Source of the DNA: Candidatus Omnitrophota bacterium
GTDB lineage: Bacteria > Omnitrophota > Omnitrophia > Omnitrophales > Aquincolibacteriaceae
DNA: 64,000 bases
NCBI GenBank assembly: GCA_043821445.1
Contig: JBDRCT010000034.1
Location: 2,210-66,209 of the forward strand
Direction of reading: 5' to 3'
Part shown: one piece after another, positions 1 to 64,000 of the stretch
How positions within the stretch are numbered: position 1 is the first letter of the stretch
Layout of the letters: every line of letters starts with the position of its first letter
Position numbers and translations under genes: made by a program
The notes under the pieces: generated by a model
What the model was told of the DNA's origin: nothing
Database searches by the model: none
The model's input: only the letters and a program-made list of their open reading frames with translations

Positions 1-677
1 TAAGAGACCACAGGCGGGAACTCGGCGCCGGTCAGGCGAAAGAGGATCAAAACAAGAACACCGCCCACCACGACCAGGGGCAGGATGAGATTGATCCTTT
101 GGCCGGCCGGCGATCCTTCGAGCATGGCCATCGAGCGTTCCCGGCGCAGGTCGAACCCGATCTTCGATTGTGGCAAAGGGATCTCCCAGGCCGCAAAGCG
201 CGCTTCCACATAATCCCGGAAGACCCGCAAAGCAGACCGGTTGATCAGCTCATTTTCCTCGCGCACAAGCGTCAGGCTGTTTCTGTAAAATCCGGCGTAA
301 GCCCGGGCGGCCTCTTCGCGCGCGCCGGCCCTCTCAAGCGCGGCCCCGAGCAATAAATAAGCCAGCCGGTTTCCGTCGAATTTTTCCGAGGCCTCCCGGA
401 GCAGCGGGATCGCGCTGTCGATGTCCCCCCGGTCCGCCAGGAGCAGGACGGCCTCCGCGGTCAGTTGGTAGGAATCGTTGATGCTTTTGACCCTGGAAAA
501 CCGTCTCCGCGCCAGTTCCACGGCTTTCCGGGCCGAGAGGCTGAGTTCCTGGCGGAACTCGGTCTGGTCACGGTCCCATCCCGGGGCCGGCCCGTCACGG
601 AACAGCTCCGGCTCTTCGCAAGCCGCGGCCCGCGAAAGCAGCACCATGAAAAGGATCAAAAAGGAAAGTTTTTTCAT
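1..677 (-). CDS. Hypothetical exported/membrane-anchored protein, 3' end outside the window (partial)
   Basis: Minus-strand frame is open from ATG 677..675 to position 3. I checked every plus-strand triplet in this frame for TTA/CTA/TCA and found none. N-terminus MKKLSFLILFMVLLSRAAAC looks like a signal peptide; there is a hydrophobic segment INLILPLVVVGGVLVLILF near the window edge; GC-rich. Not in the ORF track because the stop is outside the window. Confidence 0.4.
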   Translation of the reverse strand, partial: MKKLSFLILFMVLLSRAAACEEPELFRDGPAPGWDRDQTEFRQELSLSARKAVELARRRFSRVKSINDSYQLTAEAVLLLADRGDIDSAIPLLREASEKFDGNRLAYLLLGAALERAGAREEAARAYAGFYRNSLTLVREENELINRSALRVFRDYVEARFAAWEIPLPQSKIGFDLRRERSMAMLEGSPAGQRINLILPLVVVGGVLVLILFRLTGAEFPPVVS

Positions 678-679
678 CA

Positions 680-706
680 AAAAGCCACCCCGCCAGAGGC
701 GGGCAA
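680..706 (-). terminator. Possible rho-independent terminator downstream of dxs
   Basis: On the minus strand: CCCGCC-tct-GGCGGG stem, then GTGGC and TTTTT. The 5-nt spacer before the U-run weakens the call. Confidence 0.3.
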
Positions 707-742
707 GCAGGTACACCAACCTGAAGGACTGCAAACGGGACA

Positions 743-2632
743 TCATTTCTTTTGGAGGTGAAGTTCTTTCAAGACCGACGCGGTGATCTTTTCGGGAGAA
801 AGGCCGAATTCGTCAAGCTGGGTGTCGCGGGAACCGTGTTCGATGAATTCATCCGGCAGGGCGAAGCGTTTGACCGGAACGTTGCGGAGGTTCTTTTCTT
901 CCAGGAACTCCAAGACCTTGGAACCGAACCCGCCCGCAGCAACATGTTCTTCCAGGGTGAAAAGGAATTTCGTTTTTTTGAGGGAGTCCAGGATCAATTG
1001 CTCGTCGAGGGGACGGGCAAAACGCATGTTCACGATCCGGGCGGAAACGCCTTCTTTCTTGAGAAGTGCATGCGCCTTGCAGGCGGTCTCCACCATGTTC
1101 CCAAGGGCAAGGATCGTCATGTCCTCGCCGTCAAAGAGCAACTCCCCTTCTCCTACCTCAAAGACTTTTTTCGGAAAAGCGTCGAACATCTTGGGGATGT
1201 TCGCCCGCGGATAACGGATCGCAAAGACCGACGCGTGGTTCAGGGCAAGCTCCATCATTTTTTCCATTTCATATTCATCGATGGGAGAAGCCAGCACGAT
1301 GCCCGGAACGGACCCGAGGTAGGCGAGATCAAAGATCCCCTGATGGGTGGCGCCGTCCGCGCCGACAAGGCCAGCGCGATCGACCCCGATCACGATGCTC
1401 TGGCGTTGCAACGCGACATCGTGCATCACGGAATCATGGGCACGTTGCAAAAAAGACGAATAGATGGCCACGACGGGTTTGAGCCCGCCCCGCGCAAGGG
1501 CTCCCGCAAAAGTGACGGCGTGCTGTTCCGCGATCCCGACGTCAAAAAAGCGCTCGGGAAATTCCTTCTGGAATTGGACGAGCCCGGTCCCCGAAGGCAT
1601 AGCCGCCGTGATCGCGACCACCTTGGGATTCCGGCGCGCGTGTTTGGAAAGAGCATCGGCAAAAGCCTGGGTGTAGGAGACGCCTGTGGCGTCGCTCTTT
1701 GATGACACGATCTCGATCTTTTCTCCGGTCTCCACGTCAAAAGGGCCGACGCCATGCCCTTTTTCCTCGTCTCTTTCCGCGAACGCACAACCCTTTCCTT
1801 TTTTTGTAAGAATATGAAGAAAACTGCAAGTGTTGAGGGCCAGCACATCGCGCAGGGTTTTGACCAAACCCACGACGTCATGCCCGTCCACAGGGCCGAA
1901 ATACCGGAACCCCAACTCCTCAAAAAGGATCCCGGGCACAAAAAGATGTTTCATGCCTTCGAGCGAAGCGTTGGAGAATCTCTTGAGACGCGGAAAACGG
2001 CTGAGTTGTTTTTCGACTTCCCCGCGAATGCGGTTGTAGAGGGGATTGGTGATGACCCGGTTGAGGTAACGGCTCATTCCTCCGACGTTCTTCGCAATCG
2101 ACATCTCGTTATCGTTCAGAATGATGAGCATGTTCTTCTTGAGATGCCCGGCGCTGTTCAGGGCCTCAAAGGAAAGTCCCGAGGTCATGGCTCCGTCTCC
2201 GACCACGGCCACGACTTTTTCATTTCCTCTTTTGATGTCACGCGCAGCGGCGAGTCCCAAAGCCTGCGAGATCGCGGTACCGGCATGGCCGACGATGAAA
2301 GGGTCATGCGCGTTTTCCCACGGGGCGGGAAAACCGCTCAGGCCTCCGGGCTGGCGCAGGGTGTTCATCCGGTCCTTGCGCCCTGTGATCATTTTATGAA
2401 CATAGGCCTGGTGGCCGACATCCCAGCAGATCTTGTCCTCGGGAGAATGAAGGACATAGTGGAGAGCGATCGAGAGCTCCAAAACACCCAGGCTCGCGCC
2501 CAGATGCCCGCCGGTCTTGGCCACGGATCCGATCAGAAATTGGCGGTACTCCTCAGCAACCTCCGGAAGTTTTTCCAGAGGCACCTGCTTCAGGTCCTGC
2601 GGGCTCTTTATTTGGTCGATCCAGTTTGTCAT
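743..2632 (-). CDS. dxs: 1-deoxy-D-xylulose-5-phosphate synthase
   Basis: 629 aa; thiamine-diphosphate/transketolase-like motifs (GDGAMTSG, typical Dxs N-terminus VGHQAYVHK); conserved position downstream of ispA. Confidence 0.95.
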   Translation of the reverse strand: MTNWIDQIKSPQDLKQVPLEKLPEVAEEYRQFLIGSVAKTGGHLGASLGVLELSIALHYVLHSPEDKICWDVGHQAYVHKMITGRKDRMNTLRQPGGLSGFPAPWENAHDPFIVGHAGTAISQALGLAAARDIKRGNEKVVAVVGDGAMTSGLSFEALNSAGHLKKNMLIILNDNEMSIAKNVGGMSRYLNRVITNPLYNRIRGEVEKQLSRFPRLKRFSNASLEGMKHLFVPGILFEELGFRYFGPVDGHDVVGLVKTLRDVLALNTCSFLHILTKKGKGCAFAERDEEKGHGVGPFDVETGEKIEIVSSKSDATGVSYTQAFADALSKHARRNPKVVAITAAMPSGTGLVQFQKEFPERFFDVGIAEQHAVTFAGALARGGLKPVVAIYSSFLQRAHDSVMHDVALQRQSIVIGVDRAGLVGADGATHQGIFDLAYLGSVPGIVLASPIDEYEMEKMMELALNHASVFAIRYPRANIPKMFDAFPKKVFEVGEGELLFDGEDMTILALGNMVETACKAHALLKKEGVSARIVNMRFARPLDEQLILDSLKKTKFLFTLEEHVAAGGFGSKVLEFLEEKNLRNVPVKRFALPDEFIEHGSRDTQLDEFGLSPEKITASVLKELHLQKK

Positions 2633-2644
2633 GGTTTTCCTATT

Positions 2645-3463
2645 TCACGGAATACGTGATCTTAAAAAATCCGCCAAAAAGATAAGTTCTTTGGCTTCAG
2701 CGCCCAATCGTTTTGCTTCTTTTTTCGCCCGGCCGATAAGACCGAGCGCTTTCTGGGTGGCCGCCTTGATGCTCATCACCTTGCAATAACCGTCTTTATC
2801 CAGGATATCATCTACGATCTGGAACGCAAGCCCCAAGCATGCTCCGTAACGGGTCATTATTTTGAGCTTGCGCGGGGCAGCGCCCGCGGCGATCGCTCCG
2901 GCCATGGCACTGACACGGATCAACGCGCCCGTCTTAGAGCGGCTGATGAAATCGTGCTCCGCGAGCGTCTTTTTCCGTGCCGGAGCTTCCAGGTCCGCGA
3001 CCTGCCCTCCGATCATCCCTTGCGTCCCGGCGGCCTTCGATATTTCGCGCAGAACGTGGACGGCCCGGTGCGCGGGTTTGATCTCCGCGATCCATTCGAA
3101 CGCCAGGGTGAGGAGCGCATCGCCGGCCAGGACCGCGTTCGCTTCGCCGAATTTTTTGTGGCAGGTGGGTTTTCCGCGCCGGGTATCGTCATTGTCCAGC
3201 GCCGGAAGATCGTCATGCACGAGTGAATAAGTATGGATGAGCTCGATCGCCAGGGCCGTCCCCATAGCGTCCCGGGGCTTTCCTCCGCACGCCTCACAAG
3301 CCGAGAGTACCAGCACCGGCCGGAACCTTTTCCCGCCCGTAAAGACCGCGTACTGCATGGCCTTGTGAATGCTGAGCGGACGGGCTTCCCGGGCGCGCAG
3401 CAGGCCTCTCAGCTTATGCTCGATCATCCCCAGATAGCATTTGTAGTATTGTTCGTAGGTCAT
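2645..3463 (-). CDS. ispA: Polyprenyl (farnesyl/geranyl) diphosphate synthase
   Basis: First aspartate-rich motif LVHDDLPALDNDDTRRGKPT and second motif region GDALLT. Start chosen at MTYEQYY (ATG 3463), which leaves 10 nt after the xseB stop. The longer ORF start at 3535 would overlap xseB by 62 nt. Confidence 0.9.
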   Translation of the reverse strand: MTYEQYYKCYLGMIEHKLRGLLRAREARPLSIHKAMQYAVFTGGKRFRPVLVLSACEACGGKPRDAMGTALAIELIHTYSLVHDDLPALDNDDTRRGKPTCHKKFGEANAVLAGDALLTLAFEWIAEIKPAHRAVHVLREISKAAGTQGMIGGQVADLEAPARKKTLAEHDFISRSKTGALIRVSAMAGAIAAGAAPRKLKIMTRYGACLGLAFQIVDDILDKDGYCKVMSIKAATQKALGLIGRAKKEAKRLGAEAKELIFLADFLRSRIP

Positions 3464-3473
3464 ATACGCTTTG

Positions 3474-3749
3474 TTAGGCCCCTTCACCAGAAACTTTTTT
3501 CTTTTTCGATCTCGGGGCCGGTTCGTCAGGGTCAAACGTCTCTTTTTTGAGCGACCCGTCCAGGGACCGGGTCAGAACCTCGATCTTCTTTTCCGTTTCG
3601 GTGAGCTTGGACTGGCAAGAGCGCACCAACCCGACACCCTCTTCGTATTTCTTGAGCGCCTGGTCAAGCGTCAGTTCCCCGCTCTCCATCGCTTCCACGA
3701 TCTTTTCAAGGTCTTCCAACGCTTTCTCAAATTGAAACTTTTCGGTCAT
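3474..3749 (-). CDS. xseB: Exodeoxyribonuclease VII small subunit
   Basis: 91 aa; XseB-like N-terminus (FEKALEDLEKIVEAMESGELTLDQALKKYEEGVGL); start overlaps the xseA stop. Confidence 0.85.
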   Translation of the reverse strand: MTEKFQFEKALEDLEKIVEAMESGELTLDQALKKYEEGVGLVRSCQSKLTETEKKIEVLTRSLDGSLKKETFDPDEPAPRSKKKKVSGEGA

Positions 3750-4996
3750 GGAATATCCCCCTTTTGGGTTATAGCAGAAACCTTCGAGACTAAAGAACCT
3801 TTATGAAGCCGGGTCCGTATCACATCCCCTTCCGAAATCTGCCGGACATTTTTGAGGATGTCGCCTTTTTCATTAAAACTCACGGAATAACCGCGCTCAA
3901 GGATCGCGAGAGGATTGAGTGCATTCAACCGGCCCATGATACCCTGAAAGACCTGGCTCTTGGAACCCATAAAGTTTGACACGCAACCTTCTATCCGCCG
4001 GCCCAGATCATCCACCCGTCCGGTAAATTGGTCCAGGAGATACCGCGGCTGCCGGAACGCCGCGCTTGAAGCAAGACCCGAAAGCCGCTCCTGATACCGC
4101 TCACAGATCCCGGTCACTATGAGATCCATTCTCTCCTTACGTTCGTGCAAACGGTCTTCAAGTTCGAAACGGCTTGAGACGATGAGCTCCGCGGCGGCTG
4201 AAGGCGTCGGGGCCCGAAGATCCGCTACAAGATCGCAGATCGTCCAATCGCTCTCATGTCCCACCGCAGAAATAACGGGGATCCTCGACCCAAAGATCGC
4301 ACGGGCGACAGGCTCCTCGTTAAAGGCCCAAAGATCTTCGAGACTTCCGCCGCCCCGTCCCACGATCAGGACATCGGCCTCTGCTTGCTCGTTCATCATT
4401 CCGACAGCAGCCGCGATCTCCGCGGCCGCGCCTTCTCCCTGCACTTTGACAGGGCAGAGCAGAACATGGGTCCCGCAGAACCGGCGGTTCACCACGTTCA
4501 AAATATCATGGATCGCGGCCCCGGTCGGCGAGGTGATCACGCCCACGATCTTCGGAAACTTCGGGACGGGCCGCTTCCGCTCTTCGGCGAACAGACCCTC
4601 CTTAGCCAATTTCTCTTTTAATTGCTGGAACGCAAGCTGGAGCGCCCCGATGCCCTGCGGTTCTACGCGTTCGATATAAAGCTGGTACTGCCCGCGCGCT
4701 TCGTAAATGGAAACACGGCAGAACGCGAGGACCTTGAGTCCGTCCTTGAGCTCGAACCGGAGTCCGCGCTGATATTGGCTGAAGAAAGCCGCCTGGATCT
4801 GTGCCGATTCGTCTTTGAGCGTCAGATAGATATGCCCGGAGCTGTGATGCTTGAAGTTCGAGATCTCCCCTTCCACCCAGACCGCGGAAATCCGGGATTC
4901 CAGGAGCAGGCGGCTCTGCCGGTTCAGCTGGCTGACCGTATAAATTTTTCTTTCCTTGCTATTCAAATCGAGATCGTGCATTTCTGCGGCTTTCAT
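3746..4996 (-). CDS. xseA: Exodeoxyribonuclease VII large subunit
   Basis: 416 aa; OB-fold N-terminus plus catalytic core (VWVEGEISNF, GRGGGSLEDLWAFNEE); GGAG ribosome-binding site 8 nt upstream of the ATG. Confidence 0.9.
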   Translation of the reverse strand: MKAAEMHDLDLNSKERKIYTVSQLNRQSRLLLESRISAVWVEGEISNFKHHSSGHIYLTLKDESAQIQAAFFSQYQRGLRFELKDGLKVLAFCRVSIYEARGQYQLYIERVEPQGIGALQLAFQQLKEKLAKEGLFAEERKRPVPKFPKIVGVITSPTGAAIHDILNVVNRRFCGTHVLLCPVKVQGEGAAAEIAAAVGMMNEQAEADVLIVGRGGGSLEDLWAFNEEPVARAIFGSRIPVISAVGHESDWTICDLVADLRAPTPSAAAELIVSSRFELEDRLHERKERMDLIVTGICERYQERLSGLASSAAFRQPRYLLDQFTGRVDDLGRRIEGCVSNFMGSKSQVFQGIMGRLNALNPLAILERGYSVSFNEKGDILKNVRQISEGDVIRTRLHKGSLVSKVSAITQKGDIP

Positions 4997-5010
4997 ACAT
5001 CACTCCAAAT

Positions 5011-5075
5011 GGCGCAACGCGCAAAGCGCAACGTGAAAGTATTCGCGTTGAGCGTTGCCCGTTGTGCGTTGAGCG
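5011..5075. repeat. REP-like imperfect palindromic element, family 1 copy A (GCGCAACG units)
   Basis: GGCGCAACGCGCAAAGCGCAACG ... CGTTGAGCGTTGCCCGTTGTGCGTTGAGCG. A second copy lies at 54748-54814. It sits between the MTHFS stop and the xseA start, 14 nt from the xseA ATG. Confidence 0.6.
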
Positions 5076-5079
5076 GATT

Positions 5080-5622
5080 TTAGTCGGTAATGACTCGATC
5101 CATCCTCACATCATGTATCTGCATCGGAACTTTTTTTACGATCTGTTCCCGGAAGCACAACCCGACTTTAACTGCTTTTTGGGCCTTCCGGAGAAGCCGG
5201 TCATAGTAAGCGCCACCCCGCCCCAGACGTCCGCCGCTTTTGTCAAAAGCCACGCCCGGGACAATAATGATATCCATTTGACGGGCCGGCCACTTCTTAC
5301 AAAATGCCCTGGGTTCCCTGATGTTGTAAGCGCCCTTTTTGAGGTCCCTGGAAAGTGAACGGACCCGGCACAATACCATGGATCTTTTCGGATCGATCCT
5401 CGGAAGATAGATCTTTTTATTTTTCAAAACCTTTTCAAGGAAGGGCCTTGTCTCAACCTCGGGTGCGATCCCATAATAAAGCGCGACATGCTCAGCTCTT
5501 TGAAAAATGGGCTCCCGGGATAATGTCCTGAGAATGCGACGGCTTTTCACATGCCGCGAGAGACGCGGAATATTTCTCCTTTTCTCAAGGAGTGCTTTTC
5601 TAAGAGAACTCTTTTCCAGCAT
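5080..5622 (-). CDS. 5-formyltetrahydrofolate cyclo-ligase
   Basis: 180 aa; MTHFS family motifs (DIIIVPGVAFD, GRGGAYYDR). Confidence 0.8.
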   Translation of the reverse strand: MLEKSSLRKALLEKRRNIPRLSRHVKSRRILRTLSREPIFQRAEHVALYYGIAPEVETRPFLEKVLKNKKIYLPRIDPKRSMVLCRVRSLSRDLKKGAYNIREPRAFCKKWPARQMDIIIVPGVAFDKSGGRLGRGGAYYDRLLRKAQKAVKVGLCFREQIVKKVPMQIHDVRMDRVITD

Positions 5623-5634
5623 GGATCAAGGGAC

Positions 5635-6093
5635 CTAGCGGGCTGCCGTCTTTTTTTCTTGTTCGAAGCGGGCTCGTTCCGCCTCGAGCTTTGCAGCTTT
5701 TTCATCAAGATCGGCTTGAAGCTGGCGAAGATTTTCTTTTTGGCGATCCATTTCCTCGGAGAACTTCTGGCGCTCGGCCTGGAAAGTCTTTTTTTGAGCC
5801 TCAAGTTCCCGGCTTTCGTCCTGAGCGGTGTCCGGACTGTTGAGGGTCTGCATCTTGGAGAAAATCTCTTCTTTGAGCTTTTCCAGCTGATCCTGTTTCT
5901 CACGGATCATCTGGACCTGCTGATCGCGAACTGCTTCCCATTCCGTCTTCAGCTTATCAAGCTCGGATTGCGGGACCGGCTCCCCGGCTTTCTCCGAAAC
6001 CTCCGCTGCGGCCTGGCCGGTTGCAAATCCCGCCGGAGACAAAAAAAGAACGGCCAAGATCCAAAAAAAAGCGGTCCTTTTAAATTTTCGCAT
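5635..6093 (-). CDS. Secreted coiled-coil protein (possibly OmpH/Skp-like), unknown function
   Basis: Start chosen at MRKFKRTAFFWILAVLFLSPAGFA (signal peptide). The rest is E/K/Q-rich with heptad-like periodicity. The longer ORF start at 6150 has no signal peptide. Confidence 0.45.
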   Translation of the reverse strand: MRKFKRTAFFWILAVLFLSPAGFATGQAAAEVSEKAGEPVPQSELDKLKTEWEAVRDQQVQMIREKQDQLEKLKEEIFSKMQTLNSPDTAQDESRELEAQKKTFQAERQKFSEEMDRQKENLRQLQADLDEKAAKLEAERARFEQEKKTAAR

Positions 6094-6105
6094 TTTCCCT
6101 TCTGC
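6079..6105. repeat. 27-bp direct repeat, left copy, flanking the low-GC island
   Basis: tttaaattttcgcattttcccttctgc. A near-identical copy (26/27, one extra t) lies at 7930-7956. The left copy contains the 5' end (RBS and ATG) of the coiled-coil gene. Confidence 0.7.
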
Positions 6106-6174
6106 TCTTTCTCTTTGATTTGTCATAGCCGGGTTCGCGACGAATGGCACCGGTACCGTTCAAATTCCTGACAT

Positions 6175-7782
6175 TTAAACCTTTTCCTTTTTTAAAAACT
6201 TGCGGATCCGGATAAGCTTCAATCCTCGCAATTCAGAATCAAGCTCGGCCTCCTGCCAACCCTCAAGACTTTCCATGTCTGACAAAATCTTTGCGGTGTT
6301 TTCATACTGCCGCCATTCGGGAACTCTTTGAAGAAAAATAATATATACTTTATTTGGTATAACTTGGTCAATAATTTGTTTCAGATCTGACATTCCTTTA
6401 AAATCGACGTATAACTCGAACACGGGCGCGTTTCCATTCGCCATGCAAATTATTTGAGGAATAAACCCCCAGTCAGCTGCTATGAAAATCGCGCTTTCGA
6501 CGTGTTGGGCAAAAAACTCCGCCATCTGGGTATATTCGGGACTCCACTCAGGCGAGGTCTTTCCAGTCAAAAGAGATCGTTCTGTCGAGCTGAAGACAAT
6601 TATGCGATATAAAAAAAATACTGAGAGAACTATCAGAAAAAGCCAGCGCAGGATTTTTGTCAAAACCGTCCGCCTACCCCCTTTGTCGTAGAGCCCTGTA
6701 AAAGTTAAAGCCATTGCAACATATTGAAAGGGCGTGCCAAGGATCCAGTGGTAAACCCAGGTTGTTTGAGGCAAAACTCGGATCGCAACAGCGATAGCCA
6801 AATAGGCCAGCAAGGAAATACCGGCCCACTTGAACCACCGGCTGCTGTTCCGCGCAAAAACCCATAGACTCGCTATTAAACTCGAAATGAGTAGAATGCA
6901 TATACCTTCTACGCAATACAAGCGCCACCCCGTCTGGACACCACATATAATAGCTTTTACCAAGGCACCATTCCCAAGACAGAGGTACTTCCAAAAATAG
7001 GAGGCATGATCGCTCCAGGATAAACGAATGGAAGAATGCGCCACTGCGCTTAAGGAGAATAGCTTGTGTTCATGAACCCACGAATAAAGATTGACCGGGA
7101 TCAGAGGGAAACAACCTAAAAAATATCCTGCAGCACAAGCAAATAGGTGCGGAATTTTTCGGCGAGGCCCAGAAAAAAACATGAACATTAACAGCGGAAC
7201 CAGCAACACAACCGAACTCAATTTTTCATAAAGCGCAACACCCGCTATAACGCCAAGCCAAAATGAATTTGCGACATGGGGGACTCCCTTTATTTCTCCG
7301 CGAAGCCACACTCCGATGAACAAAAGACGGAGGGCTAGGATCAACGCAACCGATCCCCAATCATGTCGTGTCATTAGAAGAACACTAGGATCCAGAATGA
7401 CAAAAACAAAAAAAATAACAAGTCCCAAGGGAGGCCATTCCTTTCGAAGAAGCCAGCCGAAGAGGAATATCGCCACGCTCACAAAAAACACTCCGAGCAG
7501 CCTCCAACTCACCACCGAAAAACACGCCTTGAATATCCGCAAATAAAGACCATAAATGGTACTTTTGATCGCGCCTATGTAGGAATTATTAAATAGTGGA
7601 AAGTGTTGACGACCTATGGAAATACAAAAACCACCAAATGCATCTTTTGGGCTTTTAGCTAAAGAGGCGGGGGCCTGAAAAACTTCATCGCAATAAAGTC
7701 CTTGGCGCGAAAGCGCGATGCTTCCAGCACTAAGAAATAAGCTGCACGCAATCAGGGATATTATTACGTTGATTTTGGACAC
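6175..7782 (-). CDS. Polytopic membrane protein, probable GT-C-type (ArnT/PMT-like) glycosyltransferase
   Basis: 535 aa; about 12 hydrophobic helices in the N-terminal 400 aa, then a soluble C-terminal domain; GTG start; local GC about 40% against about 56% elsewhere. Confidence 0.45.
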   Translation of the reverse strand: MSKINVIISLIACSLFLSAGSIALSRQGLYCDEVFQAPASLAKSPKDAFGGFCISIGRQHFPLFNNSYIGAIKSTIYGLYLRIFKACFSVVSWRLLGVFFVSVAIFLFGWLLRKEWPPLGLVIFFVFVILDPSVLLMTRHDWGSVALILALRLLFIGVWLRGEIKGVPHVANSFWLGVIAGVALYEKLSSVVLLVPLLMFMFFSGPRRKIPHLFACAAGYFLGCFPLIPVNLYSWVHEHKLFSLSAVAHSSIRLSWSDHASYFWKYLCLGNGALVKAIICGVQTGWRLYCVEGICILLISSLIASLWVFARNSSRWFKWAGISLLAYLAIAVAIRVLPQTTWVYHWILGTPFQYVAMALTFTGLYDKGGRRTVLTKILRWLFLIVLSVFFLYRIIVFSSTERSLLTGKTSPEWSPEYTQMAEFFAQHVESAIFIAADWGFIPQIICMANGNAPVFELYVDFKGMSDLKQIIDQVIPNKVYIIFLQRVPEWRQYENTAKILSDMESLEGWQEAELDSELRGLKLIRIRKFLKKEKV

Positions 7783-7929
7783 AAAAAAGAACCTAAGGGG
7801 GTTCGACTATATTCATGCGATCGCATTTTGCATCCCTTTACCATTTTCTGGAACACCTCCAACAACAAAAAAACAACATGCTGAACGGTAAAGATATTGT
7901 TTCCTCAAGAATTCGAAAGAAGCAGTTTA

Positions 7930-7956
7930 TTAAATTTTTCGCATTTTCCCTTCTGC
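7930..7956. repeat. 27-bp direct repeat, right copy (decayed duplicate of the coiled-coil gene 5' end)
   Basis: ttattaaatttttcgcattttcccttctgc. On the minus strand it reads ATGCGAAAAATTTAATAA (M-R-K-I-stop). Confidence 0.7.
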
Positions 7957-8125
7957 CTTCCTGCGCCTCTTGCTATAATGCCAGCCCGTAGCAGGTCTTA
8001 TGCCTCCATAGCTTCCGCCTCGCCAGGGGCGAGGATGGATCCGTCCTCCGGATTAACCGGAGGCGGACAATTGGAATAACCTAGTTTCTCTTTTTTATCA
8101 TGTTATGATTTCGCTGATGTTTCGT

Positions 8126-8199
8126 GCCCCCATAGCTCAATTGGATAGAGCATCTCCTTCCTAAGGAGAGGGTTGCATGTTCGATTCATGCTGGGGGCA
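8126..8199 (+). tRNA. tRNA-Arg (anticodon CCT)
   Basis: Cloverleaf folded by hand: acceptor GCCCCCA/TGGGGGC, D-stem GCTC/GAGC, anticodon stem TCTCC/GGAGA with loop TTCCTAA (U33, CCT, A37), T-stem GCATG/CATGC with TTCGATT loop, discriminator A. Followed by TTTTTT. Confidence 0.85.
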
Positions 8200-8203
8200 T
8201 TTT

Positions 8204-8725
8204 TTAATATTTTATGAGTGAAAACACATCGCGGTTTTTCAGTTTTTGCCGCCCTTTCAGAAACTCTAATTCGATCACGAACGCGAGTTTCGTCACTTTG
8301 CCGCCGATGGCTTCCACAAGTTTTACAGCCGCGGCAGCCGTCCCCCCCGTCGCCAAGAGGTCGTCCACGATGACCACCTTCTCCCCGCGTTTCACCGCGT
8401 CCTGATGGATCTCAAGGATCTCTTCACCGTATTCAAGTGTGCAAGCAATACTCTGGGTCTTCCAGGGAAGTTTGCCCTTTTTGCGAATGGGCACAAAACC
8501 CACCCCGAGTTTTGTCGCAAGCGCTGTCCCAAAGATAAATCCACGCGACTCGATCCCCACCACCGCGCCGATCTTTTTCCCTTTTAGAGACCTTGCCAAC
8601 CGGGCAATGATCTCCCGGAGCGACTTCGCGTCCTTCAGGAGCGGTGTGATGTCCCGGAAAAGGATCCCTTTTTTGGGAAAATCAGGAATGTTGCGGACTT
8701 TGGCTTTCAACGTTTTCAGATTCAT
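8204..8725 (-). CDS. apt: Adenine phosphoribosyltransferase
   Basis: 173 aa; PRTase motif [13 protein letters not shown] and typical Apt N-terminus. Confidence 0.9.
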
Positions 8726-8773
8726 AAAAGCTCCTTTTGAAATAGTTGAACGGCTTTGAAAAAAGCGGAATAC

Positions 8774-9943
8774 CTAGCGAGGAAGATAATTTTCGAACTG
8801 GTCGCCTTCCAAAGCAAGCTGAGCGCGGATCTTCTTAAGCACCGTGTTCTCGATCTGCCGGATACGCTCCCGCGTGACATTGAAATGGTGAGCAACCTCC
8901 GCCAACGTATGCGGGTCATGATGGACCAGCCCGAACCGGCGCTCCAGGACCTCGCGCTCCCGGTCATCCAGGACCCCCAGCAGCTTGCGGATCCGGTCGC
9001 TTTTAAGCATTTCCCCGACCTGCGAGTCCGGATTGCGCTCTTTGTCGTCTTCGAGCAGATCGATCAGTTCGGCCTTGCCGTCGAGGCTAAGCGGCGCATT
9101 GAGCGAACTCGGACGGTTTACGATACTCTCGATCTTTTTGACTTTCGAGGTGGGGATCTCAAGGACTTTTGCGATCTCGCGTCTCGTCGGCGCCCGGCTG
9201 AGACGCTGCGTTAAAGCATCCCGGATCCGTCTCCACTTGGAAATGATGTCATACATATAAACCGGGATACGGATCGTCTTCCCATGATTGGAAAGAGAGC
9301 GCATCATGCCCTGCTTGATCCACCAAGAGGCATACGTGGAAAAACGGTAGCCCCTTTTCGGATCGAATTTTTCCACCGCGCGCATGAGACCGATGTTGCC
9401 TTCTTCCACAAGATCCGAGAAAGCAAGCCCCATGTGGGCATAGCGTTTCGCAAGCGCGATCACCAAACGAAGATTCGAGCGGATCATCCGCTGCCGTGCC
9501 TCTTCGCTCCGCGCGCCGCCCGCCTGGACTTTTTGTCCTAAGGAAATCTCTTCTTCAGGGGTCAGGAGCGGGATATGCTCGATCTGGTCGAGATAAATCC
9601 TCATCGCCGTGCGGTCAAGGGTTTGATCCGTTGCGTCATCCGCATGGACATCGAGCTCTTCGTCTTCACGTTCACGTTTTCGGCGATCGAGGGTCCCATC
9701 AACTTTGAGGATATCCTCCGCCTCTTTCTGAAGCTCTCTTTCACGGCGCAGAAGCGCCTCTGTCTCTTCGAGGGAAGTGGGAAGAGCTTTCGGAGAATTT
9801 TTCTTGGACCTTGAGGGCTTACGGACGTGAGAAACCGGACGGGAACGCTCGAGGCGCCTCCGCCCGGTTTTTTTCTTGAAATGTTCCGGCTTCGTCCTGC
9901 GACCTGGACGAGCTTTCTTTTTTTTATTTTTTTTACCTGCCAT
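8774..9943 (-). CDS. rpoD: RNA polymerase sigma-70 family factor (RpoD-like)
   Basis: Regions 2-4 present (IRSNLRLVIALAKRYAHMGLAFSDLVEEGNIGLMRAVEKFD; region 4 TLAEVAHHFNVTRERIRQIE). Start at MAGKKNKKKK (ATG 9943). The longer ORF start at 10147 would overlap the ppdK 3' end. Confidence 0.8.
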   Translation of the reverse strand: MAGKKNKKKKARPGRRTKPEHFKKKTGRRRLERSRPVSHVRKPSRSKKNSPKALPTSLEETEALLRRERELQKEAEDILKVDGTLDRRKREREDEELDVHADDATDQTLDRTAMRIYLDQIEHIPLLTPEEEISLGQKVQAGGARSEEARQRMIRSNLRLVIALAKRYAHMGLAFSDLVEEGNIGLMRAVEKFDPKRGYRFSTYASWWIKQGMMRSLSNHGKTIRIPVYMYDIISKWRRIRDALTQRLSRAPTRREIAKVLEIPTSKVKKIESIVNRPSSLNAPLSLDGKAELIDLLEDDKERNPDSQVGEMLKSDRIRKLLGVLDDREREVLERRFGLVHHDPHTLAEVAHHFNVTRERIRQIENTVLKKIRAQLALEGDQFENYLPR

Positions 9944-10008
9944 AAGATCAAGGTTCCTGCGCTCCGCCGACGGCGAAGTACAGGAAAAGCTCCTAAGGGA
10001 ACGCTGGC

Positions 10009-12693
10009 CTATTTCTTCTGACGCAATACCGCTTGAGCTGCCGCGAGCCTCGCGATCGGAACGCGATAGGGCGAGCAACTGACATAATTCATCCCCACCC
10101 TGTTGCAGAGAGCGATCGAACTTGGATCGCCGCCATGTTCGCCGCAAATGCCGATCTTCAAACCCTTCTTCGTTTTACGGCCTTTTTCCACGGCAAGTTG
10201 AATCAAATATCCGACACCTTCTTCGTCAATCGACTGGAACACGTCTTTCTCGTAAATGCCCTGATCAAGATAGGCCCCCATAAAGGAACTGGAATCGTCG
10301 CGAGAAAAACCGAGTGTCATCTGCGTAAGGTCGTTCGTGCCGAATGAGAAAAATTCGGCGACCTCCGCAATGCGGTCCGCCGTGAGTGCCGCTCGAGGCA
10401 CTTCGATCATGGTCCCGATCATATATTCGACTTTGGTCCCCTTTTCCGTGAAAACCTTGTTGATGGTCTCGATGGAAAGGTCCCTCAGGATCTCGAGTTC
10501 CCTCTTGGTCCCGACGAGCGGGATCATGATCTCGGGAACGATCTTCATGCCTTTTTTCTTCAAGTTGCAAGCCGCCTCAATGATGGCACGGACCTGCATA
10601 GCATAGATCTCGGGGTACGTGATCCCGAGACGACAGCCTCGATGGCCGAGCATCGGGTTGAATTCATGAAGCGCTTCGACCTTCTTCTTAACGATCTCGA
10701 CGGATACCTTCATGACGTCCGCCATTTCCTGCTGGTTGGCGGCTTCCTGAGGAAGGAATTCGTGAAGCGGTGGGTCCAAAAGACGGATCGTCACGGGAAA
10801 ACCTTTCATCGCCTCGAAGATCCTTTCAAAGTCCCCGCGCTGCATCGGCAGAAGTTTCGCCAGAGCCTTCTCACGGCCGACTTTATCGTCCGCGAGGATC
10901 ATCTCACGGACCGCGATGATGCGATCGCCTTCAAAGAACATGTGCTCCGTACGGCAAAGTCCGATCCCTTCGGCGCCAAAACGGCGGGCCACTTCCGCAT
11001 CGTGGGGGGTATCCCCATTGGTGCGAACTTTGAGCTTACGGGTCTCATCGGCCCACTTCATCAGGGTCGCAAAATCACCGGAAAGTCTGGATTCGATGGT
11101 ACTGAGTTTGCCGAGATAGACTTGACCGAGACTGCCGTCGAGAGAAATAAACTCTCCTTCTTGCACGACCACTTTTCCGGCCGTGAACTGACGGGCCTTA
11201 TAATCGATCTGGATGTCCGTGACACCGGCCACACAGCATTTCCCCATTCCGCGAGCCACGACAGCCGCGTGCGAGGTCATGCCACCGCGCGCCGTTAGGA
11301 TACCTTTCGCGACATGCATGCCGCCAATATCCTCCGGCGAGGTCTCGATACGAACCAGGATCACCACCTCGCCCTTTTTTGCCCAAGCTTCGGCGTCCTC
11401 GGCCGTAAACACCACTTTACCGGTCGCGGCGCCCGGAGACGCGGGCAGTCCCTTAGCGATGACCTCTTTTTTCTGTTTCGGATCAAACGTCGGATGAAGC
11501 AACTGATCCAGCTGTTTGGGATCTATTCTCAAAAGAGCCTGACCCCGGGTCAGCGCTTTTTCTTTGACAAGTTCAACCGCAACACGAACGGCCGCCGCGG
11601 CAGTCCGTTTGCCGTTCCGGGTCTGAAGGATATAGAGCTTCCCTTCCTGAATCGTGAATTCAATGTCCTGCATGTCTTTGTAATGTTTTTCAAGACGCAG
11701 ACGGAGAGAATTAAGCTGTTTGTAAACTGCCGGCCATTTCTGGGCAAGCACTTCGATCGGCTCCGGCGTGCGGATACCGGCCACGACATCTTCTCCTTGG
11801 GCATTGATCAAATATTCGCCGTAGAATTTGTTCTCACCGGTCGAAGGGTTGCGCGTGAAGCAAACACCGGTTCCGGAAGTCTCTCCCATATTGCCGAACA
11901 CCATGGCCTGAATGTTCACGGCTGTGCCAAGAAGACCGCGGATCTCATTGATCTGGCGGTACTTGATCGCGCGGGGATTGTTCCATGAATTGAAGACCGC
12001 GTTTGTGGCTTTGACAAGCTGCTCGAACGGATCTTGAGGGAATTCTTCTTTCGTATGGTCTAAGTAGATCTTCTTGTACTGGCGGACCACATCCTTCAAA
12101 TCATTGGCATTGAGCTCAGTGTCGGATTTTGCACCGACCTGCTGCTTTTTCTTTTCAAGCACATGCTCAAAATCATCATGCGGTACCTCCATCACAACGT
12201 CCCCGAACATTTGGATGAAACGGCGATAGGAATCCCACGCAAAACGCTCATTCTCAGTCTTCACAATCAACCCCTGCACCACCTCCGAGTTAAGCCCGAG
12301 ATTGAGCACGGTGTCCATCATGCCAGGCATGGAAGCCGCGGCGCCCGAGCGAATGGAAACGAGGAGGGGATTATTCCGGTTACCGAGCTTGAGGCCCATG
12401 GCTTTTTCGAGTTTGGCGACATTCTCGCGGACTTGCTCCTCAAGACCCGCAGGCCATTTCTTGCCGTTTTTATTATAAAGATCGCATGTTTCGGTCGTGA
12501 TCGTAAAACCGGCCGGAACGGGAATGCCGATATTCGTCATTTCGGCGAGGTTCGCGCCTTTGCCGCCCAGAAGATCTTTCATCTTGGCGTCCCCTTCAGC
12601 CTTGCCATTGCCAAAAAAATAAACGTATTTCGAGCACTTGGATTTGGATTTAGACTTGGATTTCGAGGATCTCCTGCATGTTGCGGTACTCAT
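10009..12693 (-). CDS. ppdK: Pyruvate, phosphate dikinase
   Basis: 894 aa; ATP-grasp N-terminus KYVYFFGNGKAEG; phospho-histidine region GGMTSHAAVVARGMG; PEP-utilising C-terminal domain. It has an unusual N-terminal (SK)5 extension. Confidence 0.95.
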   Translation of the reverse strand: MSTATCRRSSKSKSKSKSKCSKYVYFFGNGKAEGDAKMKDLLGGKGANLAEMTNIGIPVPAGFTITTETCDLYNKNGKKWPAGLEEQVRENVAKLEKAMGLKLGNRNNPLLVSIRSGAAASMPGMMDTVLNLGLNSEVVQGLIVKTENERFAWDSYRRFIQMFGDVVMEVPHDDFEHVLEKKKQQVGAKSDTELNANDLKDVVRQYKKIYLDHTKEEFPQDPFEQLVKATNAVFNSWNNPRAIKYRQINEIRGLLGTAVNIQAMVFGNMGETSGTGVCFTRNPSTGENKFYGEYLINAQGEDVVAGIRTPEPIEVLAQKWPAVYKQLNSLRLRLEKHYKDMQDIEFTIQEGKLYILQTRNGKRTAAAAVRVAVELVKEKALTRGQALLRIDPKQLDQLLHPTFDPKQKKEVIAKGLPASPGAATGKVVFTAEDAEAWAKKGEVVILVRIETSPEDIGGMHVAKGILTARGGMTSHAAVVARGMGKCCVAGVTDIQIDYKARQFTAGKVVVQEGEFISLDGSLGQVYLGKLSTIESRLSGDFATLMKWADETRKLKVRTNGDTPHDAEVARRFGAEGIGLCRTEHMFFEGDRIIAVREMILADDKVGREKALAKLLPMQRGDFERIFEAMKGFPVTIRLLDPPLHEFLPQEAANQQEMADVMKVSVEIVKKKVEALHEFNPMLGHRGCRLGITYPEIYAMQVRAIIEAACNLKKKGMKIVPEIMIPLVGTKRELEILRDLSIETINKVFTEKGTKVEYMIGTMIEVPRAALTADRIAEVAEFFSFGTNDLTQMTLGFSRDDSSSFMGAYLDQGIYEKDVFQSIDEEGVGYLIQLAVEKGRKTKKGLKIGICGEHGGDPSSIALCNRVGMNYVSCSPYRVPIARLAAAQAVLRQKK

Positions 12694-12784
12694 AATTGCT
12701 CCTTTTTAATTCTTGTTGATTTTTGATGGATTACGATTAAAAAATAACCCTCCGAAGGACCTTCAGGGGTCTTAAAAGAGGTTT

Positions 12785-12831
12785 GGTCCCGATACATATC
12801 AATTTCAACGAAGTTGAAATTGGGGCCCTCC
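12785..12831. repeat. REP-like 47-bp palindromic element, family 2 copy 1
   Basis: ggtcccgatacatatcaatttcaacgaagttgaaattggggccctcc. A perfect 10-bp inverted repeat CAATTTCAAC/GTTGAAATTG with conserved flanks. It lies 92 nt upstream of the ppdK start. Confidence 0.65.
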
Positions 12832-12886
12832 ATGTCAATATCCTGGAAATGAAGCTTCAGACAAGGACGGAAGAGCGCGGATTATA

Positions 12887-14992
12887 TCACTCTTCGTCGA
12901 TTCTGGAAAGTGCCGAAAGATCGGCGATCTTTGCCGTATAAAGACGATTGATCTTTGCGACAAGCGCCATCCGATTCTCACGCAAAACCGCGTCCTCCGC
13001 ATTCACCAGAACATGGTCAAAGAAATCGTCCAGAGGCCCTGCAAAAAGATCCGCAAAAAGCCGCGTCGCTTTTTCATATGCCTCCGTTTCGAGAAACCCG
13101 ATAACGTCTTTTGCTCTCGTGTAAAATAATTCAAAAAGCCTCTTCTCCCCGGCCTCGATCAAAAGTCCCTCTTTCGGTTCCCCGGGCATTTTGCCATAAC
13201 CTTTCAATATGTTCGCCGTTCGCTGGACCACCTTGGCCGCCTTGATCAGGATTTTCTGATCCATTCCGGTCAGGACATCAAACCTTTTAAACGCGCCCGA
13301 GATATCCTCAAAGGAAGATCGCATGACCGCCTGAAGAACCTCAAAAGGCCGCGTGCCGGGTTTGACGCTCAATTCAAACGACACACGCTCCTGAAGAAAT
13401 TTTAAAAATCTCGGCTTCAAGTCTTCTTTCTCGGTCAATTTGTTGCCGTACCATTTCATATTCGTCTCGAGAACCTGCTCCAGCGAAAAGGAGATCCCAA
13501 ATGCCCGAACAAGCTTTACCACAATGCCACCGGCCCGGCGCAACGCAAAGGGATCCTGACTTCCCGTGGGTTCAATCCCTGAGCCCAGGGCCCCGATCAA
13601 AAGGTCGAGGCGATCCATGACCCCGAAGAGTGCTCCGAGGAGGCTCATGGATTTTTTGACCTTCACGTGATCTTCCGTCAGGTTCTTGGGCAGGTATTGA
13701 GTACCGATCGCTAAGGCCACTTCGTTTTTTTCTCCGGCCTCAAGGGCATATTCCCGGCCCACGATCCCTTGAAGATCCGGCATTTCATAAACCAAATGGG
13801 TCGCAAGATCGATCTTGGAAAGCGCGGCAACGCGCGCGAGGTCCCGCGCAAGCTCTTTTTGCCCTACCGCTACGGCGAACTCCGCGGCCATCTTTTCAAG
13901 TCTCTTGGTCTTGTCGAGGACCGAGCCAAGCTTGCCAAGGTAAACGAGTTCGGCGAGTTTCGGCTTTTTCTTTTCGAAGGTTTCGCGCGTGTCCATTTCA
14001 TAAAAATAACGGGCGTCCTTGAGCCGCGAGTCCAGAACATTTTCATAATCCGAACGGATCTTGGAAAGGCCCTTGTGCTTGCCGTTCATCACGGCTACAA
14101 ACCGGTTCTTCATCTTTCCTTTGGCGTCACAACAGGCAAAAACTTTCTGGTTCTTTTTCATGCAACTTGCGAGCACTTCCGCGGGAAGCTCGAGATATTC
14201 CTGCGAGAAGGTCCCCTCCAAAAAGAACGGCTCTTCCACAAGCTGGGCGTTCACGTGCGCCAATTCTTTGTCACTTTGTTTTTGTCCGAAGCGGTTTTTG
14301 AGGGCCCCGCGAATCAAGGCCTCACGCGTTCCGATCGGCAGATAAACATGTTTCTTTTTCAAAAGCGCGACATAAGCTTTCCAATCGGCTTTCGGGATCG
14401 TGAAACTTTGAGGCGAAAGAAAACGGTGGCCAAAGCTTTTATTGCCGGACTTTACATCCGCAAGCACAAGCGGCACCTTTTTGGTGTTCATCAGAACGAC
14501 CAGCCACCGGATGGGACGAGGGAAACGGAACCCCGACGCTTCCCAGCGCATGAGTTTAGGAAAGGAAAGTGAAGCAAGAAGCCCCTTGATCAGATCCGGA
14601 AGAAGGGTCGAAACGGCCCCGCCCTTTTCTTTTTTCCTCAGGAGGATGAACTTCCCCTTGGGGGTGTCCCGGATCTTGATATCTTTTTCGGTAGCCTGTT
14701 TGCTTTTGAGGAAACCCTGCAACACCATCGTGGATTTCCCCTGAGCATCATAGCATTTCTCATGGGAAGGACCCGATATCTCGAGCTCCCGGTCAGGCTG
14801 CACCGCGGCAATACCTTGGACAAAAAGCGCGATGCGGCGCGGCGTTGCTTCGACTTTCACATCCTCGAAAGCGATGCGTTCATCCACAAGCTTTTGATGC
14901 GTTCTCACGACCAACTCGTCATAAATAACATCCAAACTTCCGACGGGCAGCTCTTCAACACCGATCTCGATCAATAAATTAGGCACGGTCAT
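12887..14992 (-). CDS. glyS: Glycine--tRNA ligase beta subunit
   Basis: 701 aa; GlyS N-terminus ([11 protein letters not shown]) and length; immediately downstream of glyQ with a 4-nt overlap. Confidence 0.9.
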
Positions 14993-15876
14993 TTCTTCTT
15001 TCCGATAAGTGGAAAATCCTGCGCCTTGCGGCTTTCAAGATACCCTTCCGCGCAACGGCGGGCCAAAGCCCGGACGCGAGCGACGTAGCGGGGCCGTTCG
15101 TTCACGCTTACGGCACCACGCGCGTCCAGAAGATTGAAAATATGCGAGGTCTTGAGGCAGCAATCATAAGCCGGCAGGACCATCCCGCCTTCGAGCAAGC
15201 GTTCGGCCTGTTTTTCATAATCTTCGAAATGGCGGCGATAGATCTCGGGATCTGATCCCTCGAAATTGAATTTTGAGAATTCCCGCTCCCCTTGCAAATG
15301 GACGTCGCCATAGGTGACCTTGTCATTCCACCGGATGTCAAAAAGAGACTCTTTCTGCTGGAGGAACATGGCGATGCGCTCAAGGCCATAGGTGATCTCG
15401 CAAGAGATCACATCGAGATCGATCGAACCACATTGTTGAAAATAAGTAAATTGTGTGATCTCGAGACTGTCGAGCCATACCTCCCAGCCAAGGCCCCACG
15501 CGCCAAGTGTCGGAGATTCCCAATCGTCCTCTACAAAACGGATGTCGTGGGAAAGCGGGTCAATGCCGACCGCTCGAAGGCTATTCAGATAAAGCTCTTG
15601 GGGATCTCCCGGGGACGGCTTCAAAATAACCTGGTATTGATAATAATGCTGGGTCCTGTGCGGATTCTCGCCGTAGCGACCATCCGTGGGCCTACGGGAG
15701 GGCTCGACATAGGCGGCTTTCCAGGGCTCGGGACCCAGGGCCCGGAGAAATGTATGGGGGGAAAAAGTGCCGGCGCCAACTTCGATATCATAAGGCTGCA
15801 TCACGAGACAGCCCTGCCTCGCCCAATAGTCATTCAGTTTTTGTATTAACTCCTGGAACGTCAAAGGTTTAGGCAT
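14989..15876 (-). CDS. glyQ: Glycine--tRNA ligase alpha subunit
   Basis: 295 aa; highly conserved GlyQ core ([38 protein letters not shown]). Confidence 0.95.
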
Positions 15877-15977
15877 CGCCTTCCCTGAAAGGTCTTTAGC
15901 GGGTTAAAAACACTTCTTCAAAGAGGCGGCATTGTAACAAAAACCCACTGACGAATCAAGTTACGGAAGGAAAAACG

Positions 15978-16304
15978 TCAGGGACGGTGATGCCGGGCTT
16001 GTAGCTCCTCCAAGACCTTCAGAACTTCCTGCCGTTCGCGCCGGAGAGGATCGGCCTGAAGGGCGACAAGTGTCAAAAGCTCGCGGAGCAATTCCTGGGC
16101 CGAGATCAAGCGATCCGTTTCCATCTCCGCTTGCTCAATCGTTGCATAAAGAATGGATTTCACGGCGTGGATCTTTTCGTAGTCATGCGACACGTCATTC
16201 TCACGAAGCAGCTGCTGGGTCCTGTTCATCGCTTTCGCAAGGCATCGCCGATAACCGCTTTCCTTGTTTTCTGTTTGTTCATGTTCGACATTTCTCATTT
16301 TCAT
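15978..16304 (-). CDS. Hypothetical protein
   Basis: 108-aa ORF on the same strand as its neighbours; GGAG 5 nt upstream of the ATG; no recognisable motif. Confidence 0.35.
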   Translation of the reverse strand: MKMRNVEHEQTENKESGYRRCLAKAMNRTQQLLRENDVSHDYEKIHAVKSILYATIEQAEMETDRLISAQELLRELLTLVALQADPLRRERQEVLKVLEELQARHHRP

Positions 16305-16510
16305 GCTCCGGAACCACTGAAGGAACAGTCCTGGCTTTCGTTTTCTTTCGATCTACGACCGTCAGGACCGTCCCTTCGTTTACCCCGTAGCACCGTTAAA
16401 CATGTCCCACTCCTTATGGAAACTCTTCGAGAACATTCCCCAGGTTGATCCGTTCCCATACGCCTTATTTAACGGTTGCTTACGGGGCAAGCGGGTCTCA
16501 AGCTCCGGTA

Positions 16511-16852
16511 TTAGACCGTCACTTGATCTTTAATGCGTTGCAGCTTGTTGCCGCCGATCCCCTGGACCTGATTCAGATCATCGATCGATTTGAACATACC
16601 GTTCTTATCGCGATGTTCAATGATCCGCTTGGCCATCACGGGACCGATCCCACGGACTTTGACCAACTCCTCCGTGGTGGCCTTATTGACATTCACCATC
16701 ACCGTGGGCTGCGGCTGACCTTGAAGCTGCAAAGTCGCCTTGGGTTGGCCGGCTAGCACTTTCTCTGCGGCGATCATGGAAAGACCCCCGAAGAAAAACG
16801 TAGTGATAACCAGCACCCCCAATGCGCGTTTCACTTCTGCTCTGTACATCAT
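16511..16852 (-). CDS. comEA: ComEA-like helix-hairpin-helix DNA-binding protein
   Basis: 113 aa; N-terminal transmembrane anchor; NVNKATTEELVKVRGIGPVMAKRIIEHR...LNQVQGIGGNKL (tandem HhH motifs). Confidence 0.8.
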   Translation of the reverse strand: MMYRAEVKRALGVLVITTFFFGGLSMIAAEKVLAGQPKATLQLQGQPQPTVMVNVNKATTEELVKVRGIGPVMAKRIIEHRDKNGMFKSIDDLNQVQGIGGNKLQRIKDQVTV

Positions 16853-16965
16853 TGTGACACCTCCGTTTTTGACGTTAGCGGGAGGGTAACATAAATATGA
16901 TTATATGTCAATATCTTATTTAATAAAATGCATAAGTTATTTTATTCATTATTATTATATTCTCC

Positions 16966-16993
16966 TTGACGAACGAGGCCCTACCGCTAAAAT
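16966..16993 (+). promoter_or_regulatory. Candidate sigma-70 promoter (TTGACG, 16 nt, TAAAAT) abutting the regulator start
   Basis: TTGACG at 16966-16971 and TAAAAT at 16988-16993, inside a 130-bp region of about 25% GC between divergent comEA and the XRE gene. The -10 element ends 1 nt before the annotated ATG. Confidence 0.3.
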
Positions 16994-17554
16994 ATGCTCA
17001 TGTTGAAGAATTTAGGACAACGCATACGAACGCTTCGCAGGGAAAGAGGTCTCACCTTAGTCGAGATCTCCCAGAAGACCGGTATCGCCCAAGCCACTCT
17101 TTCCCGCATCGAAACCGGCACCATGATCGGAACGGTTGAGAGCCACGAAAAGATCGCCGAGACGCTCGGCATTGGATTGTCCGATCTTTATACGGGGGTC
17201 GACCGTCGCTACGAACAGATCAGCCATCAAGCCAAGGAAGCACGCACGGCCACGCACCATACCAAAGACGTTCATGTAGAAGTACTTACGCAAGAAAGCT
17301 CCAAAAAGAAGATCACCCCCCTCCTCCTGACCCTCCAGGGAGGCGGTAAGACAGAGAAGGAGCACAACGAACGCGGGGTAGAAAAATTCGCCTGGGTCCT
17401 TGACGGGCACGTCAAGATCAAGCTCGAGAATCAGGAATACGACCTCAGCGCGCAGGAAACCCTCTACTTCGACGCCTCTTTCCCCCATCAGATCGCCAAT
17501 GAAGGCCAGAAGACCGCCAAGGTCTTTATCGCCGTTTCACCCTCTAAGATCTAA
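16994..17554 (+). CDS. XRE-family HTH transcriptional regulator with C-terminal cupin domain
   Basis: 186 aa; HTH LTLVEISQKTGIAQATLSRIETG; C-terminal cupin-like beta region (WVLDGHVKIKLENQEYDLSAQETLYFDASFPHQIAN). Confidence 0.8.
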   Translation: MLMLKNLGQRIRTLRRERGLTLVEISQKTGIAQATLSRIETGTMIGTVESHEKIAETLGIGLSDLYTGVDRRYEQISHQAKEARTATHHTKDVHVEVLTQESSKKKITPLLLTLQGGGKTEKEHNERGVEKFAWVLDGHVKIKLENQEYDLSAQETLYFDASFPHQIANEGQKTAKVFIAVSPSKI

Positions 17555-17646
17555 TCACCTGCCCTCGTTATTGCAACTTCCACCGTCTTGCCTCGCAAAG
17601 CAAAACAACTTAGAAAAGTAATCTCAACAGCAGGACTTGCAATTCC

Positions 17647-17973
17647 CTAAAAAACGGCCGCTTCTTTTGAGATCCAATCCAGATAGGATCTGCTGCCTTG
17701 AGTAATAGGCAAACAAATGATCTCGGGAATTTCGTAGGGGTGATTTTTAAGGAGAGTCTTTTCGAGTTTTTTGTAATTCGATACCTGAGTCTTGATAAGG
17801 AGAAGAACTTCCTTGGAAGTTTCTTTCCTGCCACGCCAGCGGTAATGGGATTCAAGGCCGGGAAGGATCTGGACGCAGGCCGCAAGCCGTCTAGAAACTA
17901 AAAGGCCCGCGAGGGTGCGGGCCTTTTTAATGCTGGGAACGGTGTTGAGAACGCAACAATACTTCGCGCTCAC
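17647..17973 (-). CDS. cutA: Divalent-cation tolerance protein CutA
   Basis: 108 aa; CutA1 motifs (RLAACVQILPG, YRWRG, HPYEIPEII); GTG start. Confidence 0.8.
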   Translation of the reverse strand: MSAKYCCVLNTVPSIKKARTLAGLLVSRRLAACVQILPGLESHYRWRGRKETSKEVLLLIKTQVSNYKKLEKTLLKNHPYEIPEIICLPITQGSRSYLDWISKEAAVF

Positions 17974-17976
17974 AAA

Positions 17977-18180
17977 CTATTTTCGATTGAGCGTCGCCGA
18001 ATAACCGCTTTCGGGAGCCCCCAAAGTGATATGACCTTCGCGCGCAAGCCATCCGAGGCTCATCAACACAAGTTCGTGAGGGCGCTTTAAACTTTTGGTA
18101 AGTTCATCCGCAGTAGCATTTTTTTTATCGTCAAGGAAATGCCAAATCTCTCCGGCGACAATTCCAATTTCCATGATCAT
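17977..18180 (-). CDS. Small winged-helix (wHTH) protein, paralog of 39550-39768
   Basis: 67 aa; shares ...ELTK.LK...E..L..GWLAREG.I.. with the 72-aa ORF at 39550. Confidence 0.5.
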   Translation of the reverse strand: MIMEIGIVAGEIWHFLDDKKNATADELTKSLKRPHELVLMSLGWLAREGHITLGAPESGYSATLNRK

Positions 18181-18291
18181 GGGGGGACTCCTTTTGAGAC
18201 TGAATTTACATCAAATGGCGTGCACAATATAGCAAGAAACGATTCCATTTAAAAGAACTTTATTGTTTCCCCCTTGAGCAACCGATCACAC

Positions 18292-21246
18292 TCATCCGGC
18301 TCCCATTCCGAGAACCTTGCGGAGAAATTGTCCTGTATAGGAGCCCGGGACTCCGGCGACCTCTTCCGGAGAGCCACAAGCGACGATCCTCCCGCCATCC
18401 TTTCCGCCATCGGGCCCCAGATCAATCACATAGTCTGCCATCTTGATGACATCCAGATTGTGCTCGATCACCACGACCGTGTTACCTTGGTTCCGAAGAT
18501 CAAAGAGCGCCTTCAAAAGATGCTGGATATCCCCGAAGTGAAGCCCTGTCGTGGGTTCGTCCAAAAGATAAAGTGTTTTTCCCGTAGCTTTCTTAATAAG
18601 CTCGGAGGCGATCTTAATGCGCTGAGCTTCCCCGCCTGAAAGCGTGGTCGACGATTGTCCGAGTTTTAGATAACCCAGCCCGACCGTTTCAAGAACTTCC
18701 AATCGCTCGCGAATCATGGAAAGCCTCGCAAAAAAACCTATCGCCTCCCGGACTGAAAGGTCCAGCACTTCCGCAATATTTTTTCCTTGGTAACGGACCT
18801 CGAGCGTTGGCTCGTTGTACCGCTTGCCACGGCAGGATTCACAAACCACAAAAAGATCCGGCATAAAGCTCATCTCGAGTTTTTCGGATCCTGCTCCACG
18901 GCAATTTTCACACCGCCCGCCTTTAAGATTAAAACTGAAACGCGACTGGGAATAGCGGCGGAGTTTCGAAAGTTCCATGTCACTGTAAAGTTTGCGAATG
19001 AACCCGAAAATATCCGTATAGGTCGCGGGATTGGAGCGCGGCGTACGTCCGATCGGCGCCTGGTCGATCTCAATGATCTTATCAATATGTTCTGCACCCT
19101 CGAGCGTCCCGAACCGGCCTACTTTGTACTCTGTTTTAAAGATCCGGTTGTGAAGTTCCTTGTAGAGAATATCGTGAACAAGTGTACTTTTACCCGAACC
19201 TGAAACGCCGGTCACGCAGATAAAAAGCCCGAGCGGAAAAGTCACATCGATATTTTTCAGATTATGCTCGCAGCAGCTTTTTACGATAAGTTCCGGGACC
19301 GTACGAGCGCCTTTGCGGTCCTTGGGCACCTCGATTGAAAGCTCGCCGGAAAGATATTGGAGCGTCAGCGATTGGGGGCATTCCTTCATCTCGGCAAGCT
19401 TGCCTTGGGCCACGATCTCCCCGCCCTGAATACCCGCCCCCGGTCCGAGATCGATCACGTGCTCGGCCCTCCGGATCGTTTCCTCGTCGTGTTCAACGAC
19501 AAGTACCGTATTCTTAAGATCGCGAAGTTTTTCAAGTGAATCCAACAACTTTCCATTATCACGGGGATGAAGACCGATGCTCGGCTCATCCAGCACATAG
19601 AGCACACCGGTCAGTCCGAGTCCGATCTGCGCCGCAAGCCGGATGCGCTGGAGTTCCCCTCCGGCCAAAGTTGCGACCGTGCGATCAAGCGTCAGATACC
19701 CGAGCCCGATATCGAGAAGAAATGAAAGCCGTTCACGAACTTCCCGGAGAATGGGCTCTGCGATCACTTCCTGCGCGCCTTGAAAAAACAGATCCCGAAA
19801 GAACGGCACCGTCTCTTCGACAGATAAAGCCGTAACCTCGGTAATATTTTTCCCTTCGATCAGAACGCTGAGGCTTTCTTGGCGGAGCCGCTTGCCCGCA
19901 CATTCCGGACAGATCTCCTCACGTAGGAATTTCCGGACCTTCGCACGCACTTCCTCGGAATTCGTTTCATGGAAAAGTCGCTCCCATTCTTCCACAAGCC
20001 CGGCAATGTCCCCATCCCCGAGGAAAAACACTTCTTTGGCTTCTTCTGGCCAATCTCGATACGGCGTATCCCATTCAAAGTTATATTTCTCCGTCAGATC
20101 ATGCAAAAGATCTTCGAAAAAATACTTATTGAATGAGAAAAAAACGTCTTTGTTGAGTGCGTTCATAAGCGGTTTATGGGGCGCCAAGATCACACCCTGG
20201 GCAAAGATCTGCGAAAGTTTCCCGAGCCCTTTGCATTTCGGGCAGGCTCCGTAAGGGCTGTTGAATGAGAACATGTTGGGCGCGAGATCCGGCAGGCTGA
20301 TCTGGCATTTGGCGCAGGTTTTGGTGGTGGAAAAAAAATGAAGGACCCCCTCCCCGTTATCCTCTTTTTCCAGGATCGCAATATGTCCTTTAGTGAGATC
20401 CAACGCGCAAACGAAGGAATTCCTGAAACGTTTGTCCTGGCATCTATCCTGACTTTTATTTTCTCTCTCATTATGGTTGTCAGGATTGCCCCAATTTCCA
20501 TCATGTGGAAATTGAACAGTATTGGGACTATTTTCTTCTGACAAAGGGTTGCCAGGGCTGGTCCAATTAACCCTTGAATCTTTTGAAGGAGAATTGGGCC
20601 TGTCCTCACCCTTTAAAAGCGTCAGCTCATCGATCACGATCTCAATATCGTGGCGCACGGACTTCCGGAGCTTCATATCCTGTTTGATGAGCCTCACGCT
20701 CCCATCGATGCGCGCCCGGTCAAAACCTTTTTTAAGTGAATCCTGGAAAAGCTTCTGGAATTCTCCCTTGCGCCCTCGCGCAAGCGGTGCCAAGACCTGC
20801 ACTTCACGTCCCGCAAAACGCTCGAGAAGGTCCTTAAAAAGCTCCTCACGGGACTGGCTTCGAAGGATCTCATGACACGAGGGACAGTAAGGGATGCCGA
20901 CCTTGGCGAAAAGGAGCCTCAGATAATCATAGATCTCGGTAACGGTTGCGACCGTAGAGCGCGGATTATGCGTAACGGAACGTTGTTCGATCGCGATCGC
21001 AGGAGAAAGCCCGGAGATATGGTCCACATCCGGCTTCTTGAGCTTTTCGAGAAATTGCTTGGCGTAAGAGGAAAGACTTTCGAGATAGCGACGCTGGCCT
21101 TCGGCGTAGATCGTATCGAACGCGAGCGAGGATTTCCCGGAACCGGAGAGACCGGTTATGACCGTGATTTTGTTGCGAGGGATCTTAAGCGATAAGTTCT
21201 TGAGATTGTGTTCTCGTGCCCCGCGGACCTCGATGAATTCATCCAT
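18292..21246 (-). CDS. uvrA: Excinuclease ABC subunit A
   Basis: Two ABC ATPase modules ([20 protein letters not shown]) and zinc-finger cysteines. Start set at [17 protein letters not shown] (ATG 21246), because a conserved non-coding repeat (21270-21316) lies inside the longer ORF start at 21330. It contains an AT-rich insertion of about 65 aa. Confidence 0.93.
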
Positions 21247-21269
21247 GCACGGAATTCCTCCGGCCGGCC

Positions 21270-21316
21270 CGTCCCCATACCTGTCAATTTCAACTTCGTT
21301 GAAATGGGGGCGGTCC
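21270..21316. repeat. REP-like 47-bp palindromic element, family 2 copy 2
   Basis: cgtccccatacctgtcaatttcaacttcgttgaaatgggggcggtcc. Same arms as copy 1 with the 3-nt loop inverted (ttc vs gaa). It lies 24 nt upstream of the uvrA ATG. Confidence 0.65.
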
Positions 21317-21356
21317 TGACTGCCATTCATAAAAAGAAAACAAGAGTCAGGACCGC

Positions 21357-22172
21357 TCAGGTCCCGACGCGAACGGAGGCGAAAGCTTTTTTGAGCGTGG
21401 CGATCGCGGCAAGAATGGCCAGATAACTTGTTTTTGGATTCCCGGGTGCCGGTTTGTTCTGTGTCACCGTGGTGAATGTACCGAAGTCCCCTTCGACCAG
21501 GACCTCATGCCGGTTCCCTTTGTAGGCTCGCGAGGTCCAGATCTCCACCTGTGTACGCTCGGGCCCGATCCCTGCGAGACTCAGAACGGCGGCAACATTG
21601 ATGTTCTGCGGGAAATGCTCGATGGCCTCGATCGCCGCTCCGCGAAAAACACGTTTTTCTTCGGAAAAGGTTTTGAGGACCGGGAATTTTTTCTTGAGGA
21701 AATAGGCCGCGCCCATCAGCGCCTCCGGTGGCTTACGCGTGATCAAGCGGACCTTCCGAATCTTTCCGTTGGCTGCCGCCAAGACGCCGTCCACGCCCGT
21801 GATCGCACCGGAGGGACAAAAGATCCTGGACCGGTTCTTCTTGAGCAGTTCGACGACCTGGGGCTGAAGCAATCCTCCCACACTCATGATAAGAACTTTT
21901 TTATTCCATTCACAGGCAAGCTTCACAACTTGCGCTGCGACCTTGGGTGACGCGGCTTCGATGATCAGGTCCGAACGGCGGACCAACTCGGTCAGCGGAA
22001 CCAGACGTGCATAAAACTTATATTTTTCCTGAAGCGCTGCCGCCTTTTCCTTGTGCTTTTCGCACAAGAACTTAAGCTGCGCGAAAGCCCGGAGATCTGT
22101 CACCACCGCTTGCGCGAGCGCCGTCCCGATCGTCCCTCCTCCGATGATCCCGACCTTGATCCTTCGTTTCAT
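21357..22172 (-). CDS. nadX: L-aspartate dehydrogenase-like (NAD(P)-binding, DUF108 family)
   Basis: 271 aa; N-terminal Rossmann fold VGIIGGGTIGTALA; resembles the NadX/aspartate dehydrogenase family by recall; adjacent to panD. Confidence 0.55.
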   Translation of the reverse strand: MKRRIKVGIIGGGTIGTALAQAVVTDLRAFAQLKFLCEKHKEKAAALQEKYKFYARLVPLTELVRRSDLIIEAASPKVAAQVVKLACEWNKKVLIMSVGGLLQPQVVELLKKNRSRIFCPSGAITGVDGVLAAANGKIRKVRLITRKPPEALMGAAYFLKKKFPVLKTFSEEKRVFRGAAIEAIEHFPQNINVAAVLSLAGIGPERTQVEIWTSRAYKGNRHEVLVEGDFGTFTTVTQNKPAPGNPKTSYLAILAAIATLKKAFASVRVGT

Positions 22173-22528
22173 TTTTTCCTTCTCACGATGCGATTCTTGG
22201 AATCGACATAAACGACTTTAGGTTTGTGCTTTTTTGCCTCCGCCGCCGTAAGTACCATAAAGGTCAGGATGATTGCGATATCACCCGCTTTTCCGTGTTT
22301 GGCCGCGCCGCCGTTCAGGCAGATGACACCGGACCCCACGGGCCCAGGGATGGCATAACTTTCGATGCGAGAACCATTATTAAGATTCGCAATGAGGACT
22401 TTCTCATGCGGAAGAATGCCTGCTTCATCCATCAGTCTCTTGTCAATCGTGATACTTCCGGGATAATCGATGCACGCCTCGGTCACGGTCACACGGTGGA
22501 TCTTTCCACCCAACATTTGTTTCTGCAT
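22169..22528 (-). CDS. panD: Aspartate 1-decarboxylase
   Basis: 119 aa; MLGGKIHRVTVTEACIDYPGSITID (pyruvoyl proenzyme Gly-Ser cleavage region). Confidence 0.9.
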   Translation of the reverse strand: MQKQMLGGKIHRVTVTEACIDYPGSITIDKRLMDEAGILPHEKVLIANLNNGSRIESYAIPGPVGSGVICLNGGAAKHGKAGDIAIILTFMVLTAAEAKKHKPKVVYVDSKNRIVRRKK

Positions 22529-22572
22529 AGATCCTCGATTTTTAGATTTCGGTAGTCTGTTTTCGGTTGCTG

Positions 22573-23421
22573 TCAGTTGTGGATTATAACATTATCGATC
22601 AGTCTTGTCTTGCCGACAAAGCAAGCCGCCAGGACAATCATGTCTTTCTGGTACTTTTTGAGCGGCGCAAGCGTCCCGGGTTCCACAATCTCAAAATATT
22701 GAACCTGATCCACGTTTTTTTTCAATTCCCGGATTGCCCGAGTCCTTAAATCCGTGAACCTCCGCCGTTTTTTCCGTAAGAGGTCCTTCTTAAACATAAA
22801 AAGCACTCGTGAGATCGCAAGGGCTCGATGCCGTTCATGAGGGCTGAGATAACGGTTCCTGGAACTCATGGCAAGCCCGTCCTTTTCCCGCACCGTAGGC
22901 ATCACACGAACACGGGTTGGCAAGTTCAGATCGCGCACAAGCCGGCGGATAACGGTGGCTTGCTGAAAATCCTTGGCACCGAGATAAAGCCGGCAAGGCC
23001 CCGTGATATTAAGAAACTTCGTCACCACGGTCGCTACTCCCCGGAAATGCCCGGGACGGAATTTTCCGCAAAGAACATTCGTAAGCCTCGGGCTGACGTC
23101 CACAAAAGTCGTATAACCTTCGGGATACATGGCCGCAACGGAGGGGCAGAAAAGATAATCGACTTTGACCGGCCGGAGCTTTTTCATGTCCTCGGACAAA
23201 ACGCGTGGGTACTTCGCGTAATCTTCATTCATGACGAATTGCGTGGGATTAACGAAGATGCTAACGACCGTGATATCGTTCTCGTGATCGGAGGCGCGGA
23301 CAAGAGACAAGTGACCTTCATGCAACGCCCCCATGGTAGGAACAAAGCCCACGGTTTTTCCGCGGGCTCTTTCTTTTTCGAGTATTTGCTGAAGTTTTCC
23401 GGGATATCGGATGAGTTTCAT
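22573..23421 (-). CDS. panC: Pantoate--beta-alanine ligase
   Basis: HIGH-type motif PTMGALHEGHLSLV; start chosen at MKLIRYPG. Confidence 0.9.
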   Translation of the reverse strand: MKLIRYPGKLQQILEKERARGKTVGFVPTMGALHEGHLSLVRASDHENDITVVSIFVNPTQFVMNEDYAKYPRVLSEDMKKLRPVKVDYLFCPSVAAMYPEGYTTFVDVSPRLTNVLCGKFRPGHFRGVATVVTKFLNITGPCRLYLGAKDFQQATVIRRLVRDLNLPTRVRVMPTVREKDGLAMSSRNRYLSPHERHRALAISRVLFMFKKDLLRKKRRRFTDLRTRAIRELKKNVDQVQYFEIVEPGTLAPLKKYQKDMIVLAACFVGKTRLIDNVIIHN

Positions 23422-23451
23422 GGTTTTCTTCTCAAGATACAAAGCATAAGG

Positions 23452-23946
23452 TCAAGGGACCAACTTTGCGCCCCGAGCTTCGCCCTTTGCGTTCAGTTCA
23501 CTTAATAAGACTCGCATCGTTTTCTTCAATACCGGATGAATAAATTCGGGAGCAAGATCACAAAATGGCACAAGCACGAACGCTCTTTCATGAAGCCGTG
23601 GATGTGGAATGATACAATTTTTTCTTTCACATGTTTCATCTCCATAAAAAAGAATATCGAGGTCCAGGACCCGAGCCTCATTCTTCGTGATCCTCTGACG
23701 GCCTGCACGGGCCTCGAGTTCATGCATCTCCTGTAAAAGATCCTGCGGAGACAAATCCGTCACAAAACTCCAGACCGCGTTCCAATACCTCGGCTGCTCT
23801 TCGCCTCCGACGGGTTCTGTTTCATAGACCGGCGAACGCTTCAGCTCGCGGATCCGGTCATCGACAAGAAGCTCTTGGGCCGCAAACCCGAAATTGCTTT
23901 TCCGGTCCCCGAGATTGGATCCGATACCGAGGTAGACTCTGGTCAT
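23452..23946 (-). CDS. folK: 2-amino-4-hydroxy-6-hydroxymethyldihydropteridine diphosphokinase
   Basis: 164 aa; HPPK motifs (VYLGIGSNLGD, RVLDLDILFYGD, PHPRLHERAFVLVP). Confidence 0.9.
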   Translation of the reverse strand: MTRVYLGIGSNLGDRKSNFGFAAQELLVDDRIRELKRSPVYETEPVGGEEQPRYWNAVWSFVTDLSPQDLLQEMHELEARAGRQRITKNEARVLDLDILFYGDETCERKNCIIPHPRLHERAFVLVPFCDLAPEFIHPVLKKTMRVLLSELNAKGEARGAKLVP

Positions 23947-23978
23947 ATTCCTGCCCTGTATCGATGGACCACCTCGTT

Positions 23979-24012
23979 CCAGACCGGGTCTGTCATGACA
24001 GACCCGGTCTGG
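23979..24012. repeat. Perfect 34-bp palindrome (17-bp arms, no spacer) between dapL and folK
   Basis: CCAGACCGGGTCTGTCA|TGACAGACCCGGTCTGG, with no adjacent T/A tract. Confidence 0.8.
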
Positions 24013-24021
24013 AATAGGTAG

Positions 24022-25215
24022 TTAAATTTGAGATCTGTGCGGATGGCTTTTCTTGATACGGTCGAGGGCTTCCATGATCCGCGATTCGGCGACGGTCAAG
24101 GAGATCCGGAAATATCCTTCCCCGTTGGGTCCGAAGCCGTTCCCAGGGGTCACAACGATATTCAGCTCTTCCAGAAATTTCAAGGCCAATTCTGCGGAAG
24201 TATAGCCTGCCGGCACCGGGATCCAGACGTAAAAAGTGGCCTTCGGCGCTTCGATCTGCCAGCCAAGGTCCCGGAAACCTTGCACCAAAAGATCGCGGCG
24301 CTCCTGATAGATTTGGAGATTCTTCTCCAGTTCCTTCTGCCCGTCCTGTAGTGCTCTGATGCCCGCGATCTGGATCGCCTGAAAAATGCCGGAATCCAGG
24401 TTCGACTTCACTTTCGCGAGAAGCGAAAGCACTTGTGCATTCCCGACCGCAAAGCCCGCGCGCCAACCGGTCATGCTATAAGTTTTTGAAAGAGAGAAAA
24501 GCTCTACCGCGATCTCTTTGGCGCCGGAGATCTCCAGGATGCTCGGTGACTTAAGCCCCTCATAGCACATCTCCGAATAGGCCGCGTCATGGGCGATCAA
24601 GATCCCGTGCTTGTGTGCGAACGCCACGGCCTTTTCAAAAAAATCTTTGTCCGCCACCTGCGAGGTCGGATTATTCGGATAGTTGAGGAACATGAGCCGC
24701 GTATTCTTCAAAACATCTTCCGGGATTGCGCCAAAATCCGGAAAGTAACCGTTCTTTTCCAGAAGCGGCATCGTGTAGGGAATGCCTTCGGCAAAAAGCG
24801 TTCCCGAACGGTACACAGGATAACCGGGATCCGGGATCAAACAAACTTTCCCTGGATTCAGGACTGCGAGCGGCAAATGTCCGATACCCTCTTTGGAACC
24901 GATCAGCGGAAGAATCTCTTTGTCCGGATCAAGCCTTACACCGAAGCGGTGTTGGAACCAATCACGGATCGCATAGCGGAATTCCGGCATCCCCTGGTCG
25001 AGAGCATAACGATGGTTGCGGGGATTCTTCGCTGCAGCACTCAAAGCCTCAATGATGAAATCCGCCGTTGGAATGTCCGGATCCCCGACCCCGAGGTCGA
25101 TCACATCCTTCCCCTTGGCAATGAGCTCGCGCTTTTTTTTGTCGATCTCCGCAAAAAGGTAAGGCGGTAATTTCTGCAATCGTCCCGTCGGTTCGATCGT
25201 AAGCGGTTTAAACAT
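24022..25215 (-). CDS. dapL: LL-diaminopimelate aminotransferase-like class I aminotransferase
   Basis: 397 aa; N-terminus KLPPYLFAEID and DLGVGDPD typical of DapL; PLP lysine region SLSKTYSMTGWRAG. Confidence 0.75.
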   Translation of the reverse strand: MFKPLTIEPTGRLQKLPPYLFAEIDKKKRELIAKGKDVIDLGVGDPDIPTADFIIEALSAAAKNPRNHRYALDQGMPEFRYAIRDWFQHRFGVRLDPDKEILPLIGSKEGIGHLPLAVLNPGKVCLIPDPGYPVYRSGTLFAEGIPYTMPLLEKNGYFPDFGAIPEDVLKNTRLMFLNYPNNPTSQVADKDFFEKAVAFAHKHGILIAHDAAYSEMCYEGLKSPSILEISGAKEIAVELFSLSKTYSMTGWRAGFAVGNAQVLSLLAKVKSNLDSGIFQAIQIAGIRALQDGQKELEKNLQIYQERRDLLVQGFRDLGWQIEAPKATFYVWIPVPAGYTSAELALKFLEELNIVVTPGNGFGPNGEGYFRISLTVAESRIMEALDRIKKSHPHRSQI

Positions 25216-25319
25216 AGGATCCTTTCCTGGAGAATTTGAAGAATAATTGTACTACAAGGCCGGAATTATACCAGACTTCGGGAAGCTTGGGAACAGGGCG
25301 CAGACACGGAGGGATACTT

Positions 25320-25715
25320 TTATTTTTTGCTGTAAGGAGCGTAAGATTTGGGAGGATTCTTGACTCTTTCCGGATCCGGGATCGGCAATCCATAACCCAT
25401 GTTCGGAAAATCCACGGGAATGAAAAAAGTAGCCAGTTGGATCAACCCCCCGGCCGTGTAGACCACTCCCTCACCGATCCCTGCCGAATAACCCATCCAC
25501 TGTGCCTGGTACTTTGGATTCTTGGCTTCGGCCCAAGGCGTCATCCAGCCCAGGAGAGAATTCTTGATACCAAAACAGAATTTCCCCCAAGTCTTTCCTC
25601 CGTAGTTTTGTTTGGCCATCCAGGGAGACGCTGCGTACGCAGGCATGGCACCCAACAGAAAAAGAACGGCAAATACAACGAACGCCCAGAGGGATCTCTT
25701 ATCTTTTATATTCAT
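25320..25715 (-). CDS. Small secreted protein, tandem paralog A
   Basis: Start at MNIKDKRSLWAFVVFAVLFLLGAMPAYA (signal peptide); shares the motif TAGG(L/I)..ATF.IP.D.P with paralog B. Confidence 0.5.
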   Translation of the reverse strand: MNIKDKRSLWAFVVFAVLFLLGAMPAYAASPWMAKQNYGGKTWGKFCFGIKNSLLGWMTPWAEAKNPKYQAQWMGYSAGIGEGVVYTAGGLIQLATFFIPVDFPNMGYGLPIPDPERVKNPPKSYAPYSKK

Positions 25716-26070
25716 AAGCAATCCCGCCCTGAGGCAATGGGATATCCAGTGGAATGGGGAACGTCGCTGCATGAAGAATACCGCCTGCTGTATTCGTGAA
25801 GGTATAACCGATCCCCTTAGCCACACCTGTGAAGAAATTCTTATCTTTGGCGGGTTCAAAAAAAAGAGCGGTCCAACCGGCCGTGATATTGAGAAACCCG
25901 AATCCCAACTTCTGGGATATCTTCCCAAGATAAGTGGACTCCTGGGTCCAATCGCTGGACTGCATGGGCCCGGCATAAGCCGAACCGGCCACAGCGCAAA
26001 ACAGAACGAGGATCACGAGCGAGCGTGCCCATCCTGGTGGGGAGAAAACCTTGCACGGTTTCATAAGCAA
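25699..26070 (-). CDS. Small secreted protein, tandem paralog B
   Basis: 123 aa; signal peptide ...VLFCAVAGSAYA; its 3' end overlaps the start of paralog A by 17 nt. Confidence 0.5.
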   Translation of the reverse strand: MLMKPCKVFSPPGWARSLVILVLFCAVAGSAYAGPMQSSDWTQESTYLGKISQKLGFGFLNITAGWTALFFEPAKDKNFFTGVAKGIGYTFTNTAGGILHAATFPIPLDIPLPQGGIAYEYKR

Positions 26071-26196
26071 AAAAATACTACTGGTTTAGAACGTATAAGT
26101 CAAGAAAACGAGAAAACTTCGGTGCAAAATTCCGAGGGGCAAAGGACCGAGTTCGCGGCCTGCCTGAGCTTTGGATCTGTCTTGTCTTCAGGCTGA

Positions 26197-26994
26197 CTAG
26201 TTAAGTTTAGCAACGTCGAAGTTGAATTGGGGGTCTAATTGTTTCAGTTCCAGGACCAAATGAAGGATCGTATTCTTTAGTTCTGAGGATTTTGTCGAAA
26301 GCCATCTCTGATAAGCTTCAAGGAACTGCTCCATCTTGATGTTCCGCAGGTGGTCTTTTTCATAGCCGCTCATCTCCATAAGGAAATGCTGGAAGGCCTG
26401 CTCCCTGAAGCACTCGATAAATTTGAAATAATCTTCTTTGACGTCGGCAAGGATATGTCTGTAGACGTCGAACTGACTCGCGATTTTGCTGAGCACTTCC
26501 CCTACCCCTGTTTTTTTGTCATAAACTCCGGCATGGAAGCGCGCAGCCTGGTTGTAATAGAGGATTGCGGACAAGCGTTCTTCGCTTTTTTCATTCGGGG
26601 CGTCTTTTTTGAGCGGAAACCGCTTGGCCAATGGAGGATCGGGATTAAAGATCGTGGATTGAACGAGCAAATGGTCGGCATTGACCTTAAAAATAAAATA
26701 CCGGAGCATCGGATCGTCAGTCTCCCGGACCCATTCAAAAATCTCGTGAGTGTTGGTCGAAAGAAAGGGATCCGCCATGTCGTGGTATTCCGGAAGCGAG
26801 ACGGCGAAGAGCAGATGCGCAAGATAGATATTCACATCCTCATCGAAAGAAAGCGCCCGCGTCAAGCCACGCGCTTGGTCCTTGGCTTTCAAAATAGATT
26901 CCAAGAGAAAATAGATGGCCGACTCGCGGTCCTCGCTTGAGAGACTGAAATACAGGTAAGGTGCTTTCGAATCCAGCTCTTTCTTTTCGCTCAT
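26197..26994 (-). CDS. Hypothetical protein (orphan in a low-GC region)
   Basis: Start at MSEKKELDSK with strong ribosome-binding site AAAGGAGGGG about 9 nt upstream; about 45% GC; a 220-bp AT-rich region (26995-27220) lies upstream; no recognisable domain. Confidence 0.45.
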   Translation of the reverse strand: MSEKKELDSKAPYLYFSLSSEDRESAIYFLLESILKAKDQARGLTRALSFDEDVNIYLAHLLFAVSLPEYHDMADPFLSTNTHEIFEWVRETDDPMLRYFIFKVNADHLLVQSTIFNPDPPLAKRFPLKKDAPNEKSEERLSAILYYNQAARFHAGVYDKKTGVGEVLSKIASQFDVYRHILADVKEDYFKFIECFREQAFQHFLMEMSGYEKDHLRNIKMEQFLEAYQRWLSTKSSELKNTILHLVLELKQLDPQFNFDVAKLN

Positions 26995-27220
26995 TTCATT
27001 CCCCTCCTTTAAAATATAGCAATATATAACAACTATATACTTTTCATACTTATTATCTACAAACAGAAACATAGCATAGCAACATAGAAAAGTCAAATCC
27101 ATCAAATAAATACTTTATCATCATAACGTATTGAAAATAAAGGGGTTATAACTTCTGAAGAAAAATTAAAAATAGGTCTAGCTTGACCCTATTCTAAGGG
27201 GATATTGCAGAAGAGATGGA

Positions 27221-27982
27221 TTAGCTAGATTTCAAAACGGCACGAACAGAATCGAGGAACTTGCGGGTTTTGAGGACTTTTCCGAGGCGGTAATTGAGAA
27301 AGGTGGTGATGATAGCCTTGATCTGGCTTTCGATCACGGAGTTGTGGGACACGCGAAGGCAATCCGTCAGCGCGTCCTTACTGTAAGAACGCAGAACCGC
27401 AAGCGCACCGGGACTTACGGCCAGCGCGGCTGTATCTTTCGAACGACAACGCTCGCAGAAAAGCGCTCCATGACGGATAGAAAAAAAGCCCTTCTCAAGG
27501 GGTTTCGCGCCGCACGCCAAACAGCTTTCAAGAAAAGGGAGCCAGCCCATTTCCCTGAGAAGTTGGGTCACGAAGACAGTTTCAAGACGCGGGGGCGGGA
27601 TCACGGGCAGAAAACGGAAACTTTCCCTTAGCAGGTCAAAGATCTTCGGATGCGGATCCTGGATCTCGGTCAGCTCATCCACCAGCTCACAAAAATAACT
27701 GGCATACGCGATCCCACCCAACCGGTCGCGAAGCGCGTGATGACTTTCAAGGATCGAAGCATCCGAGATCAGATGAAGATCCGAACGTTTTTTTTCGTAG
27801 AAAAGGTACTCCGCATGAGTGAACAGCTCGAACCCCGCCTGGCGGATCTCCCCCTCCCGGTGGACGCCCTTGACCACCCCGCGCACCTTTCCGAACTGCG
27901 GCGTGAAAAACGTCACGATGAGGGAACTGGAGCGGAACGGCATCGTCTTCAGGACAAGAGCTTCGGTCTTGTGGATGCTCAT
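27221..27982 (-). CDS. recO: DNA repair protein RecO
   Basis: 253 aa; RecO N-terminal OB region (EALVLKTMPFRSSSLIVTFFTPQFGKVRGVVKG) and zinc-binding C..C...C..C region (CLACGAK...CERC). Confidence 0.85.
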   Translation of the reverse strand: MSIHKTEALVLKTMPFRSSSLIVTFFTPQFGKVRGVVKGVHREGEIRQAGFELFTHAEYLFYEKKRSDLHLISDASILESHHALRDRLGGIAYASYFCELVDELTEIQDPHPKIFDLLRESFRFLPVIPPPRLETVFVTQLLREMGWLPFLESCLACGAKPLEKGFFSIRHGALFCERCRSKDTAALAVSPGALAVLRSYSKDALTDCLRVSHNSVIESQIKAIITTFLNYRLGKVLKTRKFLDSVRAVLKSS

Positions 27983-27986
27983 AAAA

Positions 27987-28469
27987 CTAGGCTTTTTTCT
28001 TTTTCACGCACGCGAGGATTTGGCTCTGCTTGCGATGCATCTTCTTGAACGCGACGCGGCCCTTATCCTTATAGCCCATAAGATGCAGGATCCCATGACA
28101 GAGACAGTAGTGAAGTTCTTCTTCGAAAATATGCTCGTATTCCTTGGCCTGCGCACGGATCTTTGGAAGACAAAGCGCGATATCCCCAAGAAAATCGATA
28201 TTTTTGCGGCGAAAAACTTTCGAGGGAAGCATTTCCTGCAGATGCTTGGAAGATTTCTTCTGGCCGAACGCGAGCACATCTGTTGACCACGCGTGGCGGA
28301 GATAGCGGCGGTTGAGTTTACGCATCTCGGGACCGTCCACGAGAACCACGCTCAAAACCGCGTTTTTAAGACCTAAGTCTTTCAAGATATCGGTAGCGAT
28401 CTTCTTGAGTGTGACTTCCGAGACCTTGATCCGCGGGCAATCCTGTTTCAGATAAATTTCATACGCCAT
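27987..28469 (-). CDS. ybeY: rRNA maturation endoribonuclease YbeY
   Basis: 160 aa; metal-binding motif HGILHLMGYKD. Confidence 0.85.
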   Translation of the reverse strand: MAYEIYLKQDCPRIKVSEVTLKKIATDILKDLGLKNAVLSVVLVDGPEMRKLNRRYLRHAWSTDVLAFGQKKSSKHLQEMLPSKVFRRKNIDFLGDIALCLPKIRAQAKEYEHIFEEELHYCLCHGILHLMGYKDKGRVAFKKMHRKQSQILACVKKKKA

Positions 28470-28565
28470 GACAAGACCTCAATGAACACCTTGAAAGCGC
28501 CGGCACTCACGGGTGATCTGCATCCCAAACGGCATCCTTAAAATGCGGGGTTCCACAAATCAGCC

Positions 28566-29528
28566 CTAGGATTCTTCCTGGGCTTTTTTGCGTTCGTGCT
28601 TTTCATACGCCTTGATGATCTCTTGTACGAGAGGGTGGCGCACCACATCGGTCTCGTTCAAATAGATGAACTGGATGTCGGGAATATCGGCGAGAATATT
28701 ACGGATCTCGACAAGCCCGGATTTTTTCGGGGACGGCAGGTCGATCTGTGTGATATCCCCCGTGATCACGACCTTGGAAGTCTGTCCCAAACGCGTAAGG
28801 AACATCTTCATCTGGTTGTGCGTACAGTTCTGCGCTTCATCGAGGATGACATAGGAATCATTAAGCGTCCGTCCGCGCATGTAAGCGATCGGGGCGATCT
28901 CGATCGCTCCTCGCTCGGTGTACCGGGCCACTTCGTCGAATTCGAGCATGTCATAAAGTGCATCATAAAGCGGCCTGAGATAGGGGTTCACTTTCGCCGC
29001 AAGATCCCCTGGCAAAAACCCGAGATTTTCTCCGGCCTCGACCGCGGGACGCGTCAGGATGATACGAGCCACATATTTTTTCTTTAGCGCTTCAATGGCC
29101 GCGGCCATGGCCAGATAGGTCTTTCCTGTGCCCGCCGGACCGATGGAGATCACAATATCGTGTGTTTGCATGGCCTTGAGATACGCAAGCTGATTCTCAC
29201 TCCGGGCCTGGATCACTTTTCCGCGATGAAAAAAATGGATCCCTCCGCCTTGCGGAGGCTTCACGCGTGCCTCGCTCTTGGGGCCACCTTCAGCACCCGC
29301 CTTTTCCGGCAAACGGCCCCCTTTGCGGATTATCTCGAGCATCCGGACAAAAAAACGAGTGGCTTCTTCCACGTTCTTTTTGTCGCCCATGATCTTCATC
29401 CGGTCATTGCGCGCCACGATCTTGACGCGATGATCCTTTTCAGCCTGCCGGACATTCTTGTCCAGATTGCCGTAAAGAGCTTTTGCTTCCTCGTTCGAAT
29501 GCAGTTTGATCAGTTTTTGCAAGGCCAT
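28566..29528 (-). CDS. phoH: PhoH-like ATPase
   Basis: 320 aa; Walker [12 protein letters not shown] and PhoH signature ILDEAQN...[12 protein letters not shown]. Confidence 0.9.
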
Positions 29529-29536
29529 CCCCTTTT

Positions 29537-31327
29537 TTAAGCTTTAGGACGCTCGATCCACATTCGTTTTGCGTCAAGATTCAGTTCTTTGAGCTGCCGT
29601 TCAGTCGCGGGCGACGGCGCATCGGTCATAAGACAAGTGCCCTTTTGCGTCTTCGGGAACGCAATCACCTCGCGAATGGATTCCCGGCCCAGAAGCAGCG
29701 TGATCAGCCGATCCACGCCGATCGCCAAACCCCCGTGCGGCGGCGCGCCGAACGCAAGCGCCTTGAGAAGGAACCCGAACTGGGCTTCGGCCTGTTCCGG
29801 AGTAAAATTGAGAAGTTGAAAGATCTTGGACTGCACGGCCCGGTCATGGATACGGATACTGCCCCCGCCCGTTTCCGTGCCGTTGATGACCAGGTCATAA
29901 GCCCGCGCGCGCACCTTCAAAGGGTCTTTATCGAGCATCGGAACATCCTCAGGCTTGGGTGACGTGAACGGGTGATGGCAGGCATCATAGCGTTTCTCTT
30001 CCTTATTCCAATCAAAAAGCGGGAAATCCACGACCCAAAGAAGTTCGAATTTCCCCTCCGGGACCTTGCCGTATTTTTCGGCAAGGAAACATCGAAGCGC
30101 ACCGAGCGCCACAACCGCGACCTTAAACTGGTCAGCGATCACGAAAATAATGTCGCCCGGCTTCGCGCCCAAGGTTTGAACCACTTTCCCGATCCGCGTC
30201 GTATCAAAGAATTTCTGGATCGGCGATTCGACCGTATCCGGTCCCGTCACCTTGAGCCAGGCAAGTCCCTTCACACCAAAATCCTGCTGGAGCCATTTTG
30301 TCAGATCATCGAAATCCTTGCGGGAGAATTCCACGCCCGCGGGTGGTGTGAATGAAAGCCCGCGGATCTCGCCTTCACTTGCGATCGTCTCATCGAAAAC
30401 GCGGAATCCGCTCTTTTCGAAGACCGGCGTGAGATTCCGGATCTCCATCCCGTAGCGAAGGTCCGGTTTGTCGCATCCATATTTATCCATCGCGTCTTTA
30501 TAGCTCAAACGCCGAAGCGGTAACGGAATGTCGATCTTCTTTGCATGCTTGAACACATACGCGATCATCCCTTCCACAGCACCCATGATATCTTCCTCGC
30601 TGATGAACGACATCTCAAGATCGATCTGGGTATGCTCGGGTTGACGGTCCTTGCGAAGATCCTCATCGCGAAAACAGCGGGCGATCTGATAATAACGGTC
30701 ATAACCAGCGATCATCAGGATCTGTTTGAAAAGCTGCGGCGATTGCGGAAGCGCATAAAAAGTCCCGTGATTCAGACGGGACGGCACCAGAAAGTCACGC
30801 GCGCCTTCCGGCGTGCTTTTCGTCAAATAAGGCGTCTCGACTTCGATAAAACCTTGTTTATCCAAATATTCGTGCACGAGCTTGAGTACGCGATGACGAA
30901 AGGTCAGGTTTTCCACCATTTCGCGCCTCCGGAGATCGAGAAACCTGTACTGAAGACGGAGCTCCTCACCCACGCTTTTTTCTTCGAGTTCGAACGGCAG
31001 CGGCAGGCATGGGTTCAGGATCTCAAGTTCTTCCGCCTGGAGTTCGATCTCCCCGGTCGGGATCCTGGAATTGATGGTGCCGGCCGGACGAGCGGCTACC
31101 TTTCCCTTCACCCGGATCACGAATTCCGAGCGAAGCGACTCCGCTTTCTTATGCATCTCAGGGTTAGCCTGAGGATTAAGAACGATCTGCGTTATGCCCC
31201 AGCGATCGCGCAGGTCCACAAAGATCAAGTTTCCATGATCGCGGCGTGTATCCACCCATCCGGTCAAGGTCTCCTGTTTTCCGATAAAACTTTTGTTCAA
31301 CTCCCCGCACGTCACTGTCCTCAGCAT
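29537..31327 (-). CDS. aspS: Aspartate--tRNA ligase
   Basis: 596 aa; anticodon-binding OB fold ([19 protein letters not shown]) and class II motifs ([18 protein letters not shown]; GGGSIRIHD). Confidence 0.95.
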
Positions 31328-32574
31328 GAGCTCATCACCTTTTTTAAATGTGCCACGACCTGTTCGATATCCACTTCCTGCTGCTCCCTCTTTTCAAGGT
31401 CTTTCACGATTATTTTTTCCTTTTGGAGTTCCTCCGGACCGACGATCACCATGAAGCGCAGCCCCAGTTGATTCGCCTTCTTCAAATGCTGGCTCAGGGA
31501 AAAAATGCCGTGTGCAGTCTCAGGCCGAATCCCTGCTTCGCGTAACTGAAGTGCTTTTTCCCGGAAAATTCGGAGGATATCTGAATTGTCCTCAAGTGGT
31601 GCGATATAAACCTTCCGTTGTTTGAGCTCATCAAACACCTCCGGGTTTTGACTCACAAGTGTCATTAAAAGACGCTCCGTTCCAATACTAAACCCTATGC
31701 AAGGCGTCGTACTTCCGCCAAGATCGGCATACAGATTGTCATAAGAACCTCCGCCAGCTACTGCATCCTGCGCACCCAATCCTTCTGCAGTTACTTCAAA
31801 AACAGGCCCGGTGTAATAATCCAAACCACGAACAAGGCGGCGATTGATTTGATAAGGAATATCATGCTTTTTCAACCCTTCCAAAATATCCGTGCTTAAG
31901 GCATTCCAGGGAGCGTTTTCAATAACGGGTTGGCAGTTCTTGGCTTTGCAATCAAAAATCCTAAGTACGTTTTTCTCCAACCGCCACTGGCAATCTTGAC
32001 ATAGTTTATTTTTTTCTTGAGAAAAATAAGCTCTCAGCTTTTGAATCGTTTGGCTTTGCCGAACATCTCTAAGGTCATTTACGTTCAACTTAAAATTCTC
32101 AACCCCAACATAACGCAAAAAATCGCAGAGAAGCCCGATGCATTCAATATCCGCATTAACTCCAGGTTCATTAATTATTTCAATTCCGATTTGATGGAAT
32201 TGACGTTTACGACCCGCTTGAGGCCGTTCAGCGCGGAACATAGGACCCATGTAATAAAGTCTAAGGGATTTGGCTGTTTTGAGGAGGCCCTTTTCAATCA
32301 CGGAACGCGCGACTGAGGCGGTCATTTCGGGACGCATCGTCATGTCGCGTTCACCGCGATCCTTGAAGGAGTACATCTCTTTATGGACAATATCACTAGC
32401 TTGGCCGATTGAGCGGACAAAAAGTTCGGTGGGTTCGAGAAGAGGCGTACGTATTTCTTTGAATCCGGCAGCATCAAAAAAAATTCGAGCTTTTTCCTCG
32501 ATCCACTGCCATTTTTCGATCTCACCGGGAAGAATGTCGTCCATCCCGGGGAAACCCTGGTATTTTGCCGTCAT
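31321..32574 (-). CDS. hisS: Histidine--tRNA ligase
   Basis: 417 aa; class II motifs (KEMYSFKDRG, MGPMFRAERPQAGRKRQFHQIG, GGGSYDNL). Confidence 0.95.
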   Translation of the reverse strand: MTAKYQGFPGMDDILPGEIEKWQWIEEKARIFFDAAGFKEIRTPLLEPTELFVRSIGQASDIVHKEMYSFKDRGERDMTMRPEMTASVARSVIEKGLLKTAKSLRLYYMGPMFRAERPQAGRKRQFHQIGIEIINEPGVNADIECIGLLCDFLRYVGVENFKLNVNDLRDVRQSQTIQKLRAYFSQEKNKLCQDCQWRLEKNVLRIFDCKAKNCQPVIENAPWNALSTDILEGLKKHDIPYQINRRLVRGLDYYTGPVFEVTAEGLGAQDAVAGGGSYDNLYADLGGSTTPCIGFSIGTERLLMTLVSQNPEVFDELKQRKVYIAPLEDNSDILRIFREKALQLREAGIRPETAHGIFSLSQHLKKANQLGLRFMVIVGPEELQKEKIIVKDLEKREQQEVDIEQVVAHLKKVMSSC

Positions 32575-32657
32575 AAGTTATGGAGTGCCGCTGCCCTTTC
32601 GTTCTTAACCCGTCTCCAAGCCTTTACAGTCCCTGTGTTGGACTTTTGTCATACTAT

Positions 32658-32694
32658 AAAAGAAGAAGCGCATTTCCACAATATGGAAATGCGC
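32658..32694 (-). terminator. Rho-independent terminator downstream of rpsU
   Basis: Minus strand: GCGCATTTCCA-tattg-TGGAAATGCGC, followed directly by TTCTTCTTTT. Confidence 0.55.
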
Positions 32695-32815
32695 GGTCTT
32701 CACTTAGTGCTATCCATGGAAAAACTTCTGCGGAGGCGTCCCGATCTTCGATGAAAAATTGATTGGAACAGCACTGATTCCAAGTTGAAAAATCAATGAC
32801 TATCAGGCGTCCCAA

Positions 32816-32995
32816 CTAGAAGCTGAATTTACGGGATTTGGACATGCGGGACTTACGACGCCTCTTTTCGCTGGGCTTTTCGTAATTCTTCCGCGCCTTC
32901 AGGATCTTCAAAATCCCCTCGCGTTCCATCTTCTTCTTCAGGCGCTTCAAGGCCCCCTCAAGCGGCTCGTGACTTCCAACGTCTACTTTTAACAC
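32816..32995 (-). CDS. rpsU: 30S ribosomal protein S21
   Basis: Not in the ORF track because it uses a GTG start. Hand translation: VLKVDVGSHEPLEGALKRLKKKMEREGILKILKARKNYEKPSEKRRRKSRMSKSRKFSF*. GAGGGTG ribosome-binding site 8 nt upstream; TGA stop in frame just upstream. Confidence 0.8.
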   Translation of the reverse strand: MLKVDVGSHEPLEGALKRLKKKMEREGILKILKARKNYEKPSEKRRRKSRMSKSRKFSF

Positions 32996-33201
32996 TCGGT
33001 TTCACCCTCTCTCATATGTGGATTAATGGAGGCGGTATTATACGGAAAACCCGTCCTGAGGCAAAGGAAATAACGTCCTTTGTACGGTGTAAGGCGTACG
33101 GCGTTACGCGAAGTTATTTTCACCGTACTCCGTACACCGTACGCCATTCCTTGGCGAGTTTCCCGTCCCACGCTCTTATTTTTTTATGCTAGAATGCCGC
33201 C

Positions 33202-33957
33202 ATGTTCCGCCACTACCAAGAAGCTTTCATCCGTCTTTTTTATCCCGCGGCGTGCGAAGTGTGCCGTGTGAATCTTGATCTCGAAGAGAAAATCCTCTGC
33301 CAACACTGCGCCGGGGATCTGGACTCCCTCGCCTGGCCCATGGAAAAAACCGTGGTCGATGAACGTTTTGAGCACTTGGATCATGTCTGGACCGTTTATG
33401 CCTACGGCTCACCCATCAGGGAGCTGCTGCACGGCGTCAAGTACGCGCGCAAAGACTATCTTCTCAAGGTTTGCCAAAAGCGCGCCGTCGGACTTGCGCA
33501 GGCCGTCACCTCTGACTTTTGGTACGATGCCATCCTGCCTATACCGATCGATCGTATGAAACTCATGAAAAGGCATTTTAATCAAGCGGAGATCCTCGCA
33601 ACGATGCTTGAGCCTTGGCTCACACCGTCCGTCGAACGATCTCTTTTGATCAAACACCGTTCTATTCCGAGCCAAACTTCCCTGAGTCAGTGCGAGCGTG
33701 CGATCAATGTCTATGGCTCCTTCAGGCTCAAGCGGCACGCGAAGGTCCTGGGCGGATCTTTTCTTCTCCTCGACGATGTCTTGACGACCGGTGCAACCGC
33801 AAATGAAGCGGCCCGCCTTCTGAAACTCCACGGCGCCAAGCGTGTGAATTTCATGGCTCTCGCGAGAACCGTCCCCAACCTTGAGAAAATGCGTCTCCTG
33901 GAATCGCCCTCCGGATTTTCCAAGGAAGAAGGACGAACCATTCCCGCCCACCCATAA
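33202..33957 (+). CDS. comF: ComF-family phosphoribosyltransferase (competence protein ComFC-like)
   Basis: 251 aa; N-terminal zinc-binding CxxC pairs (CEVCR...CQHCAG); PRTase motif LLLDDVLTTGATANEAARLL. Confidence 0.8.
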   Translation: MFRHYQEAFIRLFYPAACEVCRVNLDLEEKILCQHCAGDLDSLAWPMEKTVVDERFEHLDHVWTVYAYGSPIRELLHGVKYARKDYLLKVCQKRAVGLAQAVTSDFWYDAILPIPIDRMKLMKRHFNQAEILATMLEPWLTPSVERSLLIKHRSIPSQTSLSQCERAINVYGSFRLKRHAKVLGGSFLLLDDVLTTGATANEAARLLKLHGAKRVNFMALARTVPNLEKMRLLESPSGFSKEEGRTIPAHP

Positions 33958-34030
33958 AAACAGTTTGAGATTCGCCCCAAGCGCGGATAAGATACTGGCT
34001 TCATAACGCAACTCCAAAGGAGAAACCATT

Positions 34031-35128
34031 TTGAAAGTCTTAGACCGGTACCTGGTGCGGGAATTGATCTTCCCGATCATTTTTTGTTCTCTCACGCTCA
34101 TTTTCCTGATCCTGGTGGCCGACCTCTTTGACAATCTCGACGAACTCCTAAAGAACAAGACGCCGATCCTGATCATCCTCCGCTATTATCTGTCGCTTAT
34201 CCCGATCTCCTTTACCCAGACCATCGCGTGGGCCATGTGGCTCGGAACCATTTTCCTATTGGTCCAATTAGGCCTTCATAACGAACTCATGGCCATGAAA
34301 GCCGTCGGCCTTAAGATCCTGACGATTGTCCGGCCGATGATTTTCCTGGGACTGTTGCTTGGCATCATTACCTTTCTCATTGCCGACCGCGTGGTGCCGA
34401 AAACTTCCCGAACGGCCAACGAACTTCTGGAGATCTACATCGAGAAGAAAAAAGACAACAAGGACCGGAAAATCTTCAAGAACGTCACGTATTACTCCGG
34501 AAGCAATACGCTTTATTATTTCCGGAAATTTTCCCCAAAATCCAAAACCGTCGAGAACGCGATCATTATCTGGCTGGATCCCACGACCCATCACACCACG
34601 CAAAAGATCTTTGCACAAAAAGGTTCCTGGGCCAACGACCAGTGGTCTTTTGAAGGGATCACTGAGTATCAAACGGATGTCCGGGGCGACATCCTCGGGA
34701 ACCCCTTGATCATCCCGAAGAAAAGTTATCCTGAGGTTACCATCACGCCGCGAGACCTGATCAACACAACAAGCGATAGCTCATTTCTCTCTTATCACGA
34801 ACTCAAATACACGATCGATAAACTCAAGGAGAACGACATCCCCGTGTATGCAGAAGAAACGGATCTTTACAGCCGCATGGCTGCACCCTGGAAAGGGCTT
34901 GTCATGCTGCTTCTCGCCATCCCTTTCCTGGGGACTGTATGCAACCGCAAGGCGATCGCTATGAGCGTTCTGGTGTGCGCAGCCCTGGTATTCGCATTCC
35001 ACGTTAGCGACGCGGTTCTGTTCGCTTTGGGAAAATCCGGAAAGTTTTTTCCATTCCTAAGTGTGTGGGGCGGGAATATCATTTTCGCGACGTTCGCGCT
35101 TCTGAAGCTGGAACGAGCAAATTATTGA
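34031..35128 (+). CDS. LptF/LptG-family lipopolysaccharide export permease (YjgP/YjgQ)
   Basis: 365 aa; N-terminus MKVLDRYLVRELIFPIIFCSLTLIFLIL typical of the family; periplasmic beta-jellyroll middle region; C-terminal transmembrane helices. Confidence 0.8.
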   Translation: MKVLDRYLVRELIFPIIFCSLTLIFLILVADLFDNLDELLKNKTPILIILRYYLSLIPISFTQTIAWAMWLGTIFLLVQLGLHNELMAMKAVGLKILTIVRPMIFLGLLLGIITFLIADRVVPKTSRTANELLEIYIEKKKDNKDRKIFKNVTYYSGSNTLYYFRKFSPKSKTVENAIIIWLDPTTHHTTQKIFAQKGSWANDQWSFEGITEYQTDVRGDILGNPLIIPKKSYPEVTITPRDLINTTSDSSFLSYHELKYTIDKLKENDIPVYAEETDLYSRMAAPWKGLVMLLLAIPFLGTVCNRKAIAMSVLVCAALVFAFHVSDAVLFALGKSGKFFPFLSVWGGNIIFATFALLKLERANY

Positions 35129-35251
35129 ACCCTAGACCAGAGACTACAGACCAAAGACTAAAATCAAAAAAATTTAAAGGTATGCGTGGCATGAGATTCT
35201 TTGGGATCATTAAAACAGGCAGTTAAAGCGGTTGCCTTCGGTCTTCGGTCC

Positions 35252-35554
35252 TCAGTCCTTGGTTTCTTGTTTTTGCCGCTGGGCGGCACGTAATATCTCT
35301 TCGTCCATCTTCATTCCCGAATTGTCAAGGACAGGAAGCGCGATCGTTCCGTTAATGCGTGGGATTGCCGTCATTTTAGCGCCCCGGCCAAAAAGAGACG
35401 CCATGGTAGCTTGGGCCTGCGATGCAGAAGCCTCTTGCACGTGTTCTTCGGGTCTAGCCTTCTGTTGAGCGGATACAAGGGGAGAAAAAGAGAGAAAAAA
35501 ACTCAGACAAAAAAAATAAAAACTTGTTGGATTCTTTAAAAGTCTGCCGTTCAT
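35252..35554 (-). CDS. Small secreted hypothetical protein
   Basis: Start at MNGRLLKNPTSFYFFCLSFFLSFSPLVSA (signal peptide); about 100 aa; no motif recognised. Confidence 0.35.
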   Translation of the reverse strand: MNGRLLKNPTSFYFFCLSFFLSFSPLVSAQQKARPEEHVQEASASQAQATMASLFGRGAKMTAIPRINGTIALPVLDNSGMKMDEEILRAAQRQKQETKD

Positions 35555-35643
35555 AATTTTCACTGCGTTAAAATACGTTTTAAATGCGTTCCGGTCAACC
35601 AAGCCCCCATTTACGGTCTATCCGATCAACGACAAGGTTCCTT

Positions 35644-36906
35644 CTAGATCTTCGTACCGGACGGAATGTGAACACCCTTTGGAATGATCACAATACCGTC
35701 GCGAATGTAATAATGGTCGCCGTCCTTCTCGTCGATCGCCTTGGCGTTCGTAATGCTGACGTCATCCCCGATCGACACGTTTTTATCGATGATACAATTC
35801 TCGATCACACAGTTCTTGCCGACCCCGATCCGGTAATCCCGGGACGAATCCGGCCACTCGTAATAGTCATTCCCCATGAGAATGCTTTTGCTGACTACGG
35901 CCCCTGGCCCTACGACCGAACGCAACCCCACGACCGATTGGTGGATCTTGGCGCCCGTCAGAATGCAGCCTTCTGACATCAAAACATGATCCAGTTCCGT
36001 CCCAAGGATCTTGGAAGGCGGCAGAAACCTGGGACGGGTAAAAATACGCCCTTCCGGAGAAAGAAAACTGAATGGCGGATTTGTGTTCGTGAGTTCGATG
36101 CTCGCTTCATAAAAACTATCGATTGTCCCGATATCACGCCAATAATCCGTGAACACATGGCCAAAAACCTTGTAGTTCTTGATCGCCTTCGGGATGATCT
36201 CTTTGCCAAAATCTTTTTCGTTCCCGGAAAGCACCTCCAAAAGCACATCGCGATTAAAAACATAGACCCCCATCGATGCGAGATACATGGGGCTTTTGGC
36301 CTTCACACGGTAAAGATCGCAAAGGGGTTTGGGCATGGCATAGGGTCCTACATCATCGTTCTTGGTGGGTTTTTCAAGAAAATCCGTGATTTGGCCGTCT
36401 TTTTGAAGCTTCATAATACCGAACCCCTTGACGACCCGCTCTGGAACAGGAACCGTCGCGACCGTCACGTCCGCCCGTTGCATTTCATGGAATCCCAGGA
36501 TTTCCTTATAATTCATCCGGTAAAGATGGTCCCCGGAAAGGATCAAAAAAACATCCGTAGCATCCGTTCGATAATGCGGTATACATTTCCGGACCGCATC
36601 CGCGGTCCCCTGGAACCAATCCGTGTTCTCGGTCGTTTGTTCGGCCGCGAGAAGCTCTACGCTCGTTTTAGTGAACGCTTCATACGGATAGGTCCGGTGG
36701 ATGTGCCGGTGAAGCGAAGCGGAATTGAATTGTGTCAGAACGAAAATGCGACGGAGACCTGAATTGATGGCATTCGAGATCGGAATATCCACTAAACGGT
36801 ATTTGCCGCCGATCGGGAGAGCGGGTTTGGAGCGGTAACTCGTAAGCGGAAATAACCTCTTCCCTTGTCCGCCGCCAAGGATCAGGGTCGTAACGCGCCG
36901 GCTCAT
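35644..36906 (-). CDS. glgC: Glucose-1-phosphate adenylyltransferase
   Basis: Start at MSRRVTTLILGGGQGKRLFPLT (ATG 36906, ATGA overlap with the upstream ORF); nucleotide-binding GGGQGKRL; left-handed beta-helix C-terminus. Confidence 0.9.
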   Translation of the reverse strand: MSRRVTTLILGGGQGKRLFPLTSYRSKPALPIGGKYRLVDIPISNAINSGLRRIFVLTQFNSASLHRHIHRTYPYEAFTKTSVELLAAEQTTENTDWFQGTADAVRKCIPHYRTDATDVFLILSGDHLYRMNYKEILGFHEMQRADVTVATVPVPERVVKGFGIMKLQKDGQITDFLEKPTKNDDVGPYAMPKPLCDLYRVKAKSPMYLASMGVYVFNRDVLLEVLSGNEKDFGKEIIPKAIKNYKVFGHVFTDYWRDIGTIDSFYEASIELTNTNPPFSFLSPEGRIFTRPRFLPPSKILGTELDHVLMSEGCILTGAKIHQSVVGLRSVVGPGAVVSKSILMGNDYYEWPDSSRDYRIGVGKNCVIENCIIDKNVSIGDDVSITNAKAIDEKDGDHYYIRDGIVIIPKGVHIPSGTKI

Positions 36907-37202
36907 GTCAGGTTCACTCCTAGGTTTTGGTATTGTTTCCACAGGACCTTGCGAAATGTATCATTCTCTTCCATCAGGACCCCAAGACGCTTTTGCAAAT
37001 GTTCGATCAATCCCACGCGCGACGCGTGACGCTCGTGATTCACAAAAAGGTCGATCCGGCGAACGTACTCATCGATCACGGCCATGTTCCTGCGGATCTG
37101 GTTTTTGACGATGCGTATCTCTTCCGAAGTGAAAGCCGGAGACTCGCAATCCAGCGCGCTCGTTTCTTTCACAGGAAGATCATGACCTAAGTGCAGGATC
37201 AT
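36903..37202 (-). CDS. Hypothetical protein, translationally coupled to glgC
   Basis: 99 aa starting MILHLGHDLPV; ATGA overlaps at both ends (with the receiver-like gene upstream and glgC downstream). Confidence 0.4.
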   Translation of the reverse strand: MILHLGHDLPVKETSALDCESPAFTSEEIRIVKNQIRRNMAVIDEYVRRIDLFVNHERHASRVGLIEHLQKRLGVLMEENDTFRKVLWKQYQNLGVNLT

Positions 37203-37612
37203 ACCGCATACCTCGCGATCAGGTCCGGCAGTTCCCTGCCGAATTCCGTTTTCAGATAGACCCGGAAGCAACCGGCCTTCTCGGCCTCGGGTTTTACCAT
37301 CACTTTCGCCTGTGTGACAAATCCCACCGCAGGGACATCCCTTAAATCGGCATTTTTATGTAATTCGTTGAGCGCCCGGAACGCCTCGGCTTCGCGTTTT
37401 TCAAGATCGAGGATCACAAGAAAAGGCCTCTCGACCGCGGCCTGCGCAACCAATTTTTCCGCACTATCGAAGTTCCTTACTCCGACATGAAGTCCTGCCG
37501 CACATTTAACGATCTGGGTTGCCGTGGTCATATCTGCCACAAGAGCGAAAACGCCCCGCCGCGTTTTTATGGTCCTCGAACCCGATGCATCGCAACTCAT
37601 GCCACTATCCAT
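37199..37612 (-). CDS. CheY-like receiver (REC) domain protein, atypical
   Basis: 137 aa; (beta-alpha)5-like pattern; LVILDLE aligns with the phospho-acceptor Asp region; the N-terminal acidic pair is degenerate (LVADM). Confidence 0.4.
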   Translation of the reverse strand: MDSGMSCDASGSRTIKTRRGVFALVADMTTATQIVKCAAGLHVGVRNFDSAEKLVAQAAVERPFLVILDLEKREAEAFRALNELHKNADLRDVPAVGFVTQAKVMVKPEAEKAGCFRVYLKTEFGRELPDLIARYAV

Positions 37613-37617
37613 GAAGC

Positions 37618-38940
37618 TTAGCTGGTTTTTCCGGACGAATCAAGTGTTCGCCCTGCTATTTTTTCAAGGATCGCCATCTTCCCGGCCGCGTCCAGCTGAA
37701 GCACTTGCGGTCCCTGGATGGATCCCAGTACCTGGACTGCTTCCTGCCACTTCTTGTCACGGATCAATTCCAAAGCCGACCCGTAGATCGCCATAGAACT
37801 CTTTAAATAGGCCTCCGTGAACGTCTCGATCACTTCTTTCTTCTCAACCAGGTCCTGTTGCAAGGGTTGGAGATCAGCTGTCGTGGAAGGGCCCGGCGAC
37901 ATCAGGTCTATTAACGGCCGCTGCAGATCCGAATCGATTGTTCCGAAGGAAGTCGGATAAGGCGGCGGCACTTCCCGAGGCATCGTATTCTTGCGCAACT
38001 GATCGACCTCTGGGATCATTTGACCGATCGTGGTCAATGCTTCTTCCCATTTCTTTTGAGCGATCAACCCGGTAAGCTTCTGATATTCCACACTCAAAGC
38101 TTGCTCTCTGAACTTTTTGCCTCTGTCCAGAAGGCTCTGGTTCATGGCGCTCACTTTAGAAAGGGTATCGTTGATAAAAGGCCGAAGCATTGTAAGCGCG
38201 ACAGCGCGATGCTTCTTCAGATCCGTGGAATAGAGAGGGAATGCCAAGGATTCTACCCAAAGATTCCGGGCCGCCAGCACATCTCCTTTTGCAAATGCGT
38301 CCACGGCCGCAAGGTATCGGGTCTTAAATAACTCCTCGAGCTTTTTCTGATAGCTTCTCGCAAAAGGCATTTTATAGAAAGCTTCTTGTTCCGCGATCAT
38401 TTTTTGGTATTGCTCAAGCGTCCACGCCGCCGAAGGCAATTTTTCGATCCACCCCGTCTGGAATGGAACGGACCGGCCAAGGATCTCCTGTTCACCCGGA
38501 TCCGGTGCCCGGTCCATCGGGATTGCTACTTCATGAGAGAGCATCGTTTTTTCCTGCGATGAAAGCAACGCCACCGGATCAGCCAACGGTTTCTCGGATC
38601 GCTTACTATTGCTTGGAGGCTTGATCGAAAATGTTTTCCAACTTCGCGGAAAAGACGAAGTGAATATCTTGTAAGCCTTATAAGCTAACAATCCGACTGC
38701 GGAAAGAATGGCGATAACGAGCAGCGTGCGAAAGAGATGTTTTAAATTTCCAGAAGAGACCTTATGGCCTGACATGGACGCAACAGCTTGGGGGGAACGG
38801 GGAGCATCTTTTTTGGGGAAAAGCGACTCATCTTCCCGTTTAACGGACGAACTCCAAAAGCAGCCGGGACATTCCTTGGTTTCGGGGGTCTCCAGTTCAA
38901 ATTTTTTTCCGCAGTGATTGCAAACAAAGCGATAAGACAT
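37618..38940 (-). CDS. Zinc-ribbon-anchored membrane protein of unknown function
   Basis: 440 aa; N-terminal C..C...C..C zinc ribbon (CNHCGKKF...CPGCFW); one transmembrane helix (LLVIAILSAVGLLAY); long alpha-helical extracytoplasmic region. Confidence 0.5.
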   Translation of the reverse strand: MSYRFVCNHCGKKFELETPETKECPGCFWSSSVKREDESLFPKKDAPRSPQAVASMSGHKVSSGNLKHLFRTLLVIAILSAVGLLAYKAYKIFTSSFPRSWKTFSIKPPSNSKRSEKPLADPVALLSSQEKTMLSHEVAIPMDRAPDPGEQEILGRSVPFQTGWIEKLPSAAWTLEQYQKMIAEQEAFYKMPFARSYQKKLEELFKTRYLAAVDAFAKGDVLAARNLWVESLAFPLYSTDLKKHRAVALTMLRPFINDTLSKVSAMNQSLLDRGKKFREQALSVEYQKLTGLIAQKKWEEALTTIGQMIPEVDQLRKNTMPREVPPPYPTSFGTIDSDLQRPLIDLMSPGPSTTADLQPLQQDLVEKKEVIETFTEAYLKSSMAIYGSALELIRDKKWQEAVQVLGSIQGPQVLQLDAAGKMAILEKIAGRTLDSSGKTS

Positions 38941-38983
38941 AGTGTGTCATTATGACTTTTTTTGCAGAAAATTCCAGCGAATC

Positions 38984-39247
38984 TTAAACGGAAGCAGAGA
39001 TCGCGCGATGAGTAAGGATGAGCTCTTCCAGACGACCCAAAATCACATCACGACGGGAAGAAAGTTTTGCCTCCACCGGGTCGAAAACGATCTTCAACTC
39101 CACGGGAGGACCCAAACGCACCGGGTCGGGAGACCCTTGAAAAGGAGAACTAAGAGGAGCAAAAACAGCACCCAGGGAAGTAAAACTCCCGCAAAAGACC
39201 GCCCCCGCAAACACCCACCGATAAAGAACCGACCGGAAAGTTGCCAT
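38984..39247 (-). CDS. Small hypothetical protein with hydrophobic N-terminus
   Basis: 87 aa; same strand as the operon, 44 nt upstream of the zinc-ribbon gene; preferred over an overlapping plus-strand ORF because of strand context. Confidence 0.3.
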   Translation of the reverse strand: MATFRSVLYRWVFAGAVFCGSFTSLGAVFAPLSSPFQGSPDPVRLGPPVELKIVFDPVEAKLSSRRDVILGRLEELILTHRAISASV

Positions 39248-39482
39248 GGCTTTTCACCCTCGTCCAAGTCTTCATGATTTTTATGGATGGCGACTTGGAC
39301 AGCTTTGATTTTCAATTGATTTTAAAAATCGATAATCAAGCGATATTAAAAGCACAGCACAATTCCAAGATTATTGTATACCTAATATCGATGGAAAACC
39401 AAAAAACTTAAGATGTCAGAAATAGTGTTCGAAACATGGCTTATTGAAAAACAGCCCGGGGTCGGCTCATTAAGTTGTGGAC

Positions 39483-39518
39483 AAAAAAAGGCGCGGGACG
39501 GCAGAACCGGCCCACGCC
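39483..39518 (-). terminator. Rho-independent terminator downstream of the wHTH gene
   Basis: Minus strand: GGCGTGGGCCGG-ttctg-CCGTCCCGCGCC (one G-U pair, one mismatch), followed by TTTTTTT. Confidence 0.55.
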
Positions 39519-39549
39519 TTGGAAAGCGTTCGTATTGCTATTCAGGAGC

Positions 39550-39768
39550 CTAGCCTTTCAAGAGAGATACCTTGACGATCCGGCCGATCTTCCCAAAGTT
39601 AATGTTATTTTCACGAGCAAGCCATCCGATAGCCTGGTTGAAAAGGGCTTCATCTGTTCCAACCTCTTTGAGGAGCTTCGTCAGAGTCATCTCCCCCTTA
39701 TGCTCCAACGTCTTATAGATCTTTCCCGCTGTTTCGCCGATTCCGTAATATTGTTCCTGCATGTTCAT
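39550..39768 (-). CDS. Small winged-helix (wHTH) protein, paralog of 17977-18180
   Basis: 72 aa; IGETAGKIYKTLEHKGEMTLTKLLKEVGTDEALFNQAIGWLARENNINF. Confidence 0.5.
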   Translation of the reverse strand: MNMQEQYYGIGETAGKIYKTLEHKGEMTLTKLLKEVGTDEALFNQAIGWLARENNINFGKIGRIVKVSLLKG

Positions 39769-39886
39769 CCCCTTTTTGATTTAAAATGATGTAAATAGGA
39801 AATCCTAGCACTGCGTTCTATTGATTTTAAGAGTTTGCAGTACTAGCACCGCCCAAACTTTATATTCTTTTCCGAAATGGTAGTTT

Positions 39887-39933
39887 GGACGGCCCCAATT
39901 TCAGCTTCGCTGAAATTGATTGGCATTGGGACC
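39887..39933. repeat. REP-like 47-bp palindromic element, family 2 copy 3 (opposite orientation)
   Basis: ggacggccccaatttcagcttcgctgaaattgattggcattgggacc. It matches the reverse complement of copies 1 and 2, with an A>G / T>C change that preserves the stem. Confidence 0.65.
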
Positions 39934-39964
39934 GTTAATCCATGAAAGCGAATAGAAAACGGTG

Positions 39965-41542
39965 CTAGAAAACCTCGTGGTCCACATCCGGAAAAATATT
40001 GTCCTTCCCTTCCAGTTCCTTGAGCCAGCCCTCATCTAAACGGTTATTCATGAGTTCCTCATAAATCCTCGTGAAATTGAGGAGATGCTCCTTTGTACGT
40101 TTCACGGCATACGGAACCACCGTGCCCGTATGCAGGATAAAAGCCCAGTCACTTGATTGCGCGAGAAAGAGCTCACGTGCAGCCTGTTTGAGCGCCCGGC
40201 CGGCAACTCCGTTCTGCCCCCTGAATTTCTGGGCCATCTCGCTCATGCGCAGTGACGCCTTGTGAAGATGGCGATAGATCCAGTCGTTGGCTCCGGAAAG
40301 CCAAGTCTCGCTGTACCCCTTCCAACCCCAGCTTGAAAAGCACGGCGTGGAAACCTGATTCACAGGATACTCTTTGAAATAATCTGAGGGCGCGATCAAA
40401 CGGAACGTCTTCTGATCAAAGGCGGTCTTACGCACAAAAAAGTTCAGGAACTCCGGGCCTTCATACCACCAATGTCCGTAGAGCTCCGCGTCATAAGGAG
40501 CTACAATGAGGGGCTTCCGGCCCATAAAATCATAAAGATATTCTGCTTGTTTCTCGCGATTAAACATAAAATTTGAGGCATGATTTGCGGCCTTTTGTAT
40601 GGCCCAACCGCGAACGTACGGCTGTTTTTCCTCCGTACTGCCCGTAATGCGGTGATATTTGATGCCGGTGTTAACACGCAGACCGTCGGGAGAAATATAG
40701 GGACGAATATAATCGAAATCCAGTTCAAAACCGATATCGCGATAAAATTCGCGGTAATCCGGATCACCCGGATATCCTTCAATGGCCGACCAGACCTGCT
40801 TGGAAGATTCCACGTCACGGCCGAACGCAGCCACCCCGCTCGGGCAAAAGATCGGTGCGAAAACTCCGTATTTCGGGCGCGGTGAGGCGTGAAGAATGCC
40901 ATGCGTATCGGTCAAAAAGTAGCGGATGCCTTGCTCTTTTAAGTATTTATCCACTCCCGGGTAATAGCCGCATTCGGGAAGCCAAATGCCGATCGGACGA
41001 CGACCGAGCACTTTTTCATAAAGCTCCGTCGCGGTCTTGATCTGACCGCGGACGGTCCCTTCGTTACGGTTGATCAAAGGAAGAAATCCATGGGTGGCTG
41101 CGCAGGTAAGGATTTCAAGATGCCCGTGATCCTGGAATTTCCGGAAAGCCTGCGTAAGGTCCTTGTGATAACGGTTCAAAAACGTGTCCTTCGCGCGCGT
41201 GAATTCCCAGTAATAATGAAGTGCTGTTTCGTGGAACTCGGACTGGAAACGCGTACGATCGATCTCTTTATTGGCCAGCTCGATCATCTTGTCCAAATGC
41301 CGTAGATAGCGATCCTGTAAAAGCTCATCCTGCAACATGGACATCAGCGAAGGCGTCAGGGACATCGTAAGCCGCCAAGGAACATGGTCCCGCTCCAAAC
41401 CTTCGAACATATGGATGAGAGGAATGTAGGTCTCAGTGATGGCTTCGTAAAGCCAGGCTTCTTCTAAGAAATATTCGTGTTCAGGATGGCGGATGAACGG
41501 CAGATGCGCGTGAAGCACTATGGAAAGAAAACCTTTTTCCAT
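39965..41542 (-). CDS. Glycoside hydrolase family 57 protein, probable 1,4-alpha-glucan branching enzyme
   Basis: 525 aa; GH57 N-terminus (FLSIVLHAHLPFIRHPEHEYFLEEAWLYEAITETYIPL) and catalytic region (IGIWLPECGY); clustered with glgC. Confidence 0.85.
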   Translation of the reverse strand: MEKGFLSIVLHAHLPFIRHPEHEYFLEEAWLYEAITETYIPLIHMFEGLERDHVPWRLTMSLTPSLMSMLQDELLQDRYLRHLDKMIELANKEIDRTRFQSEFHETALHYYWEFTRAKDTFLNRYHKDLTQAFRKFQDHGHLEILTCAATHGFLPLINRNEGTVRGQIKTATELYEKVLGRRPIGIWLPECGYYPGVDKYLKEQGIRYFLTDTHGILHASPRPKYGVFAPIFCPSGVAAFGRDVESSKQVWSAIEGYPGDPDYREFYRDIGFELDFDYIRPYISPDGLRVNTGIKYHRITGSTEEKQPYVRGWAIQKAANHASNFMFNREKQAEYLYDFMGRKPLIVAPYDAELYGHWWYEGPEFLNFFVRKTAFDQKTFRLIAPSDYFKEYPVNQVSTPCFSSWGWKGYSETWLSGANDWIYRHLHKASLRMSEMAQKFRGQNGVAGRALKQAARELFLAQSSDWAFILHTGTVVPYAVKRTKEHLLNFTRIYEELMNNRLDEGWLKELEGKDNIFPDVDHEVF

Positions 41543-41544
41543 AG

Positions 41545-42585
41545 TTACGGGTGCTTTCCTGCCTTAATGACAGGCGCGGGCCTTTCTGTGTTGCGGCTCA
41601 CGATCGGGGTAATGACCCTTTCTTCAACGCCGTCCGCGGATTTGGCGTGGCAATCAAAGATGAATTTTCCGTCCGGAAGCCCGTAGCGGAGCGTGAAGGT
41701 GCCGTCCGGCCGTAGCTGAACGGGTCTTCCCTGCATGGTGACCTTGGCATTCGGCTCCGTGCCACCATAAATGATGAGCTCACATTCAAGCCAGAAATGA
41801 AAACCACGTTGTTTGATCCTGACCGGACTGGAAAGGCTGGAAACAGCGCCAGCCCCGGAGCCTGACGTGATCGCGCTCCTGAGGCGTTCTTCCATGAGTC
41901 TGCGGAGTTCGGCAGAACTTTTGCCGACCTGGAACCCCCCCGAAAGGGCGTACATCTTGTCAAAATCGATCGACATCCACTGATCATCAATGATCTCGGA
42001 CATCCCGGACCTTGGCGTAGTCACATGATTGGAGCGGGCAAGGCAGATGAATCGACCGTCACGGTGCAGGAGTCCGATCTCGACGAAATAGCTGCGGTTC
42101 GGCTGGGTGTTGATATACCAACATCTCGCCATATCCTGGAGCACAATATCAGAAAAGGAAGGTGTCTTGCCTTTTTCTGTAACGTCATAGACACGGAGCA
42201 CAGAGACGACATTCTCCAAACTCCCGCCGAGGTTCGCAAGATGATGCCGCTGGTGACCCTCCTGGATCTCCCAGTAGGCATAGATCCAGTACGGATCCCG
42301 AACAAGAAGATAGATCTGATTGTCGCCATAGTTGTCCGGAAGTTCGCCCGGCATCTCCCGATAAGTCCGCGCCTCGACTTCCGGAGGCATGACCCAAGCC
42401 TCAGAATCAGACGCCAGAGGCTGTTTTGGGGAAGGGACCGAAGCAGATCGTTTGATGACGGGGACCCGCTTAAGAGTTGATGCGACCGGCTTGGCCGCAG
42501 TTTTTTTTATGGAGGCGTTGCCGTGCACCTTTTTAGGAGGCTCTTCACTGACTATCCTGGTTTTCTTGCGAGGCGACAAGGCCAT
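41545..42585 (-). CDS. DUF4912-like hypothetical protein (commonly adjacent to GH57 genes)
   Basis: 346 aa; basic, low-complexity N-terminus, then a conserved region (YLLVRDPYWIYAYWEI); the family assignment is by recall only. Confidence 0.45.
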   Translation of the reverse strand: MALSPRKKTRIVSEEPPKKVHGNASIKKTAAKPVASTLKRVPVIKRSASVPSPKQPLASDSEAWVMPPEVEARTYREMPGELPDNYGDNQIYLLVRDPYWIYAYWEIQEGHQRHHLANLGGSLENVVSVLRVYDVTEKGKTPSFSDIVLQDMARCWYINTQPNRSYFVEIGLLHRDGRFICLARSNHVTTPRSGMSEIIDDQWMSIDFDKMYALSGGFQVGKSSAELRRLMEERLRSAITSGSGAGAVSSLSSPVRIKQRGFHFWLECELIIYGGTEPNAKVTMQGRPVQLRPDGTFTLRYGLPDGKFIFDCHAKSADGVEERVITPIVSRNTERPAPVIKAGKHP

Positions 42586-42870
42586 CAGTCCGGTCTCTTT
42601 TTAGGATCATTTTCACGCAGTGAAAACAGCACTCTTACTTTCATGCGCTAGCTCAAGAATAAAACGGTTATAAGCAAATAGGGATAATAATAGCGTCAAA
42701 ACCCTGTCAAGTATTTACCACGACCGGATGGAATGTGTTGTAGATGATATCAAAAGAGCGGAAGTATGGCAATAGATGATTTTTTTGTGATTTTTCCAAT
42801 CCCTTCCCGGAAAATCTCCCCCCCTCCCCCTCCCTTGGGAATGCCAAACAACCCCCAAGAGCCAGGAACA

Positions 42871-43497
42871 TCAAGAAAAATTGAGCTTTTCAAAAAAGAT
42901 CAGGTAAAGAGCAACTAATACAAGCACCCCGGAAGAAATTCGGGACAGAAACGAGTGATTCTCCTCACTCCATCGTTTTAACTTCTTTAAAAAAATGAAC
43001 GCTAGCAGGACGAACCAAAACATAGCGCCGATCAGAAAGCCTCCAAGAAAAAGCTCCTTGAACCACAGCGCACGCGCCTCGGGAAAATGGGTCCTGAGAA
43101 AACCGATAATTCCAACCCACATCAGGAGAACCACGGGATTTGTGATGACTACTAAAAATCCCACGAGGAAATTCTTTGTTGGATTCCTTTTACTGACCTC
43201 CTCGCTCTGCTCGCGAGATTTGCCATGAGCCCAAAAACCACGCGCCGCCAATGACAAGATCACTCCGATCCCGACCCACCGGATAATCCCCCAATATTCC
43301 GGATGGTCCAAAAGAGGCTGCGTACCCGTAAAACCGATCGAAAGAAACATCATATCCGCCAGGATCGCCCCGCAACCTACCAAAAAGGCTGCGGTACGTC
43401 CCCGCTTGAGCCCGCGCTGGATCGCGATCAGATCGATCTGCCAGCCAAAACAGGAAGCCAGAAAACCGGCCAGGATCCCGAGGAACATTAAGTACAC
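42871..43497 (-). CDS. LysE/RhtB-family amino-acid exporter
   Basis: 208 aa; six transmembrane helices; overlaps the pssA 3' end by 10 nt. Confidence 0.75.
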   Translation of the reverse strand: MYLMFLGILAGFLASCFGWQIDLIAIQRGLKRGRTAAFLVGCGAILADMMFLSIGFTGTQPLLDHPEYWGIIRWVGIGVILSLAARGFWAHGKSREQSEEVSKRNPTKNFLVGFLVVITNPVVLLMWVGIIGFLRTHFPEARALWFKELFLGGFLIGAMFWFVLLAFIFLKKLKRWSEENHSFLSRISSGVLVLVALYLIFFEKLNFS

Positions 43498-44228
43498 CCT
43501 CCCGCGTCCGGAGTATCCCCGTCTGAAGCTTTACGAAATGATACGCAGTAGAACGGGGAAAGTACAATGAATGTCAAAAAGATCGCGGCGATTGCACTTT
43601 CAATATTGAGATAGAAAAATACCGCGAAAAACACAGCCACCTGCACGACGAACAAAGTCCGCCAGGAACGGAACTTGATGGCCGAAACCTTCGGGTAAGG
43701 AATATCACTTGCCATGAGAAAGCCAAGCGCTGTCATCAGAAATACTTCGCTGATCAGGGAGAGAGATCGATCGGCCCACAGGTTCTTGTGAAAAGCCAGT
43801 ATGGTCATCATAAGCGTCAGGCCCGCAGCCGGCGTCGGAAGTCCTTCGAAATGCCCTCCGTGGACCGGATTTACGTTAAACCGTGCTAGACGAAAAATGC
43901 CGGCACAGAGATAGAACACGATGACCAAAAGAAGCGCCATGGGCGAATTCTGAAAAAAAGCCTTGTAGACGAGCATGCAAGGAGCTACCACGAAAGAAAC
44001 CGCGTCGGCCAGCGAATCCAGTTCGCGGCCAAATTCCGTTTCATTTCCGAAGATCCGGGCCACATGACCGTCCAAGGAATCGAGGATAAGGGCGAGAAAA
44101 ACAAGCCAGACGGCAAATTCATATCTTTCCTGAACGCTCATCAAGATCGAAAAAAAACCCGAAACGAGATTGAGCATCGTGATCATGTTGGGAAAGGCGG
44201 CACTCGTAAAATAAAAACGTTTCTTCAT
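43488..44228 (-). CDS. pssA: CDP-alcohol phosphatidyltransferase, probable phosphatidylserine synthase
   Basis: Motif D-x2-DG-x2-AR-x8-G-x3-D-x3-D (DSLDGHVARIFGNETEFGRELDSLADAV); membrane protein; directly downstream of psd. Confidence 0.75.
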   Translation of the reverse strand: MKKRFYFTSAAFPNMITMLNLVSGFFSILMSVQERYEFAVWLVFLALILDSLDGHVARIFGNETEFGRELDSLADAVSFVVAPCMLVYKAFFQNSPMALLLVIVFYLCAGIFRLARFNVNPVHGGHFEGLPTPAAGLTLMMTILAFHKNLWADRSLSLISEVFLMTALGFLMASDIPYPKVSAIKFRSWRTLFVVQVAVFFAVFFYLNIESAIAAIFLTFIVLSPFYCVSFRKASDGDTPDAGGCT

Positions 44229-44231
44229 CTC

Positions 44232-44879
44232 TTAGCCCTCCTCAATCCACGCTCCAAGGAGCGTCCTTCCGCCGGTGACATGCTGTCCGACCCGGATATC
44301 CGCCCGGAACATCCGTTGTGGGACATAGATCTCGACCCCGGACCCATAGCAAATCACGCCAAGCTTTTCCCCGCGCCCCATGACCTGTCCGATGGTTACG
44401 TCAGAGTAGATGCGCCGCGCGATCGCACCGGCCAGTTGACGCACCAGGACCCGCCGTGCGCGGTTCTCGATACAGATCCAGTTGGATTCGTTATGGTCGA
44501 AAGCATCCTTGCGCAACGCGTTTAAAAACTTCCCCTTTACGTAATTCTGATATTTAACGATGCCCGCCAAAGGCGCGCGTGTGGTATGCACGTCAAAGAT
44601 CGAAAGAAAGATACGGATACGCACCGCCTGCTCATGGAGAAATTTATCTTCAAATATCTCGTCAATTTTGACCACCGTCCCGTCCGCAGGCGCAAGAGGC
44701 CCCTGTTCTCTCGGAGACTCCCGTTGGGGATCCCTGAAAAAAAGAAGCTGTGCCACAAGAAGAAACACAAGCACGGAAGCCGCGTACGGAATGGGCCAAA
44801 ACCTTTCCACAATGAGGAGGACGCCTAAAAACATGACGCCGGGCCACACCCGCCTGTCGAGAGGAATCCTATGCGTCAT
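44232..44879 (-). CDS. psd: Phosphatidylserine decarboxylase-family protein (short, archaeal-like form)
   Basis: Start at MTHRIPLDRRVW (ATG 44879, ATGA overlap with the upstream radical-SAM gene); N-terminal transmembrane helix; conserved YGSGVE region near the C-terminus. Confidence 0.65.
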   Translation of the reverse strand: MTHRIPLDRRVWPGVMFLGVLLIVERFWPIPYAASVLVFLLVAQLLFFRDPQRESPREQGPLAPADGTVVKIDEIFEDKFLHEQAVRIRIFLSIFDVHTTRAPLAGIVKYQNYVKGKFLNALRKDAFDHNESNWICIENRARRVLVRQLAGAIARRIYSDVTIGQVMGRGEKLGVICYGSGVEIYVPQRMFRADIRVGQHVTGGRTLLGAWIEEG

Positions 44880-46492
44880 AATGCGGCCACCGGAACTCCC
44901 TCCGCTTTTGCAAGTCGGGAACCTGCGTCCATGGATCCATCCGCATCTTCGAAAGGCGGTTTCTTGGGATCCTGGCCTTCCGGGATCCCCTGAGTTTCGG
45001 TCACATATTTGCGAAAGGCCCGGTGTGTCGCGATCCAACGGAAAAATTCCAGCCACTTGCTCACGGAAAAAGGTCCCCCCTTGGCGACACGCCAGAAGGT
45101 TCCGGAAAAAAATCTCATGCGCTCCAGATCCCATGTGAAGAGATAGTAAACTAAAAGTTTGAACAAAAGATAAGTAAATTTAAAGTCCAGAGACGCCCGC
45201 TTGTGCTCCGGATTGAGATTCCTGAAACGGCTCAAGGCCGTTACCAACCGGTCCCCGTAACTGTCATAGCGATAAAGACATCGGCTCAGCCAGTTGTAAC
45301 CCTGGTGGAGCTCTTCAAGGGTCATGTTCTTCGGAACGAAGTTGCAATCGGAGGAGCCATGCCCATTCATCTCAGTCCACTCCAGATCCAAGAGGCGACC
45401 TTCTGCTTCCAGCCGCCTGATCAGGGGCGTGTTGGGGAGCGCCATAAGCGTCCCGCAGGTCGTGAACGGGATCCCAAGCTCCTGCAGGAAGTCATAATGT
45501 TCTTTGAATATTTTTTTATCATCCGCATCGAACCCTACGATCATCCCGGCCACCACAGTTATGTGATAGGAATGGATGCGTTTGATATCCTCCAGGACAT
45601 TCTCACGCGTGTTCTGCACCTTGCCCGACTCCACAAGGCTCTCGCGGCGCGGCGTTTCGATCCCGACGAAGACCGAATAAAAATTCGCGGCCTGAAGCAG
45701 TTCCAGAAGATCGGGATGGTGAGCCACATTGATCGTCAACTCGCAGGAGAATTCTATGGGGTAACCGTTCTCTTTTGAATAATCCGCCAGCGCCGTAAGA
45801 AGCTCCCTGGCGAAAGGGATATTGCCGATGAAATTCGCGTCACCAAAAACAATATAGTGCGCGCCCTGTTTCACACAATGATCCACTTCCGCAAGCACTT
45901 GCGGAATGGTCTTCGTGCGCGGCACACGTCCGTCCATCACGATAATGTCGCAGAATTCACAATTAAAAGGACAGCCCCGGCTTGTTTGGAGCGAGAACAT
46001 ATTGTACCGGTCCCCACGGATAAGGTTATAGCGCGGAGCCGGACTTTTACGGATGTCCGCCTTGGCAACGGCCTTGTAAAGTTCCCGGGTTGTCCCATGC
46101 TCAAAATCACGGAGGAATTCGGGCCAGATCTCCTCAGCCTCTCCCACAATGCGGTAGTCGCACTTCCCCTCGAACGCCTCAGGGAAAAGACTGTTGTAAG
46201 GCCCGCCGACGGCGATCTTTTTCCCGCGTTTCTTGAACTCCTCAATGATCTCAAGCGACCGGTGATACTGGACATTAAAAGCGCTGATTGCGATCAAGTC
46301 TGCGGAATTTTCAAAATTAATGTCCTCGACATTTTCGTCGGCGATTTCGACTTCCCAGGGCTCAGGCGTAAGGGCAGCAACGGTGGCAAGACCGAGAGGC
46401 GTGGTAGAAAAACGGGTCCCGGTGAGCGGCTGGAGCCCCTCAAAAGACCATATGGTCGGTTGGAAACGAGGATTGATCAGATAGACTTTCAC
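44876..46492 (-). CDS. Cobalamin-binding (class B) radical SAM protein with DUF4070-like C-terminus
   Basis: 538 aa; N-terminal B12-binding Rossmann-like region (LIAISAF...IAVGGPY); radical-SAM cluster motif CPFNCEFC; long C-terminal extension. Confidence 0.85.
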   Translation of the reverse strand: MKVYLINPRFQPTIWSFEGLQPLTGTRFSTTPLGLATVAALTPEPWEVEIADENVEDINFENSADLIAISAFNVQYHRSLEIIEEFKKRGKKIAVGGPYNSLFPEAFEGKCDYRIVGEAEEIWPEFLRDFEHGTTRELYKAVAKADIRKSPAPRYNLIRGDRYNMFSLQTSRGCPFNCEFCDIIVMDGRVPRTKTIPQVLAEVDHCVKQGAHYIVFGDANFIGNIPFARELLTALADYSKENGYPIEFSCELTINVAHHPDLLELLQAANFYSVFVGIETPRRESLVESGKVQNTRENVLEDIKRIHSYHITVVAGMIVGFDADDKKIFKEHYDFLQELGIPFTTCGTLMALPNTPLIRRLEAEGRLLDLEWTEMNGHGSSDCNFVPKNMTLEELHQGYNWLSRCLYRYDSYGDRLVTALSRFRNLNPEHKRASLDFKFTYLLFKLLVYYLFTWDLERMRFFSGTFWRVAKGGPFSVSKWLEFFRWIATHRAFRKYVTETQGIPEGQDPKKPPFEDADGSMDAGSRLAKAEGVPVAAL

Positions 46493-46540
46493 GATCGGCT
46501 TGTGCTTTCTCTCATGGGAATTGTCGCCATGAACATATTT

Positions 46541-47140
46541 TTAATGCTTGCGTAAAAAAATCCCGGAAATGAGTATGGAAAGCATGAATCGGGCAAACAA
46601 GACCGCCTCCTCGATCGTCGCGAGAAAAACACGGATATAGTTGATCCTCAGCACATCTCCTCGTCGGCAGGAGACTTTGACATTTTCCCAAAATCTCTGG
46701 AGGGGTTCACGCGTGGAAGTCAGACGGAGCGAAAAAAGGTTCAGCTTGTCCACCCATATCTGGAACCGCGAAGGGATCCGGAACCGGTAAATATTCTTTT
46801 TCTCAAGCGCTGCAGCGGCTTTCTGATAAAGATGCAAAAGCTCAGAGGTCCGGAGGTCCCGCCATTCTTTCGCGCATTGGGTCAAGCGAATGATCTCGGA
46901 GACCACTTTCTCTTCAAGCGGACTACGACGGCGGGTCGCAAGCCAGACTTCTTCAAGCTCGAGCGTCAGCTTGTACCAACCTTTTATGGAGTGCAAAACG
47001 TCAGAGAATCTCCGCTTGAAATAGACCCAACGCTTCTCGATCGGATAGCCTGTCCGGCGTTCCAAACGTCCCTTCAAGCGAAAAAACCCACTGATCATGG
47101 GATGACCCCCTTCGACATCGATGGAATTCTTGTACCACAT
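46541..47140 (-). CDS. Hypothetical protein between the two radical-SAM genes
   Basis: 199 aa; basic/aromatic-rich; hydrophobic C-terminus (VFLATIEEAVLFARFMLSILISGIFL); no known motif. Confidence 0.4.
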   Translation of the reverse strand: MWYKNSIDVEGGHPMISGFFRLKGRLERRTGYPIEKRWVYFKRRFSDVLHSIKGWYKLTLELEEVWLATRRRSPLEEKVVSEIIRLTQCAKEWRDLRTSELLHLYQKAAAALEKKNIYRFRIPSRFQIWVDKLNLFSLRLTSTREPLQRFWENVKVSCRRGDVLRINYIRVFLATIEEAVLFARFMLSILISGIFLRKH

Positions 47141-47165
47141 GAAATTCGAGAAGATCCCCCAATAG

Positions 47166-48632
47166 TTATCCCCCTTGAGGTCCCCGGGCCAGGATCCTTT
47201 TCATGTTCTCGGTGCTATAGAAAGTCTGCCACGCATCTTCGTAAGCCGTGAGCCATTCCCCAGGCTTCATCCTCGGATGACGGTGCGTTTCATGGAACGT
47301 ATCATAATTATTAAGGTCCGCATCCATCAACATCTCTTTTTCCAAAGCTCTTTTGTAGTCCATGGAGCCCGGAAGCGGTGTCATCATGAAAAATGAAGCC
47401 TGTCCTGCGCCAAACGACATCAGCTTTTCGACATCCTGTTTGACGGACTCGACCGTGTCCAAGGGAAACCCGATGATGTAGGCCAAGTGGCACACAACAT
47501 CCACTTCGTGAAAAGCATCTACCAGTTTTTTAAAGTTTTCAATGTCATTCTGGTTCTTCTTTGCCGCTTTAAGATTTTCCTGATTCAAACTTTCGATGCC
47601 GATAAAGACCTGCCGGCAACCGGCCCGGGCCGCTTTCTCCACAAAATTAGGTACGAGATACGCCTGGGTATCCAACTGCATCATGTAGTGGAATGGGATC
47701 CCCTCTTTTTCTTTGAGTTCGATCACCCGGTCCAGTATCTCCTCCCAGTATTTGTTGCGGCAGAAATTATCATCCGTGAAAAAATAATGGGAGATCTGAT
47801 GCTGACGGTAATCTCTCCGGAATGTCTCGATCAAAAGGTCCACATCACGGAAACGCATCTTGCGGCCCTGAACATTAATGACGGTGCAGAAGTTGCATCC
47901 GAAGGGGCATCCCCGGCCGCAGTCAAGCGTTCCAAAATGCTCCAGCGCGTAATGGGTCTGATGTTTGGGATTGATGCGTGGAAAGGGGGCTTTGGAAATA
48001 TCCGGGATATCCTTTAAAAAATTATAAACGGGTTTGAGCCGGTCATGGATGGCATCGCTCAGCACCTGCTCCCAGTGCCCTCCCTCGGCTTCACCCGCCG
48101 TGAGGCTCACGCCGGCATTACGAAGCGTTACAAGTTCCGGGGAAAGATCGGGCAGGGTCGCCATGACGCCGCTCACATGAAAACCGCCCACCAAAACGTC
48201 GATCCCGGCCTGGCGGAACTTCATCGCAATATCCGAAGCCCGCGGCATTTGATTGGATTGGACCCCCACGAGACAGATCACGGTCTTGGTCCTGATCTGA
48301 CGACTTTCCCTTATGATCTTTCTATAGGGAATTCCCTGCACCGTATCGTCAATGAGGGTGATCTCCCAAGCCAGGTCCCTGCCCAACACACCGCGATCCC
48401 GGGCGTCTTCGCTCAACCCATTCAGGCAGGAAAGTGTATTGCTGGGAAGAACGCCCTTCCAATAGCGGATCAAATACCCCTCATCATCATATTTGGAGGG
48501 TTTGATCAGAAAAAGATGGAAACGTTTGTATTTGTGGGGACTCACTCGGAGGGACCCCTTACCTTGGGCCTCAAAAAAGGTCTCCAAAGAACAGCAAGGC
48601 GCAGGAGATTTTGGATTTTCGCAAATCTTCAT
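47166..48632 (-). CDS. Cobalamin-binding (class B) radical SAM protein, paralog
   Basis: 488 aa; B12-binding region (ICLVGVQSN...DVLVGGFH); radical-SAM motif CGRGCPFGCNFC. Confidence 0.85.
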   Translation of the reverse strand: MKICENPKSPAPCCSLETFFEAQGKGSLRVSPHKYKRFHLFLIKPSKYDDEGYLIRYWKGVLPSNTLSCLNGLSEDARDRGVLGRDLAWEITLIDDTVQGIPYRKIIRESRQIRTKTVICLVGVQSNQMPRASDIAMKFRQAGIDVLVGGFHVSGVMATLPDLSPELVTLRNAGVSLTAGEAEGGHWEQVLSDAIHDRLKPVYNFLKDIPDISKAPFPRINPKHQTHYALEHFGTLDCGRGCPFGCNFCTVINVQGRKMRFRDVDLLIETFRRDYRQHQISHYFFTDDNFCRNKYWEEILDRVIELKEKEGIPFHYMMQLDTQAYLVPNFVEKAARAGCRQVFIGIESLNQENLKAAKKNQNDIENFKKLVDAFHEVDVVCHLAYIIGFPLDTVESVKQDVEKLMSFGAGQASFFMMTPLPGSMDYKRALEKEMLMDADLNNYDTFHETHRHPRMKPGEWLTAYEDAWQTFYSTENMKRILARGPQGG

Positions 48633-48679
48633 GGGGAATAATTATACTCTATCTTTAGGATAACTGCTAGAAATGGTTT

Positions 48680-50095
48680 TTAGAGGTTCGAGAGCTGGAG
48701 ACTGGAAACAGAAATTCTGCTCTGGCGAATACAATCCGTGATGCCAAATCCGTGGAATCCATTTCCCGTAAAAAAAAGACCGGGATATTGAAAACCTTTT
48801 TTTTCGATCCGCTTCACACGATCAAAATGTCCCGTCTCATATTGGGGCAACGCGCTAGGATAGCGTTCAATATCGATAAGCAGCGGCTTGGCATGAACGC
48901 CAAAAAAATCACTCATAAAAGTCTGCATCCTTTGTTTGACTAGTGCGTCATTCTCATGAAAGACCTTGGGAAGCATTGTTTCGGACAGAAATGCGCGCAT
49001 CAAAAGGTGTTTTCCATCCGAGCTCTTACCGAGCCATTTAAAACTTGAAAAAGGACACCGCTCACCCCCCATGGGCACCAGGAATCCGAAATCCGGACCT
49101 TGAGCCAGTACATCCCCGGCCTTGTAAATAAGATTCACCGCCGCGATCGAATCGTATCGTACAGTTGAAAGTGCCAGGGAAAGTTCGGGAGCGGTTGTAA
49201 AAAGCAATTTCGAAGCATCGCAAGCGTTCATGGCAAAACCCAAGATGTCTGCGCACAATAGGGTGCCATCCTCCATAAAAATTTCCCAACCCGCGTTGTA
49301 AGCACACTGCCGGACAGGCGAGGACCTTCGCAACTCACACCTCCCTAATTCCCGCACAAGCGCGTGAACTAGTCCTTCAAGGCCCTGCCTCAAAGTAAGA
49401 AATTCTGCCGGAACCTTTTCTTTTCTCCAGCTTGTCTTGTTCAGAAAAGATCCGGCAAGACTTCCATGAGTCTTCTCGACTTGCCGCAGCCTTGGGAATA
49501 GAGCTTCCAGACTCAACCGCTCGGGATTCATCATGCAAACGCCTTGCGCCAATGGTTTTACGACTTCTTGGTAGAAGCCTTGCCCAAGACGCCGGCGAAT
49601 AAAACTCGCGAGACTTTCATCTCCATCTTCCTTCCGACGCGGAATGAACGGCTCTCCAAGCATCCGGCATTTCCCAAAAAAACTCAACCGAGGGCTATTA
49701 AGAAAACGAAAGACATCGGAAAAGGATCCAGAAAGACCTGGAATAGGATAAAGCTGTTTATTTTTCAGGCCAAAAAAACGCCGGAAGCATGGGGATGCCT
49801 CGATCACATCTTCCTGAAGACCCAGCTTGCGACAAAGGTCCAGGGTGTCATTTTGACCGGCATAGAAAGCATCCGCTCCGGCTTCCATGTGAAGGCTTTC
49901 GTGTGTCAGCGTACGAAGCACCCCACCCAAACGGTTTGAGGCTTCGAGTACGGTGATCCTAAGGGGAAAATGCTCTTCTGCGGCTCTCCGGGAAAGGAAA
50001 AAAGCGGAGCTAAGGCCTGAAATACCACCCCCGATGATCACCGCGTGGCGTCCAAGTCTTGGATTTCTTTTTTGAACGTTGACTTGAACTGTCAT
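48680..50095 (-). CDS. FAD-dependent oxidoreductase, protoporphyrinogen-oxidase / phytoene-desaturase (HemY/CrtI)-like
   Basis: 471 aa; dinucleotide motif VIIGGGISGLSSAF...VLEASNRLGGV; C-terminus FTGNGFHGFGITDCI typical of the amine-oxidase superfamily. Confidence 0.7.
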   Translation of the reverse strand: MTVQVNVQKRNPRLGRHAVIIGGGISGLSSAFFLSRRAAEEHFPLRITVLEASNRLGGVLRTLTHESLHMEAGADAFYAGQNDTLDLCRKLGLQEDVIEASPCFRRFFGLKNKQLYPIPGLSGSFSDVFRFLNSPRLSFFGKCRMLGEPFIPRRKEDGDESLASFIRRRLGQGFYQEVVKPLAQGVCMMNPERLSLEALFPRLRQVEKTHGSLAGSFLNKTSWRKEKVPAEFLTLRQGLEGLVHALVRELGRCELRRSSPVRQCAYNAGWEIFMEDGTLLCADILGFAMNACDASKLLFTTAPELSLALSTVRYDSIAAVNLIYKAGDVLAQGPDFGFLVPMGGERCPFSSFKWLGKSSDGKHLLMRAFLSETMLPKVFHENDALVKQRMQTFMSDFFGVHAKPLLIDIERYPSALPQYETGHFDRVKRIEKKGFQYPGLFFTGNGFHGFGITDCIRQSRISVSSLQLSNL

Positions 50096-50170
50096 GATTT
50101 CAAATTATTTTTTATTATTGAGAATCATGGCGTTCACTCATGGGATCCAGCAATAGGAATGGATAGGCTT

Positions 50171-51100
50171 TTAATTCTCTTGGACAAGGATGGTAAAGAT
50201 CTTGCGGGTCGGAGCCGTTTTGGTCTCCCACGGCCGCTTGTAGACAAAATCAGCCTTGGTCTCGCCGGGAATCATGGCCTTGAATCTGTAAACATCTTCA
50301 CCCGGCACGCCTGGCATCACTTCCTGCGATGTGACGTGGTCGGACCCCAAAAGCTTAACCGTCCTCTGCTCTTCCGGCAAAGTCATTTTCCAGAGAAATC
50401 CGGTCGAAGGATTGCTGCCCAAAACAATCGAAAATTCTTCCCCCGGCGGAACTTTGATAGGAACACCTGGATCTCGAAACACCAAGGGCTGGATCCCCGT
50501 TGACACTGCAGAATCGGACATTGCGGTCGGGGGCGTATCGTTTGTTTCGACCGGCATCGTCGAAGCCTGGTCAGGAGTCTGAGAAACAGCACTCTCATCG
50601 GGAAGTGACGCAGCTTCCTTCATTTCCTCGGGAACAACAACATCCATCGTGATTGGATCGCTCCAAAGAGGCTCCGCGATATCGCCATCCTCGCTCATGC
50701 GTTGGAACCCGAGCCGGAAGGTGACCGGTTCGGTCTTATCTTTGTTAGGGATATAGAGGATGATGTTCTTTTCATAAACATCACCGGGGTCAAGCGTGAT
50801 TTGTTCGAGAGTGTTTTCGTTGCAGGTCCAGGACTGAATAAGCACCTCGGCATTATCCGTGACCCAATGCTTTTCATAGGAGCAACTATTGCTCCAAAAT
50901 TCGACCGAGGTATCGGAGCTTGAATTTGTGACCTGCACATGGACAAGGAACATCATCCCGACTTTAACGGAATTCTGATCGGGAAGCACCTGGATCTTGA
51001 GGAGCGAGTCCTCAGCCCAAACGGTCGGGCCGAAAGGGCAGAGAGAGAAAAAAACGGGGAAAAGGAAAACGAAAGAAAATAAAAAAGGGTTCCTTCTCAT
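50171..51100 (-). CDS. Secreted protein with C-terminal chagasin-like (I42) peptidase-inhibitor domain
   Basis: Signal peptide MRRNPFLFSFVFLFPVFFSLCPFGPTVWA; S/T/P-rich linker; C-terminal NPSTGFLW...GVPGEDVYRFKA matches the chagasin NPTTGY.W motif. Confidence 0.55.
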   Translation of the reverse strand: MRRNPFLFSFVFLFPVFFSLCPFGPTVWAEDSLLKIQVLPDQNSVKVGMMFLVHVQVTNSSSDTSVEFWSNSCSYEKHWVTDNAEVLIQSWTCNENTLEQITLDPGDVYEKNIILYIPNKDKTEPVTFRLGFQRMSEDGDIAEPLWSDPITMDVVVPEEMKEAASLPDESAVSQTPDQASTMPVETNDTPPTAMSDSAVSTGIQPLVFRDPGVPIKVPPGEEFSIVLGSNPSTGFLWKMTLPEEQRTVKLLGSDHVTSQEVMPGVPGEDVYRFKAMIPGETKADFVYKRPWETKTAPTRKIFTILVQEN

Positions 51101-51108
51101 CGCACAGA

Positions 51109-51333
51109 TCAGTTGACCTTCACAAAGGGATATTGGGTCTTGATATATTTTTGAAAAAAAATCCCGTGCGAGGGGGCGGCCATGAGCCCGTGATAAACGC
51201 TTTCGGGCACTTCTTGGAAGCGATAGACACCGCCCGCGCGAAATACGACCTCCAGGATCGATGTCACGTTATCATAACCGATCAGCGCGAGATCGCGCGA
51301 CTGTACAGGTTTTATATCCATTTCCTTCACCAT
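51109..51333 (-). CDS. KTSC-domain protein
   Basis: 74 aa; LIGYDNVTSILEVVFRAGGVYRFQEVPESVYHGLMAAPSHG matches the KTSC consensus as I recall it. Confidence 0.6.
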   Translation of the reverse strand: MVKEMDIKPVQSRDLALIGYDNVTSILEVVFRAGGVYRFQEVPESVYHGLMAAPSHGIFFQKYIKTQYPFVKVN

Positions 51334-51348
51334 AAAAGCACCTCTCCG

Positions 51349-51798
51349 TTAGACCCGGGAAGCCAGCTCCCGCAGGGCTTCCTCAAACTCTTGGTATTTT
51401 TCCAGGATCACATCCCGGGCCGGTCGAAAACTCCCATCCTGGAACTTAAAAAGAATGATGTTGTTTCCAAAAAGCGACCGGTAGCAATGCTTCCTCGCCC
51501 AATCCTCCGGCTTTTCGTTACGGTAATTCGTCATCAAATACACTAACCCGAAAGGATACGCAGCCTGAGCTGTATAATCGATCCCTTCAAACCGGACTAC
51601 AATGGGCGCTGTCCGAAAATAATTCAAAAGACAGATCATTTTGGAAAGATCGTTCCCGGGTTTTTTAAGAAATTCTTCAAACGCCTGGGACTGCGCCACG
51701 GGCTCAAGCCCGTCCGCACCCAGGACTATCGGAACTACTCCCAAAAAAACAATGCTCAAAGAGAAAGACAAAACAACTCCGCTCAAGAATTTCCGCAT
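51349..51798 (-). CDS. Secreted hypothetical protein
   Basis: 149 aa; signal peptide MRKFLSGVVLSFSLSIVFLGVVPIVLGA. Confidence 0.4.
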   Translation of the reverse strand: MRKFLSGVVLSFSLSIVFLGVVPIVLGADGLEPVAQSQAFEEFLKKPGNDLSKMICLLNYFRTAPIVVRFEGIDYTAQAAYPFGLVYLMTNYRNEKPEDWARKHCYRSLFGNNIILFKFQDGSFRPARDVILEKYQEFEEALRELASRV

Positions 51799-51831
51799 AC
51801 TTTTATACCTTAATCTTCCAACCCACTTTAA

Positions 51832-52032
51832 TTAGGCCTCATCCATGTAAGGCGTATGCCCGACGCTTTTTCTATAATAATCGAAACACTCCCGGCAGAT
51901 CCCATCCCCGTGCACCCATTTCGGGTGCTCCTTCAGGATCACATCGATAATGTGATGGTCCGTATGTTTCAAGAAAACCATCAAATCGTGTTCTATCTCT
52001 TCCTTACAAACCGGACACACATAATTTTCCAT
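51832..52032 (-). CDS. Small zinc-ribbon protein (two CxxC pairs)
   Basis: 66 aa; CPVC...CREC. Confidence 0.45.
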   Translation of the reverse strand: MENYVCPVCKEEIEHDLMVFLKHTDHHIIDVILKEHPKWVHGDGICRECFDYYRKSVGHTPYMDEA

Positions 52033-52090
52033 AGGGGCCCTTCTCTGGGGGATGCTTCAGACCTTGTAATCAGTCTATAGCTTAGACGAA

Positions 52091-52426
52091 CTAGGCCGTT
52101 TCGTCAAAGCCCCAATTGGCATGTAAGAAATATTTTTTAATTTCCGCCTTATGCCCCTTCAACTGAAATTGAAAATTCGCGATCCCGCCCTGCGGCAGGT
52201 GGTCCGGCTCGGTCGGAACACTGGTCCCCAAAAGAGGGACCTGATTCTTATCAAAGATCACCAGTTGAGCACGAATCCCTTTAATAGGATGACCAATGTT
52301 GTTGATGACAATGCCTTGGAGGGACGCGCCTTCAGCCTCGTTGAAGTGGGTGCTGGCGCCTTTGATGATCACTTCGCGCGGCAACTTCTGAAAATTCTCG
52401 ATCTCTGGAAAGGATTCGATCCCCAT
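52091..52426 (-). CDS. Hypothetical protein
   Basis: 111-aa ORF on the operon strand; no motif recognised. Confidence 0.35.
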   Translation of the reverse strand: MGIESFPEIENFQKLPREVIIKGASTHFNEAEGASLQGIVINNIGHPIKGIRAQLVIFDKNQVPLLGTSVPTEPDHLPQGGIANFQFQLKGHKAEIKKYFLHANWGFDETA

Positions 52427-52484
52427 AGCCCCTCGGTACAGCGTTCTTTACCACCTATAAGAACGGCTAGAGAGGCCACAACCT

Positions 52485-53951
52485 TCACAGTATTTTTCGG
52501 GTCTCCGCCTCGATCTTGGAGTCCGTCTCCGGAATCAAACTCTCCAGGAACTGTTCGAATTCGTCCTCCAAAGCAAGGTAGGGTACGGGCTTGAGCCCCG
52601 TGATCCGCTCGATCGCGTCCAAAGTCCTCAAATCGAACGGATCGCACATCGCGACTCTCACCGAGCCTTCAGAAACCCCGATTGGAACCGCACGGTGGTG
52701 AAAAACGAATTCTGCGTTAAAAAGATGAAAGATCGCCGGATCCGGGGTCCACCCCTTCAGACTGAAATAAGGAACCTTGAGCTTCTTTTCAAGCATCCTT
52801 CCCACATCCTGGCTTGAGATAAGATTCATATTGATCAGAGTCTGGCCAAGGCGATGGCCTGTCTGGAGATGCTGCTTGAGGGCCTCGCTCAACTGATCTT
52901 CGGTGATCAGTCCGGTACTCACAAGGACCTGACCCAGCGGATCCACGTGTTTTTTGGGCTTGGAGGGCTTGATCTCCGGTTCCAGGATGTGGACTGCCTC
53001 ATCTAGTTTTCTGATCGGGGACGAACGTCGGTCTTGAAGATAATGGCTCCCCGGCTGACTTTTCAGGAACGTCTTGACCTCCGCGGCGTCCTCCGCGATC
53101 TCGCGAAGGTTTGCGTAATTCCGGTAAAGGTTGGTGCAACCGGCGACCGAGCAGGACATGAGCGGGAAATTCTCCATTTTGCCGCGCCGGTTCTCCACGC
53201 GAATGAATCCCGTATCCCGATCTTTTTTGCTGTAATAGGTTGGAATGATCCGGTCAAAATCATCGATAAATTGGCGCGAAAAGACCTCCTCAATTTCTGT
53301 GGGAAGCACCACGATAAAATCGTCTCCGCCGATATGCCCGATGAAACACTCCCCGTCGCTTGCCATGGCGTGACTGGTCGCCACGAGGATCCGGGCGGTC
53401 TGGAGAATGGCCTCGTCACCTTTTTGAAAACTATAGTGGTCATTGAATGCTTTAAAGTTATTGATATCGATATAAAGGACCGAGAATTTTTCTCCCGCCT
53501 GGATCTTCTTCAGAACGATTTTCTCGATAGCGTGGTTACCTGGAAGATGCGTGAGCGCGTTGGCCTCCACCCGTTCCATTGTCTTTGCAATATTAAGGTT
53601 CACACGCAATTGCAGCACGAGAGGACTGAAAGGTTTGGCCAAAAAATCGTCGAAACCTTTTTCATGGCTGAGCATGAGCTCTGTCAGTTTATGTTCCTCC
53701 GTGATCATGATCACCGGGACCGACATAAGATGAGAACGGGAACGGATGACCTGGATGAGCATTTTGCCGCCCACGGGCTCCATATCGCTTGAAAGCAGGA
53801 TCAGGTCCAGGACCTCGCGATCCAGAAATCTCAGGACCTGGCTGCTTTTCGAGGCCTCAAAAACCTTGTGGTGGCGGGAGTGAAGGCGCATCAGGATCAG
53901 CTCCCTTGTCGCATCGTCTTTTTCGGCGACTAGGATCCGCTTTCCTTTCAT
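52485..53951 (-). CDS. Response regulator with REC, GGDEF-like (GGDDF) and C-terminal MshEN/T2SSE-N c-di-GMP-binding-type domains
   Basis: 488 aa; REC domain (ILVAEKDDATREL...DLILLSSDMEP...FLAKP); GGDEF-fold region with HIGGDDFIVVL; C-terminal 110 aa resembles the N-terminal domain of T2SS/MSHA ATPases (LVSTGLITEDQLSEALKQ...LGQTLI...LISSQDV). Confidence 0.7.
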   Translation of the reverse strand: MKGKRILVAEKDDATRELILMRLHSRHHKVFEASKSSQVLRFLDREVLDLILLSSDMEPVGGKMLIQVIRSRSHLMSVPVIMITEEHKLTELMLSHEKGFDDFLAKPFSPLVLQLRVNLNIAKTMERVEANALTHLPGNHAIEKIVLKKIQAGEKFSVLYIDINNFKAFNDHYSFQKGDEAILQTARILVATSHAMASDGECFIGHIGGDDFIVVLPTEIEEVFSRQFIDDFDRIIPTYYSKKDRDTGFIRVENRRGKMENFPLMSCSVAGCTNLYRNYANLREIAEDAAEVKTFLKSQPGSHYLQDRRSSPIRKLDEAVHILEPEIKPSKPKKHVDPLGQVLVSTGLITEDQLSEALKQHLQTGHRLGQTLINMNLISSQDVGRMLEKKLKVPYFSLKGWTPDPAIFHLFNAEFVFHHRAVPIGVSEGSVRVAMCDPFDLRTLDAIERITGLKPVPYLALEDEFEQFLESLIPETDSKIEAETRKIL

Positions 53952-54739
53952 AAAAAACTTTCTTTCTTGGAAGGAAATTTCTTATTCTGAACGTCACGGC
54001 AATAATCGCCGGCCGCTTTTTTCATGATCTTTTCAAGATCTGCGTAATGTCGCACAAAACGGGGACTCACTCCGGAACGGATGCCCAGCAGATCATGAAA
54101 CACCAGCACCTGTCCGTCGGTCGCGGGTCCCGCGCCGATCCCGATCGTCGGACACCGCACGGTTTTTGTGATCTCCTCAGCAAGTTTTGCCGGCACGCAT
54201 TCCAACACGATCGCAAATGCCCCCATCCGGTCCAGCAGTTTCGCGTCCGCACGGATCGTGGTTGCTTCGTCCGGATCTTTTCCGTAAACACGGTATTTTC
54301 CGTCTCCGACACTCTGCGGAAGCATACCGATATGTCCCATCACCGAAATGCCTTCGGTCACAAGTTTCTGGATCTGAGCTTCGATCTTCACACCCCCCTC
54401 GAGTTTCACGGCATCGGCTCCAGCTTCCCGGAGCAAACGTTGCGCATTGACAAGCGCCTTCGCGGGATCGTTATAGGAATGGATCGGCATGTCCGCAACC
54501 ACAAGCGCGTGCTTTACGGCCTTGGCAACCGCCGCTGTGTGATAAAGCATGTGTTCGATCGTCATGCCAAGCGTATTTTCGTGACCCAAAAGCACCATGC
54601 CGACAGAATCGCCGACCATAACAATATCCACACCCGCCTCATCCGCGATCCTTGCGCTCGGATAGTCGTAGAGACTGAGCGAAACGATCCTCTCTCCGGC
54701 CTGCTTTTTTGAATAGATGGTCTGGGATGTGTGTTTCAT
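53948..54739 (-). CDS. panB: 3-methyl-2-oxobutanoate hydroxymethyltransferase
   Basis: 263 aa; KetoPantoate hydroxymethyltransferase motifs (DIVMVGDSVGMV, VVADMP, GAD.VKLEGG). Confidence 0.9.
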   Translation of the reverse strand: MKHTSQTIYSKKQAGERIVSLSLYDYPSARIADEAGVDIVMVGDSVGMVLLGHENTLGMTIEHMLYHTAAVAKAVKHALVVADMPIHSYNDPAKALVNAQRLLREAGADAVKLEGGVKIEAQIQKLVTEGISVMGHIGMLPQSVGDGKYRVYGKDPDEATTIRADAKLLDRMGAFAIVLECVPAKLAEEITKTVRCPTIGIGAGPATDGQVLVFHDLLGIRSGVSPRFVRHYADLEKIMKKAAGDYCRDVQNKKFPSKKESFL

Positions 54740-54747
54740 TTTTCTAG

Positions 54748-54814
54748 CTCAACGCGCAAAGCGCAACGCACAACGTAAGACTTTCCGTTGCGTGTTGTGC
54801 GTTGACCGTTGCTC
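54748..54814. repeat. REP-like palindromic element, family 1 copy B
   Basis: CTCAACGCGCAAAGCGCAACGCACAACG...CGTTGCGTGTTGTGCGTTGACCGTTGC with a 12-bp perfect stem CAACGCACAACG/CGTTGTGCGTTG. It lies between the folD stop and the panB start, 8 nt from the panB ATG. Confidence 0.6.
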
Positions 54815-54816
54815 GA

Positions 54817-55674
54817 TCATTTAGTCTGCCACTCATACGCCGTGATGAGATTTTCCATGAGCATGGTCACGGTGAGCGGTCCCACGCCGCCCGGGACCGG
54901 CGTGATAAAACTGGCCTTTTTGACCGCCTCGCCGAACTCGACGTCACCTTGAAGTTTTCCGTCGACTTCCGTGGTCCCAACATCGATCACAACCGCACCT
55001 TTCTTGATCCAGGAGCCTTTCACAAGACAGGGCTTCCCCGAACAGGCCACGACGATCTCGCTCGTACTCACGATCTTTTTCATATCCTCTTCGCCTGTCC
55101 CTGTATTACAAACAAGCGTTGTCACCCGGGCCTCGCCCAGCAAGAGCTGAAGCGGACGTCCCACGATCGCACTTTGGCCGATGATCGCCGCCTTTTTGCC
55201 GCGCAGCATGATGCCGCTTGCTTTAATAAGCGTGTAGGCCGCAAACGCCGTAGGCGGGATCAGCTTACCACGCCGCAGAACGATCAGTCCAAGACTGGTA
55301 GGATGAACGCCCTCGACATCTTTCTTGGGATCAATAGCGAGCAGGACTTGATCGGAGTCAATCCCTTGAGGAAGCGGCATTGAGATGAAAAGTCCGTGGA
55401 CCGTTTTATCAGCATTCATTTCCTGGATCTTCTGGAGCAAAGCCTTTTCGCCTTTCACTTGATCCGGCATGATGCGTTTAAAATGAATGCCAAGTCTGCC
55501 GGCCAGTTTTTCCTGGCTGTTGATGTACCAAACCGCTGACGGATCCTCACTGGTCTGGATCGCAACCAAAGAGGGGCTGGGAAGTCCCGCGCCCGTAAAA
55601 GATTCCACTTTTTTGACAATCTTTTCCTGAAGTTCCGATGCGATCGCTTTCCCTTCCAATCTTTTGGCTTCCAC
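54817..55674 (-). CDS. folD: Bifunctional 5,10-methylene-THF dehydrogenase / 5,10-methenyl-THF cyclohydrolase
   Basis: Start set at GTG 55674 (MEAKRLEGKAIAS) with GGGAG ribosome-binding site; it is 1 nt after the upstream gene's TAA; motifs GKAIA, PLP.Q, GRPL..LL, TPVPGGVGP.T. Confidence 0.88.
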   Translation of the reverse strand: MEAKRLEGKAIASELQEKIVKKVESFTGAGLPSPSLVAIQTSEDPSAVWYINSQEKLAGRLGIHFKRIMPDQVKGEKALLQKIQEMNADKTVHGLFISMPLPQGIDSDQVLLAIDPKKDVEGVHPTSLGLIVLRRGKLIPPTAFAAYTLIKASGIMLRGKKAAIIGQSAIVGRPLQLLLGEARVTTLVCNTGTGEEDMKKIVSTSEIVVACSGKPCLVKGSWIKKGAVVIDVGTTEVDGKLQGDVEFGEAVKKASFITPVPGGVGPLTVTMLMENLITAYEWQTK

Positions 55675-55675
55675 T

Positions 55676-56284
55676 TTATTCACTCCCTTTTGTGAAGCGG
55701 CCACGGAGTTCTGCCAAAGCCTTTTCGGCACGCTCTTTCCGCTCTTTGTTTTTCATATAGACCACATTGATCTGCGCGGTATGAAAAGCCCCTTCGAACG
55801 CGGCGGTCAAAAGACCATCGCTTACGATCAGATCATTAGCGACTGCGCCTTTGACAAGGGTTTTCATGTGTGCGTTCCACTCTTTCGCCATTACAAGGAT
55901 AAGCGCAAGATCCGCTTGCAGGCGAAACGCATTCTGGAGCGCGTCTTCCAGCTTCTCGGGCCCCGCGCCCTCTTTGTAGCAAGCCATTACCTCATCGTAG
56001 ACCTTAGGATCAAGCGATACCACCTGAAGCGCGTCCGCCCGGGTCTTCTCCAGGGCACTGACGATCTCCCGCATACGCTGGCGGTTGGCCTCGTCCTGGA
56101 ACTTTTGTTCCGGCGCAAGATCAGCCTTGGGTTTGCGCCTGAGCGCGATCCGCGCCACCATTTGTGTCAGGGCCATCCCCAGGGCCCCGGCATAGGCCGA
56201 AACACTGCCTCCCCCCGGCACCGGTGCATCGCTTGCGAGTTTTTCCAAATAAGTTTCGAGACTGAGATCCGTATATTTTTCCAT
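55676..56284 (-). CDS. Formiminotransferase-cyclodeaminase-like (cyclodeaminase / methenyl-THF cyclohydrolase domain) protein
   Basis: Start at MEKYTDLSLETYLEKLASDAPVPGGGSVSAYAGALGMAL (typical FTCD_C N-terminus); all-alpha. Confidence 0.6.
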   Translation of the reverse strand: MEKYTDLSLETYLEKLASDAPVPGGGSVSAYAGALGMALTQMVARIALRRKPKADLAPEQKFQDEANRQRMREIVSALEKTRADALQVVSLDPKVYDEVMACYKEGAGPEKLEDALQNAFRLQADLALILVMAKEWNAHMKTLVKGAVANDLIVSDGLLTAAFEGAFHTAQINVVYMKNKERKERAEKALAELRGRFTKGSE

Positions 56285-56347
56285 AACACCCTTTAAAAAT
56301 AAAAGAACCCCCAACGCTTTTCTACGATCGAGGATTCGATTGTTGGA

Positions 56348-56758
56348 TTATCGTTTCAGAGTAACAAGTGCTTTTTGGTTGTTATTGGTCGCGATCACGA
56401 GAGTGCACGGCCCGTAAGATACCGGCGCGCTTGCATAGACGTTGAGAATATCGATCTTTTGCGCCGCGAGTTTTCGGGTGATCCGCATCAAAACTCCCGG
56501 CCTATCCACAACCTCCAGCAACAACACCGTATTCTCTTGGGCTTTTAACCCCTTCTTGGCAAGAAGGTCTCTCGTGTGCAATGTATCGTCCGTTACAAAA
56601 TTCATCAGCGCCACACCCCCGGCCGCCTGTGCTGAAATAGCCACGATGTCGATCCCGCGATCCGCCAACAACGCCGCGACCTTTGAAAGCACGCCGACCT
56701 TGTTCTCCGAAACCACCACGAACTCTTTTCCCAACTTCACGCTTTGGATCATGGCCAT
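56348..56758 (-). CDS. Tandem ACT-domain protein
   Basis: 136 aa; two beta-alpha-beta-beta-alpha-beta units (FVVVSENKVGVLSKVAALLADRGIDI; LLEVVDRPGVLMRITRKLAAQKIDI). Confidence 0.6.
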   Translation of the reverse strand: MAMIQSVKLGKEFVVVSENKVGVLSKVAALLADRGIDIVAISAQAAGGVALMNFVTDDTLHTRDLLAKKGLKAQENTVLLLEVVDRPGVLMRITRKLAAQKIDILNVYASAPVSYGPCTLVIATNNNQKALVTLKR

Positions 56759-56893
56759 ACCCCCTTTGCTGTTTGAAGGATGTGCCCTTACAATACCTCA
56801 AGCTCACAGTTCCGACTTCCATTATACACCAAACGGATATTAAAATCAGAGCGGGAAAAAGACGCTGTGACGGAGTCCAAAAGCCCGGTATCT

Positions 56894-57433
56894 TTAAAAT
56901 TCAATCCCTTGTTGGGCGGGAGTACCACGATCGAAGGGGTGCTTTACGCATCTCATCTCGGTCACAAGGTCCGCTAGATGAATGATCGCCTGAGGCGCGC
57001 CTCTGCCGGTCAGGATCACGTGTTGACCGGACCGTTTGCGCCTGAGCGCTTTGACCACATCGAAGGCCTTGAGGAATTTGTACCGGAGGGCAATATGGAT
57101 CTCATCGAAAATGACGAGGTCATATTTCGGATCTTTCAGAAGTTCGCAACATTTCTTCCATGCCTTCTGAACGGCCTTGGTATTCTCTTCACGCGCCACG
57201 CGCCACGTAAATCCACCGCCAAAACTCCAGACGCGGAACCGGCCCGCGAATTTTTTCAAAGCACGGAACGCGCCTTCTTTATCCAAAGCCTTGCTTTGGA
57301 CGGGATATTTGAAGAATTGGACCACTCCCACTCGTCCGCCATGTCCCAAGATCCGTAGCGCCATGCCAAGCGCGGCAGTCGTCTTTCCTTTGCCGTTGCC
57401 TGTATAAACCTGGACCAAACCCTGGGTCTTCAC
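56894..57433 (-). CDS. cobO: Cob(I)yrinic acid a,c-diamide adenosyltransferase (CobA/BtuR type)
   Basis: 179 aa; P-loop VYTGNGKGKTTAALG and VIFDEI motif. Confidence 0.85.
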   Translation of the reverse strand: MKTQGLVQVYTGNGKGKTTAALGMALRILGHGGRVGVVQFFKYPVQSKALDKEGAFRALKKFAGRFRVWSFGGGFTWRVAREENTKAVQKAWKKCCELLKDPKYDLVIFDEIHIALRYKFLKAFDVVKALRRKRSGQHVILTGRGAPQAIIHLADLVTEMRCVKHPFDRGTPAQQGIEF

Positions 57434-58230
57434 CTTCCCTCCCTTTGATCGAGATCATCCGCTAAAGGCAGAATGAACGGTTTCATGGAGACCGGATTTT
57501 TTCCGGCCGAAACGCGCGCTCCGAATACCGATTCGATCGTCGCGCGTTCCAGTACCTCTTCAGGAGTGCCTATCATATGAATACGCCCGCGATCCATCAA
57601 GAGCATCTTGCGAGCGTACTCCGCAGCAAGGTTGAGGTCGTGTAGAACAGCCACCACGGTCAGGTGCCTTGCGCGATTAAGCCGGGCCAGAAGCCCGAGT
57701 ACCGTCACTTGATGCGCGATGTCTAAATGCGCGGTGGGCTCATCCAGAAAAAGCCATTCGGGTTCTTGGGCAAGGGCACGCGCGATCGCGGCCAGCTGCC
57801 GCTCCCCACCGCTTGTTTCTGTCATCAACCGGTTCCGTAAATGATCTATGCCGGCTTTTCGCATCACTTGATCGGCGATCTCAAGATCCGCCGCTGTTTC
57901 CAGGAACTGGAAGTCCCCGTAATGCGGGATACGCCCCAAAAGCACGAATTCTTCTATCGTCATTGGAATGGCCGGGACATTTTGTGACACGACCGCACAG
58001 CGTTTGGCGAAATGCTTCGGCAAAATACTCCAGAGGTTCTTTCCCTCGAAAAGAACCTCCCCGTGCGAAGGCGGAAGCGATCGGGTCAACGCCCGAACGA
58101 GCGTGGTCTTTCCGGAACCATTGGGACCGAGAATGGCAAAAAAATCGCCGCGATCGATCCCGAGATCGATCCCCTCCAGGACCATCTTTTTCCCGTACCC
58201 ACAGCTGAGTCCGTTCGCCGTGAGCGTCAT
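57430..58230 (-). CDS. btuD: ABC transporter ATP-binding protein, iron-siderophore/cobalamin family (FecE/BtuD-like)
   Basis: Start at MTLTANGLSCGYG (ATG 58230, ATGA overlap with the permease stop); Walker A GPNGSGKTTL; signature SGGERQ; Walker B LFLDEPT. Confidence 0.85.
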   Translation of the reverse strand: MTLTANGLSCGYGKKMVLEGIDLGIDRGDFFAILGPNGSGKTTLVRALTRSLPPSHGEVLFEGKNLWSILPKHFAKRCAVVSQNVPAIPMTIEEFVLLGRIPHYGDFQFLETAADLEIADQVMRKAGIDHLRNRLMTETSGGERQLAAIARALAQEPEWLFLDEPTAHLDIAHQVTVLGLLARLNRARHLTVVAVLHDLNLAAEYARKMLLMDRGRIHMIGTPEEVLERATIESVFGARVSAGKNPVSMKPFILPLADDLDQREGR

Positions 58231-59246
58231 AGAGGTTTGCCCTTTCCGCGCACGAGGACATAAATAAAAAGACATCCGCCTAAAAGCCCTGTCACAACCC
58301 CGACCGGAAGCTCTACGGGAGCGATCAGAATGCGGGCCACTGTATCGCAAAGCACAAGAAAAGTTCCGCCTCCAACAAAGGAGGTCATCAAGAGTATCCT
58401 GGCATCGCGACCCACAAGCCCCCTCATCATATGCGGTACGACAAGCCCGACAAATCCGATCACACCCGCCACCGCCACGCTCACTCCCGTCAGCACCGAA
58501 GCGATTACAAAAAGGGCGCGTTTGGTCCGCTCGACCGGGATCCCGAGATGACGCGCTTCTTCTTCTCCAAGGGCAAGCGCGTTCAGATCCGCGTGGAAGA
58601 GATAACAACTCCCGAGACCGAGCACCGAGACCGCGATCATGATACGGATCAATGCCGGGTCCGGCTCGTCAAGGGATCCCATGATCCAGAAAAGAATGCC
58701 TTGAAGATCTTCGGTCCGCGAAACGGCAAGAATGAGCAGCATGAGCGATGACGAGATAAAGGTCAACATCACACCCGTGAGCAACATCCCTTGAAGGGGA
58801 AGCTCCCGCCCACGGCGGCTTAAAAAATAAAGCAAAAAGATCACAAGGCAAGCGCCCAGGAATCCGGAAAACGGAAGGCCGAGATGCCAAACCCCGGAAA
58901 GCCCCCAGAGAATATTGAGCGACACCCCGACCGCGGCACCTCCCGAAATCCCGAGTGTATAGGGTTCGACCAAAGGGTTTCTGAACATCCCTTGCAGGAT
59001 CACGCCCGCAAGGCTCAAGGCGCCCCCGACGGCAAACCCCAAGAGAAGCCTCGGAAAACGGATGTCCCAAATGATACGGCCTTCGATGCTATCCGGAGGC
59101 CTGGAAAGGAGTTCGATCACTTTTCTGGCCGGAATGCCGGAGGAGCCTGAGATCAAAGCAAGGATCGCGGCCGCGATCGCCGCAAGCACGATCAAGCCAA
59201 GCCAACCCAGCCAACGTCTTGAACGATTATGAAGCATAGCTCGCAT
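58227..59246 (-). CDS. btuC: FecCD-family ABC permease (BtuC-like)
   Basis: 339 aa; about 9 transmembrane helices; FecCD signature region. Confidence 0.85.
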   Translation of the reverse strand: MRAMLHNRSRRWLGWLGLIVLAAIAAAILALISGSSGIPARKVIELLSRPPDSIEGRIIWDIRFPRLLLGFAVGGALSLAGVILQGMFRNPLVEPYTLGISGGAAVGVSLNILWGLSGVWHLGLPFSGFLGACLVIFLLYFLSRRGRELPLQGMLLTGVMLTFISSSLMLLILAVSRTEDLQGILFWIMGSLDEPDPALIRIMIAVSVLGLGSCYLFHADLNALALGEEEARHLGIPVERTKRALFVIASVLTGVSVAVAGVIGFVGLVVPHMMRGLVGRDARILLMTSFVGGGTFLVLCDTVARILIAPVELPVGVVTGLLGGCLFIYVLVRGKGKPL

Positions 59247-59353
59247 GGACCCCGTTAGAGACAGGAAGCGCTTTTATCGCTTCCGTGATTTATTGAAAAA
59301 TTTGACACTAATTTCATTTTTTCGTTTCTTGTAGAAAAATTTGAATTGCTTCA

Positions 59354-60202
59354 TCAATTTCTAACGGGGTGGAGGATTTGGATCATATTCTCAAGGGCCC
59401 GGGTGAAGGTCACGGGGGTCGGAGAACAGAAGAGGTCAGAATTGACGATCACAATGCGGTTTTCACGGGCCGCCTTGAGTTCGGGATATTGTTGCCACAT
59501 TTGCTTTTCCTTTTCCCCGTCAAATCCCATGCTCGAGATGATGATCATGTCGGGATTTTGCGCGAGCACTTTTTCCCGGGAATAAAGCGCCCGTTTTCCG
59601 TCCGCCGCAATGTTCTTCCCGCCCGCAAATTCGATCAGATCGTTCAAAAAGGAATCCCGCGTCACTGTCACAAGCGGTTCAGCACCTATCTCGAGAAATA
59701 CCAAAAGGACCGGACCTTGCGGGACTTTCTCCCGCAGCAACTTAACCGCCTTTTCCTGTTCTTCCGAAATGCGCACAGCCTCAGCTTCTTTGCCGATCAT
59801 CCGCGCAAGACGAAGAAAGGACCCGCTAATTCCTTTAAAATTTTTTGCAGGCGCAAACGTTTCCACATGAAGCCCGAGGGCTCGCATTTTGGCGACAGAG
59901 CGAGGATCGATCATCGGGGTTACGATTACAAGATCGGGGTCAAGAGATACGATCTTCTCGAGATTGGCATCGACGATATTCCCGACTTCAGGGATCTCTT
60001 GAGCTTCGACGGGCCGTACGCAAAAGTGCGATCTCCCGACCAAACGCTTCGCCTCGCCCAGGAGGAATATCTCTTCGGTCACCACGGTCGAAAGCGAGAC
60101 AATACGCTGAGGGGATCTTTCTTCGGCAGAAACACGGCCTGGAAGGATCATGAGGAAGGCTATCGCCCAGAGGATCGTGACCCGTCCCTGTTTGTAGTTC
60201 AC
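59354..60202 (-). CDS. btuF: Periplasmic cobalamin/iron-siderophore binding protein (BtuF-like)
   Basis: 282 aa; signal peptide; RIVSLSTVVTEEIFLLG...DLVIV pattern of the class III substrate-binding-protein fold. Confidence 0.75.
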   Translation of the reverse strand: MNYKQGRVTILWAIAFLMILPGRVSAEERSPQRIVSLSTVVTEEIFLLGEAKRLVGRSHFCVRPVEAQEIPEVGNIVDANLEKIVSLDPDLVIVTPMIDPRSVAKMRALGLHVETFAPAKNFKGISGSFLRLARMIGKEAEAVRISEEQEKAVKLLREKVPQGPVLLVFLEIGAEPLVTVTRDSFLNDLIEFAGGKNIAADGKRALYSREKVLAQNPDMIIISSMGFDGEKEKQMWQQYPELKAARENRIVIVNSDLFCSPTPVTFTRALENMIQILHPVRN

Positions 60203-60861
60203 ACGAGGCTCCCAAGCTCAAGTTTTGAAACCCAATGTTTTTCGATCGAAAGCCTCTCGGACTCATGGACCGATACGGGAGTTTTAAAGATCGGCCCGTC
60301 GTAGACGAACGTATGATACTCGCCCTTTTCACCGCACGGATCGACATGCGGCACGGTCCTTATCTTCCCCGGAAAATCCCGGTCGATCTCGCAGCCTAGC
60401 CATTCAGCGCCAAGTACCACTTCGTCCGTCACTACGATACGGCTTTTAAAACCCGCAGCGATGAATTCTTCGAGCAAAAGCTCCCGCTTTTCGTTCCAAA
60501 GCGGCAAGAAAGCTTTAAGCCCCGTCTCACGGCAGACCCGCTCGACCCATTCCCGGTGCGGCTCAAGATCAATATCGCCGAAGATCCCGGCTTCCACGCC
60601 TTTTGTTTTCAGTTCCGTCAACACCGACTTGAATTCCTTTTCGTAATCCTTCCAGGATGCGGCGCGTTGAATGAGCGGGACCCCGATCGCTGCCGCCTGG
60701 GCGCGCAGTACCGCTGCGCTCAGCCCGTGAGAACGCGAGTACTCACCGTCCTCGGTCATCATGTTCACTAGATGCGACACCTCAATCTCCGGATGTTTCA
60801 TCATCCGGTAACACGCAAGTACGCTGTCTTTACCCCCGCTCCAGGAAACAAAGACTTTCAT
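60199..60861 (-). CDS. PP-loop ATP pyrophosphatase of the MJ0570/Dph6-like family
   Basis: Start at MKVFVSWSGGKDS (PP-loop SGGKDS); ATGA-type overlaps with both neighbours. Confidence 0.55.
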   Translation of the reverse strand: MKVFVSWSGGKDSVLACYRMMKHPEIEVSHLVNMMTEDGEYSRSHGLSAAVLRAQAAAIGVPLIQRAASWKDYEKEFKSVLTELKTKGVEAGIFGDIDLEPHREWVERVCRETGLKAFLPLWNEKRELLLEEFIAAGFKSRIVVTDEVVLGAEWLGCEIDRDFPGKIRTVPHVDPCGEKGEYHTFVYDGPIFKTPVSVHESERLSIEKHWVSKLELGSLV

Positions 60862-61826
60862 ATTTTCTTGCCTTTCTTTTGGGACCTCACAGGCTTTTGA
60901 TACCGTTCCAGGAACGGAAGCACGTGCCCGCACACCTTGCAATGAAAATGGGTTCGAGGCATCCCTGCCCTGCAACTCGGACAACTTTTTTCGCTTCCCA
61001 CGGGCTGCGGGATTTCACCAATGACTTTTCTGTAAATTTTGTAATAATAAAAATGCTCCTTATTGAAGAACTTCACAGGGTAAGAATGGCCGTTGAATTC
61101 CCTGTCCGAGATCTTGTCTGTCAGGATCTGCCTTAAACGCGTCATGCCCGAACCCACTTCAAGCGGACGCTTGCTCTGCCAGGCGATCCCCGCAGGCAAA
61201 AGTTCCTCGAACGCTTTCCGCAGGATCCATTTTCCCCATCGCTTGCCGCCCGAACACCGGATTTTCCGATCGCCCGGAATATTCAATGCCATTCTGACCA
61301 CGGCGGGGTCGAGAAAAGGTTGGACGATCCCGAGCTTCAAGGCCTTGCCGATATCATTGGAGCTGAAAACCATCCGCCGGCTGACCCTCCGGATATAACC
61401 GTCCAGGTCCGCAAGGTCCGCCATGAAGGAATATCCCCCGAATAGCTCGTCGCTGCCGTCCCCTGTCCCGATATTTTTCAAGCCGAGTTCTTTGGCTTTT
61501 TTGAGACCGAAATAAGCCGCCAAATCGTTCGGAAGTGCCGAATCGAAGGATCGCAGGATCCGGATCACGTCCGGAATGCTACGAATCGCTTCCTCGATGC
61601 TTACAAAGTGGTGGACCTGACGCATCCCCAAAGTCTTCGCCAGAGCATTCGCATAAGGAAGATCTGCCGCGTTGCGCTCAAGACTGACGGTGATGCCGGT
61701 CGCTTTCGGATTGAGCACCGCTACGACCGAACTGTCCAGACCCCCGGAGAAAAGCACCCCGTCATAAGGCGCCTTTGCCGCTGCCTTAGAGATCCCTTTT
61801 CTGACGTGAGCCGCAAGAGTGGGCAC
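60858..61826 (-). CDS. Asparagine-synthetase-like PP-loop synthetase domain protein (no glutaminase domain) with C-terminal zinc ribbon
   Basis: 322 aa; PP-loop LFSGGLDSS; C-terminus CPSCRAGMPRTHFHCKVCGH. Confidence 0.55.
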   Translation of the reverse strand: MPTLAAHVRKGISKAAAKAPYDGVLFSGGLDSSVVAVLNPKATGITVSLERNAADLPYANALAKTLGMRQVHHFVSIEEAIRSIPDVIRILRSFDSALPNDLAAYFGLKKAKELGLKNIGTGDGSDELFGGYSFMADLADLDGYIRRVSRRMVFSSNDIGKALKLGIVQPFLDPAVVRMALNIPGDRKIRCSGGKRWGKWILRKAFEELLPAGIAWQSKRPLEVGSGMTRLRQILTDKISDREFNGHSYPVKFFNKEHFYYYKIYRKVIGEIPQPVGSEKSCPSCRAGMPRTHFHCKVCGHVLPFLERYQKPVRSQKKGKKI

Positions 61827-61828
61827 TT

Positions 61829-62431
61829 TTACTGGTCCGCTAATTTAAAAGTGACCGGCGTTTCTACGATGTCTTTGATCGGTTGATCGTTCTTGAGCGC
61901 CGGCTGGAATTTCCATTTTTTTATGGATTCACGGGCCGCTTCATCCAAAAGCTCGTGCCCTGAAGACTGTACGAACTCCATATGACCGACAGAGCCATCG
62001 GGAAGAACCTCGTAGGCCAGCACTACTCGTCCTTCCCATCCCCGCCGGATCGCTTTCCGCGGATAAGGCACCGCTTCCGGGACCGAAACCAACAAAGGCG
62101 GCGTCAAACCACTTGGGGCCGTTTCTTCATCCGATCGACGGCTTTCAAGACGATTCCGATCCGCACTTTGTCCCTGGCGAAAGATAGAGGGACCAACTTG
62201 ATTTCCCGTAAATCCCGCAGCCACGAACCTTGAAGATCGTGCGAACTGCTTCGGCCCCGCAGTCATGTGTTCCGGAGTTTTCACTTTCACGTTCACAGGA
62301 ATACCTTGCGAGATCACGGGCCCTGTTTCGACCGAGGGCCAGGCGCCGACATTTTCCTGTGCTTTAAGACGAACCCCGAAGAGAACCGCTAAGAGTGCGC
62401 TTACATAGATGATTTTTAACCGTTTCTTCAT
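61829..62431 (-). CDS. tonB: Energy transducer TonB
   Basis: Start at MKKRLKIIYVSALLAVLFG (transmembrane anchor); C-terminal TonB domain (PYPRKAIRRGWEGRVVLAYEVLPDGSV). Confidence 0.7.
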   Translation of the reverse strand: MKKRLKIIYVSALLAVLFGVRLKAQENVGAWPSVETGPVISQGIPVNVKVKTPEHMTAGPKQFARSSRFVAAGFTGNQVGPSIFRQGQSADRNRLESRRSDEETAPSGLTPPLLVSVPEAVPYPRKAIRRGWEGRVVLAYEVLPDGSVGHMEFVQSSGHELLDEAARESIKKWKFQPALKNDQPIKDIVETPVTFKLADQ

Positions 62432-64000
62432 AAAAATTCCCATTTGGCGCCGATCACGAATTCCCGGGAAGCTCCGGGATCCACCCATGTGTAGGTGCCG
62501 GCTGGATAGATGGCCGTACCGAAGGAGGTGGCGTTGATCGCGCGTGAATAATACTTTTCATCGAACACATTATTGACCTTGAGATAGATCTGCTTACCAC
62601 GCCAGTCATAAGAGAGAACGAGATCCCAGACCGAGTAGGGCTTGATCCAATGCCCCGCCCCGCCGGTCGCATTCAGGGTGGCTTGGGTCGCGGTTTCATA
62701 GGATGTCGGGTGCTGCCTCCCAGTGATAGTCCCGTAGAGCCCGACCTTGAATCCTTTGTAATTCTCGCCCAGACGGAGCAACGGAGAGACCATCATTCCC
62801 ACCACAAAACGATTTTCAGGGACCTGCCCAAGTGTCCGTCCGTCTTTTAAGCTCTGCGCGCCGTCCGTTTGACGAACCCAAGCCTCAGTCAACGTATAAC
62901 CTCCATAGAACTTAACCTCCTCCACGGGCGTCAGATCAAGCCGTGTTTCGATACCGTAACGGCGCGTCTTACCGACATTGATGTTTCGTCCATAAGGCGT
63001 TGCCGCGCTAATCGCCGTGCTGTCATAACGGATTTCATCCTGAACATCAATAAGAAAATAACTCGCTTTAGCTTCCGCAAACTTCCCGGCACGGACCCTG
63101 GAACCCACTTCGTAACTGTTGGAAAGTTCAGGGTTCAAAGGCGTGAGAGCGGTGCCCCCATACGGCGCCAGTTCCGTAATGGTAGGAACGCGAAACCCCT
63201 GAGAATAATTGGTAAAAAGATCTACGCTCTTGACCGGCTTGACGGTAACACCCGTCGAAACCGTCGACTTATGCCAACGGTTCGTCTGACCGGCCGCCCG
63301 GTTCAAGGCCGTATCCGAATGGAACCAATTGTAGTCATGCCGCATGCTGACATAAGGGATCACGCGATCAAAAAGCTTAAGTGTCTCACCCCAAAAGAGA
63401 GCGACATTATCCGCCTGAGCGGTCCGGTCCGTGCGGGTAACCGGTGAGGCGGGCACAGTACCGTTCGGGGCATCGCGCTGGATCGACCAATTGCGGCCCG
63501 CCCGGTACTCCATGCCGATCATACTTTCATTCCCCAACCAATCCCACGTATCTTGATAGCGCGTTTGCCAGGTAAGATCACGCTCCTGGTTTTTGGTGTT
63601 GAGGAGCGACGTGTAGGGATTGTAACCATAGGTCACAAAAGTCCCGGTGGTGTTGACAAAACTGATGTCATTCCAGCGTTCGCTCGCGAGAATTGAGGCC
63701 AGGATCCGGTCATCCCAGAATTTCTTTTCAGCTTCGAGCTGTACGATCGTGTTCTTGAATTTTCGACCATCGAGCGGCTTATTGCAGCGACGAGGATCAT
63801 CCTGATATTGTTGAAATGTCATTTCTCCAGGCATGGAGACCGCATCCTCAATGTGTTTCAGCCCGAAAGAGATCTTCCCCTGCTCATTGGGAAGCTCGTA
63901 AGCGGTCTTAATGTCAAAAGAGGTGAGACGAAATTCGCCGTTCGCACGGAACCCGTGCTCACTGTCACGCTCACCGTTGAAATAATAACCCAGCTTGCCT
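62428..64000 (-). CDS. TonB-dependent outer-membrane receptor, 5' end outside the window (partial; BtuB-like by context)
   Basis: C-terminal beta-barrel ending ...GAKWEFL with a terminal aromatic residue. The frame stays open upstream of the listed ATG to position 64000 (hand translation ...GKLGYYFNGERDSEHGF...). Confidence 0.8.
   Translation of the reverse strand, partial: GKLGYYFNGERDSEHGFRANGEFRLTSFDIKTAYELPNEQGKISFGLKHIEDAVSMPGEMTFQQYQDDPRRCNKPLDGRKFKNTIVQLEAEKKFWDDRILASILASERWNDISFVNTTGTFVTYGYNPYTSLLNTKNQERDLTWQTRYQDTWDWLGNESMIGMEYRAGRNWSIQRDAPNGTVPASPVTRTDRTAQADNVALFWGETLKLFDRVIPYVSMRHDYNWFHSDTALNRAAGQTNRWHKSTVSTGVTVKPVKSVDLFTNYSQGFRVPTITELAPYGGTALTPLNPELSNSYEVGSRVRAGKFAEAKASYFLIDVQDEIRYDSTAISAATPYGRNINVGKTRRYGIETRLDLTPVEEVKFYGGYTLTEAWVRQTDGAQSLKDGRTLGQVPENRFVVGMMVSPLLRLGENYKGFKVGLYGTITGRQHPTSYETATQATLNATGGAGHWIKPYSVWDLVLSYDWRGKQIYLKVNNVFDEKYYSRAINATSFGTAIYPAGTYTWVDPGASREFVIGAKWEFL

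What the first reader, a model, noticed from the sequence alone, without database searches (positions are those of the whole stretch)
56894..64000. Cobalamin-uptake operon carrying two extra PP-loop ATP-pyrophosphatases
The operon reads TonB-dependent receptor (partial), tonB, an AsnB-like synthetase-domain-only protein (SGGLDSS, C-terminal zinc ribbon), an MJ0570/Dph6-like PP-loop protein (SGGKDS), btuF, btuC, btuD and cobO. All are co-directional and ATGA-coupled. PP-loop enzymes adenylate carboxylates or carbonyls for amidation or ligation. Placed inside a corrinoid import and adenosylation operon, they may remodel scavenged incomplete corrinoids, for example by amidating side-chain carboxylates, a role normally filled by the non-homologous CobB/CobQ. 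A cobalamin riboswitch is expected upstream of the receptor, outside the window.
Basis: partly seen in the sequence, partly recalled or inferred. Interest (0 to 1): 0.55.

Follow-up and report, generated by a model that had tools for sequence, protein, structure and literature searches.

The report
B12-salvage operon with two adenylating enzymes
A vitamin-B12 uptake operon of an uncultured Omnitrophota bacterium carries two ATP-using "amide-making" enzymes that recur together in B12-salvage operons of more than ten phyla; one was linked to B12 salvage in 2012, its partner seems never to have been described, and what either does is still untested.

Summary
On the minus strand, 56894-64000 encodes a TonB-dependent receptor (cut by the window end), TonB, an AsnB-like synthetase-only protein with a zinc ribbon, a Dph6/MJ0570-like PP-loop protein, a BtuFCD-type importer and CobO. 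Five of seven junctions are 4-nt overlaps.

The pairing is not a chance insertion. In 80 species-representative genomes carrying the AsnB-like gene, 65 of 68 loci of at least 6 kb hold two or more other cobamide-salvage genes. The Dph6-like gene follows it in 54 of 59 loci with enough sequence. Rfam cobalamin riboswitches head these operons, including in the closest relative (78% identity). The window's own leader lies beyond base 64000 and could not be retrieved.

The Dph6-like protein belongs to the "DUF71-B12" subfamily, linked to B12 salvage by de Crécy-Lagard et al. in 2012 and still uncharacterised. I found no description of the AsnB-like partner. CbiZ occurs in the same operons, which weakens the 2012 idea that DUF71-B12 substitutes for CbiZ.

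Best mechanism, inferred rather than shown: ATP- and ammonia-dependent re-amidation of free side-chain carboxylates on imported corrinoids. I rate it a new variant of a known kind, of moderate interest.

The parts
62428..64000 (-). TonB-dependent outer-membrane receptor, C-terminal 523 aa. The N-terminus and the leader lie beyond the window end.
   Evidence: PF00593 at E 1e-39. No NCBIfam equivalog cut-off is reached. Orthologous receptors in L001 and L006 lie directly behind an RF00174 riboswitch.
61829..62431 (-). TonB-family energy transducer. The start ATG at 62431 overlaps the receptor stop as ATGA.
   Evidence: PF03544 TonB_C at E 9e-23. Junction sequence read.
60858..61826 (-). AsnB-like synthetase-domain-only PP-loop protein with a C-terminal Cys4 zinc ribbon ('AsnBL'), 322 aa.
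   Evidence: Pfam finds PF00733 only. The AsnB equivalog scores 127 bits against a cut-off of 499. SGGLD, TGDGSDE, K199, K219 and CxxC...HCxxCG are invariant. AF2 model pLDDT 90; best PDB match is the E. coli AsnB synthetase domain. 65 of 68 homologous loci lie in cobamide operons.
60199..60861 (-). DUF71-B12 subfamily PP-loop ATP pyrophosphatase (a Dph6/MJ0570 paralogue), 220 aa. Its ATG overlaps the AsnBL stop as ATGA.
   Evidence: PF01902 at E 1e-54. Dph6 equivalog 119.5 bits against a cut-off of 197.3. Motif GEKGEYHT where Dph6 has GEGGEFET, which is the subfamily signature in PMC3541065. AF2 pLDDT 94.8; TM 0.84 to PH1257 and PF0828.
59354..60202 (-). Periplasmic substrate-binding protein of the BtuF/Peripla_BP_2 class, with a signal peptide. 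Its GTG start overlaps the DUF71 stop as GTGA.
   Evidence: PF01497 at E 3.5e-33. BtuF equivalog 96.8 bits, below the cut-off of 234. Junction read.
59247..59353 (-). 107-nt AT-rich intergenic spacer with the hairpin GGAAGCG-ATAAAA-CGCTTCC. On the mRNA strand it is not followed by a T-run.
   Evidence: Function unknown; possibly an mRNA processing or stability element or an internal promoter region.
58227..59246 (-). FecCD-family ABC permease (BtuC-like).
   Evidence: PF01032 at E 1.7e-89. Its best NCBIfam hits are BtuC models, below cut-off.
57430..58230 (-). ABC transporter ATPase (BtuD-like). Its start ATG at 58230 overlaps the BtuC stop as ATGA.
   Evidence: PF00005. Junction read.
56894..57433 (-). 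CobO/CobA ATP:corrinoid adenosyltransferase. Its GTG start overlaps the BtuD stop as GTGA.
   Evidence: PF02572 at E 1.5e-58. TIGR00708 scores 193.2 against a cut-off of 167.75.

Best explanation
The two PP-loop genes form a conserved two-enzyme module of a corrinoid (vitamin-B12 family) scavenging operon that is under cobalamin-riboswitch control.

Proposed sequence of events. Corrinoids are taken up by the TonB-dependent receptor and the BtuFCD-type ABC importer. In the cytoplasm the DUF71-B12 protein and its AsnB-like partner each bind the imported corrinoid. Each uses ATP to adenylate a free side-chain carboxylate, releasing PPi, and resolves the acyl-AMP with free ammonia to a carboxamide. 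Neither protein has a glutaminase domain. This converts deamidated or incompletely amidated corrinoids into fully amidated ones that CobO can adenosylate and B12 enzymes can use. Two enzymes would be needed because they cover different side-chain positions.

Functionally this would be a non-homologous, ammonia-dependent counterpart of CbiA/CobB and CbiP/CobQ, serving salvage or repair rather than de novo synthesis.

Shown: gene content, conservation of the pair, embedding in the salvage operon, riboswitch control in relatives, retention of adenylation residues, loss of asparagine-synthetase- and Dph6-specific residues, and fusions of DUF71-B12 to corrinoid-handling domains.

Inferred: that a corrinoid is the direct substrate of both enzymes, that the reaction is amidation, and that ammonia is the nucleophile.
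For: 1. Context.
- AsnBL homologues from 80 species-representative genomes (49-78% identity; Omnitrophota, Nitrospirota, Desulfobacterota, Aerophobetes, Elusimicrobiota, Syntrophorhabdus, Archaeoglobus and others) lie in co-directional operons. The typical order is cobC-cobU-cobT-cobS-cbiB-cobD-AsnBL-DUF71-btuFCD-cobO-receptor.
- 65 of 68 loci of at least 6 kb have two or more other cobamide genes.
- DUF71 follows AsnBL in 54 of 59 loci with enough sequence, and is directly adjacent in 41.

2. Regulation.
- RF00174 was confirmed by Rfam in 14 distinct relatives' loci (L001/L003 are copies of one locus), 17 sites in all. These include L006, the closest relative with the same architecture.
- A profile built from these riboswitches hits 42 of 78 non-redundant loci upstream on the same strand.
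- In 4 loci AsnBL is the first gene after the riboswitch.

3. Chemistry of the parent families (established knowledge). AsnB and Dph6 both catalyse R-COO- + ATP + NH3 -> R-CONH2 + AMP + PPi. The corrin ring carries six carboxamides.

4. Catalytic residues.
- AsnBL keeps the PP-loop and the counterparts of AsnB K429 and K449. It has an invariant D at E348.
- It lacks the glutaminase domain and AsnB's 'TTIR' and D384/R387 substrate segment.
- DUF71 keeps SGGKD but has the B12-type E-K/N-G-E-Y-H motif.

5. Fusions. DUF71-B12 is fused to a BtuF-type domain (L047 and P0291, which are only 30% identical to each other), to a PduO-type adenosyltransferase (P0375), to a nitroreductase domain (P0363), and to the PF04071 Cys-rich domain (P0342).

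6. The canonical amidase-equivalent step is missing. CbiP/CbiA-like genes occur in only 2 of 80 and 3 of 80 loci, although CobO, CbiB and CobD, which flank the CbiP step in the known pathway, are common.

7. Demand. The window itself encodes a B12-binding radical SAM enzyme at 44879-46540.
Against: - There is no biochemical or genetic evidence for either family. DUF71-B12 has been an open prediction since 2012.
- Nothing tested here shows that carboxylate-bearing corrinoids are imported or are an important nutrient pool.
- DUF71-B12 often occurs without AsnBL. AsnBL was found in only 17 of 50 DUF71-anchored loci of at least 6 kb, so the 'two positions, two enzymes' idea is not required.
- In 12-16 of 80 loci a ribosomal-peptide cassette (CbpA/CbpB) is inserted exactly between the two genes. 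This hints at a peptide substrate in at least some lineages.
- PP-loop enzymes can also activate carbonyl or amide oxygens and can use nucleophiles other than ammonia.
- The riboswitch of this operon itself was not observed.
- I could not test whether host genomes lack CbiA/CbiP.
Confidence: 0.4

Rival explanations
1. The pair acts on the nucleotide loop or linker rather than on the ring amides, as a form of cobamide remodelling. One version is an ATP-driven alternative to CbiZ, with activation of the f-side-chain amide or carboxylate followed by cleavage or exchange. Another version is ligation of an amine other than ammonia, such as aminopropanol(-phosphate) or ethanolamine-phosphate, to cobyric acid. 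The 2012 paper favoured a CbiZ-like role in pseudo-B12 salvage.
For: - DUF71-B12 clusters with cbiB and btuFCD and was reported to be anti-correlated with CbiZ in bacteria (PMC3541065).
- In most loci the pair sits immediately after cbiB-cobD.
- PP-loop enzymes such as QueC are known to activate amide oxygens (established knowledge).
Against: - CbiZ lies in the same operon as DUF71 in 8 of 80 and 6 of 80 loci. The two are therefore not simple functional alternatives.
- CbiB is usually present, so a second linker ligase seems redundant.
- The minimal operon type found in the window, L001, L006 and L011 has only transport genes, CobO and the pair, with no loop-assembly genes.
- Hydrolysis by an ATP pyrophosphatase is mechanistically unusual, as a reviewer of the 2012 paper also noted.
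Confidence: 0.2
2. One or both enzymes modify a peptide or protein rather than the corrinoid. One candidate is the CbpA 'cobalamin-operon peptide' matured by the radical SAM/SPASM enzyme CbpB. Another is a component of the uptake machinery. This would be analogous to lasso-peptide cyclases (AsnB-like) and to Dph6, which amidates a protein-bound carboxylate.
For: - The CbpA gene (about 35 aa, '...RKKCKAxGTGLSHYxLLDKK', TIGR04164) and the CbpB gene (TIGR04163, 673 bits) lie exactly between AsnBL and DUF71 in 12-16 of 80 loci.
- AsnBL gives weak partial hits to lasso and macrolactam cyclase models.
- Dph6's natural substrate is a protein.
Against: - The cassette is absent from the window and from about 80% of loci, whereas the enzyme pair is retained.
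- No other candidate precursor peptide is conserved.
- The residues of Dph6 that contact EF-2 are not conserved in DUF71-B12 (PMC3541065).
- DUF71 fusions are to corrinoid-handling domains, not to peptide-recognition domains.
Confidence: 0.1
3. The two genes are ordinary housekeeping enzymes, an ammonia-dependent asparagine synthetase and a 'diphthine-ammonia ligase' as PGAP names them. On this view they merely happen to be inserted in this btu operon.
For: Database names and family-level Pfam hits.
Against: - Both score far below the NCBIfam equivalog cut-offs: 127 against 499 and 94.8 against 267 for AsnB, and 119.5 against 197.3 for Dph6.
- AsnB's substrate segment and glutaminase domain are missing.
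- Bacteria have no diphthamide (established knowledge; PMC3541065).
- The association with cobamide operons and riboswitches holds across more than ten phyla.
Confidence: 0.02

Closest known systems
DUF71-B12 subfamily of the DUF71/COG2102 PP-loop ATPases (de Crécy-Lagard et al. 2012, Biol Direct 7:32, PMC3541065)
   Same: - The window's 220-aa protein has the PP-loop.
- It has the subfamily motif (E-K/N-G-E-Y-H in place of Dph6's EGGE/DxE).
- It has the N-type ATP pyrophosphatase fold.
- It shows the defining clustering with btuFCD.
   Different: - The paper does not describe a stand-alone AsnB-like partner gene, the riboswitch control, or the CbpA/CbpB insertion.
- Its proposal that the family substitutes for bacterial CbiZ is weakened here, because CbiZ occurs in the same operons.
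- The function is still untested.
Dph6, diphthine-ammonia ligase (archaea and eukaryotes)
   Same: Same fold and ATP site. The predicted chemistry is the same: carboxylate + ATP + NH3 gives a carboxamide.
   Different: - The substrate, diphthine on EF-2, does not exist in bacteria.
- The catalytic Glu is replaced by His.
- The score is below the equivalog cut-off.
Asparagine synthetase B and its relatives: beta-lactam synthetase, carbapenam synthetase, lasso-peptide cyclases
   Same: - Fold of the synthetase domain (TM 0.69 to 1CT9).
- PP-loop SGGLDS.
- Conserved Lys counterparts of K429 and K449.
   Different: - No N-terminal glutaminase domain.
- AsnB's aspartate-side residues are not kept. 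E348 is Asp.
- There is an extra invariant Cys4 zinc ribbon.
- It occurs almost exclusively in cobamide operons.
CbiA/CobB and CbiP/CobQ, the known corrinoid side-chain amidotransferases
   Same: The proposed role is the same: turning corrin side-chain carboxylates into amides next to the adenosylation step. The pair sits in operons that otherwise contain the steps before (CobO) and after (CbiB/CobD) CbiP.
   Different: - There is no homology. The known enzymes are P-loop (ATP -> ADP + Pi) with a glutamine amidotransferase domain.
- The enzymes here are PP-loop (ATP -> AMP + PPi) without any glutaminase domain.
- This is a resemblance in proposed function only, and it is not shown.
NH3-dependent NAD+ synthetase NadE and QueC
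   Same: These are PP-loop enzymes that amidate a carboxylate on a cofactor or cofactor precursor with free ammonia. They are the best mechanistic precedent for the proposed reaction (established knowledge). They appear as distant fold matches.
   Different: They are different subfamilies with small substrates and no link to corrinoids.
CbiZ and CbiR, the known cobamide-remodelling hydrolases
   Same: They are encoded in salvage operons and act on imported corrinoids before loop re-assembly. CbiZ is also found fused to a BtuF-like domain (L067).
   Different: They are hydrolases without ATP use and are unrelated in sequence. CbiZ co-occurs with the pair rather than replacing it.

Membership tests
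DUF71-B12 subfamily (PMC3541065) | PP-loop SGGKD ATP-binding motif and the N-type ATP pyrophosphatase fold | tested here: met
   The sequence has 'SWSGGKDS', invariant in 37 homologues. PF01902 at E 1e-54. The AF2 model has TM 0.84 to PH1257 and PF0828.
DUF71-B12 subfamily (PMC3541065) | C-terminal motif ENGE[F/Y]H instead of Dph6's EGGE/DxE | tested here: met
   The window has GEKGEYHT, aligned to GEGGEFET of PF0828. G-E-x-G-E-x-H is invariant, with K or N at the second position.
DUF71-B12 subfamily (PMC3541065) | Physical clustering with btuFCD, cbiB or other B12 salvage genes | tested here: met
   The window operon shows it. So do 39 of 50 DUF71-anchored metagenome loci of at least 6 kb and nearly all AsnBL-anchored loci.
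DUF71-B12 subfamily (PMC3541065) | Reported anti-correlation with bacterial CbiZ. This is a property used to infer function, not a sequence criterion. | tested here: not met
   CbiZ (PF01955 at E 9e-53) is in the same operon as DUF71 in 8 of 80 and 6 of 80 loci.
Dph6, diphthine-ammonia ligase | Score at or above the NCBIfam TIGR03679 equivalog cut-off, and the catalytic EGGE/DxE motif | tested here: not met
   119.5 bits against a cut-off of 197.3. Glu is replaced by His.
Dph6, diphthine-ammonia ligase | The organism makes diphthine-modified EF-2 | not testable with these tools
   Established knowledge: bacteria lack EF-2 diphthamide (also stated in PMC3541065).
Asparagine synthetase B (glutamine-hydrolysing) | [quoted passage not shown] | tested here: not met
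   The protein is 322 aa and starts about 27 residues before the PP-loop. Pfam finds only PF00733. It aligns to AsnB residues 209-504 only.
Asparagine synthetase B (glutamine-hydrolysing) | Equivalog-level similarity and the aspartate-site residues | tested here: not met
   NF006949 scores 127.4 against 499, and TIGR01536 scores 94.8 against 267.1. AsnB 'DVTTIRAST' aligns to the invariant 'DPA[IL]PNDL'. D384 and R387 have no counterpart. E348 aligns to D123. The roles of these residues are from my memory of the AsnB literature.
Asparagine synthetase B (glutamine-hydrolysing) | PP-loop and adenylation lysines, that is, competence for acyl-AMP formation | tested here: met
   SGGLDS aligns to AsnB 234-239. 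K199 and K219 align to K429 and K449. All are invariant.
Cobalamin-riboswitch-controlled btu uptake operon | RF00174 aptamer in the 5' leader | not testable with these tools
   The leader lies beyond base 64000, an estimated 0.9-1.1 kb past the end by comparison with L006. The contig could not be retrieved. In relatives the feature is met: L006 at 41.7 bits, L001 at 71.7 bits, and 12 further distinct loci.
Cobalamin-riboswitch-controlled btu uptake operon | BtuB, BtuF, BtuC and BtuD at equivalog level | tested here: inconclusive
   The family-level domains are present. All B12-specific NCBIfam models score below their cut-offs. The receptor's best hits are haem and siderophore receptor models.
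CobA/CobO ATP:corrinoid adenosyltransferase | Equivalog score | tested here: met
   TIGR00708 scores 193.2 against 167.75, and NF004637 scores 202.8 against 185.
CbiA/CbiP (CobB/CobQ) corrinoid amidotransferases | CbiA-type P-loop domain plus GATase_3 domain | tested here: not met
   No such domains occur in any protein of the operon, and no CbiP-like ORF occurs anywhere in the window. The resemblance is in proposed function only.
Lasso-peptide / RiPP AsnB-like cyclase system | An adjacent precursor peptide and its maturation partners | tested here: not met
   There is no CbpA-like or other conserved small ORF in the window. Cyclase models give only partial hits far below cut-off.

The most novel reading that the evidence does not exclude
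AsnBL and DUF71-B12 together form a second, evolutionarily independent corrinoid amidation system. It would be PP-loop based, AMP-forming and ammonia-dependent. It would let B12-auxotrophic anaerobes of many phyla repair deamidated cobamides, or complete partially amidated corrinoids scavenged from the environment. That would imply that corrinoid carboxylic acids are a real, exchanged nutrient pool. In a subset of lineages the system would be further elaborated by a radical-SAM-modified peptide (CbpA).
Probability: 0.35. Interest if true: 0.75.

Novelty: new variant of a known kind. Interest (0 to 1): 0.55.

Why it matters
Most microbes depend on corrinoids made by others, and the salvage pathway is thought to be essentially complete. 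DUF71-B12 has been an unassigned 'missing function' in that pathway since 2012.

This analysis adds three things:
- DUF71-B12 has an obligate-looking partner: an AsnB-like adenylating enzyme with a zinc ribbon that I found in no paper of the library searched and in no curated NCBIfam model.
- The pair is under cobalamin-riboswitch control in many phyla.
- The pair co-occurs with CbiZ.

Together these narrow the hypotheses and give two concrete proteins and a short list of substrates to test.

If the amidation or repair reading is right, it adds a new enzymatic step to B12 salvage. It also makes damaged or incomplete corrinoids a nutrient class to consider in models of microbial B12 exchange.

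A practical point also follows. Bacterial 'diphthine--ammonia ligase' and 'asparagine synthase-related' annotations in such operons are misleading.

Tried and rejected
- **Extending the window's contig to see its own riboswitch.** Exact-sequence look-ups of AsnBL (P0001), BtuC and CobO found no indexed contig. I relied on relatives instead.
- **Looking for a riboswitch inside the window.** Rfam at gathering threshold and a custom nhmmer profile both found none, as expected from the geometry.
- **Looking for other cobamide genes in the 64-kb window.** A phmmer search with CobU, CobT, CobS, CbiB, CobD, CbiP and CbiX queries found none. This operon is therefore the 'minimal' variant.
- **Literature.** Seven searches relevant to the AsnB-like partner or to later work on DUF71-B12 found only the 2012 paper. 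One 2009 mention of an asparagine synthase near a B12-dependent protein is unrelated. A search for salvage of deamidated cobalamins found nothing relevant.
- **Natural AsnB-DUF71 fusions.** These would support shared amidation chemistry. None appeared among 160 loci or among the top 150 representative DUF71 clusters. The fusions reported in three archaea in 2012 could not be retrieved, so I could not check which DUF71 subtype they carry.
- **The BtuF-DUF71 in-frame ORF in L141.** It begins with a lipoprotein signal peptide, which would put DUF71 outside the cell. I treated it as a possible assembly artefact and did not use it.
- **Phylogenetic profiling of the pair against CbiA/CbiP across whole genomes.** This was not possible, because only locus flanks are accessible.
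- **The housekeeping asparagine synthetase / Dph6 reading.** Rejected on cut-off scores, missing residues and synteny.

Full report
**What is there**

The finding's region is one co-directional gene string on the minus strand:
- a TonB-dependent receptor, 62428-64000, with its N-terminus cut by the window end;
- TonB, 61829-62431;
- an AsnB-like protein of 322 aa, 60858-61826;
- a Dph6/MJ0570-like protein of 220 aa, 60199-60861;
- a Peripla_BP_2 binding protein with a signal peptide, 59354-60202;
- a FecCD permease, 58227-59246;
- an ABC ATPase, 57430-58230;
- CobO, 56894-57433.

CobO passes its NCBIfam equivalog cut-off. The receptor and the BtuFCD-like proteins match only at family level.

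I read every junction. Three overlap as ATGA and two as GTGA. One has a 2-nt gap. One, BtuF/BtuC, is a 107-nt AT-rich spacer with a hairpin.

The window comes from an Omnitrophota MAG, because the AsnB-like protein is 100% identical to an NCBI protein from such a MAG. Because the operon is on the minus strand, its promoter and leader lie beyond base 64000. No cobalamin riboswitch is found inside the window.

**Is the arrangement more than chance?**

I aligned 32 homologues of the AsnB-like protein, here called AsnBL. I used the alignment to fetch 80 loci from species-representative genomes. They are 49-78% identical and come from Omnitrophota, Nitrospirota, Desulfobacterota, Aerophobetes, Elusimicrobiota, Aminicenantes, Hydrogenedentota, Syntrophorhabdus, an Archaeoglobus and others.

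I scored the ORFs of each locus with phmmer. The queries were the window's proteins and the salvage genes of a Thermodesulfovibrio locus. The results were:
- 65 of 68 loci of at least 6 kb carry two or more other cobamide genes.
- The typical order is cobC-cobU-cobT-cobS-cbiB-cobD-AsnBL-DUF71-btuF-btuC-btuD-cobO-receptor, all on one strand.
- Among 59 loci with at least 2.6 kb downstream of AsnBL, 54 have the Dph6-like gene within 2.5 kb, and in 41 it is directly adjacent.

I then repeated the test from the other side, with 80 metagenome loci anchored on the Dph6-like gene. Of the 50 loci of at least 6 kb, 39 contain two or more cobamide genes and 17 contain AsnBL. AsnBL therefore almost always comes with the Dph6-like gene, while the latter is more widespread on its own.

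**Riboswitch**

Rfam finds RF00174 at gathering threshold in every batch of relatives tested.
- L001/L003 is a 67%-identical Omnitrophica locus with the same receptor-TonB-AsnBL-DUF71-BtuFCD order. It scores 71.7 bits just 5' of the receptor.
- L006 is the closest relative at 78% identity, with the same architecture including CobO. It scores 41.7 bits at 6716-6905, directly 5' of the receptor.
- Hits were also found in L010, L018 (two), L036, L057, L024 (two), L028, L029, L043, L049, L063 and L074 (two).

A nucleotide profile built from the first seven riboswitches hits 42 of 78 non-redundant AsnBL loci upstream on the same strand at E below 1e-10. All seven mid-range profile hits that I re-checked with Rfam were confirmed. 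In four loci AsnBL is the first gene after the riboswitch.

By comparison with L006, the window's own riboswitch should lie roughly 0.9-1.1 kb beyond base 64000. I could not retrieve that DNA.

**What the two proteins are**

*The Dph6-like protein.* It is PF01902 at E 1e-54, but it scores 119.5 bits against a cut-off of 197.3 for the archaeal Dph6 equivalog. Its predicted structure (pLDDT 94.8) superposes on PH1257 and PF0828 with TM 0.84. Where those Dph6-type proteins have GEGGEFET, it has GEKGEYHT. The G-E-x-G-E-x-H pattern is invariant in 37 homologues.

This is the signature of the 'DUF71-B12' subfamily defined by de Crécy-Lagard et al. 2012 (PMC3541065). They found 75 of 102 members next to btu genes and 18 of 102 next to cbiB. 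They proposed a role in B12 salvage, possibly replacing bacterial CbiZ. This half of the finding is thus already published as a prediction. I found no later experimental work.

*AsnBL.* Pfam finds PF00733 only. It scores far below both asparagine-synthetase equivalog cut-offs, 127 against 499 and 95 against 267. Its model (pLDDT 90) matches the synthetase domain of E. coli AsnB with TM 0.69 normalised to the query. It then matches human ASNS, beta-lactam synthetase and carbapenam synthetase.

In the profile alignment to AsnB:
- the PP-loop and the lysines aligning to K429 and K449 are invariant;
- E348 aligns to an invariant Asp;
- AsnB's 'TTIR' segment and D384/R387 have no counterpart;
- the glutaminase domain is absent;
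- a Cys4 zinc ribbon (CxxC...HCxxCG) is invariant.

The roles of the AsnB residues are from my memory of the AsnB literature. The alignment itself is a tool result.

AsnBL therefore looks like a competent adenylating enzyme with a substrate other than aspartate and without a glutamine-derived ammonia supply. No NCBIfam model names it. The seven literature searches relevant to this question did not turn up a description of it in B12 operons. The 2012 paper mentions only AsnB-DUF71 fusions in three archaea. It interprets them as an ammonia supply for Dph6.

**Further clues to function**

1. *Fusions.* Among the 150 best representative clusters of the Dph6-like protein, and in the loci, B12-type DUF71 domains are fused to several partners:
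   - a BtuF-type domain. L047 has no signal peptide. P0291 has a transmembrane helix between the two domains, which would place DUF71 in the cytoplasm and BtuF outside. The two proteins are only 30% identical, so the architecture is old;
   - a PduO-type adenosyltransferase segment (P0375);
   - a nitroreductase domain (P0363);
   - the Cys-rich PF04071 domain (P0342).

   These fusions tie DUF71-B12 physically to corrinoid handling at the point of import.

2. *CbiZ.* It lies in the same operon in 8 of 80 and 6 of 80 loci. This weakens the idea that DUF71-B12 substitutes for CbiZ.

3. *CbiP-like genes.* They are nearly absent from these operons (2 of 80 and 3 of 80 loci). In contrast, CobO, CbiB and CobD are common, and these are the steps that flank CbiP's amidation step in the known pathway. 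In the four loci that combine CbiP with DUF71 (L004, L094, L101, L135), AsnBL is missing. This is suggestive, but the numbers are tiny.

4. *The minimal operon type.* The window, L001, L006 and L011 contain only transport genes, the pair and, in some, CobO. Whatever the pair does must therefore make sense without loop-assembly genes in cis.

5. *Demand.* The window encodes a B12-binding radical SAM enzyme at 44879-46540, so the organism uses cobalamin.

**Most likely mechanism**

Both parent families catalyse the same reaction type: a carboxylate plus ATP gives an acyl-AMP, and ammonia then resolves it to a carboxamide with release of AMP and PPi. The corrin ring is unusual in carrying six such amides. 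Neither protein here has a glutaminase domain.

The best-supported reading is that the pair re-amidates, or completes the amidation of, imported corrinoids that carry free side-chain carboxylates. This would happen before adenosylation by CobO. It would be an ammonia-dependent, non-homologous counterpart of CbiA and CbiP used for salvage or repair.

I put about 0.9 on 'dedicated corrinoid-salvage enzymes' and about 0.4 on this specific chemistry.

The rivals are:
- action on the linker or nucleotide loop, or use of another amine (0.2);
- action on a peptide or protein (0.1). This is prompted by the CbpA/CbpB cassette, which sits exactly between the two genes in 12-16 of 80 loci but is absent from the window;
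- housekeeping enzymes inserted by chance (0.02).

**Novelty and verdict**

The operon and the B12 link of the Dph6-like gene are known in kind. The AsnB-like partner appears to be undescribed. So do the tight AsnBL-DUF71 module under riboswitch control across many phyla, and its co-occurrence with CbiZ.

I rate it a new variant of a known kind, with interest 0.55. It would not astonish a B12 specialist. It does turn a 14-year-old 'missing function' into a directly testable two-enzyme problem.

Noticed in passing
L010:7179-8740, L017:4439-5992, and L012-L015, L039, L040, L047, L049, L050, L085 (not in the window): A RiPP-like cassette is inserted exactly between AsnBL and DUF71 in 12-16 of 80 loci. 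It consists of a basic peptide of about 35 aa ('...VIAYRKKCKANGTGLSHYVLLDKK', NCBIfam TIGR04164 'cobo_pep'/CbpA) and a radical SAM/SPASM maturase (TIGR04163 CbpB, 673 bits). In P0030 the peptide is annotated as fused to the C-terminus of AsnBL. Its function is unknown.
   Followed up: partly
L005:5738-6454, and after DUF71 in L010, L013, L015, L026, L027 and others: A small activase-like radical SAM protein (Fer4_12 + Radical_SAM, about 238 aa) recurs directly downstream of DUF71 in 13 of 80 and 10 of 80 loci. No NCBIfam equivalog names it.
   Followed up: partly
L045:2392-3150, L090, L094, L106, L127, L141, L150; L067:1665-3713: CbiZ (PF01955) occurs in the same operon as DUF71-B12 in 14 of 160 loci. 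This is contrary to the strict anti-correlation reported in 2012. L067 encodes a BtuF-like-CbiZ fusion.
   Followed up: yes
P0291, P0375, P0363, P0342, P0286, P0248 (representative-library hits): DUF71-B12 domains occur in several fusion architectures. These are a TM helix plus a BtuF domain, a PduO-type adenosyltransferase segment, a nitroreductase domain, the PF04071 Cys-rich domain, a GNAT domain, and a tandem DUF71 duplication.
   Followed up: partly
window 59247-59353 (-): The only long intergenic gap in the operon is a 107-nt AT-rich spacer between btuF and btuC. It contains the hairpin GGAAGCG-ATAAAA-CGCTTCC, with no T-run after it on the mRNA strand.
   Followed up: no
window 44879-46540 (-) and 47169-48641 (-): The first is a B12-binding radical SAM enzyme (PF02310 + PF04055 + DUF4070). 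A second radical SAM protein lies next to it. Both lie about 10 kb downstream of the operon. The first is a likely consumer of the imported cobalamin.
   Followed up: no
window 53948-56758 (-): Directly downstream of cobO, on the same strand, lie an ACT-domain protein, an FTCD_C (cyclodeaminase/cyclohydrolase-like) protein, FolD and PanB. These are one-carbon/folate and pantothenate genes. There is no evidence that they belong to the B12 operon.
   Followed up: no
(database names): NCBI's pipeline names bacterial DUF71-B12 proteins 'diphthine--ammonia ligase', and names AsnBL 'asparagine synthase-related' or, once, 'modified peptide precursor CbpA'. The first is a likely over-annotation, because bacteria lack diphthamide and the score is below the equivalog cut-off.
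   Followed up: partly
L018 (813-1016 and 12035-12209), L024 (9502-9777 and 16710-16976), L074 (3732-3934 and 4042-4328): Some salvage loci carry two cobalamin riboswitches. In L074 they are in tandem. In L018 and L024 one heads the enzyme genes and a second sits before a second receptor gene.
   Followed up: no
L041:14271-14711: A small secreted DUF4430 (PF14478) protein is encoded after btuD in 4 loci. It may be an additional corrinoid-binding component.
   Followed up: no
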